From assembly GCA_964106645.2 (NCBI GenBank), contig OZ067044.1: a stretch of DNA of 64,000 bases; one strand, given 5' to 3'. Positions within the stretch are counted from its first letter, which is position 1. Every line of letters begins with the position of its first letter. The notes under the pieces were generated by a model that made no database searches, was not told the origin of the DNA, and saw only the letters and a program-made list of their open reading frames with translations. The stretch comes from Podarcis pityusensis. Lineage: Eukaryota. The translations under genes and the position numbers were made by a program. Shown one piece after another: positions 1 to 64,000 of the stretch.

Positions 1-1358
1 CGCAAATGAAGATAAGAGCACACTCGTCGGACACCTTGGTTCCAGTACCAAGGACCCCCACCCGGTCTTCCTTCCCAGTGAACCTTCACACATTGCTGAA
101 GGTTGTGTTCCACCTGCTGTATTTGTTTGTCCCACACTGATTTACAGTTCAAGAGCAAGTTTGTTTTTAGCTAAAAACCTACTTGAAAAACACAGTGGCA
201 TTACGGTGGTCCAGTTTGCATGTCACAGTAAACCGTAGTTGATTAGTTTACCATGAAAACGCTGAGCTGGACCACTTTGCCCCCCCCCCCAGCCCACTGG
301 AGAAACGGAGAGCTTAGCTTAGTGCTATATCATCTGCTGTGGATCATAATTTGTTTCATGCAAGACCATGGTTTGTTTGGAGGGTTCTAGATCATGCAGG
401 GAGGAAGTTCCTCATTTCTTTTTAAAAATAATTTTTATTGCATTAAAAAAAATTACAAATACACAATTACAAATACACATAAAACTCAAACACACCCACA
501 AAAATACATCTTCATTTTTTCTTCATTTACATTCATATTCTGTATCTCATCTAAACTTATCCATATCCATCGTACATTAATTGACTTCTGTCTATCTCTT
601 TACGGCTTCTTCACCTCTTTTATTCTGTATTCAATATATATTTTACCTTTTATTTATTTTTGTGAAATTCAGTCAAAGCACAACCAAGTTTTGATTTGGG
701 AACCATGTTTGTGCAAATAATTTTTAAAACAATCTCATTTCACACTTTCCACCTTGCACTTCACCTCTGCACTCCCTCCTGTGAGTGCCTGCACATGGCA
801 TGAGTACTCCGAACACACAGTTAGGGCTCACGCCTCTCGCAAGTGTTAATGATTCAAATAACAATATTTGTTTTGCATTCCACCAAGTCCTAAAATATAT
901 TGTTTGTCACTGACTAAGTCATACTCAGAGCAGGCCCATTGAAATCACTGGACCAAGTCCATCAATTCATTTCTGTGCATGACTTCACCAGACACAACCC
1001 TATGTCACTGGAGATGGGGCAGCTGACTGAGGGCTGCACTCACCCTTGGTCCATCCTCTGTGGGGGCCGCCCCACTCTCCCTTATGCATAGACAAACACC
1101 CGCAGGCAGGCTGAAGCATACAGGCTCCCTCCTCACCAGCTGAGGTGGGTTATTATTGCCCCCACTCAGCTCCTCAAATGGTCAGACCAATGACCAGGTG
1201 AGATTTATATCCCCATCATGGCACTTAGTTCCATACCCCAACAAGGCTGTGTTTATCTTAATGTGTCCGTCCCCCCCTGCTTTTTGCTCCTGCTGCCAAA
1301 TTGATGGGGTCTTGGAGAGCCGGAAAAATTGACTTGTGGGGTAGTTTACATCCCCAAA

Positions 1359-1799
1359 ATGAGTGTTGAGGAGCTAGAAGAAGCTTCTAAATGTCTACTT
1401 CTCAATCTCCTGCAGATCTTTCTGGAAAAAAATCTGAAAAAAATACTGTACTTGAAAGGATAACAGGAAAATGTCAAGTCTACTTTTGGGAAATTGTATG
1501 AACTCTTATTTTCATGATTTTGGGAAAAAATATGGAACACAGTACTGTTTTTATATCATATGAATGATATTTAGAAAAAATGCAACTACTTTTCAGTGAA
1601 ACATGCATATGGCTTATTTTATTTTATTTTGCACAGTGCCAGTGACTGTGGAATAAGCGGAAAAATGTTTAATCAAAAACTGCAGGTGCTATTAAGCGAC
1701 TTCATTGTCTTGTCTATCAAGTGTGAACTTGCAGAAGAAATTTACTTTGGGGAAATAATCCACGATTTCACAATAAAAAAGGCAAGAAGAAAAGTTTAA
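1359..1799 (+). mobile_element. Decayed hAT transposase, C-terminal dimerisation domain (Tip100/ZMYM1-like)
   Basis: Frameshifted translation CTVPVTVE*AEK..LIKN...LSDFIVLSIKCELAEEIYFGEIIHDFTIKKARRKV* matches the hATC pattern PVTVASAERSFS.L.LIK...LS.L..LSIE......F..KK.R. Confidence 0.75.
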
Positions 1800-2384
1800 A
1801 AGTAAATTGGTCAACTCAAAAGTATATTTGCAGTCACATGATAGATTTTTAAAAAATCAACAGAAAAATATATTTATTTGTACCAACCAAAAAATATTCT
1901 GCAAGCTTTGGGAAACTCTTCGGACTGGATGTTAAGTTAAACAAAAGTAGGGGGCGGGAAATGGGGTGGGGTGGGGTGGGGTGGAGGCCTGGTAGAAATG
2001 GCCAGTATGGGCCATGGTGTCATATCAGAAATGCAGAAAATGTAATTTCATAATTAAAACAGGTATTCACATGTGGGTTTCCTTAGTGGGACTGCACAGA
2101 GCCCCAATGAGGAGCAAAAGTTACAGGCAAGCAAATCTGAACATTTTTCCACTTAACGTAAGTGGGACTTTTCTCTCCAGACTAATTTTCTCTCATGCAG
2201 GCCTGGACTCTCTCTCATAACAGGGCACACAGTTAGGAACTGCAAGGAATCTGTGCCATCTTGGAATGCAGCCACACGAGGGCTGAACTTTTATAGATCA
2301 AGGGAGAGCAAACCAGGTGCTAATGCAAGTCGAACAGCAAGGGCATGAGGAAGAAAATTAAGATGTCCTTGGGTTGCATAACTA

Positions 2385-2553
2385 CCGTATTTTTCGCTCT
2401 ATAACATGCACCCGACCATAACACGCACGTAGCTTTTAGAGGAGGAAAATCCGTAGGCATGCCACCCATAGGCATTCCCTCCATAACATGCACAGACATT
2501 TCCCCATACTTTCTAGGAGGAAAAAAGTGAGTGTTATGGTGCAAAAAATACGG
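2385..2553. mobile_element. pogo/Tigger-type MITE
   Basis: TIRs CCGTATTTTT(C/T)GC flanked by TA on both sides. Confidence 0.85.
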
Positions 2554-3285
2554 TATTTTAACCCAGAGAAATTATTCCAGAATGCAACTCTTTTAGTGTT
2601 AGTAATTTTATTAATGGACAGCTTGTATCAAAAAAACAATGTTCTTTTAAAAACTATGTAGATATTCGTGCTGTTATTATTAACTCATCTAATGTATTTA
2701 TAGAATCTAGTAACATTTGCCAGCTAAATGAGGGCAGATCTGACAAGCTTGTAAAATTCAATCAGTTTAATTTGGGTTCACATATTTAGTTTCTCTTTTC
2801 AGCTATAAGAGCCATAAATAATCTAAGAGAAAGAAAAGTGTGCTCCAGAGATAACCCAAGCTCCCTCTCTCAAGAATCTCAAGAGCAGACAGCACCAGTC
2901 CCAGCCTTCTGCAGAATGACATGGCCTTAGCTGGGGCACCAGACTTTTGTGTGTCAGTAAACTAAAGGTAGCCAATTGTTCAGTTTATTATATTTAAATC
3001 CCCATGAGAGATGTAATTTGGATTTTCTGCCTCACATATCAAAATGACATCACCTTAGGATCCCTTCCAGCTCTACAAATCTGATTCTGTGTGTTACTTC
3101 TCAGGAAACACAGAGGATTCAGCCGAAAGGTTTCCAGGAAGGTTGTCAGTGATCAGATGTCCTGCCTATACCTTTCCCTAGAATGTGGGAGGCCAGCAGC
3201 AATACCTGCATTGAATTTCCTGGGGGTGAGAAGGCCATTATTCTCAAGAGAGCTGCTCTGTAACAGAGCCTTCCCTTGACAAATA

Positions 3286-4234
3286 CAGTGGTGCCCCGCA
3301 AGACGAATGCCTCGCAAGACGGAAAACTCGCTAGACAAAAGGGTTTTCCGTTTTTTGAGCTGCTTCGCAAGACGAATTTCCCTATGGGCTTGCTTCGCAA
3401 GACGAAAAACAAAAACGTCTTGCAAGTTTGTTTTCTTTTTCTTAACACCGTTAATACAGTTGCGACTTGACTTCGAGGAGCAACTCATAGAACGCGGTGT
3501 GGTAGTTAAACTTTTAAAATTTTTTGGGGGGTTTTTGGATTTTGGGTTGGGGTGTTTGGAATTCAAGGACTTGGTGTTGGGGAGGGGTTTGCAAGAATCT
3601 GGAAGCTTGTTTTTTTTCCCCTGCATTTTTATGATTTTCTGTGACCATTGGGCCACTCTGCTGTTTTTTAAAAAAAATTCTGGATTTGAATTTCTGTGTG
3701 GTGGGTGGCTGGGGGAACAGTTGAGGAGGGGTTTGCAAGAATCTGGAAGCTTGTGTGGTTTTTTTTCTGAATTTTTATGATTTTCTGTGACCATTGGGCC
3801 ACTCTGCTGGTTTTTTTTAAAAAATTCTGGATTTGAATTTCTGTGTGGTGGGTGGCTGGGGGAACAGTTGAGGAGGGGGTTCTTCAGCAAGAAGCAAAGA
3901 GTGGAAGAGGAACCTTCTTCGAGTTGTCCCCCAGAGTCTTAGAAAATGTACTGTACACTTTGTTGATTTTTAAATGTTTTTCTGTCATGTTTAGAAACTT
4001 AATTTATTGCTCCTTCAATTTTTGAAATGCTCTTTACAGTATGTGTGACTTTAAAGAGCACTTAATAAACTCTTGTTGTACCAAATTTGGCTTTGTTTGG
4101 ACTTTTTTGACCAAAGGAACGCATTAATTGAATTTCAATGCATTCCTATGGGGTTTTGTGCTTCGCAAGACGAAAAATTCGCTAGATGAAAAAACTCGTG
4201 GAACAAATTAATTTCGTCTTGCGAGGCACCACTG
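3286..4234. mobile_element. Tc1/mariner (Tigger-like) non-autonomous element with an internal ~144-bp tandem duplication
   Basis: 22-bp TIRs CAGTGGTGCC(C/T)CGCAAGACGAA, TA TSDs at 3284-85 and 4235-36; duplication ~3581-3878. Confidence 0.9.
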
Positions 4235-5479
4235 TAACAACAGGGATTGTTCTTGTTTTTCACCTTTTTATTACAAGAGTGCATTCTCTTCCCTATTAAT
4301 AAAACAGGATGGATAAGGTCAAAAGTAAATAAAAATGGATTAAAGTCAATAGTCAATATAAATGCAAGTCACTTTGCTTCCCTTAGTCCCACTCATCCTG
4401 ACCTTAAAGCAGGCATGCCGACAGATCTTCAGATTTTCCATTCTCTCCTCACAATTTTTTAAGCCCTTCCCTCCTGCTCTTCCTCAGTCTGCTTGAAAAC
4501 TTTGGCTTGTTAAGCTGTTGTCTGGTATTTCTCCAACAGAGGCTCCTCTCAAAACATATTCTTGACAATAGAGCAGTTCACACTGTTCACAAAACTTATT
4601 TCACTGCTTGCCTTTTCTGTGTCTCTCTTTGTAGACTTTGTTCATTGTTACATGGCTAAATACGAGGTACCATTTGGGCCATCTGGGATCTGTCACAGGA
4701 TCCCTATGAGCAGAAGCAACTTGCAGGACAATGTGTCACAGACAGAACCTTCCTGGCCAACTGTCCTGAGCCAGAGCCAGATTTCCACTGCTTCCCTCCT
4801 GCTCCAGGATGCTCTCCAGGAAAGAGTACGCACTCCTTTTTGCAGCTTTGTGCTGGCTGAGCTCCACTCTGCTCTCTCCCTGGCTGCGGTCAGGTGTGAG
4901 GCCTTGATCTGTTTCTGATTAGCAGCCAGCAGCAGAGCTCATTAATTGTCCTGTGATCCTTGCCCTAACTCAGAGCAGCTAACTCCATCCAGCCAAGGCT
5001 GGGGCAGAGGGCAGCCCTCCAGGGACTGGGGGAAAAGGCCACTTCCCCTCCCCCCCATCTCTTCTTCCAGCCATGCATCAGAGAAAGACCCAGCCCCTCC
5101 CCCATACGTTGCAACTGGAGCTGATTAACTTCCTTGGCCTTGAGGAACAAATCATTCTCCTCTAATCTCTCTCTCTCCCTCCTTCAGTAATTGCAGATCA
5201 GCTCCAATCCTTTTCACTAAAGTAAAGGAAGGAATCACTCCGTTTTTTGTCTGCTTCTACAATCTGAAGCTACTGATCTTCCCTTCCTTCCCATAAGCAC
5301 CAGGCTAGTATGATGCGCTGAATTCTTCCCAATGACCACAGAAATGAGTGAATGCAAAGGGTGATTGACTGCACAGGGCTCTTCAAAAAACGTTCCCCAA
5401 AAGCCATGCCGATCAACCCAGGATGTACATTTGTGGTTACTATACTTAGCCACAACCTGCGAATTGACAGTGGATTGGG

Positions 5480-7200
5480 TAGCGGGGACGAAGAAAGGCG
5501 CACCGCGCGCTTCTTGGCTACTTCTTCAGCGACTGGGCTAACTGTTCGGGGGCAAAGGAGGAGCCACTGTCATCCGGGATGAGCCAACTCTGCTGGATGG
5601 GATGCCCCCCCCTCGCCCCAATTAAGAAGGCAGACAGAATCGAGGACCGAAACTGGAACAAAAGCTTTTTTCAGCGGGGGTGGGGCGTTTGGCTCCGGAA
5701 ATGCCCACAATTTGTCTGCATGGAGACACCAGGCAGCTGCACCCGCGGATGGTCACGAGGGGCAGATTGCGGGATGATCCCATCGGGGAAATATGGGGCT
5801 CCCAGCGCACGTGGCGCTTGATCTAATCTGCCGTCCACACAAAGGGGTCCCCCCCCCGCCTTTCCCGGCACAGAGCATCCATTCAGAGATGCTCATCCCC
5901 GCCCGCTTGCCCGAGGGAGGTGCGCGCCTTCTCTCTGTCCCCCTCCCTCCGCGGGCGCTGCAGCCCCCGACTTGCCAGCCAGACGGACAAAGAGCTGCTC
6001 TTCTGTTACCGTTTCGGATCTGGTCTGTGTTGGTCTGTTTAAAAAAAAGAGAGAGAGATTAAACCTTTGATCTGGCTGCGGAATTCCCTTTTTGGGTGGG
6101 ACGGGAAAATGCGCCACATTCTAACGGAACCAGTACCTGAGCGGGGAGAAATTCGGCAGGAAAAGCCCGCCTTGGCACGGAGAGGAAATGCTTCTGCGGA
6201 ATTTCTGCCCCGTCGAGGCGCAGCAGCTGGTTATATGTACTGTATGCATGTCATGACACCCCCCCCCCCCGCCAGCGCCGAGGTGCGAGTTCTCACATCA
6301 GCTTCCCTTGCCCGAACCCCGATATTATTTAATGTTCATAAGCAGATAAAACAAGTCGCCCTTCGGAAATGGCGCATTTATTATAGAACAGCCAAGATCA
6401 CAACGCTGTGCGCTGGCGGGGAGAAAAAGCCGCGGCGATGGCGAAGAGGCGCCTGTTTGGGTCAATTCTTGGGGGGGGGGGAGGAGGGAAGCGGCGTTTC
6501 GCCCCCTCCTTTCCGGGTCGCCTCCTGCTCGGGGGCTCCAGCGGGCAGCGCTCAGCCTGCGCGCCCCTCGAGGCGGCCGACTCCCCGGGAAGACCTCGTC
6601 ACTATGGCAACAGGGGCTTGCAAGAAGAAGAGGAAGAAGAGTGCGCGTGCGTCGGCTTGTCCTCCCTCCTGCCGCCCCCTCTTCCTTCTCCCGGCTGCCC
6701 GGACTTCTCTCGCGCCCGCCCCTCCTCCGCGCACCCAGACACCTCCTTCGGCGCCCAAGGCGCAGACCCCTGGAAGAGGAGCGTCGTATTCCGGGGCCCC
6801 TCAGCCGCCGCCCAGCACCTCTCCTCACGAGGCGGCTGCAAGGGACTCCGGCTTGAGAGCTCTCCAGGGCGACGCGAGATGCCTGGCGGCTTTCCTCTGC
6901 CCCGACCCGGCACCCTGGGGTGCCCTCGCTCCGCACCCAGCGAGCCTTCTGGGGGCTGAGCCTCGAGGAAGCCTGCGGACGGGGGGAGAGGGAGGAATTA
7001 TGCGGGGCGGGGCTTGCCTCCCCCCAATATTTTATTCAAGTTGCCACCTCTGGCTTCTTGGGCTCTTGTGCTCCTCACTTCGCCCCCACCATTAATCTTA
7101 CCTGTTTTCCTTTTGCTTCCTTTGTTGCTGTCGGCAAATGGCATTCTTGGAAGGGGCGAGGGACGGGGTCTTCTCTTTGGCGCCCGCCCCCCCATTATGC
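5480..7200. promoter_or_regulatory. CpG island downstream of Pcdh-gamma (promoter of an unidentified gene, or an enhancer)
   Basis: High CpG density; X-box 6598-6611, ETS/YY1-like CGGAAATGGCGC 6364-6375, NRF1-like GTGCGCGTGCGT 6641-6652, GC boxes ~7003-7013. Confidence 0.75.
6598..6611. promoter_or_regulatory. RFX X-box motif GTCACTATGGCAAC
   Basis: Close match to the 14-bp X-box consensus (GTTGCCATGGCAAC type) inside a CpG island. Confidence 0.65.
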
Positions 7201-9689
7201 TCCCTGCCCCTTTTTGGACTGTCCTAAGCAAAGGCCTTCTGCTTAAAGACCGAAGGGAACCAGCCGCCCAGGAGCTTAGCCTGCTGGGGTTTTTTGAAGG
7301 GTGGGGGGAATAGTTTGAGCAAATGGTGGAGGGAGACTGGAGGCCTGCAGGGAAGCTGGCACCTGGTGCACGTCTGACATTTTATGAATTAAGATGGTGC
7401 TGACAGGCAGTTCCCCTCCCCCGCTTCTTTAGGACTAGCTTGATAAAGGACCAAACTAGGAGTAATGACCGGGCAGTCTGTGAGGCAAACAAGACAGCTA
7501 CCTTGGGCAGCAGAATCCAAGGGGCGCAGCCACTGACACCAAAGAAGTGGGGACAAATGGCAGTGGCTTCCAGGTTCCGGCAAGATCTTGCAAGACTGGT
7601 GCAAGATGTCACCAGAACTTGGAACCTGCCACCACTGCCGCGTGACCCCAGGAAGCAAGGCTTCAGCAGGGGTGGCAAGGGGTCACTTTCCCGATTTTGC
7701 CTCTGGCAGCAAAATGGGATGGGCTTCCACTGAGTAAAGGCAGCACTCAGCAGTAAGCGTTTGTATGTATTTTTAATTATTTGTGCTGATTTTCGTTGTT
7801 ATGTAGATAATAAATGGACCAAATAAGTAAGTATAGAACAATAACACAAAAGGGAGGGGATTTCCTACTCATCACCACTGAGCTCTTACTATGTGGTTGA
7901 GGTGGGTACTGAAAAATAAAGACAGTATTGCTGCCATCTTAGTGGAGCTTTGCCATTGCAAAAAGCTATCTATGCTAGATGGCTTAGTTATTGGGCATGC
8001 CAATTTCATATGTATAAACCTTCCACAGATGCAAAAATTCCATTGCTTATGGACCAGAGGCCAAGGGAGGCCTTTGCAATATCCAGACTCACAGTGATTG
8101 AAGATCAGTTCGTAGAACAGAATCAGAAGCCGTACTGTGAAATGGGTTTGCAGACTCTGTATTATGGAACTGCCTGACCCTGAAGATATTCATGGAGGCC
8201 TCTGCTTCATGTACTTCCACTACCACCAGAAGTACTACAGGCTGGCATGGTGACTGACAGGGCCTTTTCTGTGACGGCAAGGAGGCACCAAGCCCAGAGA
8301 AGCTTTTCTCGTACTGTTGCTGCTTGTCTTTCAGTGGATCATTAATACCTTCCCCCCCCTCCCCGGCCATGTTTAGGTCTGCTGTTTTAGACTTTTTTAA
8401 AAAACACCAATGTTTCTTTTTAAAAAAATAACAGATGCTGTTAGCCAACTGTTATATATATATGTAGCTTAAAATATTGCAAATATAAATAAAATAATCA
8501 TGGTTGGCCTAGCATGGTGACTAAATTGACAAACTGCTTCTATACCTTAGGACCTCAGCATTTAGTGGCCAAGTAAACAAAGCTAAAACAGAAAGATCTG
8601 AAGTTTAGACCTAAATTTGGTCTGTGGGCTGGATGCTCTCCACCCCATGATTAGCCCATTGTACATTGAGAATCTTAGAGTTGTGGTTTTGTGTGACGTC
8701 TAACCTGAGTCTTTACCATAATTAGCCCCACAGGCCCCTCCCACTTCTTTTTAGGTGCAAGCCCTCCTTCCTGTAGCACTCCTGACATCTGCAGATTGCC
8801 CAGGATGGCTCCAGCCAGCAACAAGGCGAGGAGAAATTCAGTACTGTGCATTTTGGAAGCTTTTCATGTACAGGAACTGCGGGAATAGACACGGGGCTTA
8901 TGCTCAACAGAGTGTAGGGTGTGTTTACAGCTGATTGTGTTCCCATTTCATTTGCAAAGTCCACATCATGTTGCCCTCAAACAACAATTGCCCTCAAACA
9001 ACAGTGGGAATGCTTCCTTTAAGCCGGCAATGCCTGGTACACATCACCTAAAAGCAATTAATGCATTTTTTGTTGTGGAAATACTGGTTTCACTCTCATG
9101 CAAATTTAATCATTTGCTTAATTGACTGACAGCACAACCCTACGTTTGTTCAGTATTAAGTCCTATTGAATTCAGTTGAACTTACTCCAAGTTAAATGTG
9201 CATAACACTCTAAATATGCATAGGATGCAAGTAGTCATGACTAAATTTCCAGTGAAATAATTTTAGACCCATTAGGCCATACTATCTATATTTAAGCGCT
9301 GGCTGTTCTGCACCCCCTTTGTATCCTCTTAGGCTTCCTTGCCTCAGTATTTTGGGCGGTCCTCCCTTGTGAACAATGCGCCCTGCTCCTGCAGTTTTCT
9401 TTACAGAAGCTGGCATAGGGAAGTTTAGTAGGTGACACTTTTCTCAGGACCTTATTTCCATGTCAGGAAAGACTTTGGCTGCTTAATGTCTATGTGTGAG
9501 GCACAGGAACAGGGTAAGTCAAAGAAACGTAAGTTGACAGTCTCATTTCTTAGAAAGAAGCCCAGGCTTTGCCTAGATGGATCACCTTCCTTCTCCCACG
9601 CTGTCCACCAAGTTTGACAGGCTAGTTCCAAGCAACCCAGCACTCTGACCAAAAATGAAAGCTGTCCAAGAAAGTCCTGCTATAATGTT

Positions 9690-9835
9690 GCAGGACTGGA
9701 GAGACCCGGGTTCATGTCCCCACTGGGTGGACCTTGGGCCAGTCACTCTTCCCACTTAATGTACCTCGCAGAGTTGTTATGGGGATGTATGCCTCCTTCA
9801 ACTCAGTGGCGGAAAGGCAGGATATAAGTGTTCAA
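9690..9835 (+). mobile_element. Decayed tRNA/CORE-type SINE
   Basis: B-box-like GGTTCATGTCCC, GACCTTGGGCCAGTCACT core, L2-like tail GAAAGGCAGGATATAA. Confidence 0.55.
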
Positions 9836-10795
9836 AACAAGCAAACATTTCTGCTGAGGTAAATTTATGCCTGCACTGTACCACCTCAGAATGTAGCTAA
9901 GGGCATTCAGGAATGCTTCTACAATGTCCGTAACAAATAAAACTGGCCGGTTTTATGATGAAGCTACACTAGAATCTTCTCCCAGCCATTATATTTTTTT
10001 TTAATGGAAAGTTCCCCCTTCCTTGCAATATAGAGAAGCAGTCAATCATGTGAATCTTCACCCGCCCTCTTAAGTGGTACACACCAAGCACCTCCTGCCT
10101 AATTGAGGGCTAGGCCTAAGGCTCAGCGTGGTATTTCTAAAGGGGCCTTCATTTCCTTTTCTGTTATCTTTCTTGCACACAGACATGCATCCCTTCCATC
10201 CCTGTTTGTTGGAGAGAGATTGGTTTAGTCACATTGTCTATCCCTATTCTCTCCTTGGGCAAGGTGTTTGTGTTCTCTGTAGCCCCATGAATACCACAAG
10301 GAGGTTCTAAAGAGAATCAATATGGTGGCACTAATTGGAAAAGCACCCAAGACAGGAAATAAAGAAAGCTGGGTCGTAGAGCCTGCAACAAATCCCTTCA
10401 CAGGGACTAGGGAAGTTCCCTATTTCCCAAGGGGCTGGGTTCTTGTGCCATTCTCTTTTCCTCTTGCCCTTACCACTGGGGTGGCATCATGCCAGTCATC
10501 CCTAGTGGGCATATGACACATCTCTCTGCATTATTTACACCTGCTTTACATTGTCCATGAATTGTTTACCACAGGCTTAAGCCTGGCTTTCTTGTTTTCT
10601 GTGGAAACAGATCAAGATCACTGATAGCTGGGGGAGACAGTGCTGCAGGTGTGCCCTATTTATCTATTATTCAGAGCACAAATGCAAAAGAGCCAGATGG
10701 TCCAGTCAGAATGGGTTCCACTCCCAAAGGCTAATGTATAGGTTAAACCAGGTGCCCATTGCTCTCTCCCTCCCAGAGGCAAGTTCTCATCTGTT

Positions 10796-10818
10796 AGCAG
10801 CAGCAGCAGCAGCAGCAG
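10796..10818. repeat. (CAG)n microsatellite
   Basis: About 7 units. Confidence 0.9.
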
Positions 10819-11029
10819 TTTCTTGGTAAAGAAAATAGGTTTCCATGTTTGAAAGATTCGGAACACTGCAAAAGCCAGCAAAACCTGTCTACCAGAGGCG
10901 CTGCTGGAAAGAAGCCTGGCATTGTTCCTCTGCCACATTGCCTTCAATACTTTGGGGGTGGGGTTTCCAGTCTAGCACTCCCATAATCTTGCTCTCCCCT
11001 CCTTTTCGTCCTTCAGAAGCAATCACAAC

Positions 11030-13705
11030 AAACACATCAGCAGAAAAGATTTTATTATTTTCCCCAAAGAAAAAAGAGCAATATAAATATTAGAGTATAA
11101 AACTTGCGTGTAACACATTGACGTCAGTCTATATGGATATAAGAAGGATATAAGCATATATATAATATATAAGTATAGTTCAATATTAGACACATTGAAA
11201 GGACAGTAAGTGTGTTTCAATTCACATACATTTAAAAGCACAAAGAGCACATGTAAAGAAGATACAAAGGAATAAAAAAAATACTGATGTCCACAACTCA
11301 ATTACTAAGATTAAAAAAGAAGAAAGAAACCTACACATCACTAGGTTTTCAGCACTACTACACTACTTTCAGCTTATTGATTAAAAGGAAAAAGAGAATG
11401 ACTAAGATTAATCTACAGTACTTTGAGAAGAGTCACATAATAACTACTTCAGTACATAATAAGCCCCAGGCCCAATCCTGTGGGGAAGCTCACCTGCATC
11501 AGCTCCGTTAAGTTGGAGAGAGGCTGCGGGACAGAATTGCCATGCGCTTGTGTGGCTTCTGGTGATTCCAGCCGAGCTTGTGCAGGAGAACTTCCCAATG
11601 GATTGCGCTCTGTTTTAACTAACTATGTAAACTGTTTCTAGTGCAGTCACCAAACACAAGGGGTGGGTGGGTGACTGGGATCAGTACAAAAATCATACGT
11701 CGACTGAAGTTTCTTCCCACAGACAAATCCCGCTTTCTAGACACACAGGAGGCAGCAGATACGCTCTGGCAGTGCAAGACTACACAGCCAATGAGAGTGG
11801 TCCGCAATGTTTTGAAAAGTCGTCAGATGTTTAACCTGAGGTGATCATAGAAGGCCAGACCATCTCAGACAAGCTCCTTATCAAAGGTTTAAGAAAGAGT
11901 AATATATTTCTGGCCTAGTGATTAGCCCTCCATGTTGGAAATATGCTGCTTCTCTGCCCTCGGCTGGTCAGTGCCTCTATAGAAAGGCAACCTGAGTTTG
12001 CCAGCAGCAGGCCGAAGCTCCCTGCTAGTCTGTGCGGCGCTTGAGCGAGGAAAGAGATGAGAACACAAGCCGATAAAATGCACAGGGAGCGGGAAACGCT
12101 CACTTCCTCTCCATACTAGGCTATGAAACAATGTGGCTAAAAACCCTAAAACAAGTCATTTCGAAACACAGCGAAGGGATTTATGACTATTCACTTTAAA
12201 TCCAGTGGATTTATATCCAAGTGGGGGTGATAGCAGAGGTCCAAAGGACCTTCAGTGCATCAATGGTTACTCACTTCTCTAACGTTCAGAACTTGGCCTT
12301 GGGGGCTTGGTATCAGAAATCCCTGCCCAGCTCCAGCTCTGGCATCCCTGATCTGTGCCTGGCCCCATGCGTCCTCAGACCAATTGTTGTTCGCTTAATA
12401 TCAGCATGTGAAGAAGGCCAGCAAACCAAGGGCCTTCCTTAGCTGTGCTTGCCTAGGCGTGTGGAAACTTTCCTACTGCTCTGATCCAGGGCAATGCATC
12501 TTGTTACTGAACTCTACTCACAGACAGACAATGCTCATGTTCCACCAGGATGTGGGCACTTCACAGCATATTTACATCATGCTGTATATGGCATGCAATG
12601 ACTTCTCTATTCTAGGTTGGGAGGCGGCAGCTGGCCTACCGTAGATGTGAAGTGAATGTTTTGCATGCAGCTTGATGTGCAGAAAATATGAAGCATTCCA
12701 TTTTTGTTTTAATTCTCTACCTACAAGGCCACCAGAGCCCATTCACTGACAGAAGGCGTCTGCCTGTGGAACTAACAGAGCTATTTCAGTGCTTAAAGAA
12801 GGAGCGGCAGCTCACTATACTCACAAGCGATTGACTTTGACTTCCTTAAACTTATTCCAGAAAACAATTACTGTACACATAAATATTTATGGATCAAAGT
12901 GTAGATGAGATGTGTTGTCTCTTCAGAGGCCACTGTAAATCAATCAACACAGGCAAAATTCCCCATCTTCCTACCATGTGAGGCATTCTCTGCCTCTGGG
13001 AGGCTTCCCATAGCAATGTGTTTGTGCGCCTTGCCTCTTAGGTATAACCATTTCAGTTTTATTTTTTCAACCATCATTGGTTAACTTTTAAAAATGCTGT
13101 TGAAACTCATTCCCTTCTAATAATGCAGGATGGACACTGTTTTAAAATAAAAAAGCAGAAACTAAAGCATCCCCTCATCAATTTCATAACAAGGATTCCA
13201 ACCGAGATATTTTTGTGGGGACAGAAAGCATTCATCAAAATTTGGGGGACGTGAGAATGTTCTTTTAAATGGAAAAATGTATAAATCAAAACCCCTGTTT
13301 AGAAGAATTATTTACAATGGACAGGGCCCACCCTAAGCCTTGTATGTTGTGCAGATCCCTCTGGAGCAAAGCAATGGGAGAGAAAAATATTCCAAAGATC
13401 TGACACCCTTGCATATTAGATCATCCGCATGAGAGTATAAGCTATAATTCATCACTATCCACAGGGCTTTTTTTGTTTTGTTTTGTTTCCAGATACTTTT
13501 ACATCAGGAGGACTAACAGTAGGAGACTTTCTCCTAGCTCTGATGACAGCAATGTACATTCGCAATGTTCCACACTTTTTTATTTTTAAAAAATGGTTAA
13601 CCACAAATTCACATTCATCCTCCATCCTAGGCTATGAATTGGGGGAATGCTGGAAGAGTCTGCCCTTTAGATCTAAGGTGGCAGCGATGTGTCATCCTGC
13701 GAATC
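11030..13705 (-). other. Probable Pcdh-gamma 3' UTR (~2.7 kb)
   Basis: Follows the stop codon. The distal block (GCAAGTTTTATACTCTAATATTTATAT...AATAATAAAA on the minus strand) resembles the mammalian PCDHG mRNA end as recalled; the cleavage site is approximate. Confidence 0.7.
11051..11056 (-). terminator. Polyadenylation signal AATAAA of Pcdh-gamma
   Basis: tttatt on the + strand, followed on the minus strand by a GT/T-rich element (GATGTGTTTGTTGTGATT). Confidence 0.7.
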
Positions 13706-13962
13706 TTACTTCTTCTCCTTCTTCCCTGACTTCTTCTTGTTTCCACCTCCGGAGGCTGCAGGTTTCCCATCCCGCTTGGCTGCAGAATTGGAGAGAGTGG
13801 CTGTGCTGCCAGGGATGTACACGTTCTGTCTGTAGTCAGGGACGTGCTGCAGGGTGAACTGGGGGCCATACCTGGTGCTGAGGCCCATTGTGCCTGCTGC
13901 TGTTGCTCCTCCTCCCAGAGTAGAATTCCCATCAGGATTTGCAGCGGCGGCGGCAGCGGCTT
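13706..13962 (-). CDS. PCDHG: Pcdh-gamma constant exon 3, coding part ([19 protein letters not shown]...[22 protein letters not shown]...[11 protein letters not shown])
   Basis: Pyrimidine tract then gtgtag|AAGCC acceptor. Phases 59+89+257=405 nt close at TAA 13706-13708. Conserved Lys-rich C-terminus. Confidence 0.96.
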
Positions 13963-16900
13963 CTACACCACCACAGGGAGGGGGATTGAGAGAAGGAGAT
14001 TGGAAGGAGGAGAAAAGTCAGAAGGGCGAATTCTTAGCATAGTCGTTGCTAGATGTCAATGTATAATTTAGGGTCTCGACTACACATCATCTAGGGAAGA
14101 TGCACTCAGCCCACCTCCCCACCCCCAGAATTCTTATGAACAGCAAGCTCTTTGGCATGTGCACAAGGCTTGGGAGTGATAAGGCAGAGAGCTCTGGTTT
14201 GAAGAAGTGGCATCCTGCAGTCCGGCAAAAATAAATCCCTGCTTTTCCCTGAAGCCCAGAGGATCCGAGTGGCGAGGAAGGGAAAACTCTAGGCAAGAAC
14301 AAATAGAGGCTTGCTAGCACACTCAGAGCTGTTAGGAGCAATCCTACTATGCCCTTGTTGCATGCCTGGGCTGCTTGGGAAAAAGGTGGGTGTTAAACCC
14401 TCATCCCAAAAAGGCTGTGTGCTTTTTGCAGGGAGCCTCATGGCCAGGGAGCCACATGGGTGCTGTGTTGTGTGTCTTTTGTGACCTCTCATTTGTATGC
14501 CTTGCATTGTAATCGGCTGTGTTACTGCAGCAGTGGTGCGTGTGTGCAGGCGTGTGGGTTAGGGGTGTGTCCCTGTAATTTTTGCACTATAGACTTAAGT
14601 TTTCCATTTTTTAACAGTTGGCTTTAATGAGAGATAAACACTCCTTTTACAGTAAACAATGACATATTTGTATTTTATAAAATACAAATGCTTCTACTTA
14701 TTTTAGATTCACTGAAGATGAGCCATCTGTGGCCTGAAACTCAGCTTTTGTTGATGATGAATACATTTGCCTGTATACCCTTCTATGGACTTCTTTGTGC
14801 CATGCTTATTTCTGGAGCTTCCTTTTCATTTGACTTCCCAAAATATGAAGAATCTATGAAAATACTGAATGTGTAACAACAATAGAGCAAGGAGGAACAG
14901 GAAGAGGTATTAAAATTGTGCCAATGGACTTAACTATTTTGATTTTGGCTAGAGGAGAGACACTCTGTCCAGGAGTTAGCAGTTATGAATGGGTTTTTAA
15001 TAATGGGTTTAAAATAGTGCTTTTTTCTGGGGGGATGCAGGGGTACACATACCCCTAAACATGTTGTGTTTTTAAAACAGCAAAGGACAATCTGTCTTCT
15101 CCGCTGTCTTATCTCTTCTTAGTGACCTACCAACCCACTTCTGTGCTGTAATTTGACTGAGGAACTCGAATGAGAAAAGACCGTCCAATTGAGCTGCCCT
15201 GGTAAAGCTTTTCTGCCCTCTGGCATGAGATGGGCTTTGATTATTATGCACAGCAGGCTCCTCAAATGAAAAATAGCAGCCGGGTGCCAGAATAACATCC
15301 AAGTGCATGGAATGGCAGACTCTAGTTTTTTATGGTCTTTGGTTAATTTATTTATTAAGTCAAACGTCAGTTGCCCCACACAGAAGATTAAATTTATAAA
15401 GAAAGAGAGCACATATACTTTAACTGTTAAAAAATATTGAGTGATCAGTCTGTACCAATCGCACGATTGAACCCCTCTCTGCCCTCTTGCTTAAGAACAT
15501 GAGAAGTGCTTTGCTGTACCAGATCAAGACCCATGTAAGTCCAGCAACTACCAGGCAACAGAGGGTCTGCAGTAACTCTGCCAGTCACTCACCATTCGCC
15601 TTCTGCCTAGCCTTGCTCTAGCTCTGAGGTGGGCAGAAGGTATGTCAAGATCTACTGGCAGACCTCTGGGTTATTTGCAGTAGATTGTCTGGGGAGGGTT
15701 CCTGACTCCCAATTGTTTAATAAGCAGCTGTTGTTTTCTTTCTCAATTTGGCTGCGAAGGGGAAGAATGTTTAGGTAGAGCAGGACCCAGAGTAGATTTT
15801 TCTGTGACAGTGAGCTCAGTTCTGGTACGAAAAAAATAATAATACTCCTGAGATGACCATGCTAAGAGAGGCTCTATTTCTTAATTCTATGTAGCTCCTT
15901 TCCATAAATCCCTGTTGCGCCTGGCTTTAGTTGGTGGACCTTGGGTATGGATGGAGTCTTGATTTTCAATATGCACAGGTTCCCCCCCCCCCCCAATTTC
16001 TTGTTTCCCTCCTTAATCTCAATGGGAAACCAGCTTCCCCCACAGTTCTGCTTAAAAATATTAGCAATTATTGTATCTTATATGCATATTATGCACATAT
16101 ACACTCCAGCTTTCTAATAAGCTGCATTTGGCCTCAACATTATGTTTCACCAGTGTTCCAAAAAAAAAAAAAAAAATGCCCCTAAAAATATGCAAACTTT
16201 TTCAGAAATGTGCTGAGAATCAATCACCACAATAAACTTTTATGGGGCACTTTGAAAACTTAACTTTCTTTTGTTTTCTTGTTTGCAGCGTCTTGGCTTC
16301 TTGTTCTGGTTTTTACGCTGACTGCTTTCTATACTCCTACAGTTGCAGATCTTTTTTCATACAACAGTTTGATTTGAAGGGAAAGCACCTGTGAGAGGCT
16401 AAAATCTTGAGAGGACCACAGGCAGGGTCCCAAGGGGAAAGGGGCTGCCTAATCCTTTACTCAAGCTGCCTTCCTCCCCTATTGGGAGCAAGTCGTGGCC
16501 TCTCTTCCTCCTGTGGCTCCCTGTGGGGAGAAACAGCCTGAGAAGCTGTGGAGCAGAAGACTAGGGAAGCGATTTAGAGCAGATGAAAAGGTTAAGAAGT
16601 CTTCCTCCTCCTCCTCCCCCTCCTCCTCCTCCTCCCAGGTAGACTCTGATTTATTTCATGCTCACATTGACCTGAATTTTTGTGTCTCACCTCTTATGGC
16701 CAACAGGAGGCTAGGAAAGCAAATCTTAGAACAGGCAAAAATAAATGAGCTTGTGTCTCTGCTTGTTTCCGAAACAGAACCTTCCCAGAGAGCTCAAGGG
16801 CTTATCACTGGCGCTATGGACACTTATGTCTGTTGCCTGAGCTTTGACCACCACAAATGCTCGGACCTTTATTTAACAGCAGACAGTTCAGTTCAGGGAG

Positions 16901-17527
16901 ACCTGCTGGGGCCTGCAGACAGGTGGTGTCTAAAAATCCAGGCAACAACATTCCACCAGGCAGTTTCCTTTTATCACAGAATGCAAGTCTCCTATGTGCA
17001 CAGAAGCCAGGTTCGCTCCCATCTGCCCCATGCAATCTTAGCTCATCTGCTTACATCCTCTTAAAGTTCTCTTTTTTTTCTTTAACCAACCAAATAAATA
17101 ATCTATCTCTAAAATATCTACTCAGGATGTAAAAATTAGGCCCTTTGGAATTTCTAATTTTCTACGGTGCTTTAATTCTAATCTGTGCTGTACTTCCCCA
17201 TTTGCCTGCCTTAGGATATGGACCCAGAGGGTTTCTCTTTGATGCTTCAAAAGAACTCGTTTTTAAAACTAATTGAAGAGATTCCTAGGCTCTTCAGAAC
17301 CTTTGCAAATAATAGTTTCTCACAGAGCTCTCTCTCTCTCTCTCAACAACCATGCTAATGGATGAGGAAGAGACTTACTAAAAAGAGAAACATGGATTGA
17401 CCATTCCATTGTGCTTCATTAAACATGCAATCTATGAATGACCTCTGAATATGGCTAATGATGGATGTCACCCCAGTCTCTGTAGTTAAGCACAGTTTTT
17501 CCAAGTGACCATAGAAAGTGTTTAGAA

Positions 17528-18220
17528 CAAGGCTTCTCAAACTTTTTGTACCCAGGACCGCCTTGAGATGGCTGAAAATTACTGAGGCCCACCAGTCACA
17601 AAATGGCAGTACAGGCAGAGCCAGTCACAATGTGGTGGCAGATGAAGGCAAAGATTGATATTTTCTACTGATATCTTATCCATCTTTGGAAACTGCTAGA
17701 TTCTTTACCAAAGCCCTTTCCTTGTGGCAGGATGCTTTAAAACTCAGCTCTACTCAGGCTAAGGACTGACACTGGAGGTATTATGACTCAACCTCCCCAT
17801 TTTAGGTAGAATTTGCTGATCCAGAGGTTCTAGGTGGAGAAGGCTTTGCTTTTATATCTTTTCCTTCCCACCCATCTCCTCTAATTTCATCTCCCATTCT
17901 CCTTTCACAGACAACTTGCAACTTAACTCTCCCCTCTTCCCTTGCCAGTTTCTTTCCTTTTTCCTCCTTTCTATTCCCAGTTATCTTGCTTTCTAATTTC
18001 ATTCAACACCTCCTCTAGCCTTTTCCCTTCAGAGGAAGGAAACCTTCTCCTCTCATCCCTGATCCCCCTCTCCAATTTCTTTGTCTCCTGGTTACCTTTA
18101 CTCAGCACAAATGGAGGTGTTGGTCCAGCCCAAAGGCAGTGGCATGGCTAGGGGCCAGGGCAGACTGTGGCAATGAGGCCCCCTGAAGGTGGCCCAAGGG
18201 CCACTGTGTGACAAACACTG
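17528..18220. mobile_element. Old hAT-Charlie-type non-autonomous element
   Basis: TSD GTTTAGAA/GCTTAGAA; degenerate TIRs CAAGGCTTCTCAAAC / CAGTGTTTGTCACAC. Confidence 0.6.
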
Positions 18221-18575
18221 GCTTAGAAGATGATGGGATCCTGCACAACGCTTGTAAGGAAAGGGTGATAGCCAACATTAGTCATTCTCAGATTAGACTC
18301 AGTGAAATCAGTGGATTAACTAGGTCTATTGATTTTAATGGATCTACCCTGTCTTAGCTGGATATCATCCACAGTACATTAGTTTTCTTAGGATAAACAA
18401 AAATGCTACTTTTGAGTGCAGGGAATGTTTAGATTAGTCTCCGTTGGGTGCAAAACAGATTTCAGGTTGCACCAACAGCTACTGGGACAAGAAAACAACC
18501 ATAGCTGCCCCCCCCCCCCATATTTTGTAAATATAAAATGTAGCAGCCACTTCATATTTTTTTATTTTCAAAATA

Positions 18576-18809
18576 CAGTGGTACCTCGGGTTACATACGC
18601 TTCAGGTTATATACACTTCAGGTTACAGTCTCTGCTAACCTAGAAATAGTACCTCGGGTTAAGAACTTTGCTTCAAGATGAGAACAGAAATTGCGCAGTG
18701 GCAGCAGCAGGAGGCCCCATTAGCTAAAGTGGTGCTTCAGGTTAAGAACAGCTTCAGGTTAAGAACGGACCTCCAGAACAAATTAAGTACTTAACCCGAG
18801 GTACCACTG
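18576..18809. mobile_element. Tc1/mariner MITE (CAGTGGTACCTCGGGTTA family)
   Basis: 18-bp perfect TIRs, TA TSD; same family as 63317-63574, opposite orientation. Confidence 0.9.
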
Positions 18810-20829
18810 TATGGGGGAAACAACCATTATTGTTTATTTGTTTTTTGAATGCTCCACTGCCAAAACCTCCCTGCACATAGATAGGTAGCTCACAGCACCG
18901 TCACATTTTTTTGAAGGATAAGGTGAAAATAAAAAAATTGATCTGCGTTTGTAGCTGAGTCAAATATAAACAGCTGCATTTTAATCAGCATTGTCAATAT
19001 TTCAATGCAGTTTCATTTGAAACTAATAGATTAACCCCATAGCCTCAAAAGATAAAAATACAGACCCTATTCTCACACCATGGACTGAATGGCTGTTCAC
19101 ATCCACTATTCAGTACTGGCGTTACGTTGGGCTAAAACTGCGCAACAAAAATAGCTTTCCTTTGAAAGAAACAACATCCCAACATTACAGACCGTTTTAT
19201 TAGACAAATGCATCTGCTTGTAGTTACTGCAGAATAGCTGCAACTCAAATACATTTGGAAGCATTTGGATAGTCATAAGTCGCTTGGCAGAGATGTGATC
19301 TCCAGAGCCTTTGGTGGGGAGAGCTAAAGCGAGCAGCAAATCCAGTGAATGTATAGACACAGTAACCTATTTTTTAAAAGCCACGCTCCCTGGACTACAA
19401 ACTCAGGACAGTGATTTAGGGCTCATCCAGGCTTTCTTTTGTGTTGCACTTTCCAGGCATATGTCCGCACTCCAAAGCTCCGTAGCCAAGCAGCGTTTTG
19501 TTTTGTTTTTTGTCCTGGCGCTTTCCCTGGGGAAAACCCACGTTTTACCACTGAATCAGATTAAATGTCAATCCATAGAAACTCCGAATGCCTTTTGCTC
19601 TGATTCAGTGGTGAAGAGCAGGTTTCCGTGGGGTAAGCACCAGGACCCAAAACAAAACAAAACTGCTTGGACACAGAGCTTTGAAGCCCAGACCTGTGCC
19701 TAGAAGCACAGCACCAAATAAAGTCTGGATGAACCCTGACTGTGAAGAGGGACTTGGCAAACAGGGCCTGTTGGAGCAGACGCTAACCACTATCCGTGTT
19801 GATTTGCAGAGGCTACAGCTAAGACAAGAGGGGAATGCTTAATAAACCCCTCCCACCTCCATTTGGCAAAAATAATGGGGGAAATCTGCTTAAATGGCCA
19901 TTAGAAAGCACTGACGTGAACAGCAGGATTGCTTGAAAGCATCTCTCTTGCTTGTGTGCTTTGCTGAACTAAGCCCATTAAGTGGCTTGGGAGAGAGGTT
20001 CCGCAAATAGCAGGCACCGAAATCTCTTAAATGTGTGTGCTGCACAGGCAGCTAGAGCCTGCCTTTCCCCCCAGGAACTGCTACAGCTTCTCTGTTTCCC
20101 TTTCTACCAGATCCCCTTTGTAGATCCAGAGTGGGCTCTCTCTGGTAGAAAACAGGTGGCCCGCCTGGGAGATCTGTCCAGCCTTGCCAGGGCGCTCCCC
20201 ATTTGGTCCCAGCAAAGCATTGGTCCTGCTCTTTGCCTCCTGACATGCAGGTCCTTTACCTCCATCCTCTCTAAGGTGCCAAAGGAAGAGAGGCTTTGGC
20301 AGTGTTCTTTCCTTACACAACTTATTCCTCATTGTCTGTGTCTGGACTTGCCCACAGAACAAGCAGCTGCTAGATCACTTCCTCCTGACTGGTCTCACTG
20401 GGTGGGAGGAAGCTAAAGAGACCTTTGGGTGCCTTGGCTCCCGTGGGAGTTGACTCCATGGGCAGAGGCAATGCTGCTGGCCCTATGAGCATTGGGAAAG
20501 TGGATTAACAGCTAAATAATGCTCCGTGTGGACAAACCACTTGGAGATGTCAGCTCAGCAAGGATAAATGTGATGATTAGCTAGCTGTGTTTACCCCCAG
20601 GCAAGATATCACATCTAAAACTTGCAAGCATGCTGCAATTCTGAGCATTTCCTTGACAGTAAGTCCCACTGAGGTCAGCCTCTGAATAACCTGATCCAGA
20701 AAACACATTGTCTTCAGAAGGATTAGTTTTATGTGCATTTTGCAATTTTAACTACGTAATTAAATAAGCAATTGTCAGGGATTTCAACATTCAGATAACA
20801 GCCAGTTTGTGAAGTGATTACCTAATTTT

Positions 20830-22520
20830 GTGGTGTTTTGGATCCAGTGTGGATGGGAATGTGCTGCATTTACAGAATGGAATGCTTGTGGGTTGTTGTT
20901 TGTCCCCATGGAGCCTCCAAAGTGGGGTTCCACAGGGGTCAGTTGTATCCCCTGTGCAATTTAGCATCTACATGAAACCTCTGAGTAAGGTCCCTTTGCA
21001 TTTTGGAGTGCAGTGCTAGCACTGTGCTGATGATATGCAGCTTTGTTTCCCTCTTTGCAGCTGTAGGAGTTGTGATGGATATGCTAGACAAGTGCCTAGC
21101 ACTGATAAATGGATTAGATGGGAGCCAACAACCTTGATTTAGATAAGACTGTGGTGCTGTTACTGGGTGCTTCACTAAACCGGATGGCTGGGGTTCAGCC
21201 TGTTCTGCATGGGGTTAACACTCCTCCTGAAGGAGCAGGTACACAGTTTGGGGCTACTTCTGGATCTCTTAGTGTCACTTGAGGCACAAGTGATAACCTC
21301 TGGACAGTGATAACTTCTGTTATCCACACTCTGGTAACCTCTAAATTAGATTAATGTGTTACGCACAGAGCTGCCTTTGAAGATGGTTTGGAAACTGCAG
21401 CTAGTTCAGAAGCTGGCAGCCAGATTGCTGATTGGGATAAGGCAATCTGAGTATATAACACCAATTCTGGCCTGCAGGGGCTGCCAATTGGTTTCTGGGC
21501 TCAATTCAAAGTGCTGGTTTTTACTAACACAGCCATATTGAAATTTCTGTTTTAAGACCACCTTTTCTGTGATGTATCTGAGGGGTGGTCTTAGGTTGCA
21601 CCCCTAACGTGATGTATGTATGATGTTTCTGGGGGTGGTCTTGATCTACAGGATGGGAATTTCAAAAGTCTTTATAAGCCCTTGCACACCATTTTTCTGG
21701 GTCCTCCTCCTTTCCTGTGTGTGAGGGGAGCACCCTGTTGCAACAGATCAATAAAGATCAAGCTTACTAGCTGCTTTGCTTCTCAATATTCTCTGGTTGG
21801 CCTCTGTTATTTTCTCCTACCAATAGGAAACCTATGTAAGGACTCTATATGGGCTCTTGGGTACCCCATAAGGGAAAAGGGCATATTTTTGTTTACAACA
21901 GGACCCCAATACCTCAAGAACCACCACTCCTCATGTGACCCCACATAAATCTCAACAGAGGTCCTTCTTGGTGTGCCTTCTCTGAGGGAGGTGTGGAGGG
22001 TGACGGCTCCCCGTTTGTGAAATGCACCTGGGAAGTTCACCAGGTACCACTGCTGTTTGCTTTTAGGGACCAGACTAAAACCTATTTGTTTACCCAGGGC
22101 TGTGACTATTAATTGGGAGGGTAGTAAGTGATGCTTTCATATTCATAGGTCAGCATGCTAAGGTATTGTACAGTGGTACCTCTAGATGCGAATGGGTTCC
22201 GTTCCGGAGCCCCGTTCACATCCTGAAGCGAACGCAACCCGCGTCCACACGTCTTGTGATTCACCACTTCTGCAAATGCGCATTACATCATTTTGAGCGT
22301 CTGCACATGCGCGAGCAACGAAACCTGGAAGTAACACACTCCATTACTTCCGGGTCGCCACGGAACGCAACCCGAAAAGGCTTAACCTGAAGCGACTTCA
22401 ACCCGAGGTATGACTGTATTTTATACAGAGTTTTAATGTCTTATCCAGTTAAGTTGCTTTGGGACACACTTCTGTGTTAGAAAAGTGACAAATAAACATT
22501 AACAACAATAAAATAAATTG
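20830..22520 (+). mobile_element. Decayed L2-clade LINE (RT domain to 3' tail), interrupted
   Basis: GVPQGSVVSPVQFSIYMKPL, CADD.QL (YADD motif), KLQLVQK.AARLL, KTYLF near 22080, A-rich tail near 22500. Confidence 0.8.
22171..22416. mobile_element. Tc1/mariner MITE inserted into the 3' end of an L2 element
   Basis: TA-flanked imperfect TIRs CAGTGGTACCTC / CAGTCATACCTC; CpG-rich interior suggests a young insertion. Confidence 0.8.
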
Positions 22521-23295
22521 TGAGACTTTTGTCTGAGATTCTCTTTATAAAGTTAAACTCTGGCTTGTCTGCCACTGCTCATCAGGCAATCTGCAATTTG
22601 TGGGGCAGCTTCTGACTTCCTGGTCCCTGGAACTGTGCAGAAGACAGCTCAAAAGCAATCCTTTAATTCTCAAAGCAAGGAAATTGGATCTGGATTTGCT
22701 GAGAGACAGTGGTGAACATATGGACCCCCTAAAGCTATTTTTACCAAGACACATTTCAGAGCTGAACTGAACTTCCGCATTCTAACCCTCTCTGTTTTAA
22801 AATGTAAATGCTTTAATTCCAAAGATGCGTGTCAGTGTCCTAAACCAGCCTGAGCAACTGTTAACCAGGACTGTTTAAGATGTGTAGGCAGCTATGTGAA
22901 CAATATTTGGGAACCCGCCTCCAGCTATTTTTATGTTGAGCTTTTTTTTTAAAGAAAAAAATCCTGTATACAAACATTAATTGACTAAGAGATTAGAGTT
23001 CTTCTAAGAACAAAGAAGCCCTTTAATCTACAAAGAGTTGCAAACCAGCCAGCTGCCCATTTGCCATGGAATTCTGTATGGTGATAAATAGCGGCACAGC
23101 TATTCAGGAAGCACGCAAACCTTGGCTCTCTTGCCATAACCCTGAAGCTGTTTTAGTACAAGCTTTCTGCATAAACTTTTACAGGCATGTACATTAAATA
23201 TCCTCCACACACACACACACACACACACACCCCTCCGCTCACTCCCAGCACAGCTGAAAGTAATAACATTAGTGAACATGTTAGCTGCAACTGAC

Positions 23296-23384
23296 CATTT
23301 GCTGATGCAAGAATCATGGCTTGAAGCATTTCTGTATCAAACTGGTTGTTTGGCCAAGTCCCATTCTCATCCCCATTCTGAGAC
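23296..23384 (-). CDS. PCDHG: Pcdh-gamma constant exon 2 (89 bp; [29 protein letters not shown])
   Basis: Acceptor ctccttag|GTCT, donor AATG|gtcagt; canonical [19 protein letters not shown] motif. Confidence 0.96.
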
Positions 23385-24044
23385 CTAAGGAGAAAGCAAA
23401 GCAAAGGAAACATTAAAAAGAGGCAGAGTAGACACAGTGCTAACAATCTAAGGGATCACTTCCTCCACAAAGCACACACAGCACAGTCTATTCTTAGTAT
23501 TGGTTTTTGGGGTGGGGGTGGGGGTGGGGAGAAAGCACAAGGTACAAGGGAGGTATCCTTTTTTGAGGGACTAATTTCTTCATGGGTGTACTCTTAACTG
23601 GGAACCTACTGCAAAGCAAACCTACTGTCCCTTTAAAAGTTGTGCAAGAGTGCTTGTTATGCAAGGAAAAGAAAAAAACTTTTCCTACAGACATTCTCTC
23701 TGGTACACAACAGCGTCTTATGGCACATTAAAACAGATTTATTGTGACATTAGCTTTTGTGGACTAGAGCCTACTTTGGCAGATGCATGAAGTTTTCTCC
23801 TCAGTATTTCATGCAACTCATGATTCACAAAGCACATGCCGCAATAATGACAAAAACATCTGTTATTTTTGCTGCTCACAGGTCTACCCCTCTGGAATTT
23901 ACTGTTATTGGAGCCCCAATCCCCAATAACTGGGCATGCTGTTTAGCAGGGCATGGAGCCCGTTTAGTGTACTTAGGATACTGACAATAACTTGCTGAAC
24001 ACAGTTAAGAAGCTCAACACATAAGTTACACATTATGTTGCCTC

Positions 24045-24296
24045 TAAAATTTCTCCGATGAGAACAGGGACGTTCCATTCCTTAATGATAATTTTACTAT
24101 TTATACCCCACATATATTACAGGATTGCCTTCAGATGGCTCAGGGGTCAGATAACTCCACAACCTCCAACATTTCTCCAATGAAAATAGCGACATTCTAA
24201 GGGAAAGTGGGACATTCTGGGATCAAATGAGAAATATGGATGGGGTCTCTAAATCAGGGACATCCCTGGAAAATAGGGACAATTGGAGAGTCTGTA
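24045..24296. mobile_element. Non-autonomous DNA-element fragments (same family flanks the MITE at ~55914-56316)
   Basis: CAACATTTCTCC(A/G)ATGAAAATAG(G/C)GAC motif repeated here; its reverse complement is at 56281-56312. Confidence 0.55.
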
Positions 24297-25192
24297 ATGC
24301 ATTTGTGCCTGAGTATGTGCCTCTGTATCCTGACAATAAGTAATGGTAGATTCTTACTCCTCTCTTCTGAAACTGTGAGCCAGGAGTTTCATGTCAGGGT
24401 GCAATGATCCAGGTGGATTAGGAGACCCACTGTTTCTCTCTCATTCTTGAAAAGCCGTGTTTCATATATATTTCATTTTTTAACAATAAGTGGCACAATG
24501 CCACGGGAAAATAAAACTCTCCCCCCCTTCTAGCAAGTCACATCCATGAAGGGGTGCAATCAAAGGCTTTTGGACCCACAAAGCTCTATTTGCTGCTTAC
24601 ATTAAAACAAAAGGCGGTATGGGAGACGGGGAAATTGGCAGCACTTTCTACCAAATCAAGATGCCAAAGCAGATCCCTTCAGCTGCAGAACCACTTCACA
24701 CTGCCTGTAAAACTGTTACTTGAGCTGTTGACTCAGCTAATTCTAATATCCTGGTGTCTACTTCTTGCATTGATTTATAGTCTGACCTTATTTGTATACT
24801 TACAAGCAGGTCCCACTGATTCAAAGTAATCAGAACTTACTTCCAAATAAGTGCAGCTGTAGGGACAACCATGCAACTCCATCACTGCTTGGCCTTCAAT
24901 GTTTTCCCAATGTCCGCAATATACTCTAAAATACTTTTAAAAAAGTAATCACTGGGCACTTACTAAGAGTACAATCCACCATGGTGACTGAGGCCAGTTC
25001 ATGTCCCAAACCCAGACTGGAACGGGTCCAGATAATCTGCTTCTTCCAAGAGTACCTGGAGTTGAGCTGCCACTAGCTTCTCTAGAACCTTCACCTTAAA
25101 CAGGGTGTTTGTGACAAAGCAGTATTGTCAAAAACTCTGGGTCCAGGGTAGGATCCTTCAAGAATGGGCACACTACTGCCCTTTAGATATTT

Positions 25193-25500
25193 CATAGAAT
25201 CATAGAGTTGGAAGGAACCCAAGGGGCATCTAGTCCAATTCCCTACAATGCAGCAGGAATCTCAGCTAAAACATCCATGACAGATTGCCATCCAAACTCT
25301 ACTTAAAAACCTCCAAGGAAGGAGAGTCCACAACCTCCCGAGGGAGATTTGAAAATGGCTAACCTTTCTCCTCTCAGTCTCCTCTTCTCTAGGCTAAACA
25401 TATCCAACTCTCTCAACCATTCCCCATAAGGCTTGGTTTCCAGACCCTTAACCATCTTGGCTAACCTCCTCTATACACGTTCCGGCTTGTCAATATCATC
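25193..25500 (-). mobile_element. CR1 LINE 3' fragment
   Basis: CATAGAATCATAGAGTTGGAAGG...CATCTAGTCCAA signature of CR1 3' ends. Confidence 0.75.
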
Positions 25501-28500
25501 TTAATGAGTTCACACAGGAGATAACTATTGCTATGAGGCCAAAGCCTCACCAGAAGGTAGTCTGGCCATGACAACTGTACACCAGCAGTATCCCCCATCT
25601 ATTTCTTTGGCTCAACACCAGGAATAGTGCTGGTTTTTTTGCTGAGAATAATGCAATGTCTACGTTTTGAACACCAAATATGCTGTTGGCTGAAATGATA
25701 TTTACAGTTATTCCCAAAGGACCATTTATCAAGAAAATAATCCGTATTGTTCTAAAAAAGAGAAAACTTAAATGAGATAGTTTCTAATTAAAAACCAGGA
25801 AATAAAACTTGCCATCTTAAGTTTGTTTAGAAGATAGTAGAAAAGTCTGAACTAAAACAGACTGCCAGCTACCAGAGTAATTGCTTGTCTTTATTAGGGT
25901 GTAATCCTATGCCCAGTTACCCGGGAGAAAGCCCTGTTGACCTCAATGGGACTTACTGCCACACATTTTTACTCTGCCTTTCAGCCAGCCAAGTACTTAG
26001 GGAGGCTTAAATGAAACTAATAGAAATAGTGCAATCAATAAAAGTAGAGGATCTAATAAACAAGTGGGAAAGCAGAATAAAAATATAAGGCTGCTTTGTA
26101 TGAGTGTGTATACTGCCTTGTACTCTTCAGAATCATCCTACATTCAAAAAGGGTGGAACAGCAAATCAGTTACTGTGCCAAAAATTGCAGGATATGACAA
26201 AGAAGCTTGGCACATAGGCAGCACCCTTGACTATGTTTCCAGCATAGGCAAATGTCCCTCCGTTGGGGTGCTCAGACAAAAAAAGCCGTGTCTCCTCACA
26301 CAGTGGGGGCAACCCAGAAAAGGAAGAAGCTGTCAGGCTAGTTAGCAGACAGAATTAGAACAAACTAGAAAATATTATATGCTAGGTTATGCAGTTATGC
26401 TATAATGTAAAGTACAACCCTGCCTTCCTCTGTCACTGTGTTATTTTCACATACTTGGTGTGAAAGACAGAGGGGGGCGAGAACAGGAATGCAAAGTACT
26501 GGTATGAATTAATCCGCACTTCGGCTTAAATAAAACCAAGAAATGCTTCCTGATTTGGCAGAGCTCTAGCCATTACAGCTCAGCATCTTCCGAAGGCTAG
26601 GAGGCCCTCCTGTATCTAGCACACTGGCAGTTTCTATGGCAACCTGCTGTGTATGCGTGCTACATCAATTGCATCACAAACACTTCTTCCATTAAACCAC
26701 TGTATGTCTGTGCTGCATTTAACTGGCATTTTCTATGGAATGTGTTAGTTCCGCTGGATTTTCTTTTGCGAGAGAAGAGGAGAGGCCATGGCGGAGGATG
26801 TGCTGTCGTGCTGAAGGTCCCTGGTGCAATGTTTTCATTAAAAGGATGTTGGCCAGAAGGGCAGAAAAGCTTTGCCTGAGAACCTTGGGGAGCTACTGCC
26901 AGTTAGGGTGAGCTCAGTGGACCAATGGCCTCCTCACCCAGGGCAAGGCAGGGATCGGAAAAGGAAGCGAGGCTTTCTAGCCAAGGTCCTTCATTGTCTA
27001 TGTTTGCATGTATAAGGAGGGGAAGTGGGGGGGGGGGACACCTTTCAGAACAGAAAGGCAATGGAGTGGCAGTGGATGGTAGGGAGGGAGGGAAGAGAGC
27101 AATTTCAAACACTGAGCAGATCTTGCACTGCAAGTACCTCTGGAGATGCCACCTACAAACTCCTGGGCTACTGACTGTGAAGAAAAGACTCTGACCCCAA
27201 TGAGCTTGCATATGGACACACGGCACAGCTACATCAGCCAGTTGAAAAATGGGCAATTCTAGTGCAAGGTTGGCCATTAAAGGCAAGTAAGACAAGGTGG
27301 CAGCCCTGCTCCTGGAGTACTTCATTGGTAACTCCAGAGAATTCTGGTATGGCACAAATGATTTAAAGCACCTGCCTGCTAATTATGTCTCTCAGTATCC
27401 ACTGTGTTTCTCTTGCCCCGGGGAAAAAAATCTCTGAACTGCACTGTGAGCCACAGACACCATTTGCAATCAGATTTCAAGAAATATCATGTTAGACTGA
27501 TTTATTAAAATACAGTTGTGTGAAGGGGGGAAATGTGTGTATGTGTGGGGGCGGGGAGGAATGGACTGCTACTTTAAAAACACCAATACTGTTTCTGTAC
27601 CTTCAAAAATAGTATTGGGTGGAGCTTTCCCCATAATTTTCTCTTCCTGCCAAGATAAGCTCCACCTGCTATTAAAGGTGGAGAAGCAGTGCCGGTGAGA
27701 AAGGTGGCAACCCTACAGGTTGTAAGGATACAATTGGTCACCTTTGCCCAGGGACACTAATGGACAGCTGCTGCTAAGCTTCTAGTAAAATCCCTCATTA
27801 GCACTGTCCCAATGATAAGAAGCTGATTTAAATATAGACAGTAGATTGCAGGCGATTATAGACAATTAGGATCGCCACATTTTCCCCCCTAGCAGTGCTC
27901 CTCTGCCTCATCACAGTTATTGGAGGCTTTCATTATCACTCCATGCAAGGGGGGAAAAACTTCACTTGCAGAATTTCTGCTTTCATATACTTAAAAGGTG
28001 ATTCGCTATAAAAAATACGGACAATCGCACAGATTACTACACAGTTATCAAATCTGCAGGAGTTCACTTATTTGGGAGAACAGGACTGCAGACAATTGTG
28101 TAAGAAAGCTAAAAATTGCAGATTTATTTCCATTTAAAGGGAGCATAAGACTAGAGAAAGAGGTCTTAGGTCCTAGTTACTACTTAAGCAAATGCTTAGA
28201 AAATGCAGTGGAACTAGTCGAGGACTCGAGGACAAGGGCCGGTGCCATGGATCAGCATTACTAGGCACCCACAGAGACCGAAGCCCCAACAGAAGAGGGT
28301 CCACCGCTAAATCCTATTCATTGGCTTAAAACATTTCTATACTGCTCTTCAGTTAAGAGTTTCCAAGGAAGTATTACAACAGCTTGCAGACTGCAAAACA
28401 CAAATCACCAATAAAATGGTTGAGAGAGCACAACAAACAATCCAAGCGGATATATAAAAATGCACCAGAAGTTAAAAACCTGGGGGAATAAAAAGGTATT

Positions 28501-28674
28501 TGTCTGGTGCCTAGAAGATATTAACGTAGGCACTAGGCAAGCCTCCCTAGGAGAGAGCCCCACCAGGGGTGCTACAAGTGAGAAGGCCCTGTCTGGCTGT
28601 TGCTATCCGGTCCTCTGCCACTCTAGGAAACACACAAGCACACACAACCCCAGGAAGCATCCAGTGATGTGAAG

Positions 28675-28750
28675 GAATCATAGAATCGTAGACTTGTAGA
28701 GTTGGAAGAGACCCTGAGGGTCATCTAGTCCAACCCGCTGCAATGCAGGA
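28675..28750 (-). mobile_element. CR1 LINE 3' end
   Basis: GAATCATAGAATCGTAG...GAGTTGGAAGAGACC...GGTCATCTAGTCCAACC. Confidence 0.7.
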
Positions 28751-29387
28751 TTATGCAGCTGCCCCTATGAAGGCTGAAATGGCAACCCTGGCATTATCAG
28801 CACCATGATCTAACCACCACCACAAATCAACAGGAGCTGAACCACATCTGCCACTGCAGGCGTGTGAGCAGGGGCAAGAATGAGGAGGAGGAGAAGTCAC
28901 AGAAACAGCAGCCACCCCCACCTCTCTCTTTCAGCAGTAGTGTGGGGCTGGACCCAAAGGAGGAGAGCAAGCAAATGGGCAGCACAGATGCCACCAAAGA
29001 GGATGTGGGCCCATCTTGTCCAATCTCCACTGCCTCTCCCAACCAAAAAGTCAACAGACAAACCCCTGAGTATCATGAGCCTCCCCCTCCCCATTTTTAT
29101 CTACAAGCTTTGCTGAACTGGAGGCAGAAACAGTAGACCAAGACGAAATGAAATTAAACCACTGAGAATATACATTGATCGTGCCAAACACTGATCTAAA
29201 ATTTGGAACTGGCCATACGTGCAACTGCTCAGGGGGAAAAGTCCTCCTGTGCCATTAACAGGGCTCTGACTGGAAGAAATCAGAAGTGAAGCTTTTCATG
29301 CCATGGAGCAAATCACCTGTTCACTGCTGTAGCTCAAACGGTTAAGGAAGAGCTAAAGGGACTGGCTGAAAAGTTGGCAGCTCTGCT

Positions 29388-29411
29388 GCAGCAGCAGCAG
29401 CAGCAGCAGCA
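29388..29411. repeat. (GCA)8 microsatellite
   Basis: Read directly. Confidence 0.9.
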
Positions 29412-31048
29412 AGTCTGGACAACCAGGAAGCTCAAACTGAGCTTTTCCTTGAGGGCTGAAGAATGCTGCCTTCTATGATGATGTTGCTTCTAATCTAGGA
29501 ACAAAAAGCCCTTTATCAAACACTCAGTGACCTATTTTACTACAGTACAGTATATTTACTGCATTCTGGATTGGAGTTGCCAACATTTTCTGGCAGATTT
29601 TCTGAGCCTTTAACAGGTGTGTAAGAAGATTTCTGCAAGTGAAGCCTTTCCCTCTCATTAGGCATCTGTGCAATTGGGAAAAGTTTCAACTACTGGCACT
29701 TTCCCCAATTATGCAGATGTGGTGATGAGAGCAAAAGGTTTCGCATAATGTATTCCTGCTTGTACAGCTGCAGTTCAGTTTGCAGAAGCCTGCTGGGACA
29801 AGCATCTCAGATCTATTCAGATGCAGGCATTACGTGCCTCCTTTTTTACCCTAAGCTACCTCTTTAATATATTCCATCTTTTTAAGGATATTATTATTAT
29901 TATTACTAAAAACAGCCAGGTGATTTATCCAATTTGCAGTATTTTTATGAGTTGGGTGGGCAGGGGACGCAACACAACTCTGGTGGACACCAGCTTTCTT
30001 GTGTCAATTCCCTAAGCAAAATAAGAATATATCAGAATGTATATCCAGTAGATCTACTTTGTTTGTTCTCCTGCTCTGGAAGTTCTAAAAAAACTCTGCT
30101 CAGGGACAGGTGTGTCTCCATTGTTGGTTTCGCAATCAAAGGACTGTCAAGTTCAATTGGCCAATAGATGCTTAAACATCTGCTACTAAATGCAGAGTTT
30201 TCTGAATGACAAAAGTAGGCATATTGCCATAATTATTATTTTTAATGGCCCAAGTTACTTCTTCCAATGTAATTGGGTACAAGGTGCGTTCTGATAACTA
30301 GGGTGACCACAACTGGTAAAGCTCACCCCACCATGAATATTTATGCCAGATATTTCTCTGTGTCAGGCTGATGTTAAAGGTACAAAGAGTAGGGGCAGAG
30401 ATAAGAAACATCTGTACCAGTGCTCCGCCTGCATTGTTTTGATGTAATCCTTACAACACGTCTGTAAGTGTTAGCCTCCAGATTGCAGTGGCAGGTGGGT
30501 GGGAAGGCAGAGGATGAGAGCGAAGATGGCTTGCCTGGGGCTACCTTATTATGACTTCATGGCAGAGGTGACATTTGAACCAGGGCCTTCCTGAGTCAGC
30601 ACTCTATCTCTTTGCCATGGCTCTACATCAGCTTTCTTTTAAAAACTTCTGATTACCCTAGTAAAAGACACCCTTTTTTAAAAGTGCGCAACCCTGCTAT
30701 TGGCAACTTGAAAAACAAGTGCCTGGTTCTAGAGTTAAGACATTTGTGGCTCAGGGTCCATCTGCCCTTCCCTTTGTTTCATGATTTCAAGTGTCAGAGA
30801 GGGGATTTTTTGGTCCTGCTGTTTTCCCCAGGAAAACCCGTTGCTTACTGCTTAATCAGAACAAACATCAATCTGCAGAAAACCCAAACATTTAATTGGG
30901 GGGGGGGGGGCAAAGTGCCTCAGCCCTCAGGAGCCGGCACCTATGGATGGAGGTGTCCAGGGGCACTCCAAAAAGAATGGGATGAGAGCAGTGCAACTTT
31001 GCTCCCACTTCTCAGTGTTTCTGCAGCTTTCAATACCATTGACTATGG

Positions 31049-31350
31049 CAGAGGTTTTCAACCTTTTGGAGTCCACAACTCCCTTAACCAACCACATTCT
31101 TTCTGCAGCACCCCTGTGAGGCTCAGGAGCCCAGTTGTGTCACTCCTTGCCCAGTTGTGTCACTCCCCTCCCCTCTCCTTGGAGTCCTCTGGGCAGCCAC
31201 TGCTGCCACCCTTGGTCCCCCTGCCCCAAAGAGAGGTGTCTCCCGGAGGCACCATTCACCTGCAGGGCTTATAGCCCGGGCTGCTGCAACAAACAGCTGT
31301 GCAAATCTTTGGGAGGCTGAGACTTGAGAAGGCATCAAAGGAGGGAGGGA

Positions 31351-31398
<48 letters not shown>

Positions 31399-31459
31399 GG
31401 CCAGTGTTGCCCACAGCACCCCTGGGGTGCCACGGCACACTGGACTATGAATACCTCTG
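31049..31459. mobile_element. hAT-Charlie-type MITE
   Basis: Exact 8-bp TSD GACTATGG (31041-48, 31460-67); TIRs CAGAGGT(T/A)TTCA; contains (GAAA)n. Confidence 0.9.
31349..31397. repeat. (GAAA)n microsatellite
   Basis: About 12 units inside the hAT MITE. Confidence 0.9.
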
Positions 31460-32735
31460 GACTATGGAATCCTCCTGGACTGGCTCTGTGAAGTGGGAAT
31501 CTGGGGGCACTGTACTACAGTTGCCCTGGTCCCACCTATGGGACCAAGTCCAGAAAGGAACACTGGAAAAGTGCTTTTTGGCTCCCTGGCAGTTATGCCA
31601 CAGGCCACTGTTTTATCCCCAATGCTATGAAACCACTGGGAGTAGTCATTAGGAGTTTGGGGGCAGGATGCCATTTGTATGCTGATGATGCTCAGGTCTA
31701 TTTTTTGAAAACATCTGAATCAGGGGAGGTCATGCAGGCCTGAATACAATGGTGGACTTTATGAGGGAAAATAAACTGAGCTTGAATCCTGGCAAGACAG
31801 AGGCACTGTGGGTATAGAAATTTAATAAATAATAATATTTTTTGTAAACCGCTTAGAAGTTTTGTTTATAAACAAGCAGTATATAAATTTTGCTAAATCG
31901 ATCAATTACAGTCACCTGAGTCACACACTCACATGCAACTTTCAATAAGGGGATAATAGCTTCTATTTACAAAGCTACTATATTGTCACCACTCTTTCCT
32001 TTGGAACTTTTGTTCATCTGTTACAACACCCCAAGGCTATTCATATTCTATATATTCAATTTATTTTGGACAATATTGAACTTGACATCCTTGATTAAAA
32101 AGAGGACAGTTTTCAGAACTATAAGTGTGTCGGGTCCATAGAGGGAAGCAAAACCTACAAAAGGAGTCCTGTGGCACCTTTAAAAGATATTGTGTATGTT
32201 AATGGCAGAATCTTTTGCAGGCCAGAGCCCAACTTTATCACATGGCAACAATGTCAAGGAGTTTTCAAGGTGTTGCTTCATTCTAGCATGGTTCTCTGTG
32301 GTTTGGGGTGCTGCTGGCTTTCTCCACAGCTATCTCAGATATTCATTATCTGAGGGAGGCAGAAAGTGCTATCAGACCATGTTTTCATCATCCAGCATCC
32401 TCCTCCAATCTACATGACTCTGTATTCCAGGTTTTGGCTAGCCCCTTTAACTGCAATTTGTTCTGCAGCAAATTAATGGTGAAACACCTTGCTCCATACT
32501 ACCACTTGATGACTTTTGCAGAGGCACAGGGGTGAGAGCTTCCTTTTTTGGCCAACTGGCAACCCTATTTTAATAATAACCAATTCAGCTCAGTTGGATT
32601 TGCTTAATAGCTTGACAAGAGATTGTTGGTAAGTCATTTAATCCTCTCATTTACAACCCAGCTTCTTCTTTTTTGGTAACAATAGGTAGAACCAGACAAC
32701 CAGCATAATAAGAAGCTCAGGAATATGCCTTAACC

Positions 32736-32873
32736 CAGGGATAGGGTATCTGTGACCCTCCAGATGTTGTTGGACTCCAACTCCCATCACTCTCAGCCAG
32801 GGTGGTCAACAGTCAGGGATGATAGGAGCTGTAGTCTGGACACATCTGGAGGACCATGGGTTCCCCATTCCTG
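32736..32873. mobile_element. Short palindromic hAT MITE
   Basis: 8-bp TSD CCTTAACC/CCTTAATC, CAGG...CCTG ends, internal inverted repeat CCTCCAGATGT/ACATCTGGAGG. Confidence 0.8.
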
Positions 32874-33142
32874 CCTTAATCCATAGGTTGGTTCATTCAC
32901 TGCATATGGAAAACTGAAGTGTGAGATAACATAGATTCAAACTCACACAACCCTTTTCAAAAAAAATTTTAGCACGATGTATTATAGAAATGGTGGCAGA
33001 ACAGCTGTAGAGAAAGATCAGGCTGCTGCTGCCTCAGCTACGCATCCATATATCCAGTGCATTTCCACAACAGCACAGAACTAAAATCCATAGTTGGAAC
33101 TTTGGAACAGCTTTGCAGAAGATGAGAAAATAAATAACTCAC

Positions 33143-33201
33143 CCACTGGTTCCTGGTCTCTGGGCCTGAGAGAAACGCCAGTCTGTGTTAGGTTGTGCTT
33201 G
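33143..33201 (-). CDS. PCDHG: Pcdh-gamma constant exon 1 (59 bp; [20 protein letters not shown])
   Basis: Acceptor tttctcttgcag|CAAGCA, donor GTGG|gtgagt. Length and peptide match the known gamma constant exon 1. Not in the ORF track. Confidence 0.96.
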
Positions 33202-34128
33202 CTGCAAGAGAAACACAAAGAGAGGTTTAATGCTTCTATTCCTAAAATGAAGCTCAGCTATAAAATACACACACACATGCACACACAAGCAGAGAACACC
33301 ATTATATGTTCCAAAATACTTCTAAAGAAGCGTGATTGGTTAACATGATAAGAAAGTAATCTAAATAATCTTGTAGAAGATAAGACAGTCAGAAACTATC
33401 CATGAATAAATGAAGCATGAAATAAGCTTGAAGGGGCATCATTTAAACCAGAGAACACCAGAACATCAGGAATATTTTTTTTGGGGGGGGGGGGAGAAGA
33501 ACAGAATTAATTGGTACTGAGAGAATACCAACATCTGAAATGCTAATAGAATTTCCTAATTTATAATCTTTACTGAAACAGGTCAGTGTTAGGGCTTTGA
33601 TTTAATGTCTTCTGTTTCCTTTGATCTTTGGAGCTTTGCAATCTTTTTCGCCCACTGAGATTAAAAATTCCATTTCCCACAACAATAATGATTTCTTTGA
33701 AGGCGCAACAGAAGACACTATATCAGAATAGACTGAGCCATGTATTACTTTCCACCCACATTGTTGTATTATTAGAACAATGGACATTTTGTAAATAAAG
33801 GAGTACATAAAATGCCACTATGAGCAGCATGTCTGAATGGCTCTTTGTGATCACAGCTGAAAGACACAGTGTGGTTGATGCATGCTGCAAAACTCCAGAT
33901 ATCCTGTCAGTCTCCTCCATTAATCCTTCAGTAATAATATTCCACACCATTAGAGAGATTGGCACCTGAACCGTTGTTTATGTGTTTTTTTCCTTAAACA
34001 AAATGGACAAACATGTTTTAAGATCAGGATACAAGGGTGTAATCGACATCTTATTCAAGCAACGTCAAAATTAGAATTGATTCAGGTGAATCTGGACTCC
34101 TAGGATCCTGCAAATAAAAAACTATATG

Positions 34129-34212
34129 CCTGCAATCTAAACCCCACTTGCCTGAGAGTAAGCCCAATTAAATTCAATAGGACTCATTTCTGAGTAGACA
34201 AAGCTAGGGTTG
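34129..34212. repeat. Short palindromic dispersed repeat (further copies ~916-1000, ~9135-9229, ~18283-18370, ~25898-25957, ~35168-35230)
   Basis: Shared core GTAAG(C/T)CC(C/T)ATTGA.TTCAATGGGACTTAC with dyad symmetry; family name not known to me. Confidence 0.6.
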
Positions 34213-36684
34213 AGACAATAGGAGGATTCCAGCTTTACTGATTATTGATCTGTGAACACTAAAGGATTAAAATATACTACTGGTGTCAGTTAAACAAGTT
34301 CGTAAATCTATTTATGTATGTGTATGTGTAAAATTATCATATATAACAGTATATAGCATGTATAAATATACATATATTTCTCTGCAGACTAAATATGCAG
34401 AAACAAGCCACCTCCTTTGAGTTATTCATTGTGAACACTTACTTCCTCAGTTGCTTCTATAATTTGCAGAGCCAGAGGCTACAATAATCAAACCTTAAAT
34501 CCTAAATTTAAACACCTAAATACAGGCAGTTCTTTAAATATATTTTGAGCATCTTCAGCACACACTGAATTAAAAAAACCCACACACACAACCCGTGGTT
34601 TTCTGAAGTTTAGAAAATGGCACCTGTTTATTTAAGTTTCTAAATGTGGATTTAGACATTCCTAAAATGGTTAAGTTCCTGTCCCCAAGTCTCAAAAAGC
34701 TCAAATTTCAGCCATATTTCTTTACGAGGTGGCAAAAGCTGGAATGTGAAATCTGTGTATGATAAGGATTGCAAAACAGAGTGTCATGTGTTGCAAAATA
34801 CTGCATTCTTTCTGCACATAGTATCTTCATAGCGCCAGCAAAATTTAGAAGCAGGAAAGAAGCAAAATTGAAGTAAGAGCAGTTTGTTAAAATTACTGAT
34901 ATGTAAATTTTGTATTGTTGCTTTTTCTTAAATAAGCTGAGCCTGTCCCTTTCACCAAGGGCTCACTGCTTCCTATCCCTTGTGTTAACCCAATGGGAAA
35001 TTTTCATTTTTAAAAATATATTTTTAAAATTTTTAATTTATATTTTAAAATGTATCAATTACTCACATTATAACACATCCAAATAATTCAGCTAAAAATA
35101 TACTGTCTCATTTGCAGTCACTCTTAGCTCCTGCCACTCTTATGGAAAGAGCTGTGCACTTCTGAAATGCCCATTTACTTCAATGGGACTTGCACAGAAG
35201 AACTTCCCAGTGAATGGTCATAAGATGTTTCCCCTAAGGTGCTACTTAAGTGTAACTGTGATGTCACAGAATCATGTATTTATTAGACGTACTTGTTTTA
35301 AATGCTTGCAGGCTGCTTTTGGGGCGAAGATGCAACATGTCAAAATCAAAACATGCTCAAAATGGCAAAGTAACACCAGCAGCTTCACAGTTTTTCCACA
35401 ATATTACCTTAAGATAGTGATAGATCTGGATTTGCCTGACAGTTTTACAGAACTCTGATAATGGTAGCAGTGAGGTGAGTAGGGAGTACTTTTTAAAATG
35501 AATCCAGCAACCCTCACCTTTTGACCCATATCCTCACCATCATCACCATCACAGTCTCTTTTGCTAAAGGATCCATTAAGCACATCTGTGCAAAACGATG
35601 CAGCTAAAGAGGCCTCAACATATACACCCATGTGGTCCCATTTCAGTCTCTTCCTTTGAACCTCTGCTCAGAACTAACTTCTTCCATAAAGCCTTTGGTT
35701 TAAACCTCTGGCTTTCCAGCTGAGATGAGAGTGGAGTCAAAGTCTGTTCAGATCTGGCTTCTTCCCCAAATGTTTGCTGCACATGTAGAGAAGGTCTGGA
35801 ACGGAGCTCGTTTGTAGCTGCATCTGCTCTCATTCATCCTTCGCTACACTTGCCTCCCCCTTTTCTCTGACTACATTTAGGTCGAGAGCTTCTTGTGGCA
35901 GGGACATGGGTTGTGCTTTTCTTTACTCTGTAAAGTGCTGGGCACACGGGTGGCATAATAATAATTCTACTGAGTTTTTAAAAGCCTAACTGACAAGCAA
36001 CAGTAGCAACCCAAACAGGACTTTGGATCCACCTGACCTTATGTCCAGCATAGGGCTACCTAAACGTCCCATCAGCACATGGGTTTCCTCTTGCACAACA
36101 GGACTCCCCTTGCCTCTTGCCTCCCCCCTCCCCCTCCTGCTGTGACCACCTAACTCTATCTGGAGGTTCCTCAACTCTCTGGAGCAGATTTGGGGAGAGT
36201 TTGTTGAACATGTTGAGAGGAAGAATGGGGGGAGGGAAGGGGGCAGACCCCATTTCACAAGCAGAAATCCTTGCACGGATGGGATGCATGTGTTGGATTA
36301 CCACCCTATATATTTGTTTTATTATACCACCCTTTAATCATATTCCCAGGAGTCCCAGTCAAGAGCAACCACTGCACATGCATTCTCCTCTCACCCCAAT
36401 TTACCATAGAACCTCCTGGGGTGGGGGGAGGCAGCTGGAGAGTGCAGCATGGAAAGAAATGAAAGCCCTACATGCACCTTGTAAAAAGCATAACAGCTGC
36501 AAAATGAAGGAACCCCGGGATGTCACCCTCCACAACACACACACACACACACACATGCATACACACCTCATTTACCTCTTTACACCTAGCAGATGGAAGT
36601 CTATGGTAGATAAATATGGTAGATAAATATGGATTTATGGATTGCAAGCAGAAATGTTTTAAGAATCACTTTAGTGTATCTTAC

Positions 36685-39120
36685 CCCATCAGAGGGACTC
36701 TGCAAAACACTGCCTGCCTGCTCAAAGGCAAGCATGCTTTCTGCTGTAGTGGAATGACTGAAAGGTTTAACAAAAAAGAATTCGCCCTGTTCAGACATTG
36801 GAGAGAGACAAGACTTGTAGTGCTGAGCTCCAGCTCCGCCCACTTCAAGGTATCTGATAAAGCCTTCGGGATGTGGGCGCCCAGTGAAATTTATGGTGGA
36901 TTTCCTGTCTGTCCTCTTACTACAGCAGTGTGACATGAACCAGCTGGGGACACAGAGGCCAGATCTGAAGCACCTGGCCCCCACAATAACCAACATTACA
37001 CAAGAGACCAGAGAGATGGCCACAAGAGAGATGATAAGGTAGAGAGTTAGGCTGGGGGCTCTGGAAGGTGATTTGGGGAGAAGGTCCAAGGACTTGGAAA
37101 AGTCCTGCACAGCATTATCCTCTGAGGAAATCACAAGAACCAGTGAGGCTGAGAGAGACGGCACTCCATTGTCTCTTACTTCTATCACCAACCTGTGGGA
37201 CACCCCAGGCTCCCTCAATGCCCGAACAGCCCGGATCTCTCCTGAGTGGCGTTCCACTTTGAACGGGGTGGCTTCATTGGCATCCTGAAGCAAACTATAT
37301 GACAGCCAAGCATTGTGGCCACTGTCAGCATCCACAGCCACCACTTTGGTCACCAGGAATCCAGGTTCCACCGGGAGCAGAACTGGCTGGTGAAAGGCAG
37401 AGCCCTTGGAGACTTGCGGGTGCACAATCACCGGGGCGTTGTCGTTCTGGTCCACAACAAACAAGTGAAGAGTGGCTGTGCTGCTCAGGGGTGGGAAACC
37501 CGAATCCTTCACCTCCACTGCAACTTGAAAGACTTTCTCTTGCTCATAGTCAAGCATCCTGGATGTGTAAATGCTGCCATTCTCTTGGTTGATGTGGAAA
37601 TAGGTCGAAATGGGTAAGCCATGATTTCCATTGTCCACAATGGAGTAAGACAGCTTGGAGTTGACACCTGCATCCGGATCTGAGGCTGACAGAGAAAAAA
37701 CTAGAGTCCCAGGGGAAGTATTTTCCTCCACATGAGCAGTGTATGAAGGGATGGAGAAAGTGGGTGCATTGTCATTAACATCTGAGACTTGAATAAATAT
37801 GTTTTTGTGGGTGGATTTTTGAGGCATTCCAGAATCTGTTGCTTTAATTGTGATATTATATCCAGCAGCCTTCTCTCGGTCCAGGGGCCCATTGGTCACC
37901 AGTGAATAATGTCCCTTAAAGGAAGACACCAGTTTGAACGGGATGTGCCTGGTAATCTCCAAGTGGACTTGCCCATTTTCCTCAGAGTCGTTGTCCTTTG
38001 CTTGGATCAGGGCAATGACTGTTCCTGTGGGTGCATCTTCTTGCACTGGGCTAGAGAGGGAAGTCAGCATAATCTCTGGGCGGTTGTCATTGACATCAAC
38101 AAGTTCCACTCTGATGTTGCAGTGACCCTCCATGGCAGGGGACCCCTTGTCTTTTATGTAGATAGCTATCTCGTAAGCATTCGCTTCTTCGTAGTCCAGC
38201 AGAGCTTTGGTCCTGATCTCCCCTGTCTGGGGATCCAAGCTAAACAAGTCAAGGAGCTTCAGAGGTGCGCTATTGCTGGCTTTGAGGAAATACTCCATCT
38301 CTCCATTAGGACCTTCATCTAAGTCCGTAACATTGAGCTTAGTTACAACAGTCCCCACCTGGACGTTTTCCTCCAAATAAACTTTGGACACTGGCGGGTC
38401 ACACACAGGGGGGTTGTCATTTGCATCCAGGACGTGGACTGTCACCTGGGCAGTCCCAGACTGAACAGGATTCCCACTATCCAGAGCTGTCAGGACTAAG
38501 TGATGGACAGCGGCTTTTTCCCTGTCTAGAAGCTTCTCCAGCACAATTTCGGGCATTTTGACCCCGTCCCCCCTGACGTTAATGCTCAAGGCAAAATGTT
38601 CGCTTGGGCTAAGCTCATAGGTGGCAATGGAGTTGGAGCCCGTGTCCGGGTCTTCGGCGGCTTCCAGGCGCAAGCGGGTGCCCGGGTTGGCCACCTCGGT
38701 GATTTCCAAGGAAACCCTGTCCTTCGGGAACTTGGGGGCGTTGTCGTTCACGTCCAGGATCTCCACCTCCACCCGGTGTAGCTGCAGGGGGTTCTCCAGC
38801 ACCAGCTGGAGAGGGAAGGAGCACGTGGGGCTGGAGCTGCACAGAGCTTCGCGGTCCAGCCTCTCGTGGACCAGCAACATGCCGTCGGCGAGGTTGACAT
38901 GGAAGTAGTGGCGCATCCCGTCGCTGACCAGCTGCAGGCGGCGAGCGGACAAGCTCCGCACGTCCACGCCTAGGTCCTTCGCCACGTTCCCCACGGAAGA
39001 GCCTGGGTCCCGGTCCTCTGGGATGGAGTAGCGAATCTGCGCGGGGATGAGCCCTGGCAGGGACAAGACGGCAGCCACCAGCGCCAGCAGCTGCCACGAC
39101 CAGCTCTGCCCGCCGCCCAT
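36685..39120 (-). CDS. Last additional C-type protocadherin gamma variable exon before the constant region (812 codons)
   Basis: Signal peptide ...IPAQIRYSIPED, six ECs, PAMEGHCNIRVEL in EC3, TM LTLYLIISL, cytoplasmic IRYLEV...YKSCLSP.SE..EF.F. ATG in GGCATGG context at 39120. Donor GGG|GTAAGA after 36685, phase 0. Confidence 0.93.
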
Positions 39121-39500
39121 GCCTGGCTCCTTTGCGCGCAAGGATGGCCGTCTCCAGCGGCTGCCTCTGCTCCAGGTATCCAGCCCGGGGGTGGCCGCTG
39201 CTGCCTCCGGACCCCGCCGCAGTCCGGTGCCCCCCGCCCCGCCCCCCAGGTCTGCTCCTGGCGGCTCCGGGGTGACCTGAGAGGTGCTGTGCAGCGGAAA
39301 GGCGCGGGCTGCAGCTGGAGAGGCGGGAGGGGGGAGCGGGGGGATTTTAAAGCGCTCGGATCAGCAGCAGCTCATTGGCAAAAGGAGCAGCAGAGAAAAG
39401 GGGCTGTGAAATGGATACAGACAAGCGGCAATTCCCTCCTCGGCGGCGGCGGCGGCGGCAGCAGCAGCAGAGAAGCCCCTTCCCCGAAACGCACACACAC
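38620..39500. promoter_or_regulatory. CpG island over the promoter and EC1 of the last variable exon
   Basis: Dense CpG, (GGC)n tract at ~39442-39458, CCAAT box at 39370-39379. Confidence 0.8.
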
Positions 39501-39988
39501 CCTGCTGCTCCCCCCTCCCCAATCTCTCTTGCCACCAGTTTTCCCTCCCTGCGCTTCCCATTCCTTTCCCAGCGCAGCAGAGAGACTTGGAGGGCTGACC
39601 CAAGGGAGCCATTGGCCAGAAGAGCTCCCTTGATGCCCCTCTTGGTGGAATAGCAGGAATCGAAGGTGCAGAACGCAGACAGGGCGAGCTGCTGACGGCA
39701 GCTGTAACTCCAGGAGGGGGGGAGGGGGCTACTCTACCCTCCTGCAACCTCTTCACTTCAATCCCCTCCCCCCTCCCCCTCCCCCCGCTCATAAAGAAAG
39801 AGAGGAAAATTAGGCACACAAAGCTTTGGAGCAGATAGGTGCAATGTATCACAGCCTATGCTTGAGACCACGCACTGATTCCTCACCCCCACCCCAGGCA
39901 CTTCTCCTAGGTGCAGGGAAACTCAAAAGAAAAGAAAGGTGGTGCCATGGCTGGAACAAAATAGGGACACTACATGGAAAATTCTCAC

Positions 39989-42427
39989 CTTGCCAAAGAA
40001 GCTGGGTTCAGTGAGATTGCTGCAAGAGGCTGTCCTAAGTGTCAGATTAGGTTTCATGAATACAAATTCGCTAATGTCTGAGACAGGAGAAAAGCAGGAT
40101 CTGTATCCACGGGCAGGAGGTCCAGAAGTGGCCACTTGCACTCCTATCATGGCATCTCCAGGGCTCAGCTGATAATGGCAATGTCCCATCACGTGATCTG
40201 AAGCATCTTGAAGCCCACCAGCTTTGCTTCCACAGCATCCAAAGATGGTAGATGTTGCACGTGAATCACGGCGGAGGCATCGAACTCCCAAGGCCACCAA
40301 AGCCATCAGCGAGATGGTGGAAATTGCTGCCAAGGAGATGATAAGGTACACAGTCAATGTGGGAGGTCCCTCAGTTTCCACTGAGTGAGCTGTTAACCCC
40401 AGAAAGGTTTCAGGGCTGCTCTCCTCCAAGAGCACCATCACAGTGACTGAGGTGGACAAGGAAGGATCACCTGAGTCTTTGACAACCAGGACAAGGTCCT
40501 GGGTAGGATTGTCTATGTCCTGTAATGCTCGTGTAGTCCTCACCTCCCCGCTACGGAGGGCCATGCTGAAAATACCAGGGTCTGTGGCTTGCTCTACATG
40601 GTAAGAGAGCCAAGCATTTCGCCCAGAGTCCAAGTCCACTGCCATAATTTTTGTGATTAAGGCATTGGCTGCAGTAGATCGTGGAATTCTGAACTGTACA
40701 ACAGAATCTTTCCCAGTAAAGGGGAATCGAATCCAGGGTGCATTGTCATTCTGATCTAGGAGGTAGATGTGCACCATGATTCTGTTGCAGAGAGGAGGCG
40801 AGCCACCATCACACGCCTCCACCAGGAACTGAAAATGATTTGTATGCTCATAATCAAAAGGGCTCTCTGCAAAGACATCTCCATTTGTTGGGTTGATGGA
40901 GACATAAGAGGTGAGGTCCTCAATCAATCCTTGCCCTGGGCTCGCCAAAACAGAATAAGACAAACGAGAGTTCTGGTCCTTATCAGAATCTGTTGCAGAA
41001 ACTCTAAGCAGTACCACCCCCACTGGATTGTTCTCTTCTATGACGGCTTCATAAAATGGTCTGTCAAAATGAGGTGGGTTGTCATTGACATCTGCCAGAG
41101 TTATGGAGAAAGAGGTGTGCTCAGAAAGAGGTGGATTCCCTAAGTCAAAGGCATAGATGGTGACGTTGTATTGCGGAGTGCTCTCACGATCTAGCTGCTC
41201 ACTGGTGAGCAAGGAATACTGGTGCTCAAAGTCTTTCCGAAGTTTGAAAGGAAGGTTTCTGGGCAGATCACACCGGACTTTCCCTTGATCCCCAGAGTCT
41301 CTATCCTTGACATGTATCACAGCAACCACAGTGCCAGGAGGCGCATCTTCACCCATAGAGCTGGAGAAAGAGGTGAGAATAACTTCAGGTGCATTGTCGT
41401 TGACATCCGTGACTTCTACCATAACACTGCAGTGTTCCTCCATAGTAGGGGAGCCCATGTCCTTAGCCTCCACTTCGATCTCATAGACATTAGCCTCTTC
41501 AAAATCCAGGCTCCCTTGGACACGGATCTCTCCCGTAGTCTCATTGATAGCAAATATCCTGCGCAAGGCTTCTGAGTTATGGCTGCTGAGGGAATACTGC
41601 ACCTCTCCGTTAGGCCCTTCATCCAAGTCTGTTGCATTCAGCTTAATCACCAGGGTTCCTGGAGGAGAGTTTTCTACTAAGCGAGTATAATAAGTAGGTT
41701 TGTCAAAAACCGGATGATTATCATTGGCATCCAGAATGTGGACAGCAATTCGAATAGCGCTAGATTTGGGGGATATGCCCCCATCTTCAGCTGTCAGGAC
41801 CAAGTGGTGGACAGCGATGTGCTCCCTGTCCAGGGCTTTCTCCAGTACTAGCTCTGGGAATTTGGTGCCATCTGTACGTGCCTTCACGTTGAGGTTGAAG
41901 TTCTCATTGGCGCTGAGGTGGTAGGTCTGTAAAGTGTTAGTTCCTACATCTGAATCCTGTGCGTGTGGGATGGGGAAACGGGCACCCAGTGCAGCCAGTT
42001 CATAGATCTGCAGAGATATTGTGCTACTTGAGAACACAGGCGCATTGTCGTTGATATCCAGAATCTCCACTTCGATGCGATAGAACTCCACTGGGTTTTC
42101 AATAGCAAGTTTGAGATGCAAGAAACAGCGCAGGTTCTGCCCACAGAGCTGCTCCCTGTCTATTCTGTCATTGACTATTATGATTCCAGTGTTCACATTC
42201 ACAGAGAAATACTGGGAGTCAGAATCAGAAAGCACCTGCAGATTGGCAGCTGCAAGCTTTGTCACATCCATTCCTAAGTCCTTAGCAACATTTCCTACAA
42301 AGGCTCCTCGAGTGAGTTCCTCTGGGACAGAGTAACGGATCTGTGCAAAACAGTCACTCAGAAACAGACAGAAGGCAAAGGCATGCACGAGTCCCAAACG
42401 CCAGGCAGAGTTTTCTGTTCTGAGCAT
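39989..42427 (-). CDS. Additional C-type protocadherin gamma variable exon downstream of C5 (813 codons)
   Basis: Signal peptide ...CFAQIRYSVPEE, six ECs, C4/C5-type MEEHCSVMVEV in EC3, TM LTVYLIISL, cytoplasmic YRSCFSP.SD.SEF.F motif. First ATG at 42427. Donor AAG|GTGAGA after 39989, phase 0. Confidence 0.93.
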
Positions 42428-43553
42428 CTTTCTGAAATCCACAGCAGGAAGCTCTAAAACTGCAAAACAGGAGCTAAATATAGCAGGCAGTATCTCTTTA
42501 AACCTCTGGAGGATTCACCACCTATCTCGAAGAAATATGAAATATATGAGAGGAAAAGGGTCTGTGGTCAGTGTTTACCTCTCTCATTCATTGTTTTGGT
42601 TTGAGAGAGATTGACACAGGAGGGGAGTGGTACACACCGCAGATCTTCAATGCTAACCTCCTGCTCATTGGCTGAGACTGCCTTTCTATTTATCCAATCA
42701 GCAGCCTCCTTCCCAGGACAGCAACACACGCACCAATCCAAGTCTGGAAGTTGCTACTGTGTGAAAAAGGACCGCGTAACCTGCTGTTTTTAACCTAGAG
42801 ACACCAGGCTAAACGGCAGACAATGGAAAACAAAGCCCAAAATCTTGTCTGGTTTTGGCTTCTGTGCTAGCTATAGGACTCTTAGAAGCATACGCTGCAA
42901 AGAAATGTTTGCTCTAAAAGCACACTGACTCCTCACGTATTACATCCACAACAGAACAGCTGATTTGTCATTTTTATGAGCAAAGATAATTCAATGAATT
43001 CTAGGAAACAATAGTTCCTCTTACCCCATCCTAAGCTTCCAGATCAATCTCTTTTAGTTATTTCTAGGCTACCAAATTAATATCTAGCTTTATTTACCGG
43101 TATTTCAGAAGCCTTAGACTCCACCCTTCCAATGTAAAAACTCAAGGGAGTGATTGGTTTTTTCTCAGGGAAAGAAATCTAATTGTATGGGGGGGGGGAC
43201 TTAGCAGTTGCAAAAATATGAAGAGCTAACTTTGTGACAGGCAGCATTTGAAGGATGATTTTAAATTATCATTTTCTTATTGTTCACATCCTAGTTCCAG
43301 TCCCTGCTCCCCTACCCACTTTCTCTCATTAAAAGGCAGCAATTTGTGGGAAGAAATCAATGTAATTTTCCCCACTCTCCTGCTCTCTCTTTCCCAAGGC
43401 GTTATGACTATGTGGTGCAGGGTTAGGTTATGAAGAAGGAGGCCCCACCCTATTCTGATAACCGATGAATCAGCCCTCAGTCAAGTTTCAAAGTGTTACT
43501 GGAGATACCAGTTTCATGTGGGAAAGGAGAAAAAGGACAAAATGCCACCTCAC

Positions 43554-46004
43554 CTGCCTGGGATGGTTCAGTGTATCAGTACGAGATAAGAAAGTGTCAA
43601 AGTCTCTCGTCAGAGTACTTGGTTGAGGGTAATCCACAGGCCTCATAAAGGTGAAATCACTTCTGTCCGAGCCGGGAGAATAGCTGGCTCTATAGCACTG
43701 GCTCTGGGAGTCTGTGGGCCTGAGTGTGACCTCCATGTATTTCAATGTGCCATCTGAGTTCAGTTGAAGCTTAGGGCTGGATTGTTTGAAAACATCCCTG
43801 GCAGGAGCACCACTCAGGCTGCAGCAAGAAGAACCCCTGGCTTTTTTATTCCGAAAGCATTTTGCAGACAAGATTATGAACGTAACGAGGGACACAATGC
43901 TAACTGCCACCAGCGCAATAATCAGATAGAGGGTCAGGTCAGATTTTTCTTTGGGGTGAGTCAGGAAATCACGAGACTGGGGCCTTTCCTCAGTTACTTT
44001 ATCCTCCAATGAGACCACGATGGTGACGGTGGTAGACAAAGGTGGTTCTCCATTGTCCTTCACTAGTACAAGGATTTTCTGTGCTGGGAGATCTGTTTCC
44101 TGGAACTCCCGAACAGTCCAGATTTCCCCAGTGTAGGGAGCCACTCGGAACAAGGAGGGGTCAGTAGACTGGGAAAGCAAGGAGTAAGAAAGCCAGGCAT
44201 TGTGGCCAGAGTCTGCATCCACGGCAGTGACTTTGGTGACCACATAGCCTGCTGATGCAGACTGAGGGATCCTCTGGATTGCAGACAGTTCCCGACCAGT
44301 CACTGGGTGCAAAACAACAGGCGTGTTATCATTCTGATCCATTATGAAGAGGTAGACAGTGACACTGGAGCTCAGTTGGGGTGTCCCAGCATCATGCACC
44401 ATGATGGGGATTTGCAGCACCTGCAGCGTTTCATAGTCAAAAGAGTGCTGGGCATAGACATTCCCATTGTCTGGGTTGACGTAAATGAAAGAAGAGACTG
44501 GAGCATCTTGAATTGGGCTTCCTGCCACTGAGTACGTGAGCCGGGAATTGTCCCCCTCGTCAGGATCAGAGGCTGCCACAGTGCATAGCAGAGAGCCAGG
44601 TGGATTGTTCTCCTTCAAGAAGGAGTTGTAGAAGGGCTGAGAGAAGTACGGGGCATTGTCATTAACATCTGAAATGTTCAGCAAGATGGTGACATCTGTG
44701 GTTAGAGGTGGGGACCCTGAATCTTGGGCCGTCAACTTGATAGTGTATCGAGAAACTGTTTCTCTATCCAGCTTCTCAGAGGTAATCAAAGAATAGTGGT
44801 TTTCAAAAGATTTAATTTTAAAGGGCAAGTTTGGTGATATTTGTAAGCTCACCTTTCCATTGGCACCTGAATCTTGGTCTCGCACATTGAAAAGCCCTAC
44901 CACTGTCTCTAAAGGGGTGTTTTCTGGCACAGGGTTTACCAGAGAGGTAAGGAGAACCTCTGGGGGGTGGTCGTTCTCATCTTCAACTTCCATTTGGATT
45001 ACACAATGGCCTTCCATTTGAGGAATGCCCTTGTCCCTGGCCCTTACATGAAGCTCATAAAAATGAGATTCTTCGAAATCCACAACTCCTTGGACATGGA
45101 TCTCACCTGTGTGGGGATCCAAGCCAAACAACTTCTGGATGGAATCAGGTGTGTGGATTCCAAAGGAATACTGTATTTCCCCATTAGAACCTGCATCAGG
45201 GTCAGTTGCATTAAGTCTGAAAAGCAAAGAGCCTACAGGGATGTTCTCCGAAAATCTTATCTTGTACAGAGGAAGGTCAAATGCAGGTTCATTATCATTA
45301 TTATCCAGGACCACAATGGTGATCAGAGCTGTTCCTGACAGTACAGGGTCCCCCCCATCACAGGCAGTCAGGATGAGCTGGTGTTCCGATTGTTGCTCTC
45401 GGTCCAAAGGTTGCTCTAGCACCAGCTCAGGTAAAAGCTTGCCATCGTTCACATTCTTTACATTAAGTGAGAAGTGGGGGTTGGGGCTGAGTCGGTAGAC
45501 ACTGACTGCATTGGTCCCCACGTCTGCATCATGAGCGCTCTCCAGTGGAAAGCGAGACCCTGTGGCGGCAGACTCTGCTATCCTCAGCACAAGCTTGGGG
45601 GTGAGGAAACCGGGGGAATTGTCATTTAAGTCCAGGATCTCTACCTCCAGGTGAAAGAGCTCCAAGGGATTTTCTATGACTACTTGGACTGGCAAAATGC
45701 ACCCCGAGCTTGCTCCACACAGGGTCTCTCGGTCTATCTTTTCATTCACTATCAGAGCACCGTTGGCCAAGTTAACTGCAAAGTACCTCTTGCTCTCCTC
45801 AGAGCCCAGCCTCAGCCTGCGACGGGAAAGGTCTGCCACCGTTAAGCCCAAGTCCTGAGCCACCTTTCCCACCACGGTGCCCAGCTCCGATTCCTCCACC
45901 ACGGAATAGTGGATCTGTCCTGTAACCAACGCCCGGCTGAACAGCAAAAACAAACCCAGTACTTGCCATTTGAAAGAGGGTTGCCGGGACAAATGTGGCT
46001 CCAT
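43554..46004 (-). CDS. PCDHGC5: Protocadherin gamma-C5 variable exon (817 codons)
   Basis: C5-diagnostic strings: KWQVL, YSVVEESE.GT, LGSEE..RYF, VVGLFNVRD, PPGSLLCTVAASDPD, SDLTLYLI, KQSSP.LQ..SDGTLKYMEVTLRPTDSQS. ATG at 46004. Donor CAG|GTGAGG after 43554, phase 0. Confidence 0.95.
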
Positions 46005-47533
46005 TTCAGAAAAAAGTCCCCTTCCAGAAGGAGTCTTTGTGATATCCCAGGGATAAGGAGGCTCCAGGACCTGGATGAATGCTGTTTTTCAAATCCCTCG
46101 GTATTTCCTTCCAAATGAGTTAAAGTAGCTTTTGAGCTTGCCTAGCTGCAGCAACAGAATGTTAGTCAGAGAGTTGAGGGGGTGGATTGGGGGAGGGAAG
46201 CTGAATTACAGCCATAGCGACGGAGGAGGAAAGTCAAGGCAGAAAGAGCTGATCCCCCCTCCCCCCAAAATCTGGATCAGCACCTGACTAGATGACAGCT
46301 CCATCCACTCTCCACCAGTGACAAGTCCACCTACACTCTTAAAGCTGCTGCAGCACATGAAGTTGGGAGACCAGGACTGATCACCCCCATACCTCAACCC
46401 TAAATGTAACCAAGAGGCTGGTTTGCCACTGGTTTTGGCAGCTAAGTTTAGCAGCTCAGATTCTTGTTCTCAAGGAAACAGCACGTCCGGGAAGCATGAA
46501 CGGTACAAATCCTCATTGTTCACATTAGCTAGATTCATTCCATCTCATCTGAACAAAAGACAAACTCTCAGCTGTAGGGGATACAGAATCATAGTCTCTC
46601 TGGCGAACAACTGGTCCGATTTTTCACTTGCAGTGAAAAAGGTATTTGTTACAGTCGAAAAGAGGAAAGATAGGGAGAAACTCTCACAGAAAGTGCTTTA
46701 GCATTTTGCAACGCAGCTTCAATAAATGCATTTAAAACTCTTAGTCATTACCAAGGCAAAACAGACCCTTTCAGAATGTTCATTTTCAAATGCAGACATG
46801 GGAACCTCCACCACACAGTGAAGAATGCACAATCTTCAAAATTGCTTAAGGCCTCCCAGCTCTATTCATTGGCCTTTCCAAAATTAGAACACCACAATCA
46901 ATGCAGCAGTATTTCTAAGTAGAACCATTGTAACCCAAAGACCATGGTGTGGCTTTGAATGTCAGGGACCCACATACCAAGTAATTTTTAAGCTGTGGTG
47001 TTAAAGCACTTTCCAATAACGAGACACCCAAGTACAGATTCACAGAACTGTGATGGACTCAGTGAGTGGACCATTTTTCTTAAGATGGGGTGCCTCATTC
47101 TTGATGCACTCCCGACTTATGACCCTTAGCACTTTTTCTTTCCCCTCTTTCCACCAAGCTTTCAAAAACATCAGAAAAACAAATATTTGACAATCTCCCC
47201 TGGAAAATCATTTAACTGCTGGATTTATTTTTCGGTGAGAAACTTTTTGCTGCTTGTTAACCTAAATCTAAGTACCAGTAGTTTAAAAGCATTACTTCTT
47301 GCCAAATATCCACAGGGTGAACAACTGCTAATCTTCCCAAGATTCTTCTAAAATAGCCTATCTCCTTGAAGAATCTCAAATCCAACAAAATGCTTTTTAA
47401 TTTACAAACTGACCACCTTAACACAAAGGCTGCCTGACATTGCCATTGCATCTGTGACCTCTATCCCTGGAGATTGTTACAGAATCACAGGGTGCTACAC
47501 GACATAGTTATAGAACAGTATTTCATGCCTCAC

Positions 47534-49984
47534 CTCGTTTGGCTCTCGGGAAAGGCTGCAGGCCAGAAGTGTGCCTGTGCTGTTGATATCCTGCTGAGTG
47601 ACTGGTGTAGCTATCCTGAAATTCCTCCCTTCTGAAAAGTGGGTCTGGCCAGGCCTTAGGAGGGTAAAAGGAGAAACAACATCTCCCCCAATGAAGGCTG
47701 TAGGGAATTCCATTTTTTCCTCCTGGCTCAAGCGTACTGAGAACGTGTCAAAGTGTCCTCCCACAGGAATAGAGTTCCTACCCTTCAGGTCGCTGGTCCA
47801 ACCCACATCTGAGTGTCTTCCTTTCAATCTTTTAAGACACTTCATAGCTAAAAACACAAAGGCCAGAGCAGAAAGTCCTGAGATTGTGATTAGAGCAATA
47901 ATGAGTTGCAAGGTCAGGTGAGACAGCCCTTCTTGTTCCATGCTGGACTCTCTGAGGTCTGCTGTGCCCAACTCATGCTCATGCTCTAGATTAAGAATCA
48001 GAGTGGCTGTGGCAGACAGAGGTGGCTTCCCATTGTCCAAGATCTCAACAACCAACTCTTGGGAAGGGGCGTCTTGTTCCAGGAGGGCTCGGACGGTTCG
48101 GATCTCTCCTGTGAACGCCGAGACTTGGAAAAGGCTTGGGTCTGTGGCTTGCTGCAGCTTATAAGAAACCCATGCATTCTGCCCAGAGTCTGCATCCACA
48201 GCTGTGACTTTGGTTACCAGGTAACCTCCTTGTGCAGAAAAAGGGACTGGCTGCTGGGCTAGGACCCCCTTCTTGGTTACAGGGTATACAACGAGAGGAG
48301 CATTATCATTCTGGTCTATGATGAAGATGGAGACAGTCACATTGGCACAGAGTGGAGGAGAACCATTATCCTTAGCTTGAATCTGGAAAACCAGTTGCTG
48401 GGTTTGCTCATAGTCAAATGAGCAGCCACTGTAGATAGTACCGTTCTCCATAACATAGACATAGGAGGAAATGGGCATTCCATTTATGATATGCTCCACT
48501 AACGAATAAGACAGGTGTGAGTTCTGCCCCAGATCAGGGTCAAAGGCAGATATAGAAATGATTGGCAGCCCCAGAGCATTGTTCTCAGTTACGAGGGTCT
48601 CATATGCAGGCTGTGAGAAGTGGGGTGGGTTATCGTTCAGGTCAGATATATTTATAAGGAAGTTTCTTTGACTGGAGAGAGGTGGAGAACCAGAATCCGT
48701 AGCTGTGATCATAACTTTGTACTGTGAGATTTCCTCCCGATCTAGGGGGCCACTGGTGATCAAAGAGTAGTGGTTCTTGAAGGAAGGTACAATCTGGAAG
48801 GGGATATCTGCAGGGAGATGAAGCTGTACTTCTCCATTTTCCCCAGAATCTGCATCACTGACTCTGAGGAGCCCTGCTGTGGTACCTGGGGGAGCATCTT
48901 CTGGTATGGTGGTGGTGAGGGAAGTGAACCTAATGATAGGCTCATTGTCATTCACATCCACTACCTCCACTAAGATGTTGCAGTGTGCATCCATGGAAGG
49001 TGACCCTTGGTCTTTGGCCCTCACATCAATTTCATACAATGTGTCATCTTCATAATCCACACTTCCCAGGACTCTTATCTCCCCAGTCTCCTCATTAAGG
49101 CTGAACATTTTCCGGATTTTCTGTGGAGTGTGGCTGCTGAAGGAGTAGGAAACTTTCCCATTTGCCCCCTCATCATTGTCTGTAGCTTGTAAATGTATCA
49201 CAAGGGTCCCCACTGGGGCATTTTCTAGTAGGCTAACTTTGTACACTGATTGGTTAAAGACAGGTGGATTGTCATTGGCGTCTATTACTGACACGAGAAT
49301 CTTTGCTGTCCCGGATTTAGCAGGAACTCCTCCATCCAGGGCTGTAAGCACCAGGGGGTAGCGCTGCTGCTGTTCTCTATCCAATGCCTTCTCTAACACC
49401 AGCTCAGGTTTGCTGCCGCCTTTATGTGACTTAACACTGAGGCTGAATTGTCCACGTGGACTCAGCTGGTAGGTGCTGACTGAATTCATGCCAATGTCCA
49501 AATCTTCAGCACTTTCCAGGGGGAAGCGGGCCCCTGGCATTGCAGACTCTGCTATCTCCAAATGGGTTAGACTGGTAAGAAAAACCGGGTCGTTGTCATT
49601 CACATCCAAGAGCTCAACTTCCACACGATGGGAGGCTGTTGGGTTTGCAAGTAGGAGCTCCAGATAGAGCAGGCAGTGTAAGCTGGGCCCACAAAGCTGC
49701 TCTCGGTCAAGCCGTTCTTTCACGACCAAGAGACCATTTGGCACCTTGGCTTCGAAGTACTTTTCAGCAGAGCCAGCCATGATCTGCAGCTGTCGGGAGA
49801 CCACCCGGGCAGCATCTAGACCCAAGTCTTTAGCCACATCCCCAACAAAGGCCCCAGGAGCTAACTCCTCAGGAATCGAATAATGGAGCTGGGTCATCTC
49901 TCCAGCGCTCTGGAGAGAGACAGAAACCAAAAGCAAAGCTCTTACTTGCCATAGCAGGAGTAGTCTTTCTTCCAGAGACAGCAT
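47534..49984 (-). CDS. C-type protocadherin gamma variable exon, gamma-C4-like by position and several residues but divergent (817 codons)
   Basis: Intact EC1-6 and TM. Strings resembling mammalian C4: AWVSY, FDYEQTQ.L.F..QA.D, DLRESS...EG.S.LTL, NISD.NDNPP.F. Lies between C3 and C5. ATG at 49984 (MLSLEERLLLLWQVRALLLV). Donor GAG|GTGAGG after 47534, phase 0. Confidence 0.9.
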
Positions 49985-50699
49985 AATGTCGCCAAAATTT
50001 CCTCTTCCTTTGCTGGACCTCTGTCCTCTCTGATTCCAGCACAGCCAAGGAAACAACACAGAATCCCGGGTTAGGTCGCGCAAGGGATGAGAAAGCGGCG
50101 CACCATCTGCATCTTTTCTCTGTTTTTCTTCCACAGAAAACAGCGGCGGTGCCTAGTCCGTATCGGAATCAAGAGGGGAGGAGCTTTGTTGTCCATCAAA
50201 GCAGATACAGGGCTCCTGGAATCAAGGAAGCGCCTGGCTGTTTGCAATGGACCACCCATCCTCCCCCTCCCCAGCTCCAGCAATGGTGTGGGGGAGGTCT
50301 TAAAGCGCCAGTGCAAATGTTGAAGAAGAGCTGGGAGCCCATTCGCCAGCTGTCAGTGACTGGATTTCCCAAGATAATTATATGAACAATAAATCCTATG
50401 TCATTACAAGCTTTTGAATTCATTAATGAATGTCACAAGCATTTAAATTCAATAATGAACACTCTTTGTTTGGAATGGTTGGGGTTATAAGCTAAACTAG
50501 CAAACTGCATATTTTGCAGATTTTTTAAAAAACAGAATGCAACAAACACCAGTGGCTGCACAATTAAGTGATATACTGCCATTTGCTGGATATAAGATCA
50601 CGTTAAAAGACCCATTGATTGTCTGCCTGAATTTCCTTTAAATGAATGGCATTCAATAACCGATGCAGGAGAGCTCTTCAAAGCTCATTCCCACTATGG

Positions 50700-52950
50700 C
50701 CTTTGTTCTCCAAATGGAGTATACTAAGAGTCTCTCCATATACCCTTTCCTAAATTTCAGGAGTTTTGCAGCCAGTGCACAAAACAGAATAAACCATGAC
50801 ATCACAAAGGAAATTTTTAAGCCTCTGGAGTCAAAGGTTAGGAGGAGCAAGGTTAAAAAGAGTTTTATGAGCAAGAACCTGGTCCCTGATGTTCCCAACA
50901 AACAGCTTCCATAGTGGAGACAACTAAGATGTTAGGGAAGGGGTCAGGTCAAGGAGATTCATGGACTTCCTGGAAAAGATGAAAGAAATCTATGAATAGA
51001 AGTATTTTTTCTCCCCTAAAGGTAGACAATGCCTTCTGAATGTTGGCATGGTAGACTTCAGTGAAGAGGTAGATGAGGCACACTGCTGTTGAAAAAGTGG
51101 TGTCCTCTGTCTTATGTGCTTGATTAGAAGCACCTGGATTTGCTCCTAGTGGCATCATGTGTGGATGAGAAGCTGGGCACCTCCCGTGTGTGAGATTTCA
51201 CAATAGAAATGAAACAGACAGAATGTATTTACGGTGATGGTCCTTCTCCAGGAGTACTGTGCAGATAATATAGGGCAATGACCACAGGTTGTTCGTATTG
51301 CATTTGTTATTCTGTTAGCTAGATTGGTCTTCACTGTCCAGAGGAGTATTTGTGACTAAAACCTGGTTTTGAAACACGGTCCATGGCTTTAAATGCAAGC
51401 ATCTGGGAATACTGGCAATCACTGCTGCTCCACTGCCTCTGGAGTGAGCTGCTTGCTATGTGCAGAGACATGCTGTCTGGCACGGACAAAGTTTGTTTTG
51501 ACCAAGGTACAATCTTTTGGGTATTTGGGGACATAAAAAATGTGCACCACCATATGTTCCATGGCAAAGACGTCCACCTCATTTTAACATTAAACTTATA
51601 GCTTCTATTTTATAGGCAAGCCTCCTTTTCACCACAGCCGTGACTTCCCAATAGTCACATAATGCTGCACTGGGTGGAGTCCTCCTATATACGGAATTGC
51701 CATACTAAGTAAGGTGTTGCTCCAATATAGAGCCTTCAGGACCAAGCAATGCTCAACTTCCTTAATTCCCAGTCAATGTTTTTCAAAGAAGCAAGTTCAG
51801 ATCTCTTCACATCAACAGACAAGAAAGTCTTAACAAGTAAGTGATGACGGAACTGCTGCTCGTTCTACTAACCAAGGAATGTTAATTTCTCTGACTCTAA
51901 ATATCTCTCTGTGTCACAGGCCCTGGAGAGGGTAGGAATCGTCAACACCTGCATTTCCCACTTCTGCCTGATACATTTCCATGGATCTTTTTACATCCAT
52001 TTTGACTCCATGAAGGAGCTTGACTCACATGTACACAGGGACTCACAGTTTACAGGTTCCTTTCAAAGCAGTAAAAATCTATTTCCACAGTTATCATCTC
52101 ACTAATCAACTATTATATAGCAGTCGTTTGGGGATGCAATTTCCCGTTCTTTCCTATGATTTCTATGTAACCTAAACTCACCCTTCTAGTCCACTTGGAC
52201 TAGTAATGGTCAGGGATTGGCACAGTGCCTGGGCAGAGAGCACAGAACAATTAGCAGCATCCACAAAACTGCTGCAGGGTGGAAGCACATTGAGATTCTG
52301 GACTCAGGCTACATCAAGAGCAATTTTCTTCAGCTCAAGAGTTTGTATTTGTATATTACAATACACAAAATCACGATATCAAATACATTCCTTGACTTAC
52401 TGATTCTGCCTTTTCTAATGCCTGAGGATACACATTAAAAAAACTTAAGGATACTATTTTTTATAATGAATGTTCTTATCTTGATAATACCAATGTCTTT
52501 ATACACTCTTGCTTCTCTTGAATTCACCTGCACATAACATTCAGCTTTGCAATCCTATTTATTTTCAGAATCCATTTAGTTGCAAATAGCACACATACTG
52601 TACAGATATTTCTAACTAGTTATATACAGTCTTGGTTCACAGAGCTACGAACGCTGCATAGCAGGCTAAGTGGCTTTGAAAGATGCAAAGCCACTTGGCT
52701 TGGTTTAACTAACACACATGAATTATACTACAGGACGCTGTGCTAAACTTCACAGGAAACAGTATTTGATGAGAAGCATTCAAATCAGTTCCTAATGCAC
52801 ACTTGTGCCATTTAACTTAATGGAATGGAAAAGAAATTCTGTATTTTAAACCCTTGTCTTTAATGAAATCACAATAAATATTTGGTGCAAAGGAAAACAT
52901 TTCAACAATAGAAACGGGAGACCTTGTAATTAGGATTTGAGAAGAGTGGG
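50700..52950 (-). pseudogene. Heavily decayed C-type protocadherin variable exon
   Basis: Colinear frameshifted remnants in minus-strand translation: KDKGL (~52850), LEIS (~52610), KDIGIIKIRTF (~52490), FNVYPQALEKA (~52420), ELKKIA...VQNLNV (~52310), GP..RE (~51915), SL..KTFLSVDVK (~51825), DVFA (~51570), KPGF/LVT (~51360), LLEKD (~51250), EVPSFSST (~51170), DLT.SL.ILVVST (~50935). Order and spacing match an EC1-TM exon; boundaries approximate. Confidence 0.65.
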
Positions 52951-55900
52951 GAGACTGATATCTCACTTCAAAATCTGAAATGTGATTGAGTTTGATTGCT
53001 TTAGACTTTTTGGACAGTCAATGACTATTTTCTAGGTTCAAGATTGTAGACAAGCAAGCAAGAGGGAAATTTTAAATGTTGGGGGTCAACATACAGTAAG
53101 TTTCATTACATTCTCCCACCCCCCTACACTAAACTCGTTTGTGAAAGGCACCATAAGATCTTGAGTGGGGTCTCTGGGCAGGGATTGTGCATGTTTATTG
53201 CTGTCAAATCTCATCCAGTGGCAGATGGCTAGACAGCATGATGTTAGCCAGCTCTTTGCACTCTTTGTCTTCCATTATCTTTACAGAAAAACAAATATGG
53301 TAACTTTCTTGCATTGCTCTAGATTAGATGTATTTAATCATAAAGTTTCTGATCTTGAATTCTCCTGTGTTGCTTTGGCTGCATATATGCTCATCTTAAT
53401 TTTCAAAGTGAGATTTCTTCTTTCCAATCTCAATGTCCTATAATTCAGGGATACTTATTACAAACTAGAAGACCAGTGTGTTTGGCAGTAAACCCCACAG
53501 CATATGAAGCTGTCGCTTGCATTTATTTCAGTGCACAAAGCGCAGCAGGTCCTGGCCCCTTGCAACATATTTTCAAGCACATATGATTTTAATAAGTACA
53601 GCCTCCTCAACTGCAAGTGTAATGGACACACTAAATGTTCACATTGTTTCAGTAATACGTGAAGGAGCCCTGATTATATTTGGTGAGAGTCTGCCCTGGT
53701 TTTGCATATTTTAGAGCCAGATGGCCTACTAATGAAAAGCCTCTGTGCATCATTCTAACTTTTGTTAAAAACACTAAAGAAACTAATGGTTCTGCCTGTA
53801 CAGATTAAGTGTGGGATCTGGTGCAGCTTTAAGAGTACATCAGCTTAGGGTCATCATATTGTGCTGGAATTGCTAATGCCTATTGACAGGACACACACGG
53901 GCACACAAACACACCTCTCTTCCGCTGTCTCTTTTGCCCGCCCTATTTTTCTGATCATAGTCATTTTCTTAACAATCTTCCAGACTATGTAATTTTGGGT
54001 AGGAAAACGAAGCTAAAACAATTTCCAAGGATCTCAGGGTTCACATGTCAACCATTTCAAGCAAAGCAACATGTATGGCAGTTAAGAAAGCCTAATTATG
54101 AATTGATAACAGCAATGCAACCCTTTTGGCATCAGAATAGTAATAATAAACAATAATAATTTAAATCTCAACAACAAATTAAAAGTACAGATGAAATCAC
54201 TAATCAGTTATCGATGAATTAACATCATCATCATCATCATTATTACATTTATAAGGCTGCCCTATAGCAGTTTTCTGGGTGGCTCACAAACCAAACCAAG
54301 CAGAATACAGCATATTAAAAACCTATGATGAATTAATTAAAAGTTGATGCACAATTTACAACTCAAGGTATAAAATAAAAGCAAGCTACATACAAAATAT
54401 CAATTACTGTTGTGAATGTGTATATATATTTCCCACACAGCCGAAAGGTTAGGTACCACATTGCTCTAAAACATGTTCGGATATCAGATGCCAAATACTA
54501 AATGCCAAATTAACCAGGTACAAAGACTCAAAACCAGTTCACTGAAATGATGGCCCTGAAAGCTATTCACAAACTATCAGGGGTGAGAACTGGCCTGGAG
54601 CCAGACGCTTTCTGGCAACCTCTCCTTTACTCTTGCAATCTCTGGGCTTCCTGGTCCTTCTTCCAGCACCCTCTCCACATAAAGCCGCAGTTTATCACTG
54701 TACCCTAAAACAACTTCCTGCCTATAGCATCTAATTGTGTAGCAGAATGCACCCTGAGCATGTATCTACACTGCAGATTCAAACTGGTGCAGCAATCATT
54801 CCCAAGGAATTATAGGAATTGTGCTTCTGGCTCAGTTCTCAATGAGGTTGTACCCCTGACTCTGGGCTGTACCACTTCAGACTGCAGGTGGGGACTCAAG
54901 ATGGCTGTATGCTCCTCCATGCCAGCCACCCCACGGTTAGGATCCATCTTCCTGACATCTAGCTTTGACAGAGCTCTGAATTCTTTGTACGCAGGAACAT
55001 TCAAAGATGTGGGTTTCATCTGCAATCTGAAATGGTACAGCCTAGAAACAGATTAACCATCTTGGTGAGAACTGGGCCTCTGTGAGGAAATCTTACAAAC
55101 ATGACACACAACGTGCTCTCTTCAGAGTGAAAATGTTCATGAATATTTCAAAGGAAACTAGCATGTACATACAATCCCAGCAATTAACATATTCACTGCC
55201 AGCCTTCTGCTGTTACACAATAACAAGATAAAATGAGTGTCACACGAGTGCTACCTAATGTTATCAGTGATCAGAATATGAGAGGAGCCTGGGAAGGAAG
55301 GGAATTTGATGCCTCCTGGGCAGTTTGCCTATGCCTGGTATTTTAGGGGGGAAGACTGTTGGACAGAATGGGGATGGGGTGCAAGACAACATATAAGTCA
55401 AGCTGAAAGTAGCCTGCCACTTGTGATTCCCAAAAGAAAGCTGAAGCCTGAAACTTTAGGTAAAACCTTGAGACTCAGAAACCCTAAAGCACAATAGCTT
55501 TGTGCAGCTGGTGGAAGAGTCAGAAAAAGCTCACCTATGTAGGTGTTGACCGGTGTGCTTTGTAGGCATTGTGAGAAAGAACCTGGCTATTGTTGTTATT
55601 ACTCCTCCTTCTCCTCTCTACACAGAAGCTTTTCTGGATTGCAGGCAAAATCTCTAGTTAATATTCACTTTCATACAATAACATATTGCATTATCTTTTC
55701 ACTTATTGACTTTTGATATGAACTCTATGATGGGGCTGCCTATGTTTTCTTGGACATTCAACAGGGAACACATTATCTTAGCATCGTAGCATCTCTACTA
55801 TCTCCCACCTGATCAGGGACAACATGGGGGGGGGGGAGCTGAGCCCCTCCAATTAAGCAGGGGACTGGGCCCCCTCAATTTTATGCAGCCTGCAAGCCAT

Positions 55901-55994
55901 CAGAAGGCAATCCTGTATAGGGAAGGGAAGTTTTTTATATATGTTGGAAGCTGCCCAGAGTGGCTGGGGCAACTCAGTAAGATGTGTGGATATA

Positions 55995-56253
55995 CCGTAT
56001 TTTTCGCTCTATAAGACGCACCACACCACAAGATGCACCTAGTTTTTGGGGGAGGAAAACAAGAAACAAAATATTTTGAATCTCAGAAGCCAGAACAGCA
56101 AGAGGGATCGCTGCGCAGTAAAAGCAGCAATCCCTCTTGCTGTTCTGGCTTCTGAGATAGCTGCGCAGCCTGCATTCGCTCCATAAGACGCACACACATT
56201 TCCCCTTACTTTTTAGGAGGGAAAAAGTGAGTCTTATAGAGCAAAAAATATGG
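55995..56253. mobile_element. pogo/Tigger-type MITE related to 2385-2553, with an internal hairpin
   Basis: TIRs CC(G/A)TATTTTT(C/T)GCTCTATAAGAC, TA TSD; internal inverted repeat 56081-56157. Confidence 0.85.
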
Positions 56254-57324
56254 TAAATAGTAAAATTATCATTATGGAATGGGACGTCCCTATTTTCATT
56301 GGAGAAATGTTGGTATGACAGAATGCCCAAGCCTCTTTGCATACTTTTCACATTTTGCACTTGCTATAGGGTGGGGTATTCTTTAACATCTACCCACACT
56401 TATTGTGTAATAATACACAATACACAATAACTTATAGTGAGTACCTGATCTTAGACCAACTCACCACAGGAAAGATGCATCCTGTTTTGTAGAAAGAACA
56501 GATTGGCTAAATAACAGAAATTCCAGGGACTAGAAAATGAAACAAGCAGGGCAGAAAAGTGCACTGGATGGAAGAGGGAAATGGCAGCTCTTTAAGACAC
56601 CAGTTATTCTATAGCCTGGTGTCCAAACAACTTACTCATCAACCACAGCTCAGACGTCACTCATTTGCTAAAAAACACTGAAAGGTGGGGATAGCTGGGC
56701 TGGCTCACTCACTTAGAAGGGTACTCACACATTTTGCTTGATAACTTCATTTCTAGAAGGGCTAGGCTCTTACGTTTTTTAAATGAAAACTCAAAGTCTG
56801 GGTCCTCTGACAAGCATAGGCCCCAGAGCAATATCCGCAACCCCCTCGATTTCTTAAAATAACAAGCACAGGGCCCTTCATTGGGAACAGAAGCACCAAA
56901 CCAAGTGGCAACAGCTGCCACCTTCTCCAATGGTCCCAGGGCCTCTGGGCCTTACTTCAACATAGTGGTGCTATATTGGGGCCCAGAAGCACTGAGGGGA
57001 AATGAAAAGGGCATTTCTCAGCAACAGGGCAAGGGAGCACCATCTCTCCTCACCACCCCCATGCTGCTGCCCATCCTTGCCTCCACCTGCTGCGGCCTCC
57101 AGGTAAACTAATTTGGGGGTGCACACCTGGTGGCTGGTCCTGTGTGTAGGCCTCCTTCTGAAAGGCATCCATGCGCAGGCTCTTTCCCAGAAGTCTCTTT
57201 TGTATAGAAGAGCATCTTCCCTGGAAGGCTGCTGCCATTGCTTCCATAGAAAGTGCCATTTCCCCCTACCAAATTAGTCTGAATGAGAAGCCATCAGAGC
57301 CCTGTTCTAATGTCTCTTCTTCTG

Positions 57325-57366
57325 CTACTCCTACTCCTACTCCTACTCCTACCCCTACTCCTACTC
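57325..57366. repeat. (CTACTC)7 hexanucleotide repeat
   Basis: Read directly; one variant unit. Confidence 0.9.
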
Positions 57367-57964
57367 ATGTTTGGCTACATAGAGAATAGGTTCAATTCCA
57401 CCATACACATAAGGAAAAGGAATAAGTCTTACATTTCCACCCCATCATAGATGAATATCAAACAGACATACATCAGAGGCTAGGCCCCCCAAGGAAATGT
57501 TGAAGGTGATCTCCCTTTAGCGTCTTGAAAAAGCACCCAAGTCAAAAGGCCTCCCAATACATATCCAACCCATTATTTACACAGCATTACTGTTTCCTTG
57601 CGTATGATTTTTTTGTAAAACATAAACTTACTGGGAGCTATCATTCTTCAGAGGCAATGACTATGCAACCCAACAACAGCTGACCACATTGATCTGACCC
57701 AGAGCAGAAAGAACAAACCACCCAACTCCATGTAATGTAGGAAGGAAACAACACATGCACAGGAGTTAAACAGGCGGGGCTCTTAATCATGCTATTAAAT
57801 GACACAGCACTAGATGGAGACAGAAAACAGGAAAACGAATGTGTTCTACGGGAACTACCCTGTTTCCGGGTAGAAAGACATTGAGTGGTCTGCCTTTAAG
57901 TCAACTTAAGCTCAGAGCTGGGATTTCCCAACTTTGTTGGAGAAGGACAACAAGCATACATTAC

Positions 57965-60409
57965 CTCAGAGGACACCAGAAGCCTCTTATTTGTGCTTAT
58001 TAGCTGGTTATATATTGCAGGGTCACATCTTGTGATAGTGCTCTGGCGGCTCCCCATAGGGCTGGGAGCAAAGGGCATTTTGTACAGAAGTTCACTCTGG
58101 CGAGAGTCCGTGGTGAGGACCTGCTGGTAGAAGTTTGGAGGAGTAAATCCACTCCGCACAGTGTCTATGTGGTTGAAAGGCCCCGGGGTTCTATAAAGGG
58201 AGCTTCTGGAGGCTTTGAATATATCCTTGGATTGCCTCCACTTGTAAAATTTATAAATCCCCACCCCAACCACGGTGACAAAGAAGGCCACTGAGATCAA
58301 GATGACAGCAATGATTAAATAGAAAGTCAAGTGCTTCTTTGTTTGGGGTGTAGTGGACACAGCAGTCAAGTCTGTCAGTGTCTCCCTAGATGTCTCTGCT
58401 ACATCTACAGCAAGGGTCACTGTGGAGGACAAGGCAGGCTCCCCATTGTCTTTTATTAAGATGAGCAATGTTTGCTTGCGAGAATCTTCCTCTTGCAGAG
58501 AACGAGCTGTGCTTATCTCCCCAGAATGCAGCCCCACAGTGAACAGCCCTGGGTCAGTGACCTGAAGGAAGGAATACGAGAGCCAGGCATTGTAACCAGA
58601 ATCTGCATCCCAGGCCACAATTTTTGTGACCATGTAACCAGGGCTGACTGTGGGTGAGATGACTTCTGAGAGCGAAGAACTGTTGTTTGAGTTCGGGTAT
58701 AAGAGCCTGGGTGCATTGTCATTCTGATCTGTGACAAAAACATTGACAGTGATGTTAGTGGCGAGAGGCGGGAGGCCAGCATCACGAACCTGGACCACTA
58801 GCCTGAACTCCATGGTGCCCTCATGGTCCAAGGGGACTAGGACATATATGCTGCCATTTTCCCGGTTAATAGAAAAATACCTGCCCGCCAAGTCTCCCGA
58901 GGACATGGGACTATCCAGGATGGAGTAGGAAAGGTGGGAATTCCGGTTCAGATCCGGGTCAGAGGCACTGATGTTAAAGATCAGGGTCCCTGGAAGGTTG
59001 TTTTCCTCCACATACACATCATAGGAGGATTGTGGAAATTTAGGAGGGTTGTCATTTACATCAGATACTTTAACCAGTATTTGCTTTTCTGCCATGAGTG
59101 AGGGTGTGCCTGCATCCTGAGCTGTGATGGTGATGTTGTACTCAGAGACAAGTTCCCTGTCCAAGGGTCCTTTGGTCTGTAAGGTATAATAGTTTTTAAG
59201 GGAAGAGCTGAGGGCAAAAGGGATCCCAGAAGGTATAAAGCAATTTACTAGGCCATTATCACCAGAGTCCTGATCCGTGACACTCAGCAACGCAATCACA
59301 GTCCCTGGAGCTGCGTCTTCTGGTATTGGGCTGTATACCGACGTCACTGTTATTTCTGGGGTGTTGTCGTTCACATCCACAATCTCTACCAGCACTTTGC
59401 AATGAGCGACACCAGGATTTGAACCCTTATCTTTTGCCTGGATATAAATCTCATAAAATTTGGCTTCTTCAAAATCCAGCAACCCCTTCAGCCTCAGTTC
59501 TCCAGTGGCAGAGTCTAGGGCAAAGAGCTGTCGGACTCTGGCAGGGGTGTGACTGCTGAAAGAGTACACAATCTCCCCATTGGGGCCTTCATCCAGGTCG
59601 AAAGCTCTGGTTTGGACAACCAGGGTGTTCAAGGGTGTGTCTTCTTTCACGCTGGCTCTGTAGATGGACTGGTTGAAGACAGGGGCGTTGTCATTTGCAT
59701 CCAGGACGTCAACCAGCACCTGCAAGCTGGCCGATCGGGGTGGGGTCCCTCCATCCATCGCCGTGAGAACCAGCTGCACTTCCCGCTGCTGCTCCCGGTC
59801 CAGCTCTTTCTCCAGCACCAGCTCCGCATACTTCGTCCCGTCGCCTCGCGTCTGCACGTCCAGCACGAAGTGTGGGTTGGCGCTGAGCTGGTAGGTCTGC
59901 AGAGAGTTGCTTCCCACGTCGGGGTCCTGCGCGCTCTCCAAGGGGAAACGCGCTCCGGGGGTCACCGACTCGCTGATCTCCAGCTTCATTTGCTTGCTCT
60001 GGAAAGCCGGGTCGTTGTCGTTGACGTCCTGGATCTCCACGGTCACGCCGTACAGCACCAGCGGGCTCTCGGCCACCACCTCCAGGCTCAGCGCGCACGG
60101 CGAGAGGGCCCCGCAAAGTTCCTCGCGGTCGATGCGCTCGCTCACCAGCAACTTCCCGCTGCCCAGGTCCACCTCGAAGTACTTTCGTCCGCCGCCCGAC
60201 ACTACGCGGAGGTTCCTCGCGGGCAGCTGGGCGAGATCCAGTCCCAGGTCGCCCACCACGTTGCCCACCGAAGAGCCCCTGGGCATCTCCTCGGGGATGG
60301 CGTAGCGCGTGGCGGCGAGCGCCCGCTCCGAGACGCCCAGCCACAGCCAGAAGCCCACGACGGGCAGCCATCGCGCTCTCGGCCGGCTCCTTCCCGCGGC
60401 GCCTCTCAT
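57965..60409 (-). CDS. PCDHGC3: Protocadherin gamma-C3 variable exon (signal peptide, EC1-EC6, TM, variable cytoplasmic domain; 815 codons, ~949 aa with constant exons)
   Basis: Six cadherin repeats with DRE/DxNDNxP motifs. C3-diagnostic strings: KYAELVLE, EIYIQAKDKG.NP..AHCKVLVE, TSVYSP, SSLKNY, YKW.QS.D....SSLYRTPGP, LTTDSR, SRQ.T...CDP. First ATG at 60409 (ORF track starts at an upstream TTG). Donor GAG|GTAATG after 57965, phase 0; 2445 nt is divisible by 3. Confidence 0.95.
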
Positions 60410-61150
60410 CTCCCGGCCTCGCAAAGTTTCTTTCTTTTTGCGGGAGCGGCGGGGAGGTCCCTCTAAAAGTTCTCAGCCGTCCCTTCCATGCGGCCGCGAC
60501 CCTGCCCGGTCCAGGCTCGCCTCGCGCGGACTTTGGGGGTCGGGCATTGCTCGGCGGCGCGGCGCTCCGGCGACGGGACTGCGCTCCGTCTGTTGCTGGC
60601 GCTCAACTCGCGGCGGCGGCGGCGGCGGCGTCCCACTTCGCGCTGCTTCGCCGCCAGCATCGCCGGGTCAACAGCGGCGCGCAGAGTCGCGACCATTAAC
60701 TGCAGGAGAGGCCGCTCCCGCTCCGCCTCCCCGGCTCGCCGCCGGGACTCCGAGGCACGAGGCGCACGGCTCCATCCAAGCTGGGCCGGCGGGGCCCGGT
60801 GACTTCTTTTTTGGGGGGTGGGGCGGGGGTGTTCCTCGGTGAAAGGCTTGTGGAGGCTGCCCCCTAGGCTGCCCAGCCCTCCCCGCTCTGCCGCCGCGAG
60901 AAGGAGCGAAGGGAAGCGCGGACCGAGGAGGCAGCAAGGGCTCATTGTTCTCGCTGGGGAGCGTGGAGGAAGGGCTGGACCCCGGACGCTTCCCAGGGAT
61001 CGGGAGAGAGATGCCTGCCTGCCTCCGGTGCCTCCGCCTCTGGCTCCCTCGCTTACGCTCTCCCGGCGTGGCGGCTCTGTGGGGCAGCCCAGTGCTCCCC
61101 ATGCACGGCACTGCTCAGGGAGAACCCACAAGCCCCCCAAGGCGGTGTAA
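59700..61150. promoter_or_regulatory. CpG island over the gamma-C3 promoter and EC1-EC2
   Basis: Very dense CpG/GC content that drops sharply below ~59700. Confidence 0.85.
60665..60704 (-). promoter_or_regulatory. Conserved sequence element (CSE, CGCT-box CTCF site) of the gamma-C3 promoter
   Basis: Minus strand TGCAGTTAATGGTCGCGACTCTGCGCGCCGCTGTTGACCC: upstream TGCAG module, CGCT core and CGCTGTTGACC tail typical of Pcdh CSEs, ~265 bp upstream of the ATG. Confidence 0.75.
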
Positions 61151-62573
61151 GCTTCCCCTCTCCCTCTGCTCCCCAATCTGCTGCCCAAAGGGAAAGGGGT
61201 GAGCAGGAAGAGGGCAGGTTATTTTATTATGATTTTGTTACAGGAATTTCTATACTAACCTTCATTGGAAACCCCCAGGATAGTTTGTGCGTGCGTGTGC
61301 ATGGATTAAAGTACAGGCAATATACAGCAGAACAGTAATAAAAGCCAGGGATCTTATGCAAGCAGGCAAAGAATCCACAGGGCTAAAATCAGCTCTAAAA
61401 GGGCTGGGGAAATGGAAAAGTCTACCTAGTGCTGGAAGGATGACAAAATAGGTACCAAGTGGACCCCTCTACAGATTGCACTTCACAACTGAGGCACCAC
61501 CACTGAGAAGGCCCTTTCTTTGGGAAGCAGCTGACTTGTTTCAGTTTGTGGGGCCGCCCCCAGAAGACGTTCTGTTGAAGTTCTGAATGTCTCGGCTGAC
61601 ACATAAAGTATCCTGGGTCCTAAGCTGGAAAAGGCTTTAAAAGTCAAAGCCAGCACTTGGGTTCAGAAATTGGAAGCTAATGCAACGGGCATATAGCACC
61701 AATGTTACATTATCCTAATAAGCCTACCTCAGTTGGTGATCCAGCAGCTGCATTCTGAACTTGCAGCAATTTCCAAGCCATATTTCAGAGGCAACCCCAC
61801 AGAGAGTATATCACAGTAGTCTAACCTGGTACAGCATAATCAATCACAAGTCACGGCACACACACACCATTTCAATGGCAATGCCTATGAACTTTTTTGG
61901 GGGGGCCCAGTTCCCTCAAATATTTTAGGGGAGACTAAGGGACCTCAGTCCCTAGGAGTTGGCTCCTACGAACTTGGTAGTTATCGGAGTACAGATCATT
62001 GATGCTAAGCTAAACTTACAATTGCTGCTTGCTCTCAACTCTCTGCTACACTGGCCAGAGACAGAAGGTGAGGGGACCTGGGGAAGTAGTGTCTGCTCCT
62101 CTCACTTGCCTTTGCTCTCACCATAGGTGGTGGGGTTTGGCTCCACAGGGAGAACACAGGCAAAGTGCAGAAGCAACCATTACTCTGCACCAAAGCTTGC
62201 TTAGCTCTCTCTCTCTCTCTTAGGAGTATGGCAAGAAGGTTTAGGCCAGTGATCATAACAAGGAGAAGCCACTGCTGCTTCAGTTTGCTCACCTGCAAAC
62301 CCCACCCTAGAAGAGAATGAGTGGGAGCCAGGGCATGAGACAGTCTAAAGAAGTCACCTCAGGTGGTGGAATCCCTGCAGAGACGCCCCCCCCCCCCTTG
62401 CCACCAGAGTAGTGAGGAGAAGTGGCAGCAGTGTCTTCCAAGTTCCAGTGAGATATCGCAAGAGCCCACAGAGGCCTCCGGAGGCCTTCTCATGGGGCTC
62501 TCACTAGAGCAGTGCCAGATTAGGGCAGTGCAAGCAGTTCTCTTGTACAGGGCTCTGAGCCAAGGGGGTGCAA

Positions 62574-62613
<40 letters not shown>
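62574..62613. repeat. (AAT)n microsatellite
   Basis: About 13 units. Confidence 0.9.
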
Positions 62614-62614
<1 letters not shown>

Positions 62615-63316
62615 ATTTATTTATATGGGTTCCTACTAAGAAGATCAGTAAAAAATACAAAAAGGAATTATTGTGAAGATAAGAAATATTTTTTTCTTGG
62701 GGGTGGGGTGGAGAGACACCCCCCAAATTTTGTACTTGCTCAGGGCACCATATTATCAAAGTCCGCCCCTGGCTGGAACCCAGAAGCCACATCTACACAA
62801 CCCCATAAGTGAGCCTTGGGTGGGGGCAGCAGGTGGCACATATGTAGGGGCAAAATGAGATGGGCCACCTCTGGTGGGGGGCTGTACTTGCTTGCTTACC
62901 CTTCCTCTTGATCTAGATGGCACAATGGGGAGGATTGGCTCCAGTCTCCAGCACTGCACCATCCCACAGTGCAGGGGAGTTAATGAGAGGAAGAGGAGGC
63001 TGCTTCTGATCTGAGCAACCACTTGCACATTTCTGCTCTGAGTCTGGACACTGTGAAGACTGGGGCAGCCAAGCTGCACCAGCTAGAGACTGTAAGTAGA
63101 CAGAGAGCTGTTCTTCTCAGACAAGTGGGGTCAGAAGAGCCAAGTCTCAGGATACTTCCTTTTCTTTCCCTGTGTTGCTGATAGAACAAGTAGCTTCAGT
63201 CTAGGTTTGTGACTATGGGACAGGAATAGTAGCTATTCCAGATGAATGAACCTGAAGTAAAAAGGATGCAAAATTGGTGTTATATGATGCAAACCATTAA
63301 ACAGTGTTGGGAGGTA

Positions 63317-63574
63317 CAGTGTTACCTCGGGTTAATAACTTAATTCGTTCTGGAGGTCCGTTCTTAACCTGAAACTGTTCTTAACCTGAAGCACCACTTT
63401 AGCTAATGGGGCCTCCTGCTGCTGCCGCGCTGCCAGAGCACGATTTCTGTTCTCATCCTGAAGCAAAGTTCTTAACCCGAGGTACTATTTCTGGGTTAGC
63501 GGAGTCTGTAACCTGAAGCGTCTGTAACCTGAAGCGTCTGTAACCTGAAGCGTATGTAACCCGAGGTACCACTG
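63317..63574. mobile_element. Tc1/mariner MITE, same family as 18576-18809
   Basis: TIRs CAGTG(T/G)TACCTCGGGTTA, TA TSD; internal 16-bp tandem TCTGTAACCTGAAGCG x3 at ~63505-63552. Confidence 0.9.
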
Positions 63575-64000
63575 TACACTGATGTACAACAATTTCTAGG
63601 ATGGAGCAGTGCTTAAGCTGAGCCCTTCCCTTCTTCAGCTGCAGCTAAATCATAGATTTACCCTCCAACGGGTTGAGCAACAGTCTCAAAGCATTGCTCT
63701 TGCCCTTGCTTGCCCCTACCTGCTCACTCCTGCATCTCTACCCACCCTGTTCAACTGGCCAGCACTCAAGGCAACTGATCACCTTCCTATCCTGCTTCCC
63801 TGCCAGTGGGAGTTCTTAGCAGCTGGTATTGGAAACATTATACACATCCCATTTATGATCACAGGTAGCTGTTTCCATTATGCAACAGTAGAGTGCCTAT
63901 CAGTTAAATAATTGCTGGAATATGTAAAACTGGCTGACAGTGTATCAGACCATTAGCCCATCATTGACTACTCCAACAGGCAGCAAGTCAAAGACCTTGG

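Follow-up and report, generated by a model that had tools for sequence, protein, structure and literature searches.

Two C-type protocadherin-gamma exons 3' of gamma-C5 in a lacertid lizard, very probably the ancient paralogs gamma-c6 and gamma-c7

Human and mouse have three gamma C-type protocadherins, according to PMC2764143 and PMC7811963. What, then, are the two further variable exons that a preliminary description placed between gamma-C5 and the constant region of a lizard cluster? We are highly confident that the window (the whole 64-kb stretch of DNA analysed) is the 3' end of a lacertid protocadherin-gamma cluster carrying the same C-type set as anole, five variable exons in all (c3, c4, c5, c6 and c7), and that the two further exons are gamma-c6 and gamma-c7: old paralogs, already present in the tetrapod ancestor, which squamates, turtles, crocodilians and birds have retained but human and mouse lack. 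These exons are already known: they were described and named in anole in 2009, in a study that called the anole gamma C-types Ac-gamma-c3 to c7 (Jiang et al., 2009; PMC2764143), and the present finding repeats that one in another lizard family.

The 3' end of the cluster

Proteins encoded in the window are 99-100% identical to Podarcis and Zootoca proteins. The features of the locus are:

57965..60409, minus strand, Pcdh-gamma C3 variable exon of 815 codons, orthologous to mammalian gamma-C3; cis position 562 is the C3-type W
47534..49984, minus strand, reptile 'gamma c4' variable exon of 817 codons, orthologous to anole c4 but not clearly to mammalian gamma-C4
43554..46004, minus strand, Pcdh-gamma C5 variable exon of 817 codons, orthologous to mammalian gamma-C5
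39989..42427, minus strand, Pcdh-gamma c6 variable exon of 813 codons, with signal peptide, EC1-6, transmembrane segment (TM), variable cytoplasmic domain, phase-0 donor
36685..39120, minus strand, Pcdh-gamma c7 variable exon of 812 codons, the last before the constant region; donor in phase 0, start region CpG-rich
37179..37180, minus strand, donor-like site inside EC6 of c7; in-frame, after codon 647, 5' of the TM
33143..33201, minus strand, gamma constant exon 1, 59 nt
23296..23384, minus strand, gamma constant exon 2, 89 nt
13706..13962, minus strand, gamma constant exon 3, coding part up to the stop codon; agrees with Zootoca model P0202

The c6 and c7 open reading frames start at 42427 and 39120 and run to phase-0 GT donors after 39989 (2439 nt) and 36685 (2436 nt), respectively. 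Each encodes a hydrophobic N-terminal stretch, a single TM near residue ~695, and five DxNDN/H linkers with five LDRE/xDxE motifs for Ca2+ binding. Pfam finds in each a Cadherin_2 domain, five Cadherin repeats and a Cadherin_C_2 match, the last scoring 35.3 bits in c6, above the 31.5-bit cut-off, and 30.4 bits in c7, slightly under it. Both thus have the anatomy of a variable exon: a single exon of ~2.4 kb encodes a signal peptide, six EC repeats, a TM and a short cytoplasmic stretch, and its phase-0 donor is followed on the same strand by three gamma-type constant exons. Reading frames, motifs, Pfam matches and TM confirm that two full, intact variable exons lie here, as first described. They are not chance reading frames, since the longest stop-free run in 20 shuffled versions of the window was 227 codons. 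The start region of c7 is CpG-rich (GC 0.66, CpG observed/expected 0.65) and that of c6 is not (GC 0.45, CpG observed/expected 0.29). Cis-interface positions 555 and 560 are L/M in c6 and L/V in c7, not the alpha-type R560; PMC12337331 states that cis-interface residues by themselves are without predictive power for surface delivery.

Both exons are among the last variable exons ahead of the constant region, as is typical of C-types. A tblastn search of the 64-kb window with the five exons found no additional or broken variable exon; the 8-kb interval that separates C3 from c4 gave two weak matches only (E values of 0.03 and 0.07), and no further variable exon lies between c7 and the start of constant exon 1 at 33201.

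Relation to mammalian gamma-C4

The preliminary description implied a set of C3, C4 and C5 plus two. That c6 and c7 are extra stands, but this account leaves something out: the exon at 47534-49984 has its ortholog in anole c4 (81.8% identity to DAA06627.1), which Jiang et al. (2009; PMC2764143) did not find to be orthologous to mammalian gamma-C4. True orthologs are easily recognised in the window: the C5 exon scores 463 bits against gamma-C5 EC1-3 (PDB 4zpo), versus 314-341 for the other four exons, and the C3 exon scores 433.5 bits against mouse Pcdhgc3 (PDB 4zi8), versus 295-311, an excess of ~120 bits across just three domains. Against mouse gamma-C4 (PDB 7jgz), all five exons score 435-467 bits, with c4 at 459, and none shows a clear excess over its paralogs. 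Likewise, a profile of eight lizard-c4-type sequences scores 1.20 bits per residue against gamma-C4, 1.22 against gamma-C5 and 1.20 against alpha-C2. Neither a 50%-representative search nor a search with the c4 EC6-tail region, in which fused or long cadherins dominated, returned a mammalian gamma-C4 sequence, and the best 120 matches of the EC6-tail search included no mammalian C-type. The residue matching gamma-C4 E78 was tried as a marker and dropped, being not diagnostic.

From these comparisons it is probable that no exon in the window is a gamma-C4 ortholog. Since the 'c4' exon is not a clear gamma-C4 ortholog and none of the five scores like one, lizards seem to have three C-types that are absent in human and mouse (c4, c6 and c7) but to be without gamma-C4, which is required for neuronal survival in mice. 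Jiang et al. (2009; PMC2764143) reported anole c4, c6 and c7 all to be without a human ortholog.

Alternatively, c6 or c7 could itself be the true gamma-C4 ortholog, displaced or diverged, leaving a single 'extra' exon. Mouse gamma-C4 is the top-scoring chain of EC1-4 length for both c6 (438 bits) and c7 (435 bits), and Jiang et al. (2009; PMC2764143) found an ortholog neither for anole c6 nor for one human C-type ('Hs-gamma-c2' in their text, read here as c4). However, these are the lowest gamma-C4 scores of the five exons (the other three score 459-467), far from the excess seen for true orthologs, and c6 and c7 lie 3' of C5 whereas mammalian C4 lies 5' of it. We consider this alternative very unlikely.

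Among chains of EC1-4 length, the alternate clustered chains reach at most 411 bits with c6 and 399 with c7, below the gamma-C4 scores. With the EC1-3 chains of alpha-C2, gamma-C5 and gamma-C3, c6 scores 311-340 bits (at most 300 with others) and c7 scores 295-321 (at most 262 with others); by these scores, c6 and c7 are closer to alpha-C2 and gamma-C3-5 than to the alternate isoforms, by a modest margin.

Predicted splicing to the constant exons

The lacertid database models use the same donors as the preliminary description, in all four full-length c6 models compared and in the single c7 model. Exons of c6 or c7 type are joined to the constant region in models from lizards, turtles, crocodilians, birds and a caecilian; together with the consensus donors, these models predict splicing of both exons to the constant exons. 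Of the 19 sequencing runs that contain the stretch, none is recorded as RNA, which says nothing for or against expression. The anole TPA model of c7 makes the join 9 codons downstream of the c7 donor present in the window and of the join in the other models. The internal c7 site at 37179..37180 is a consensus donor in the window, and 11 of the 44 c7-like spliced database models, from lizards and turtles, use it to join the constant region; no paper listed by searches of the openly licensed literature describes TM-less, internally spliced isoforms. RT-PCR by Jiang et al. (2009; PMC2764143) was limited to 'selected' variable exons.

The exons might instead be intact yet silent, or unspliced and yielding single-exon, beta-like products. 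Their frames do continue beyond the donor to a stop, by 21 codons in c6 and 27 in c7, but such read-through is common to the five variable exons, and the consensus phase-0 donors and the joins in models from so many lineages make this even less likely than a hidden gamma-C4.

Age, proposed roles and known systems

Identity to anole is high and one-to-one: 724/813 residues (89.1%) between c6 and DAA06629.1, 'gamma c6 isoform', and 740/812 (91.1%) between c7 and DAA06630.1, 'gamma c7 isoform', in the same clades and in the same order after C5. In an EC1-3 tree of 51 rows, with neither mammalian C-types nor coelacanth sequences among them, c6 falls in a 100/100 clade of 10 rows, including turtle, gharial, two birds and two newt copies, and c7 in a 100/100 clade of 11 rows, including turtles, crocodile, birds and a caecilian. 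Both are apart from the C5 clade, which argues that c6 and c7 are old and not C5 duplicates. The five clades remain in an open fork, with C3 placed with the A/B/beta rows at 83/90 and C-type monophyly not recovered. Fused gene models keep the exon order, as C5-c6-c7 in a bird and as C5-c6 and c6-c7 in turtles.

The least probable reading, that c6 and c7 are lineage-specific C5 duplicates, has in its favour the 'gamma-C5-like' labels that database models give to both, but identity to the neighbouring C5 (44.0% for c6, 43.5% for c7) does not exceed that to C3 or c4, and one-to-one orthologs from birds to amphibians in the EC1-3 tree refute it. Full-exon identity is 41.9-45.9% in all 10 pairs of the five variable exons, and DNA likeness is confined to short patches of 64-84%. 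The preliminary description was right that the two exons are very different from each other and from C5, that they may be auto-annotated as C5-like, and that non-mammalian surveys may already include them; its phylogenetic check, run here on EC1-3 without mammalian C-types, groups neither with C5. Its proposal of a larger ancestral C-type repertoire is supported by the anole orthology, the clades and Jiang et al. (2009; PMC2764143), who had earlier argued that the ancestral set was larger and that differential loss then reduced it.

Protein searches with c6 and c7 placed amphibian orthologs (59-61% identity) among the best 120 of 8000 scored candidates per search and no mammalian C-type; given that scope, they only suggest absence from monotremes and marsupials. 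Searches of the ESM Atlas returned generic protocadherin clusters only. Bird 'PCDGM' matches of ~60% identity were rejected as a further paralog; their identity rises abruptly from ~50% to 70%, at domains that vary with the species, a pattern that chimeric gene models would give.

By analogy with mammalian work, we propose that c6 and c7 would each be transcribed from their own promoter and cis-spliced onto the three constant exons. The proteins would bind Ca2+ at the EC linkers, form EC1-4 trans dimers that are strictly homophilic and EC5-6 cis dimers that are promiscuous, and signal through their own juxtamembrane tail and the common constant tail. Such trans binding has been demonstrated for four mouse C-types (PMC8901172); homophilic specificity and distinct signalling of c6 and c7 may be extrapolated from mouse C-types. 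Expression would most likely be constitutive or cell-type-dependent and not set by stochastic choice, as PMC7811963 describes for mouse C-types; c6 and c7 are therefore more likely to add cell-type-specific adhesion or signalling roles than combinatorial barcode diversity.

One use is in annotation: c6- and c7-type genes carry wrong C5-like or C4-like labels, and many bird models fuse two exons into a chimera. The gamma-C4 side result is weightier than the repeat of c6 and c7. Should reptiles regulate neuronal death normally without having gamma-C4, a comparison of the c4, c6 and c7 tails with mammalian gamma-C4 would be a natural experiment on gamma-C4 and neuron survival, a question relevant to the PCDHGC4 neurodevelopmental syndrome (PMC8553613). 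It is possible, if doubtful, that lizards are without a gamma-C4 ortholog and that c6 or c7 is a candidate carrier of its survival role; were that true, tail-swap rescue would reveal the minimal survival signal. None of the papers listed by searches of the openly licensed literature links a missing gamma-C4 in reptiles or birds to neuronal survival.

Among known systems, anole is the closest, with the same genes, clades and five-exon C-type block at the 3' end (PMC2764143), differing in family and in the c7 join of its TPA record. Coelacanth also has five gamma C-types at the 3' end (Lm-gamma20-24), of which Jiang et al. (2009; PMC2764143) paired Lm-gamma24 with anole c7 and Lm-gamma22 with c4, but found no c6 ortholog. 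Mammalian gamma-C3, C4 and C5 share the exon anatomy, constant exons and Ca2+ motifs, and the window contains a clear ortholog of C3 and one of C5, whereas lizard c4, c6 and c7 are without a clear mammalian ortholog and gamma-C4 is without a clear lizard one. Lastly, Xenopus tropicalis pcdh-gamma2 14-36 (PMC4978886) belong to another non-mammalian cluster, whose C-type-like distal exons outnumber those of mammals; these 23 isoforms are read by the authors as an expansion without one-to-one orthology, whereas the lizard genes are single-copy ancient paralogs.

Identity and layout of the two exons

Five long ORFs with protocadherin anatomy lie on the minus strand of the window, with starts at 60409 (gamma-C3), 49984 (reptile c4), 46004 (gamma-C5), 42427 (c6) and 39120 (c7), lengths of 815, 817, 817, 813 and 812 codons, respectively, and a phase-0 GT donor near the end of each. 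The longest stop-free run in shuffled windows was at most 227 codons (20/20 shuffles). Pairwise identity among the five exons is 41.9-45.9%, and tblastn of the window detected no further variable exon and no remnant beyond them. The last two variable exons and the constant exons are arranged as follows:

39989..42427, minus strand: c6 variable exon, 813 codons, phase-0 donor
36685..39120, minus strand: c7 variable exon, 812 codons, phase-0 donor
33201-33143, minus strand: gamma constant exon 1, 3' of the variable exons
23384-23296, minus strand: gamma constant exon 2, 3' of the variable exons
from 13962, minus strand: gamma constant exon 3, 3' of the variable exons

Each of c6 and c7 has a signal-like N-terminus, Cadherin_2 and five Cadherin repeats by Pfam, one TM, and calcium motifs comprising five DxNDN/H linkers and five LDRE-type motifs. 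Together with the reading of ORFs and donors, these features bear out the preliminary description of two intact exons ending in phase 0 at 39989 and 36685.

For the 42427 exon, a Zootoca protein is the closest match (99%), followed by DAA06629.1, the 'protocadherin gamma c6 isoform' of Anolis carolinensis (identity 724/813); DAA06630.1, the anole 'gamma c7 isoform', is in the cluster of the 39120 exon's best match (identity 740/812). Both records are from Jiang et al., 2009 (PMC2764143). Identity to Podarcis and Zootoca models is 99.3-99.8% for the c6 exon and 99.0-100% for the 39120 exon, and on this near-identity we assign the window to a lacertid lizard. The two exons are genuine and were read correctly, and they almost certainly represent the anole gamma-c6 and gamma-c7 orthologs, genes that had already been described. 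Jiang et al. described five gamma C-types in anole, c3-c7. They identified human C3 and C5 as the orthologs of c3 and c5, and coelacanth Lm-gamma22 and Lm-gamma24 as those of c4 and c7, but found no ortholog of c6; they concluded that the ancestral cluster was richer in C-types and was shaped by differential loss (PMC2764143). The larger ancestral repertoire with loss that had been suggested for this locus matches this conclusion, published already in 2009.

The start of constant exon 3 (~13935-13962, minus strand) has an alanine run in lizards and none in the turtle, bird and crocodile models compared. A GC-rich island (0.56) with low-complexity ORFs at 6000-8000, ~6 kb downstream of the last constant exon, is possibly the promoter or end of an adjoining gene, or a regulatory site, and a tandem repeat (period 147 bp, 2.1 copies, 93% alike) occupies 3576-3878.

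Age and taxonomic range of c6 and c7

We inferred an EC1-3 tree for 51 rows picked from 528 stored proteins, comprising the five window exons, orthologs, and C-like rows from amphibian, shark and fish, with alternate isoforms as outgroups; the set of proteins contained no mammalian C-type, and most chimeric and redundant models were excluded. Support is 100/100 both for the c6 clade, whose 10 rows come from lizards, turtle, gharial, two birds and newt (two copies), and for the c7 clade, whose 11 rows come from lizards, turtles, crocodile, birds and caecilian. The C5, c4 and C3 clades are distinct from both. The branching order among clades is not resolved, and C3 grouped with A/B/beta rows at 83/90. 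The newt Pleurodeles contributes two c6-type copies, P0147 and P0148.

In fused gene models the exon order is preserved: a galliform bird has C5-c6-c7, turtles have C5-c6 and c6-c7, and alligator has C5-c6. Among the best 120 of 8000 scored candidates per exon, amphibian orthologs occur at 59-61%, and mammals are represented solely by fused models of alternate isoforms, at ≤45%. Given the clades, the conserved order, and the listing of amphibian but no mammalian orthologs, we conclude from sequence that c6 and c7 are both older than the amphibian-amniote split, and they look to have been lost in mammals.

Relation to mammalian gamma-C3, C4 and C5

Exons were compared with solved mouse ectodomains, including 4zpo (gamma-C5 according to PMC8901172) and 7jgz (gamma-C4). 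The 60409 exon scored 433.5 bits against gamma-C3 (other four exons, 295-311), and the 46004 exon 463 bits against 4zpo (other four, 314-341). Against 7jgz, the exons starting at 60409, 49984, 46004, 42427 and 39120 scored 466, 459, 467, 438 and 435 bits; by this score none of the five stands out as a gamma-C4 ortholog, and c6 and c7 are lowest. The 49984 exon (47534-49984, minus strand), which occupies the C4 slot between C3 and C5, shares 81.8% identity with anole c4. A profile built from 8 c4-type sequences gave 1.20, 1.22 and 1.20 bits per residue against gamma-C4, gamma-C5 and alpha-C2. At this level of comparison, the exon shows itself to be an anole c4 ortholog without ortholog-level similarity to mouse gamma-C4, in agreement with Jiang et al. 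(PMC2764143). The comparison with gamma-C4 covered ectodomain scores, and a fast-evolved ortholog may still be among the window exons. Databases label the exon 'gamma-C4-like' or 'C5-like'.

If lizards lack gamma-C4, its role in neuronal survival may be performed by another isoform, or may be a mammalian innovation. Whereas c6 and c7 occur across sauropsids, the range of reptile c4 (P0439, P0161) is narrower: its best 120 matches include lizards and partial or chimeric turtle models, and no bird or crocodilian. It is possible that c4 was lost or decayed in archosaurs and turtles. Because they span sauropsids, c6 and c7 are better candidates to stand in than reptile c4; nonetheless, we consider it unlikely that either replaces the missing gamma-C4 survival signal. 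Among the openly licensed papers listed by our searches, none linked missing gamma-C4 in reptiles or birds to neuronal survival.

Splicing, promoters and expected function

Evidence for c6 and c7 splicing comes from database models; the RT-PCR of Jiang et al. was restricted to selected exons (PMC2764143). Among 44 spliced models of the c7 type, 25 align up to and including the last c7 codon in the window, 8 join elsewhere, and 11 (6 lizard, 5 turtle; Podarcis, Anolis, Pogona, Elgaria and five turtles) join the constant exons after codon 647, at an internal donor:

37180/37179, minus strand: internal in-frame donor-like site, consensus, in c7 EC6, upstream of the TM

Its use would give a predicted c7 form without a TM, possibly secreted. 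In the window, as in further models from lizards, turtles and birds, the c7 donor lies 9 codons upstream of the junction annotated in 2009 for the anole TPA c7 (P0218). Among database proteins named 'PCDGM/gamma-C5' (P0027-P0114), many from birds and some from turtles are chimeric, with a 5' part from C5 or c6, a 3' part from c7 and a breakpoint that varies; the most likely explanation is an artefact that arose when mammalian C5 was projected onto this locus.

The start regions of C3 (60109-61009; GC 0.71, CpG o/e 1.00) and c7 (38820-39720; GC 0.66, o/e 0.65) are CpG-rich, unlike the corresponding regions of c4, C5 and c6 (o/e 0.29-0.41); the c7 composition hints at broader expression. At the cis positions (gamma-B7 numbering), c6 has F532/L555/K558/M560 and c7 has H532/L555/K558/V560. 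Since both lack the alpha-type R560, we lean towards independent delivery to the surface, although these cis residues alone do not decide delivery, according to PMC12337331.

In mouse, as described in PMC7811963 and PMC8901172, every variable exon has a promoter of its own, and its transcript is joined by splicing to three constant exons. Expression of C-types is either constitutive or tied to cell type. EC1-4 mediate strictly homophilic trans binding and EC5-6 promiscuous cis binding, and special functions are ascribed to cytoplasmic tails. By analogy, c6 and c7 would each be transcribed from a separate promoter and joined to the three constant exons by splicing, with expression that is constitutive or by cell type; their proteins would bind strictly homophilically in trans through EC1-4 and promiscuously in cis through EC5-6, and any special functions would probably be exerted through their cytoplasmic tails, as in the mouse C-types.

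Follow-up and report, generated by a model that had tools for sequence, protein, structure and literature searches.

A decayed C-type protocadherin exon, very probably a lost gamma-C4, in the gamma cluster of the lizard Podarcis pityusensis

What became of the protocadherin gamma-C4 in reptiles is the question raised by this locus. This brain adhesion gene, on which the survival of neurons depends in mice and people, is described as essential in mice (PMC6957209), where it is the single indispensable gamma-protocadherin, and as a recessive disease gene in people (PMC8553613). That no ortholog was recognized in reptiles was noted in 2009 and could mean a mammalian origin, fast divergence or loss: the text of Jiang et al. 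2009 (PMC2764143) reports five anole gamma-C genes, none orthologous to human gamma-C4 (printed there in one place as 'Hs gamma c2' where C4 was evidently intended), together with an orphan coelacanth gene, gamma21, and infers differential loss from a larger ancestral set. We analyzed 64,000 nucleotides of Podarcis pityusensis (GCA_964106645.2, contig OZ067044.1), hereafter the window, whose minus strand carries the 3' end of the protocadherin gamma cluster with five intact variable exons (E1 to E5) and three constant exons:

57896..60472, minus strand: E1, intact exon of gamma-C3 and upstream neighbour of the interval in question; open reading frame, grouping with horse and cormorant C3 (SH-aLRT 100)
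47495..50152, minus strand: E2, intact exon and downstream neighbour; open reading frame, grouping with a turtle protein and a coelacanth unit (99/98), apart from mammalian C4
43488..46088, minus strand: E3, intact exon of gamma-C5; open reading frame, in the tree with macaque, bird and turtle C5
39923..42514, minus strand: E4, intact exon, of the anole gamma-c6 type as judged from order; open reading frame with turtle and axolotl orthologs
36601..39360, minus strand: E5, intact exon, of the anole gamma-c7 type as judged from order; open reading frame with a songbird ortholog
33142..33204, minus strand: matched part of gamma constant exon 1 (tblastn with the constant region of P0006)
23383-23297 and 13963-13709, minus strand: matches to gamma constant exons 2 and 3 (tblastn, same constant region)

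In the trees, none of the intact exons of the window is a C4 ortholog, and mammalian C4 forms a separate lineage on a long stem. E2, E4 and E5 have orthologs in turtle, bird, axolotl or coelacanth, with no mammalian one among the tree rows. A preliminary description of this DNA had called E2 a C4-like gene, a designation that the trees overturn. Judged from its sequence, E2 is not the C4 ortholog: its relatives, labelled 'gamma-C4-like' or 'gamma-C5-like' in databases, form a separate lineage common to turtles and coelacanth, and the label 'gamma-C4-like' on this neighbouring lizard gene is misleading. Identity between the E2 product and a protein of Podarcis raffonei is 98%, and no bird or mammalian ortholog appeared among the 120 matches listed. 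GC-rich islands lie at 5000-7000 (0.56-0.62), beyond the last constant exon, and at 60000-61000 (0.70), at the start of gamma-C3; a 147-bp tandem duplication occupies 3576-3878 (2.1 copies, 93% matches).

Detection and anatomy of the decayed exon

Between gamma-C3 and E2, the preliminary description had placed an inactivated C-type variable exon. We examined this interval with a pair-HMM built for this analysis with its own parameters, which models every protein column as codons drawn at lizard usage and then decaying neutrally at the nucleotide level, and adds up all frameshifted alignments; its final version uses local base composition. On the minus strand of 53500-50300 it gave 57.8 bits against mink gamma-C4 and 63.1 bits against wallaby gamma-C4, scores reached by none of 500 dinucleotide shuffles of the DNA (maximum 13.9 bits) and none of 200 shuffled proteins (maximum 14.8 bits). 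Two profiles free of C4 recovered the same colinear stretch: one of 39 sequences scored 57.5 bits (300 shuffles, maximum 15.5), and one made from the five window exons alone scored 48.0 bits (300 shuffles, maximum 12.4). Interval 52300-51000 alone gave 50-55 bits with C4. Interval 53500-52300 remained at shuffle level (5.5-9.5 bits with 12 proteins; shuffled-protein maximum 7.8), and 50160-51000 alone gave no pair-HMM signal.

Chance resemblance or a compositional artefact would fit several results of the conventional searches. Among the matches listed, tblastn (three matrices) and nhmmer with the five exons returned no significant match in the interval, and Viterbi frameshift alignment of the five-exon profile stayed at shuffle level (33.8, 38.8 and 57.2 against maxima of 35.4, 38.8 and 55.6; 40 shuffles each). 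An initial HMM, which assumed a fixed AT-rich background, was discarded since a GC-rich island reached 50-64 bits with it on both strands; the 5' motifs of the preliminary description are themselves chance. Against this stand the two C4-free profiles and the controls after correction for local composition, which do not exceed 18.1 bits (the best of 96 other non-exon tile-strands in the window), with 6.6 bits on the plus strand and 7.4 bits for the reversed protein, and we regard chance or artefact as extremely improbable. Read from the sequence, the minus strand at about 52,100-50,980 is a dead C-type protocadherin variable exon, with weak tails to about 52,300 and 50,700. The exon proposed earlier is borne out by the pair-HMM with C4 and with C4-free profiles alike, and a colinear frameshifted alignment does exceed shuffled controls, but only when alignments are summed.

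Viterbi scans with single proteins, 125 in one and 119 in the other, gave noisy results. In the latter, a read-through model joining horse C3 and C4 ranked second, and remnants of EC1-EC2 and EC4 stood out clearly in its alignment; the second unit of this model is nearly identical to the mouse gamma-C4 of PDB 7JGZ, a structure of EC1-4. The pair-HMM detected no second fossil in 57890-52300, 47490-46100 or 43480-42520 (best 16.2 bits; shuffled-protein maximum 14.4). Two further candidates were rejected: 27-33 bits at 36600-33000 most likely reflect constant exon 1, the queries extending into the constant region, and a tile near 29033-28793 owes its 18 bits to low-complexity similarity with the transmembrane segment and tail. 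ESM Atlas returned generic protocadherin clusters only.

The fossil is divided as follows:

50980..52100, minus strand: core, second half of EC1 through EC5; match coverage per 100 nt 0.73-0.98 (wallaby C4) and 0.80-0.97 (five-exon profile)
52100..52330, minus strand: possible remnant of signal peptide and first half of EC1, weak; coverage 0.30-0.37 (five-exon profile) and 0.02-0.03 (C4)
51915..52071, minus strand: remnant of EC1 (second half), the best preserved and most C4-like; posteriors mostly 0.8-0.99 centrally
51690..51915, minus strand: EC2 remnant; high posterior at 51800-51715
51480..51690, minus strand: shortened EC3 remnant; moderate posterior, no signal as a lone block
51230..51480, minus strand: EC4 remnant, containing KPGF/LVT; LVT in EC4 at posterior 0.83-0.93
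50980..51230, minus strand: EC5 remnant, containing EVPSFSST; aligned in pair-HMM runs
50700..50980, minus strand: probable EC6 scrap and transmembrane remnant, weak; transmembrane posterior 0.4-0.6 (C4-free profile)

Between 52100 and about 51000 match coverage is high; it declines to about 50700 and is zero above 52400, and the strongest remnants lie at 52071-51716. EC1 to EC5 follow in order in one exon remnant, EC6 is almost lost, and a net of about 70 codons is missing between the end of EC2 and EC4; about 1.6 kb is left of the roughly 2.4 kb expected for such an exon. The alignment to wallaby C4 at posterior >=0.5 comprises 224 codons, of which 81 are identical, with 4 stops and 12 frame changes. 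As the preliminary description had observed, there is no long open reading frame: the longest stop-free run in the three frames of 52100-50980 is 92 codons, and an intact reading frame is absent, which makes the fossil a pseudogene. Signal-peptide and transmembrane/cytoplasmic segments have low posteriors and give no signal as separate blocks; the transmembrane segment may survive as a hydrophobic open stretch at 50814-50755. The fossil lies within the tandem array, on the strand of the intact exons and upstream of the three gamma constant exons.

The peptides on which the exon was originally recognized do occur in the minus-strand translation (KDKGL 52861-52847, KDIGIIKIRTF 52500-52468, FNVYPQALEKA 52439-52407, KPGF 51369, LVT 51359, EVPSFSST 51183-51160, DLTPSL 50950 and ILVVST 50930), but they had been put in the wrong register, the assignment having posterior 0.000 for five of the six motifs tested, under the five-exon profile and C4 alike. 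The motifs KDKGL, KDIG and ALEKA (52407..52861) are situated upstream of the fossil and have no aligned counterpart (match posterior 0.000). KPGF/LVT had been assigned to EC6 and belongs to EC4, and EVPSFSST falls in EC5 instead of its claimed position; ILVVST keeps its place at the end of EC6 under the five-exon profile (0.57) but not under C4 (0.003). Because the motif assignments behind it fail, the agreement of a 1.7-kb span with the 1.83 kb of intact exons is a coincidence. The exon starts near 52300, short of the 52950 first proposed, and the examples quoted omit its strongest remnants.

Identity of the lost gene

Of 140 single-unit protocadherins, a panel in which fish and C5 sequences are numerous, the four C4 proteins of full length ranked 1-4 on the fossil at 57.7-63.1 bits; the next protein reached 37.5 bits, and the rest had a median of 18.3. 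Nine further marsupial C4s, which are not independent, gave 59.9-64.7 bits. On the C4-free alignment, C4 was first of 45 rows at posterior cut-offs of 0.5, 0.7 and 0.9, leading the next row by 8, 17 and 12 bits (wallaby) and by 4, 16 and 11 bits (mink). At 42 C4-diagnostic columns, the fossil agrees with C4 at 8, with the non-C4 majority at 8 and with neither at 26; for seven other families the count was 0-4. Block by block, C4 ranked 1-4 of 140 on EC1 (31-34 bits; best other 21.8) and 1, 2, 3 and 5 of 140 on EC4 (margin 2 bits), but only 29-45 of 140 on EC2, where E5 was best, and 7-14 on EC5, where the coelacanth protein P0393 was best (19.1 bits). It is EC1, with 12 bits, and EC4, with 2 bits, that produce the preference for C4, which neither EC2 nor EC5 shares.

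To gauge the size of this preference, we simulated the decay of real lizard exons and scored the products with the exon's own family left out. The C4 margin ranged from -46 to +5 bits in 80 runs, and in 400 runs with non-C4 fossils it did not exceed 15.9 bits, against 25.6 observed. True mammalian orthologs led by at least 25.6 bits in 41 of 160 simulations, and some wrong family did so in 4 of 400. In a protein tree of 32 rows, from which 14 near-redundant rows had been dropped, the fossil was sister to C4 with support of 50/67. Maximum-likelihood placement put it best on the C4 stem among 59 branches; 32 of the 59 were not rejected, and the tip branches of all five lizard exons were. Both placements are to be read with the fossil being a long branch of odd composition beside the long C4 stem.

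Position agrees with these scores. The slot between gamma-C3 (E1) and gamma-C5 (E3) is that of C4, which directly follows C3 in horse (P0171). Coelacanth P0516 is a run of three units. In the tree the second is placed with E2 (99/98) and the third with C5 (100/100). The first unit of P0516 (residues 1-740) occupies the fossil's slot and groups with mammalian C4 at 49/5 (16 rows dropped); like the fossil, it stands directly before the E2 ortholog, and by path it is the row nearest to mammalian C4, but unlike the fossil it is intact. It is 51% identical to mink C4 and scores 23.6 bits against the fossil. Taken together, these data make it very probable that the fossil is a dead gamma-C4 variable exon, an ortholog of PCDHGC4, in the ancestral slot directly after gamma-C3. 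Of the two readings offered originally, C4 ortholog or unrecognized paralog, the former is favoured.

The paralog reading supposes a real fossil of a separate ancient C-type gene, hence an ancestral array of seven members and a C4 deletion that left nothing behind; an example would be the lineage to which the coelacanth gene of this slot belongs, provided that gene is not C4. Deep tree placements that are not rejected, the preference of EC2 and EC5 for other proteins and the near star-like radiation of C-type paralogs are all in keeping with it, as are coelacanth gamma21 and human gamma-C4 being without orthologs in the text of Jiang et al. (PMC2764143). The coelacanth unit itself speaks against such a paralog, scoring 23.6 bits where mammalian C4s score 58-65 (its model lacks most of EC4) and joining mammalian C4 in the best tree, at 49/5; moreover, none of the 400 non-C4 simulations, which contained no close sister of C4, produced a C4 margin of at least 20 bits. 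We therefore consider a separate paralog unlikely. Far less likely still is a copy of one of the five intact exons nearby that arose in the lizard lineage and then decayed. Exons of the cluster are often duplicated in tandem and lost to decay (there are 14 pseudogenes in anole), and E5 is the best non-C4 protein (37.5 bits) as well as the best on EC2, but all five lizard tips are rejected (AU p 9e-8 to 0.039), the flanking E1 and E2 reach only 8.4 and 12.7 bits, and simulated decays at d = 0.45 retain 110-273 bits against their own parent (40 runs).

C4 and C-type exons in other vertebrates

The horse C4 unit was compared with proteins of <963 residues (8000 scored, 120 of 7446 matches listed). 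Among the matches listed, the full-length ones, at 88-99%, were mammalian proteins or unnamed near-copies; next came two bovid chimeras and then turtle C5 at 52%. Of 487 proteins compared, 8 reached 53% over 100 residues, all of them C4 or mammalian chimeras, and every C4 cluster member listed (15 of 25 and 15 of 59) was mammalian. Among the proteins searched, intact C4 turned up in mammals only. No monotreme was among the matches listed in this search, which was not exhaustive and had longer fused models outside its size range. Two bird read-through models (P0131 and P0132) run directly from C3 into C5 and contain no intervening C4 or E2 unit; the middle part of the canary model P0091, considered as a bird C4, proved to be bird C5.

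Mammalian PCDHGC4/Pcdhgc4 shares with the fossil the slot after gamma-C3 and the orientation, and is the best family overall and on EC1 and EC4; it is intact, whereas the fossil is dead, with the stops, frame changes and large deletions given above. Unitary pseudogenes are a class of relics of ancient gene loss. The fossil resembles them in being syntenic and disabled, with the intact ortholog absent within the window, and departs from typical members in being very old and under BLAST detection. The anole array, gamma-c3 to gamma-c7, has five intact gamma C-type exons, as in Podarcis, but the text describing it names no relic between c3 and c4; half of the 14 anole pseudogenes, whose positions that paper (PMC2764143) gives only in its Fig. 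1, differ by single indels and hence are much younger than the Podarcis fossil. From its order, the first coelacanth unit is probably Lm-gamma21, and its weak grouping with mammalian C4 hints that human gamma-C4 and coelacanth gamma21, the two orphans of the 2009 paper, may be orthologs.

Pseudo-exons of protocadherin clusters and a larger ancestral C-type set were known before; what is added here is physical evidence. We found no report of a reptile C4 relic in the open-access literature searched or in the text of the anole paper, and a term search of two recent gamma-C4 papers found no evolutionary passage.

Age of the loss and proposed history

The decay likelihood has a flat peak at 0.45-0.5 substitutions per site. 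At decay levels of 0.35, 0.45 and 0.55 (80 runs each), 6%, 50% and 12% of simulated lizard C3/C5 fossils matched the observed score against mammalian orthologs. If squamates evolve at 1.75-1.78 substitutions per thousand sites per Myr (text of PMC7116210), or Podarcis at 1.98e-9 per year (text of PMC8760935), 0.35-0.55 substitutions per site would place the loss roughly 180-310 Myr ago, an estimate that depends on the chosen indel settings and assumes neutrality. This range spans the tuatara-squamate split, at about 250 Ma, and extends to the amniote root, at about 312 Ma (dates as given in PMC7116210); a single loss on the sauropsid stem and a later loss in lepidosaurs are both compatible with it.

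The likely history is one of reciprocal loss: the amniote ancestor would have had six gamma C-type exons, namely C3, C4, E2-type, C5, E4-type and E5-type. Mammals would have retained C3, C4 and C5 and dropped the E2, E4 and E5 types, and the lizard lineage would have retained the other five and dropped C4. The proposal of at least six ancestral members is consistent with this, yet the text of Jiang et al. 2009 (PMC2764143) already implied it. After inactivation about 0.45 substitutions per site ago, C4 would have drifted and shortened from about 2.4 kb to about 1.6 kb. Given the cluster design described in PMC7811963, the relic would be non-coding and lie within the intron of upstream gamma transcripts; by the same architecture, transcripts of gamma-C3 and of the exons upstream should skip it and splice to constant exon 1.

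A relic in the syntenic position speaks for C4 having been present in a common ancestor of amniotes and later lost, and it supplies a rough date. Mice cannot do without C4, and in people it is a disease gene; in lizards its role would therefore either fall to a different isoform, or the need for it would be a mammalian acquisition. Two questions become testable: which isoform supports neuronal survival in reptiles and birds, and whether C4 turned essential in mammals alone. It is possible, though we advance the idea tentatively, that C4 underwent a single loss close to the root of all reptiles and birds, some 250-310 million years ago, with the lizard relic as its physical trace; human C4 and coelacanth gamma21 would then be one ancient lineage, and neuronal survival in sauropsids would rely on another isoform, perhaps one of the three C-types lost in mammals. 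A relic of roughly 250 Myr would still be readable in a squamate genome, though invisible to BLAST.

Contigs from two related organisms cover 30 of 30 bins of this region. Frame-breaking indels of +4, +1 and -2 and a cluster at 51661-51671 fall within the fossil, and none of those listed falls in the coding part of E2; the counts are small. At 51661-51671, one relative has about 16 extra bases, near the inferred large EC2/EC3 deletion, and may have kept a larger share of the former exon. An interspersed repeat upstream of the fossil, at 54861-54899, is marked by numerous loose contig ends and a depth >90. In run X13, at least 13 sites differ in 969 nt of the fossil (50700-51668; 1.3%), at least 19 in 1952 nt of E2 coding sequence (1.0%) and at least 61 of 2186 in the upstream contig (51910-54105; 2.8%); run X7 gives 1.6% on both sides. 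The low divergence of the fossil in run X13 is a weak and inconsistent hint of constraint. Two RNA runs contributed 8 and 11 reads over 7.6 kb.
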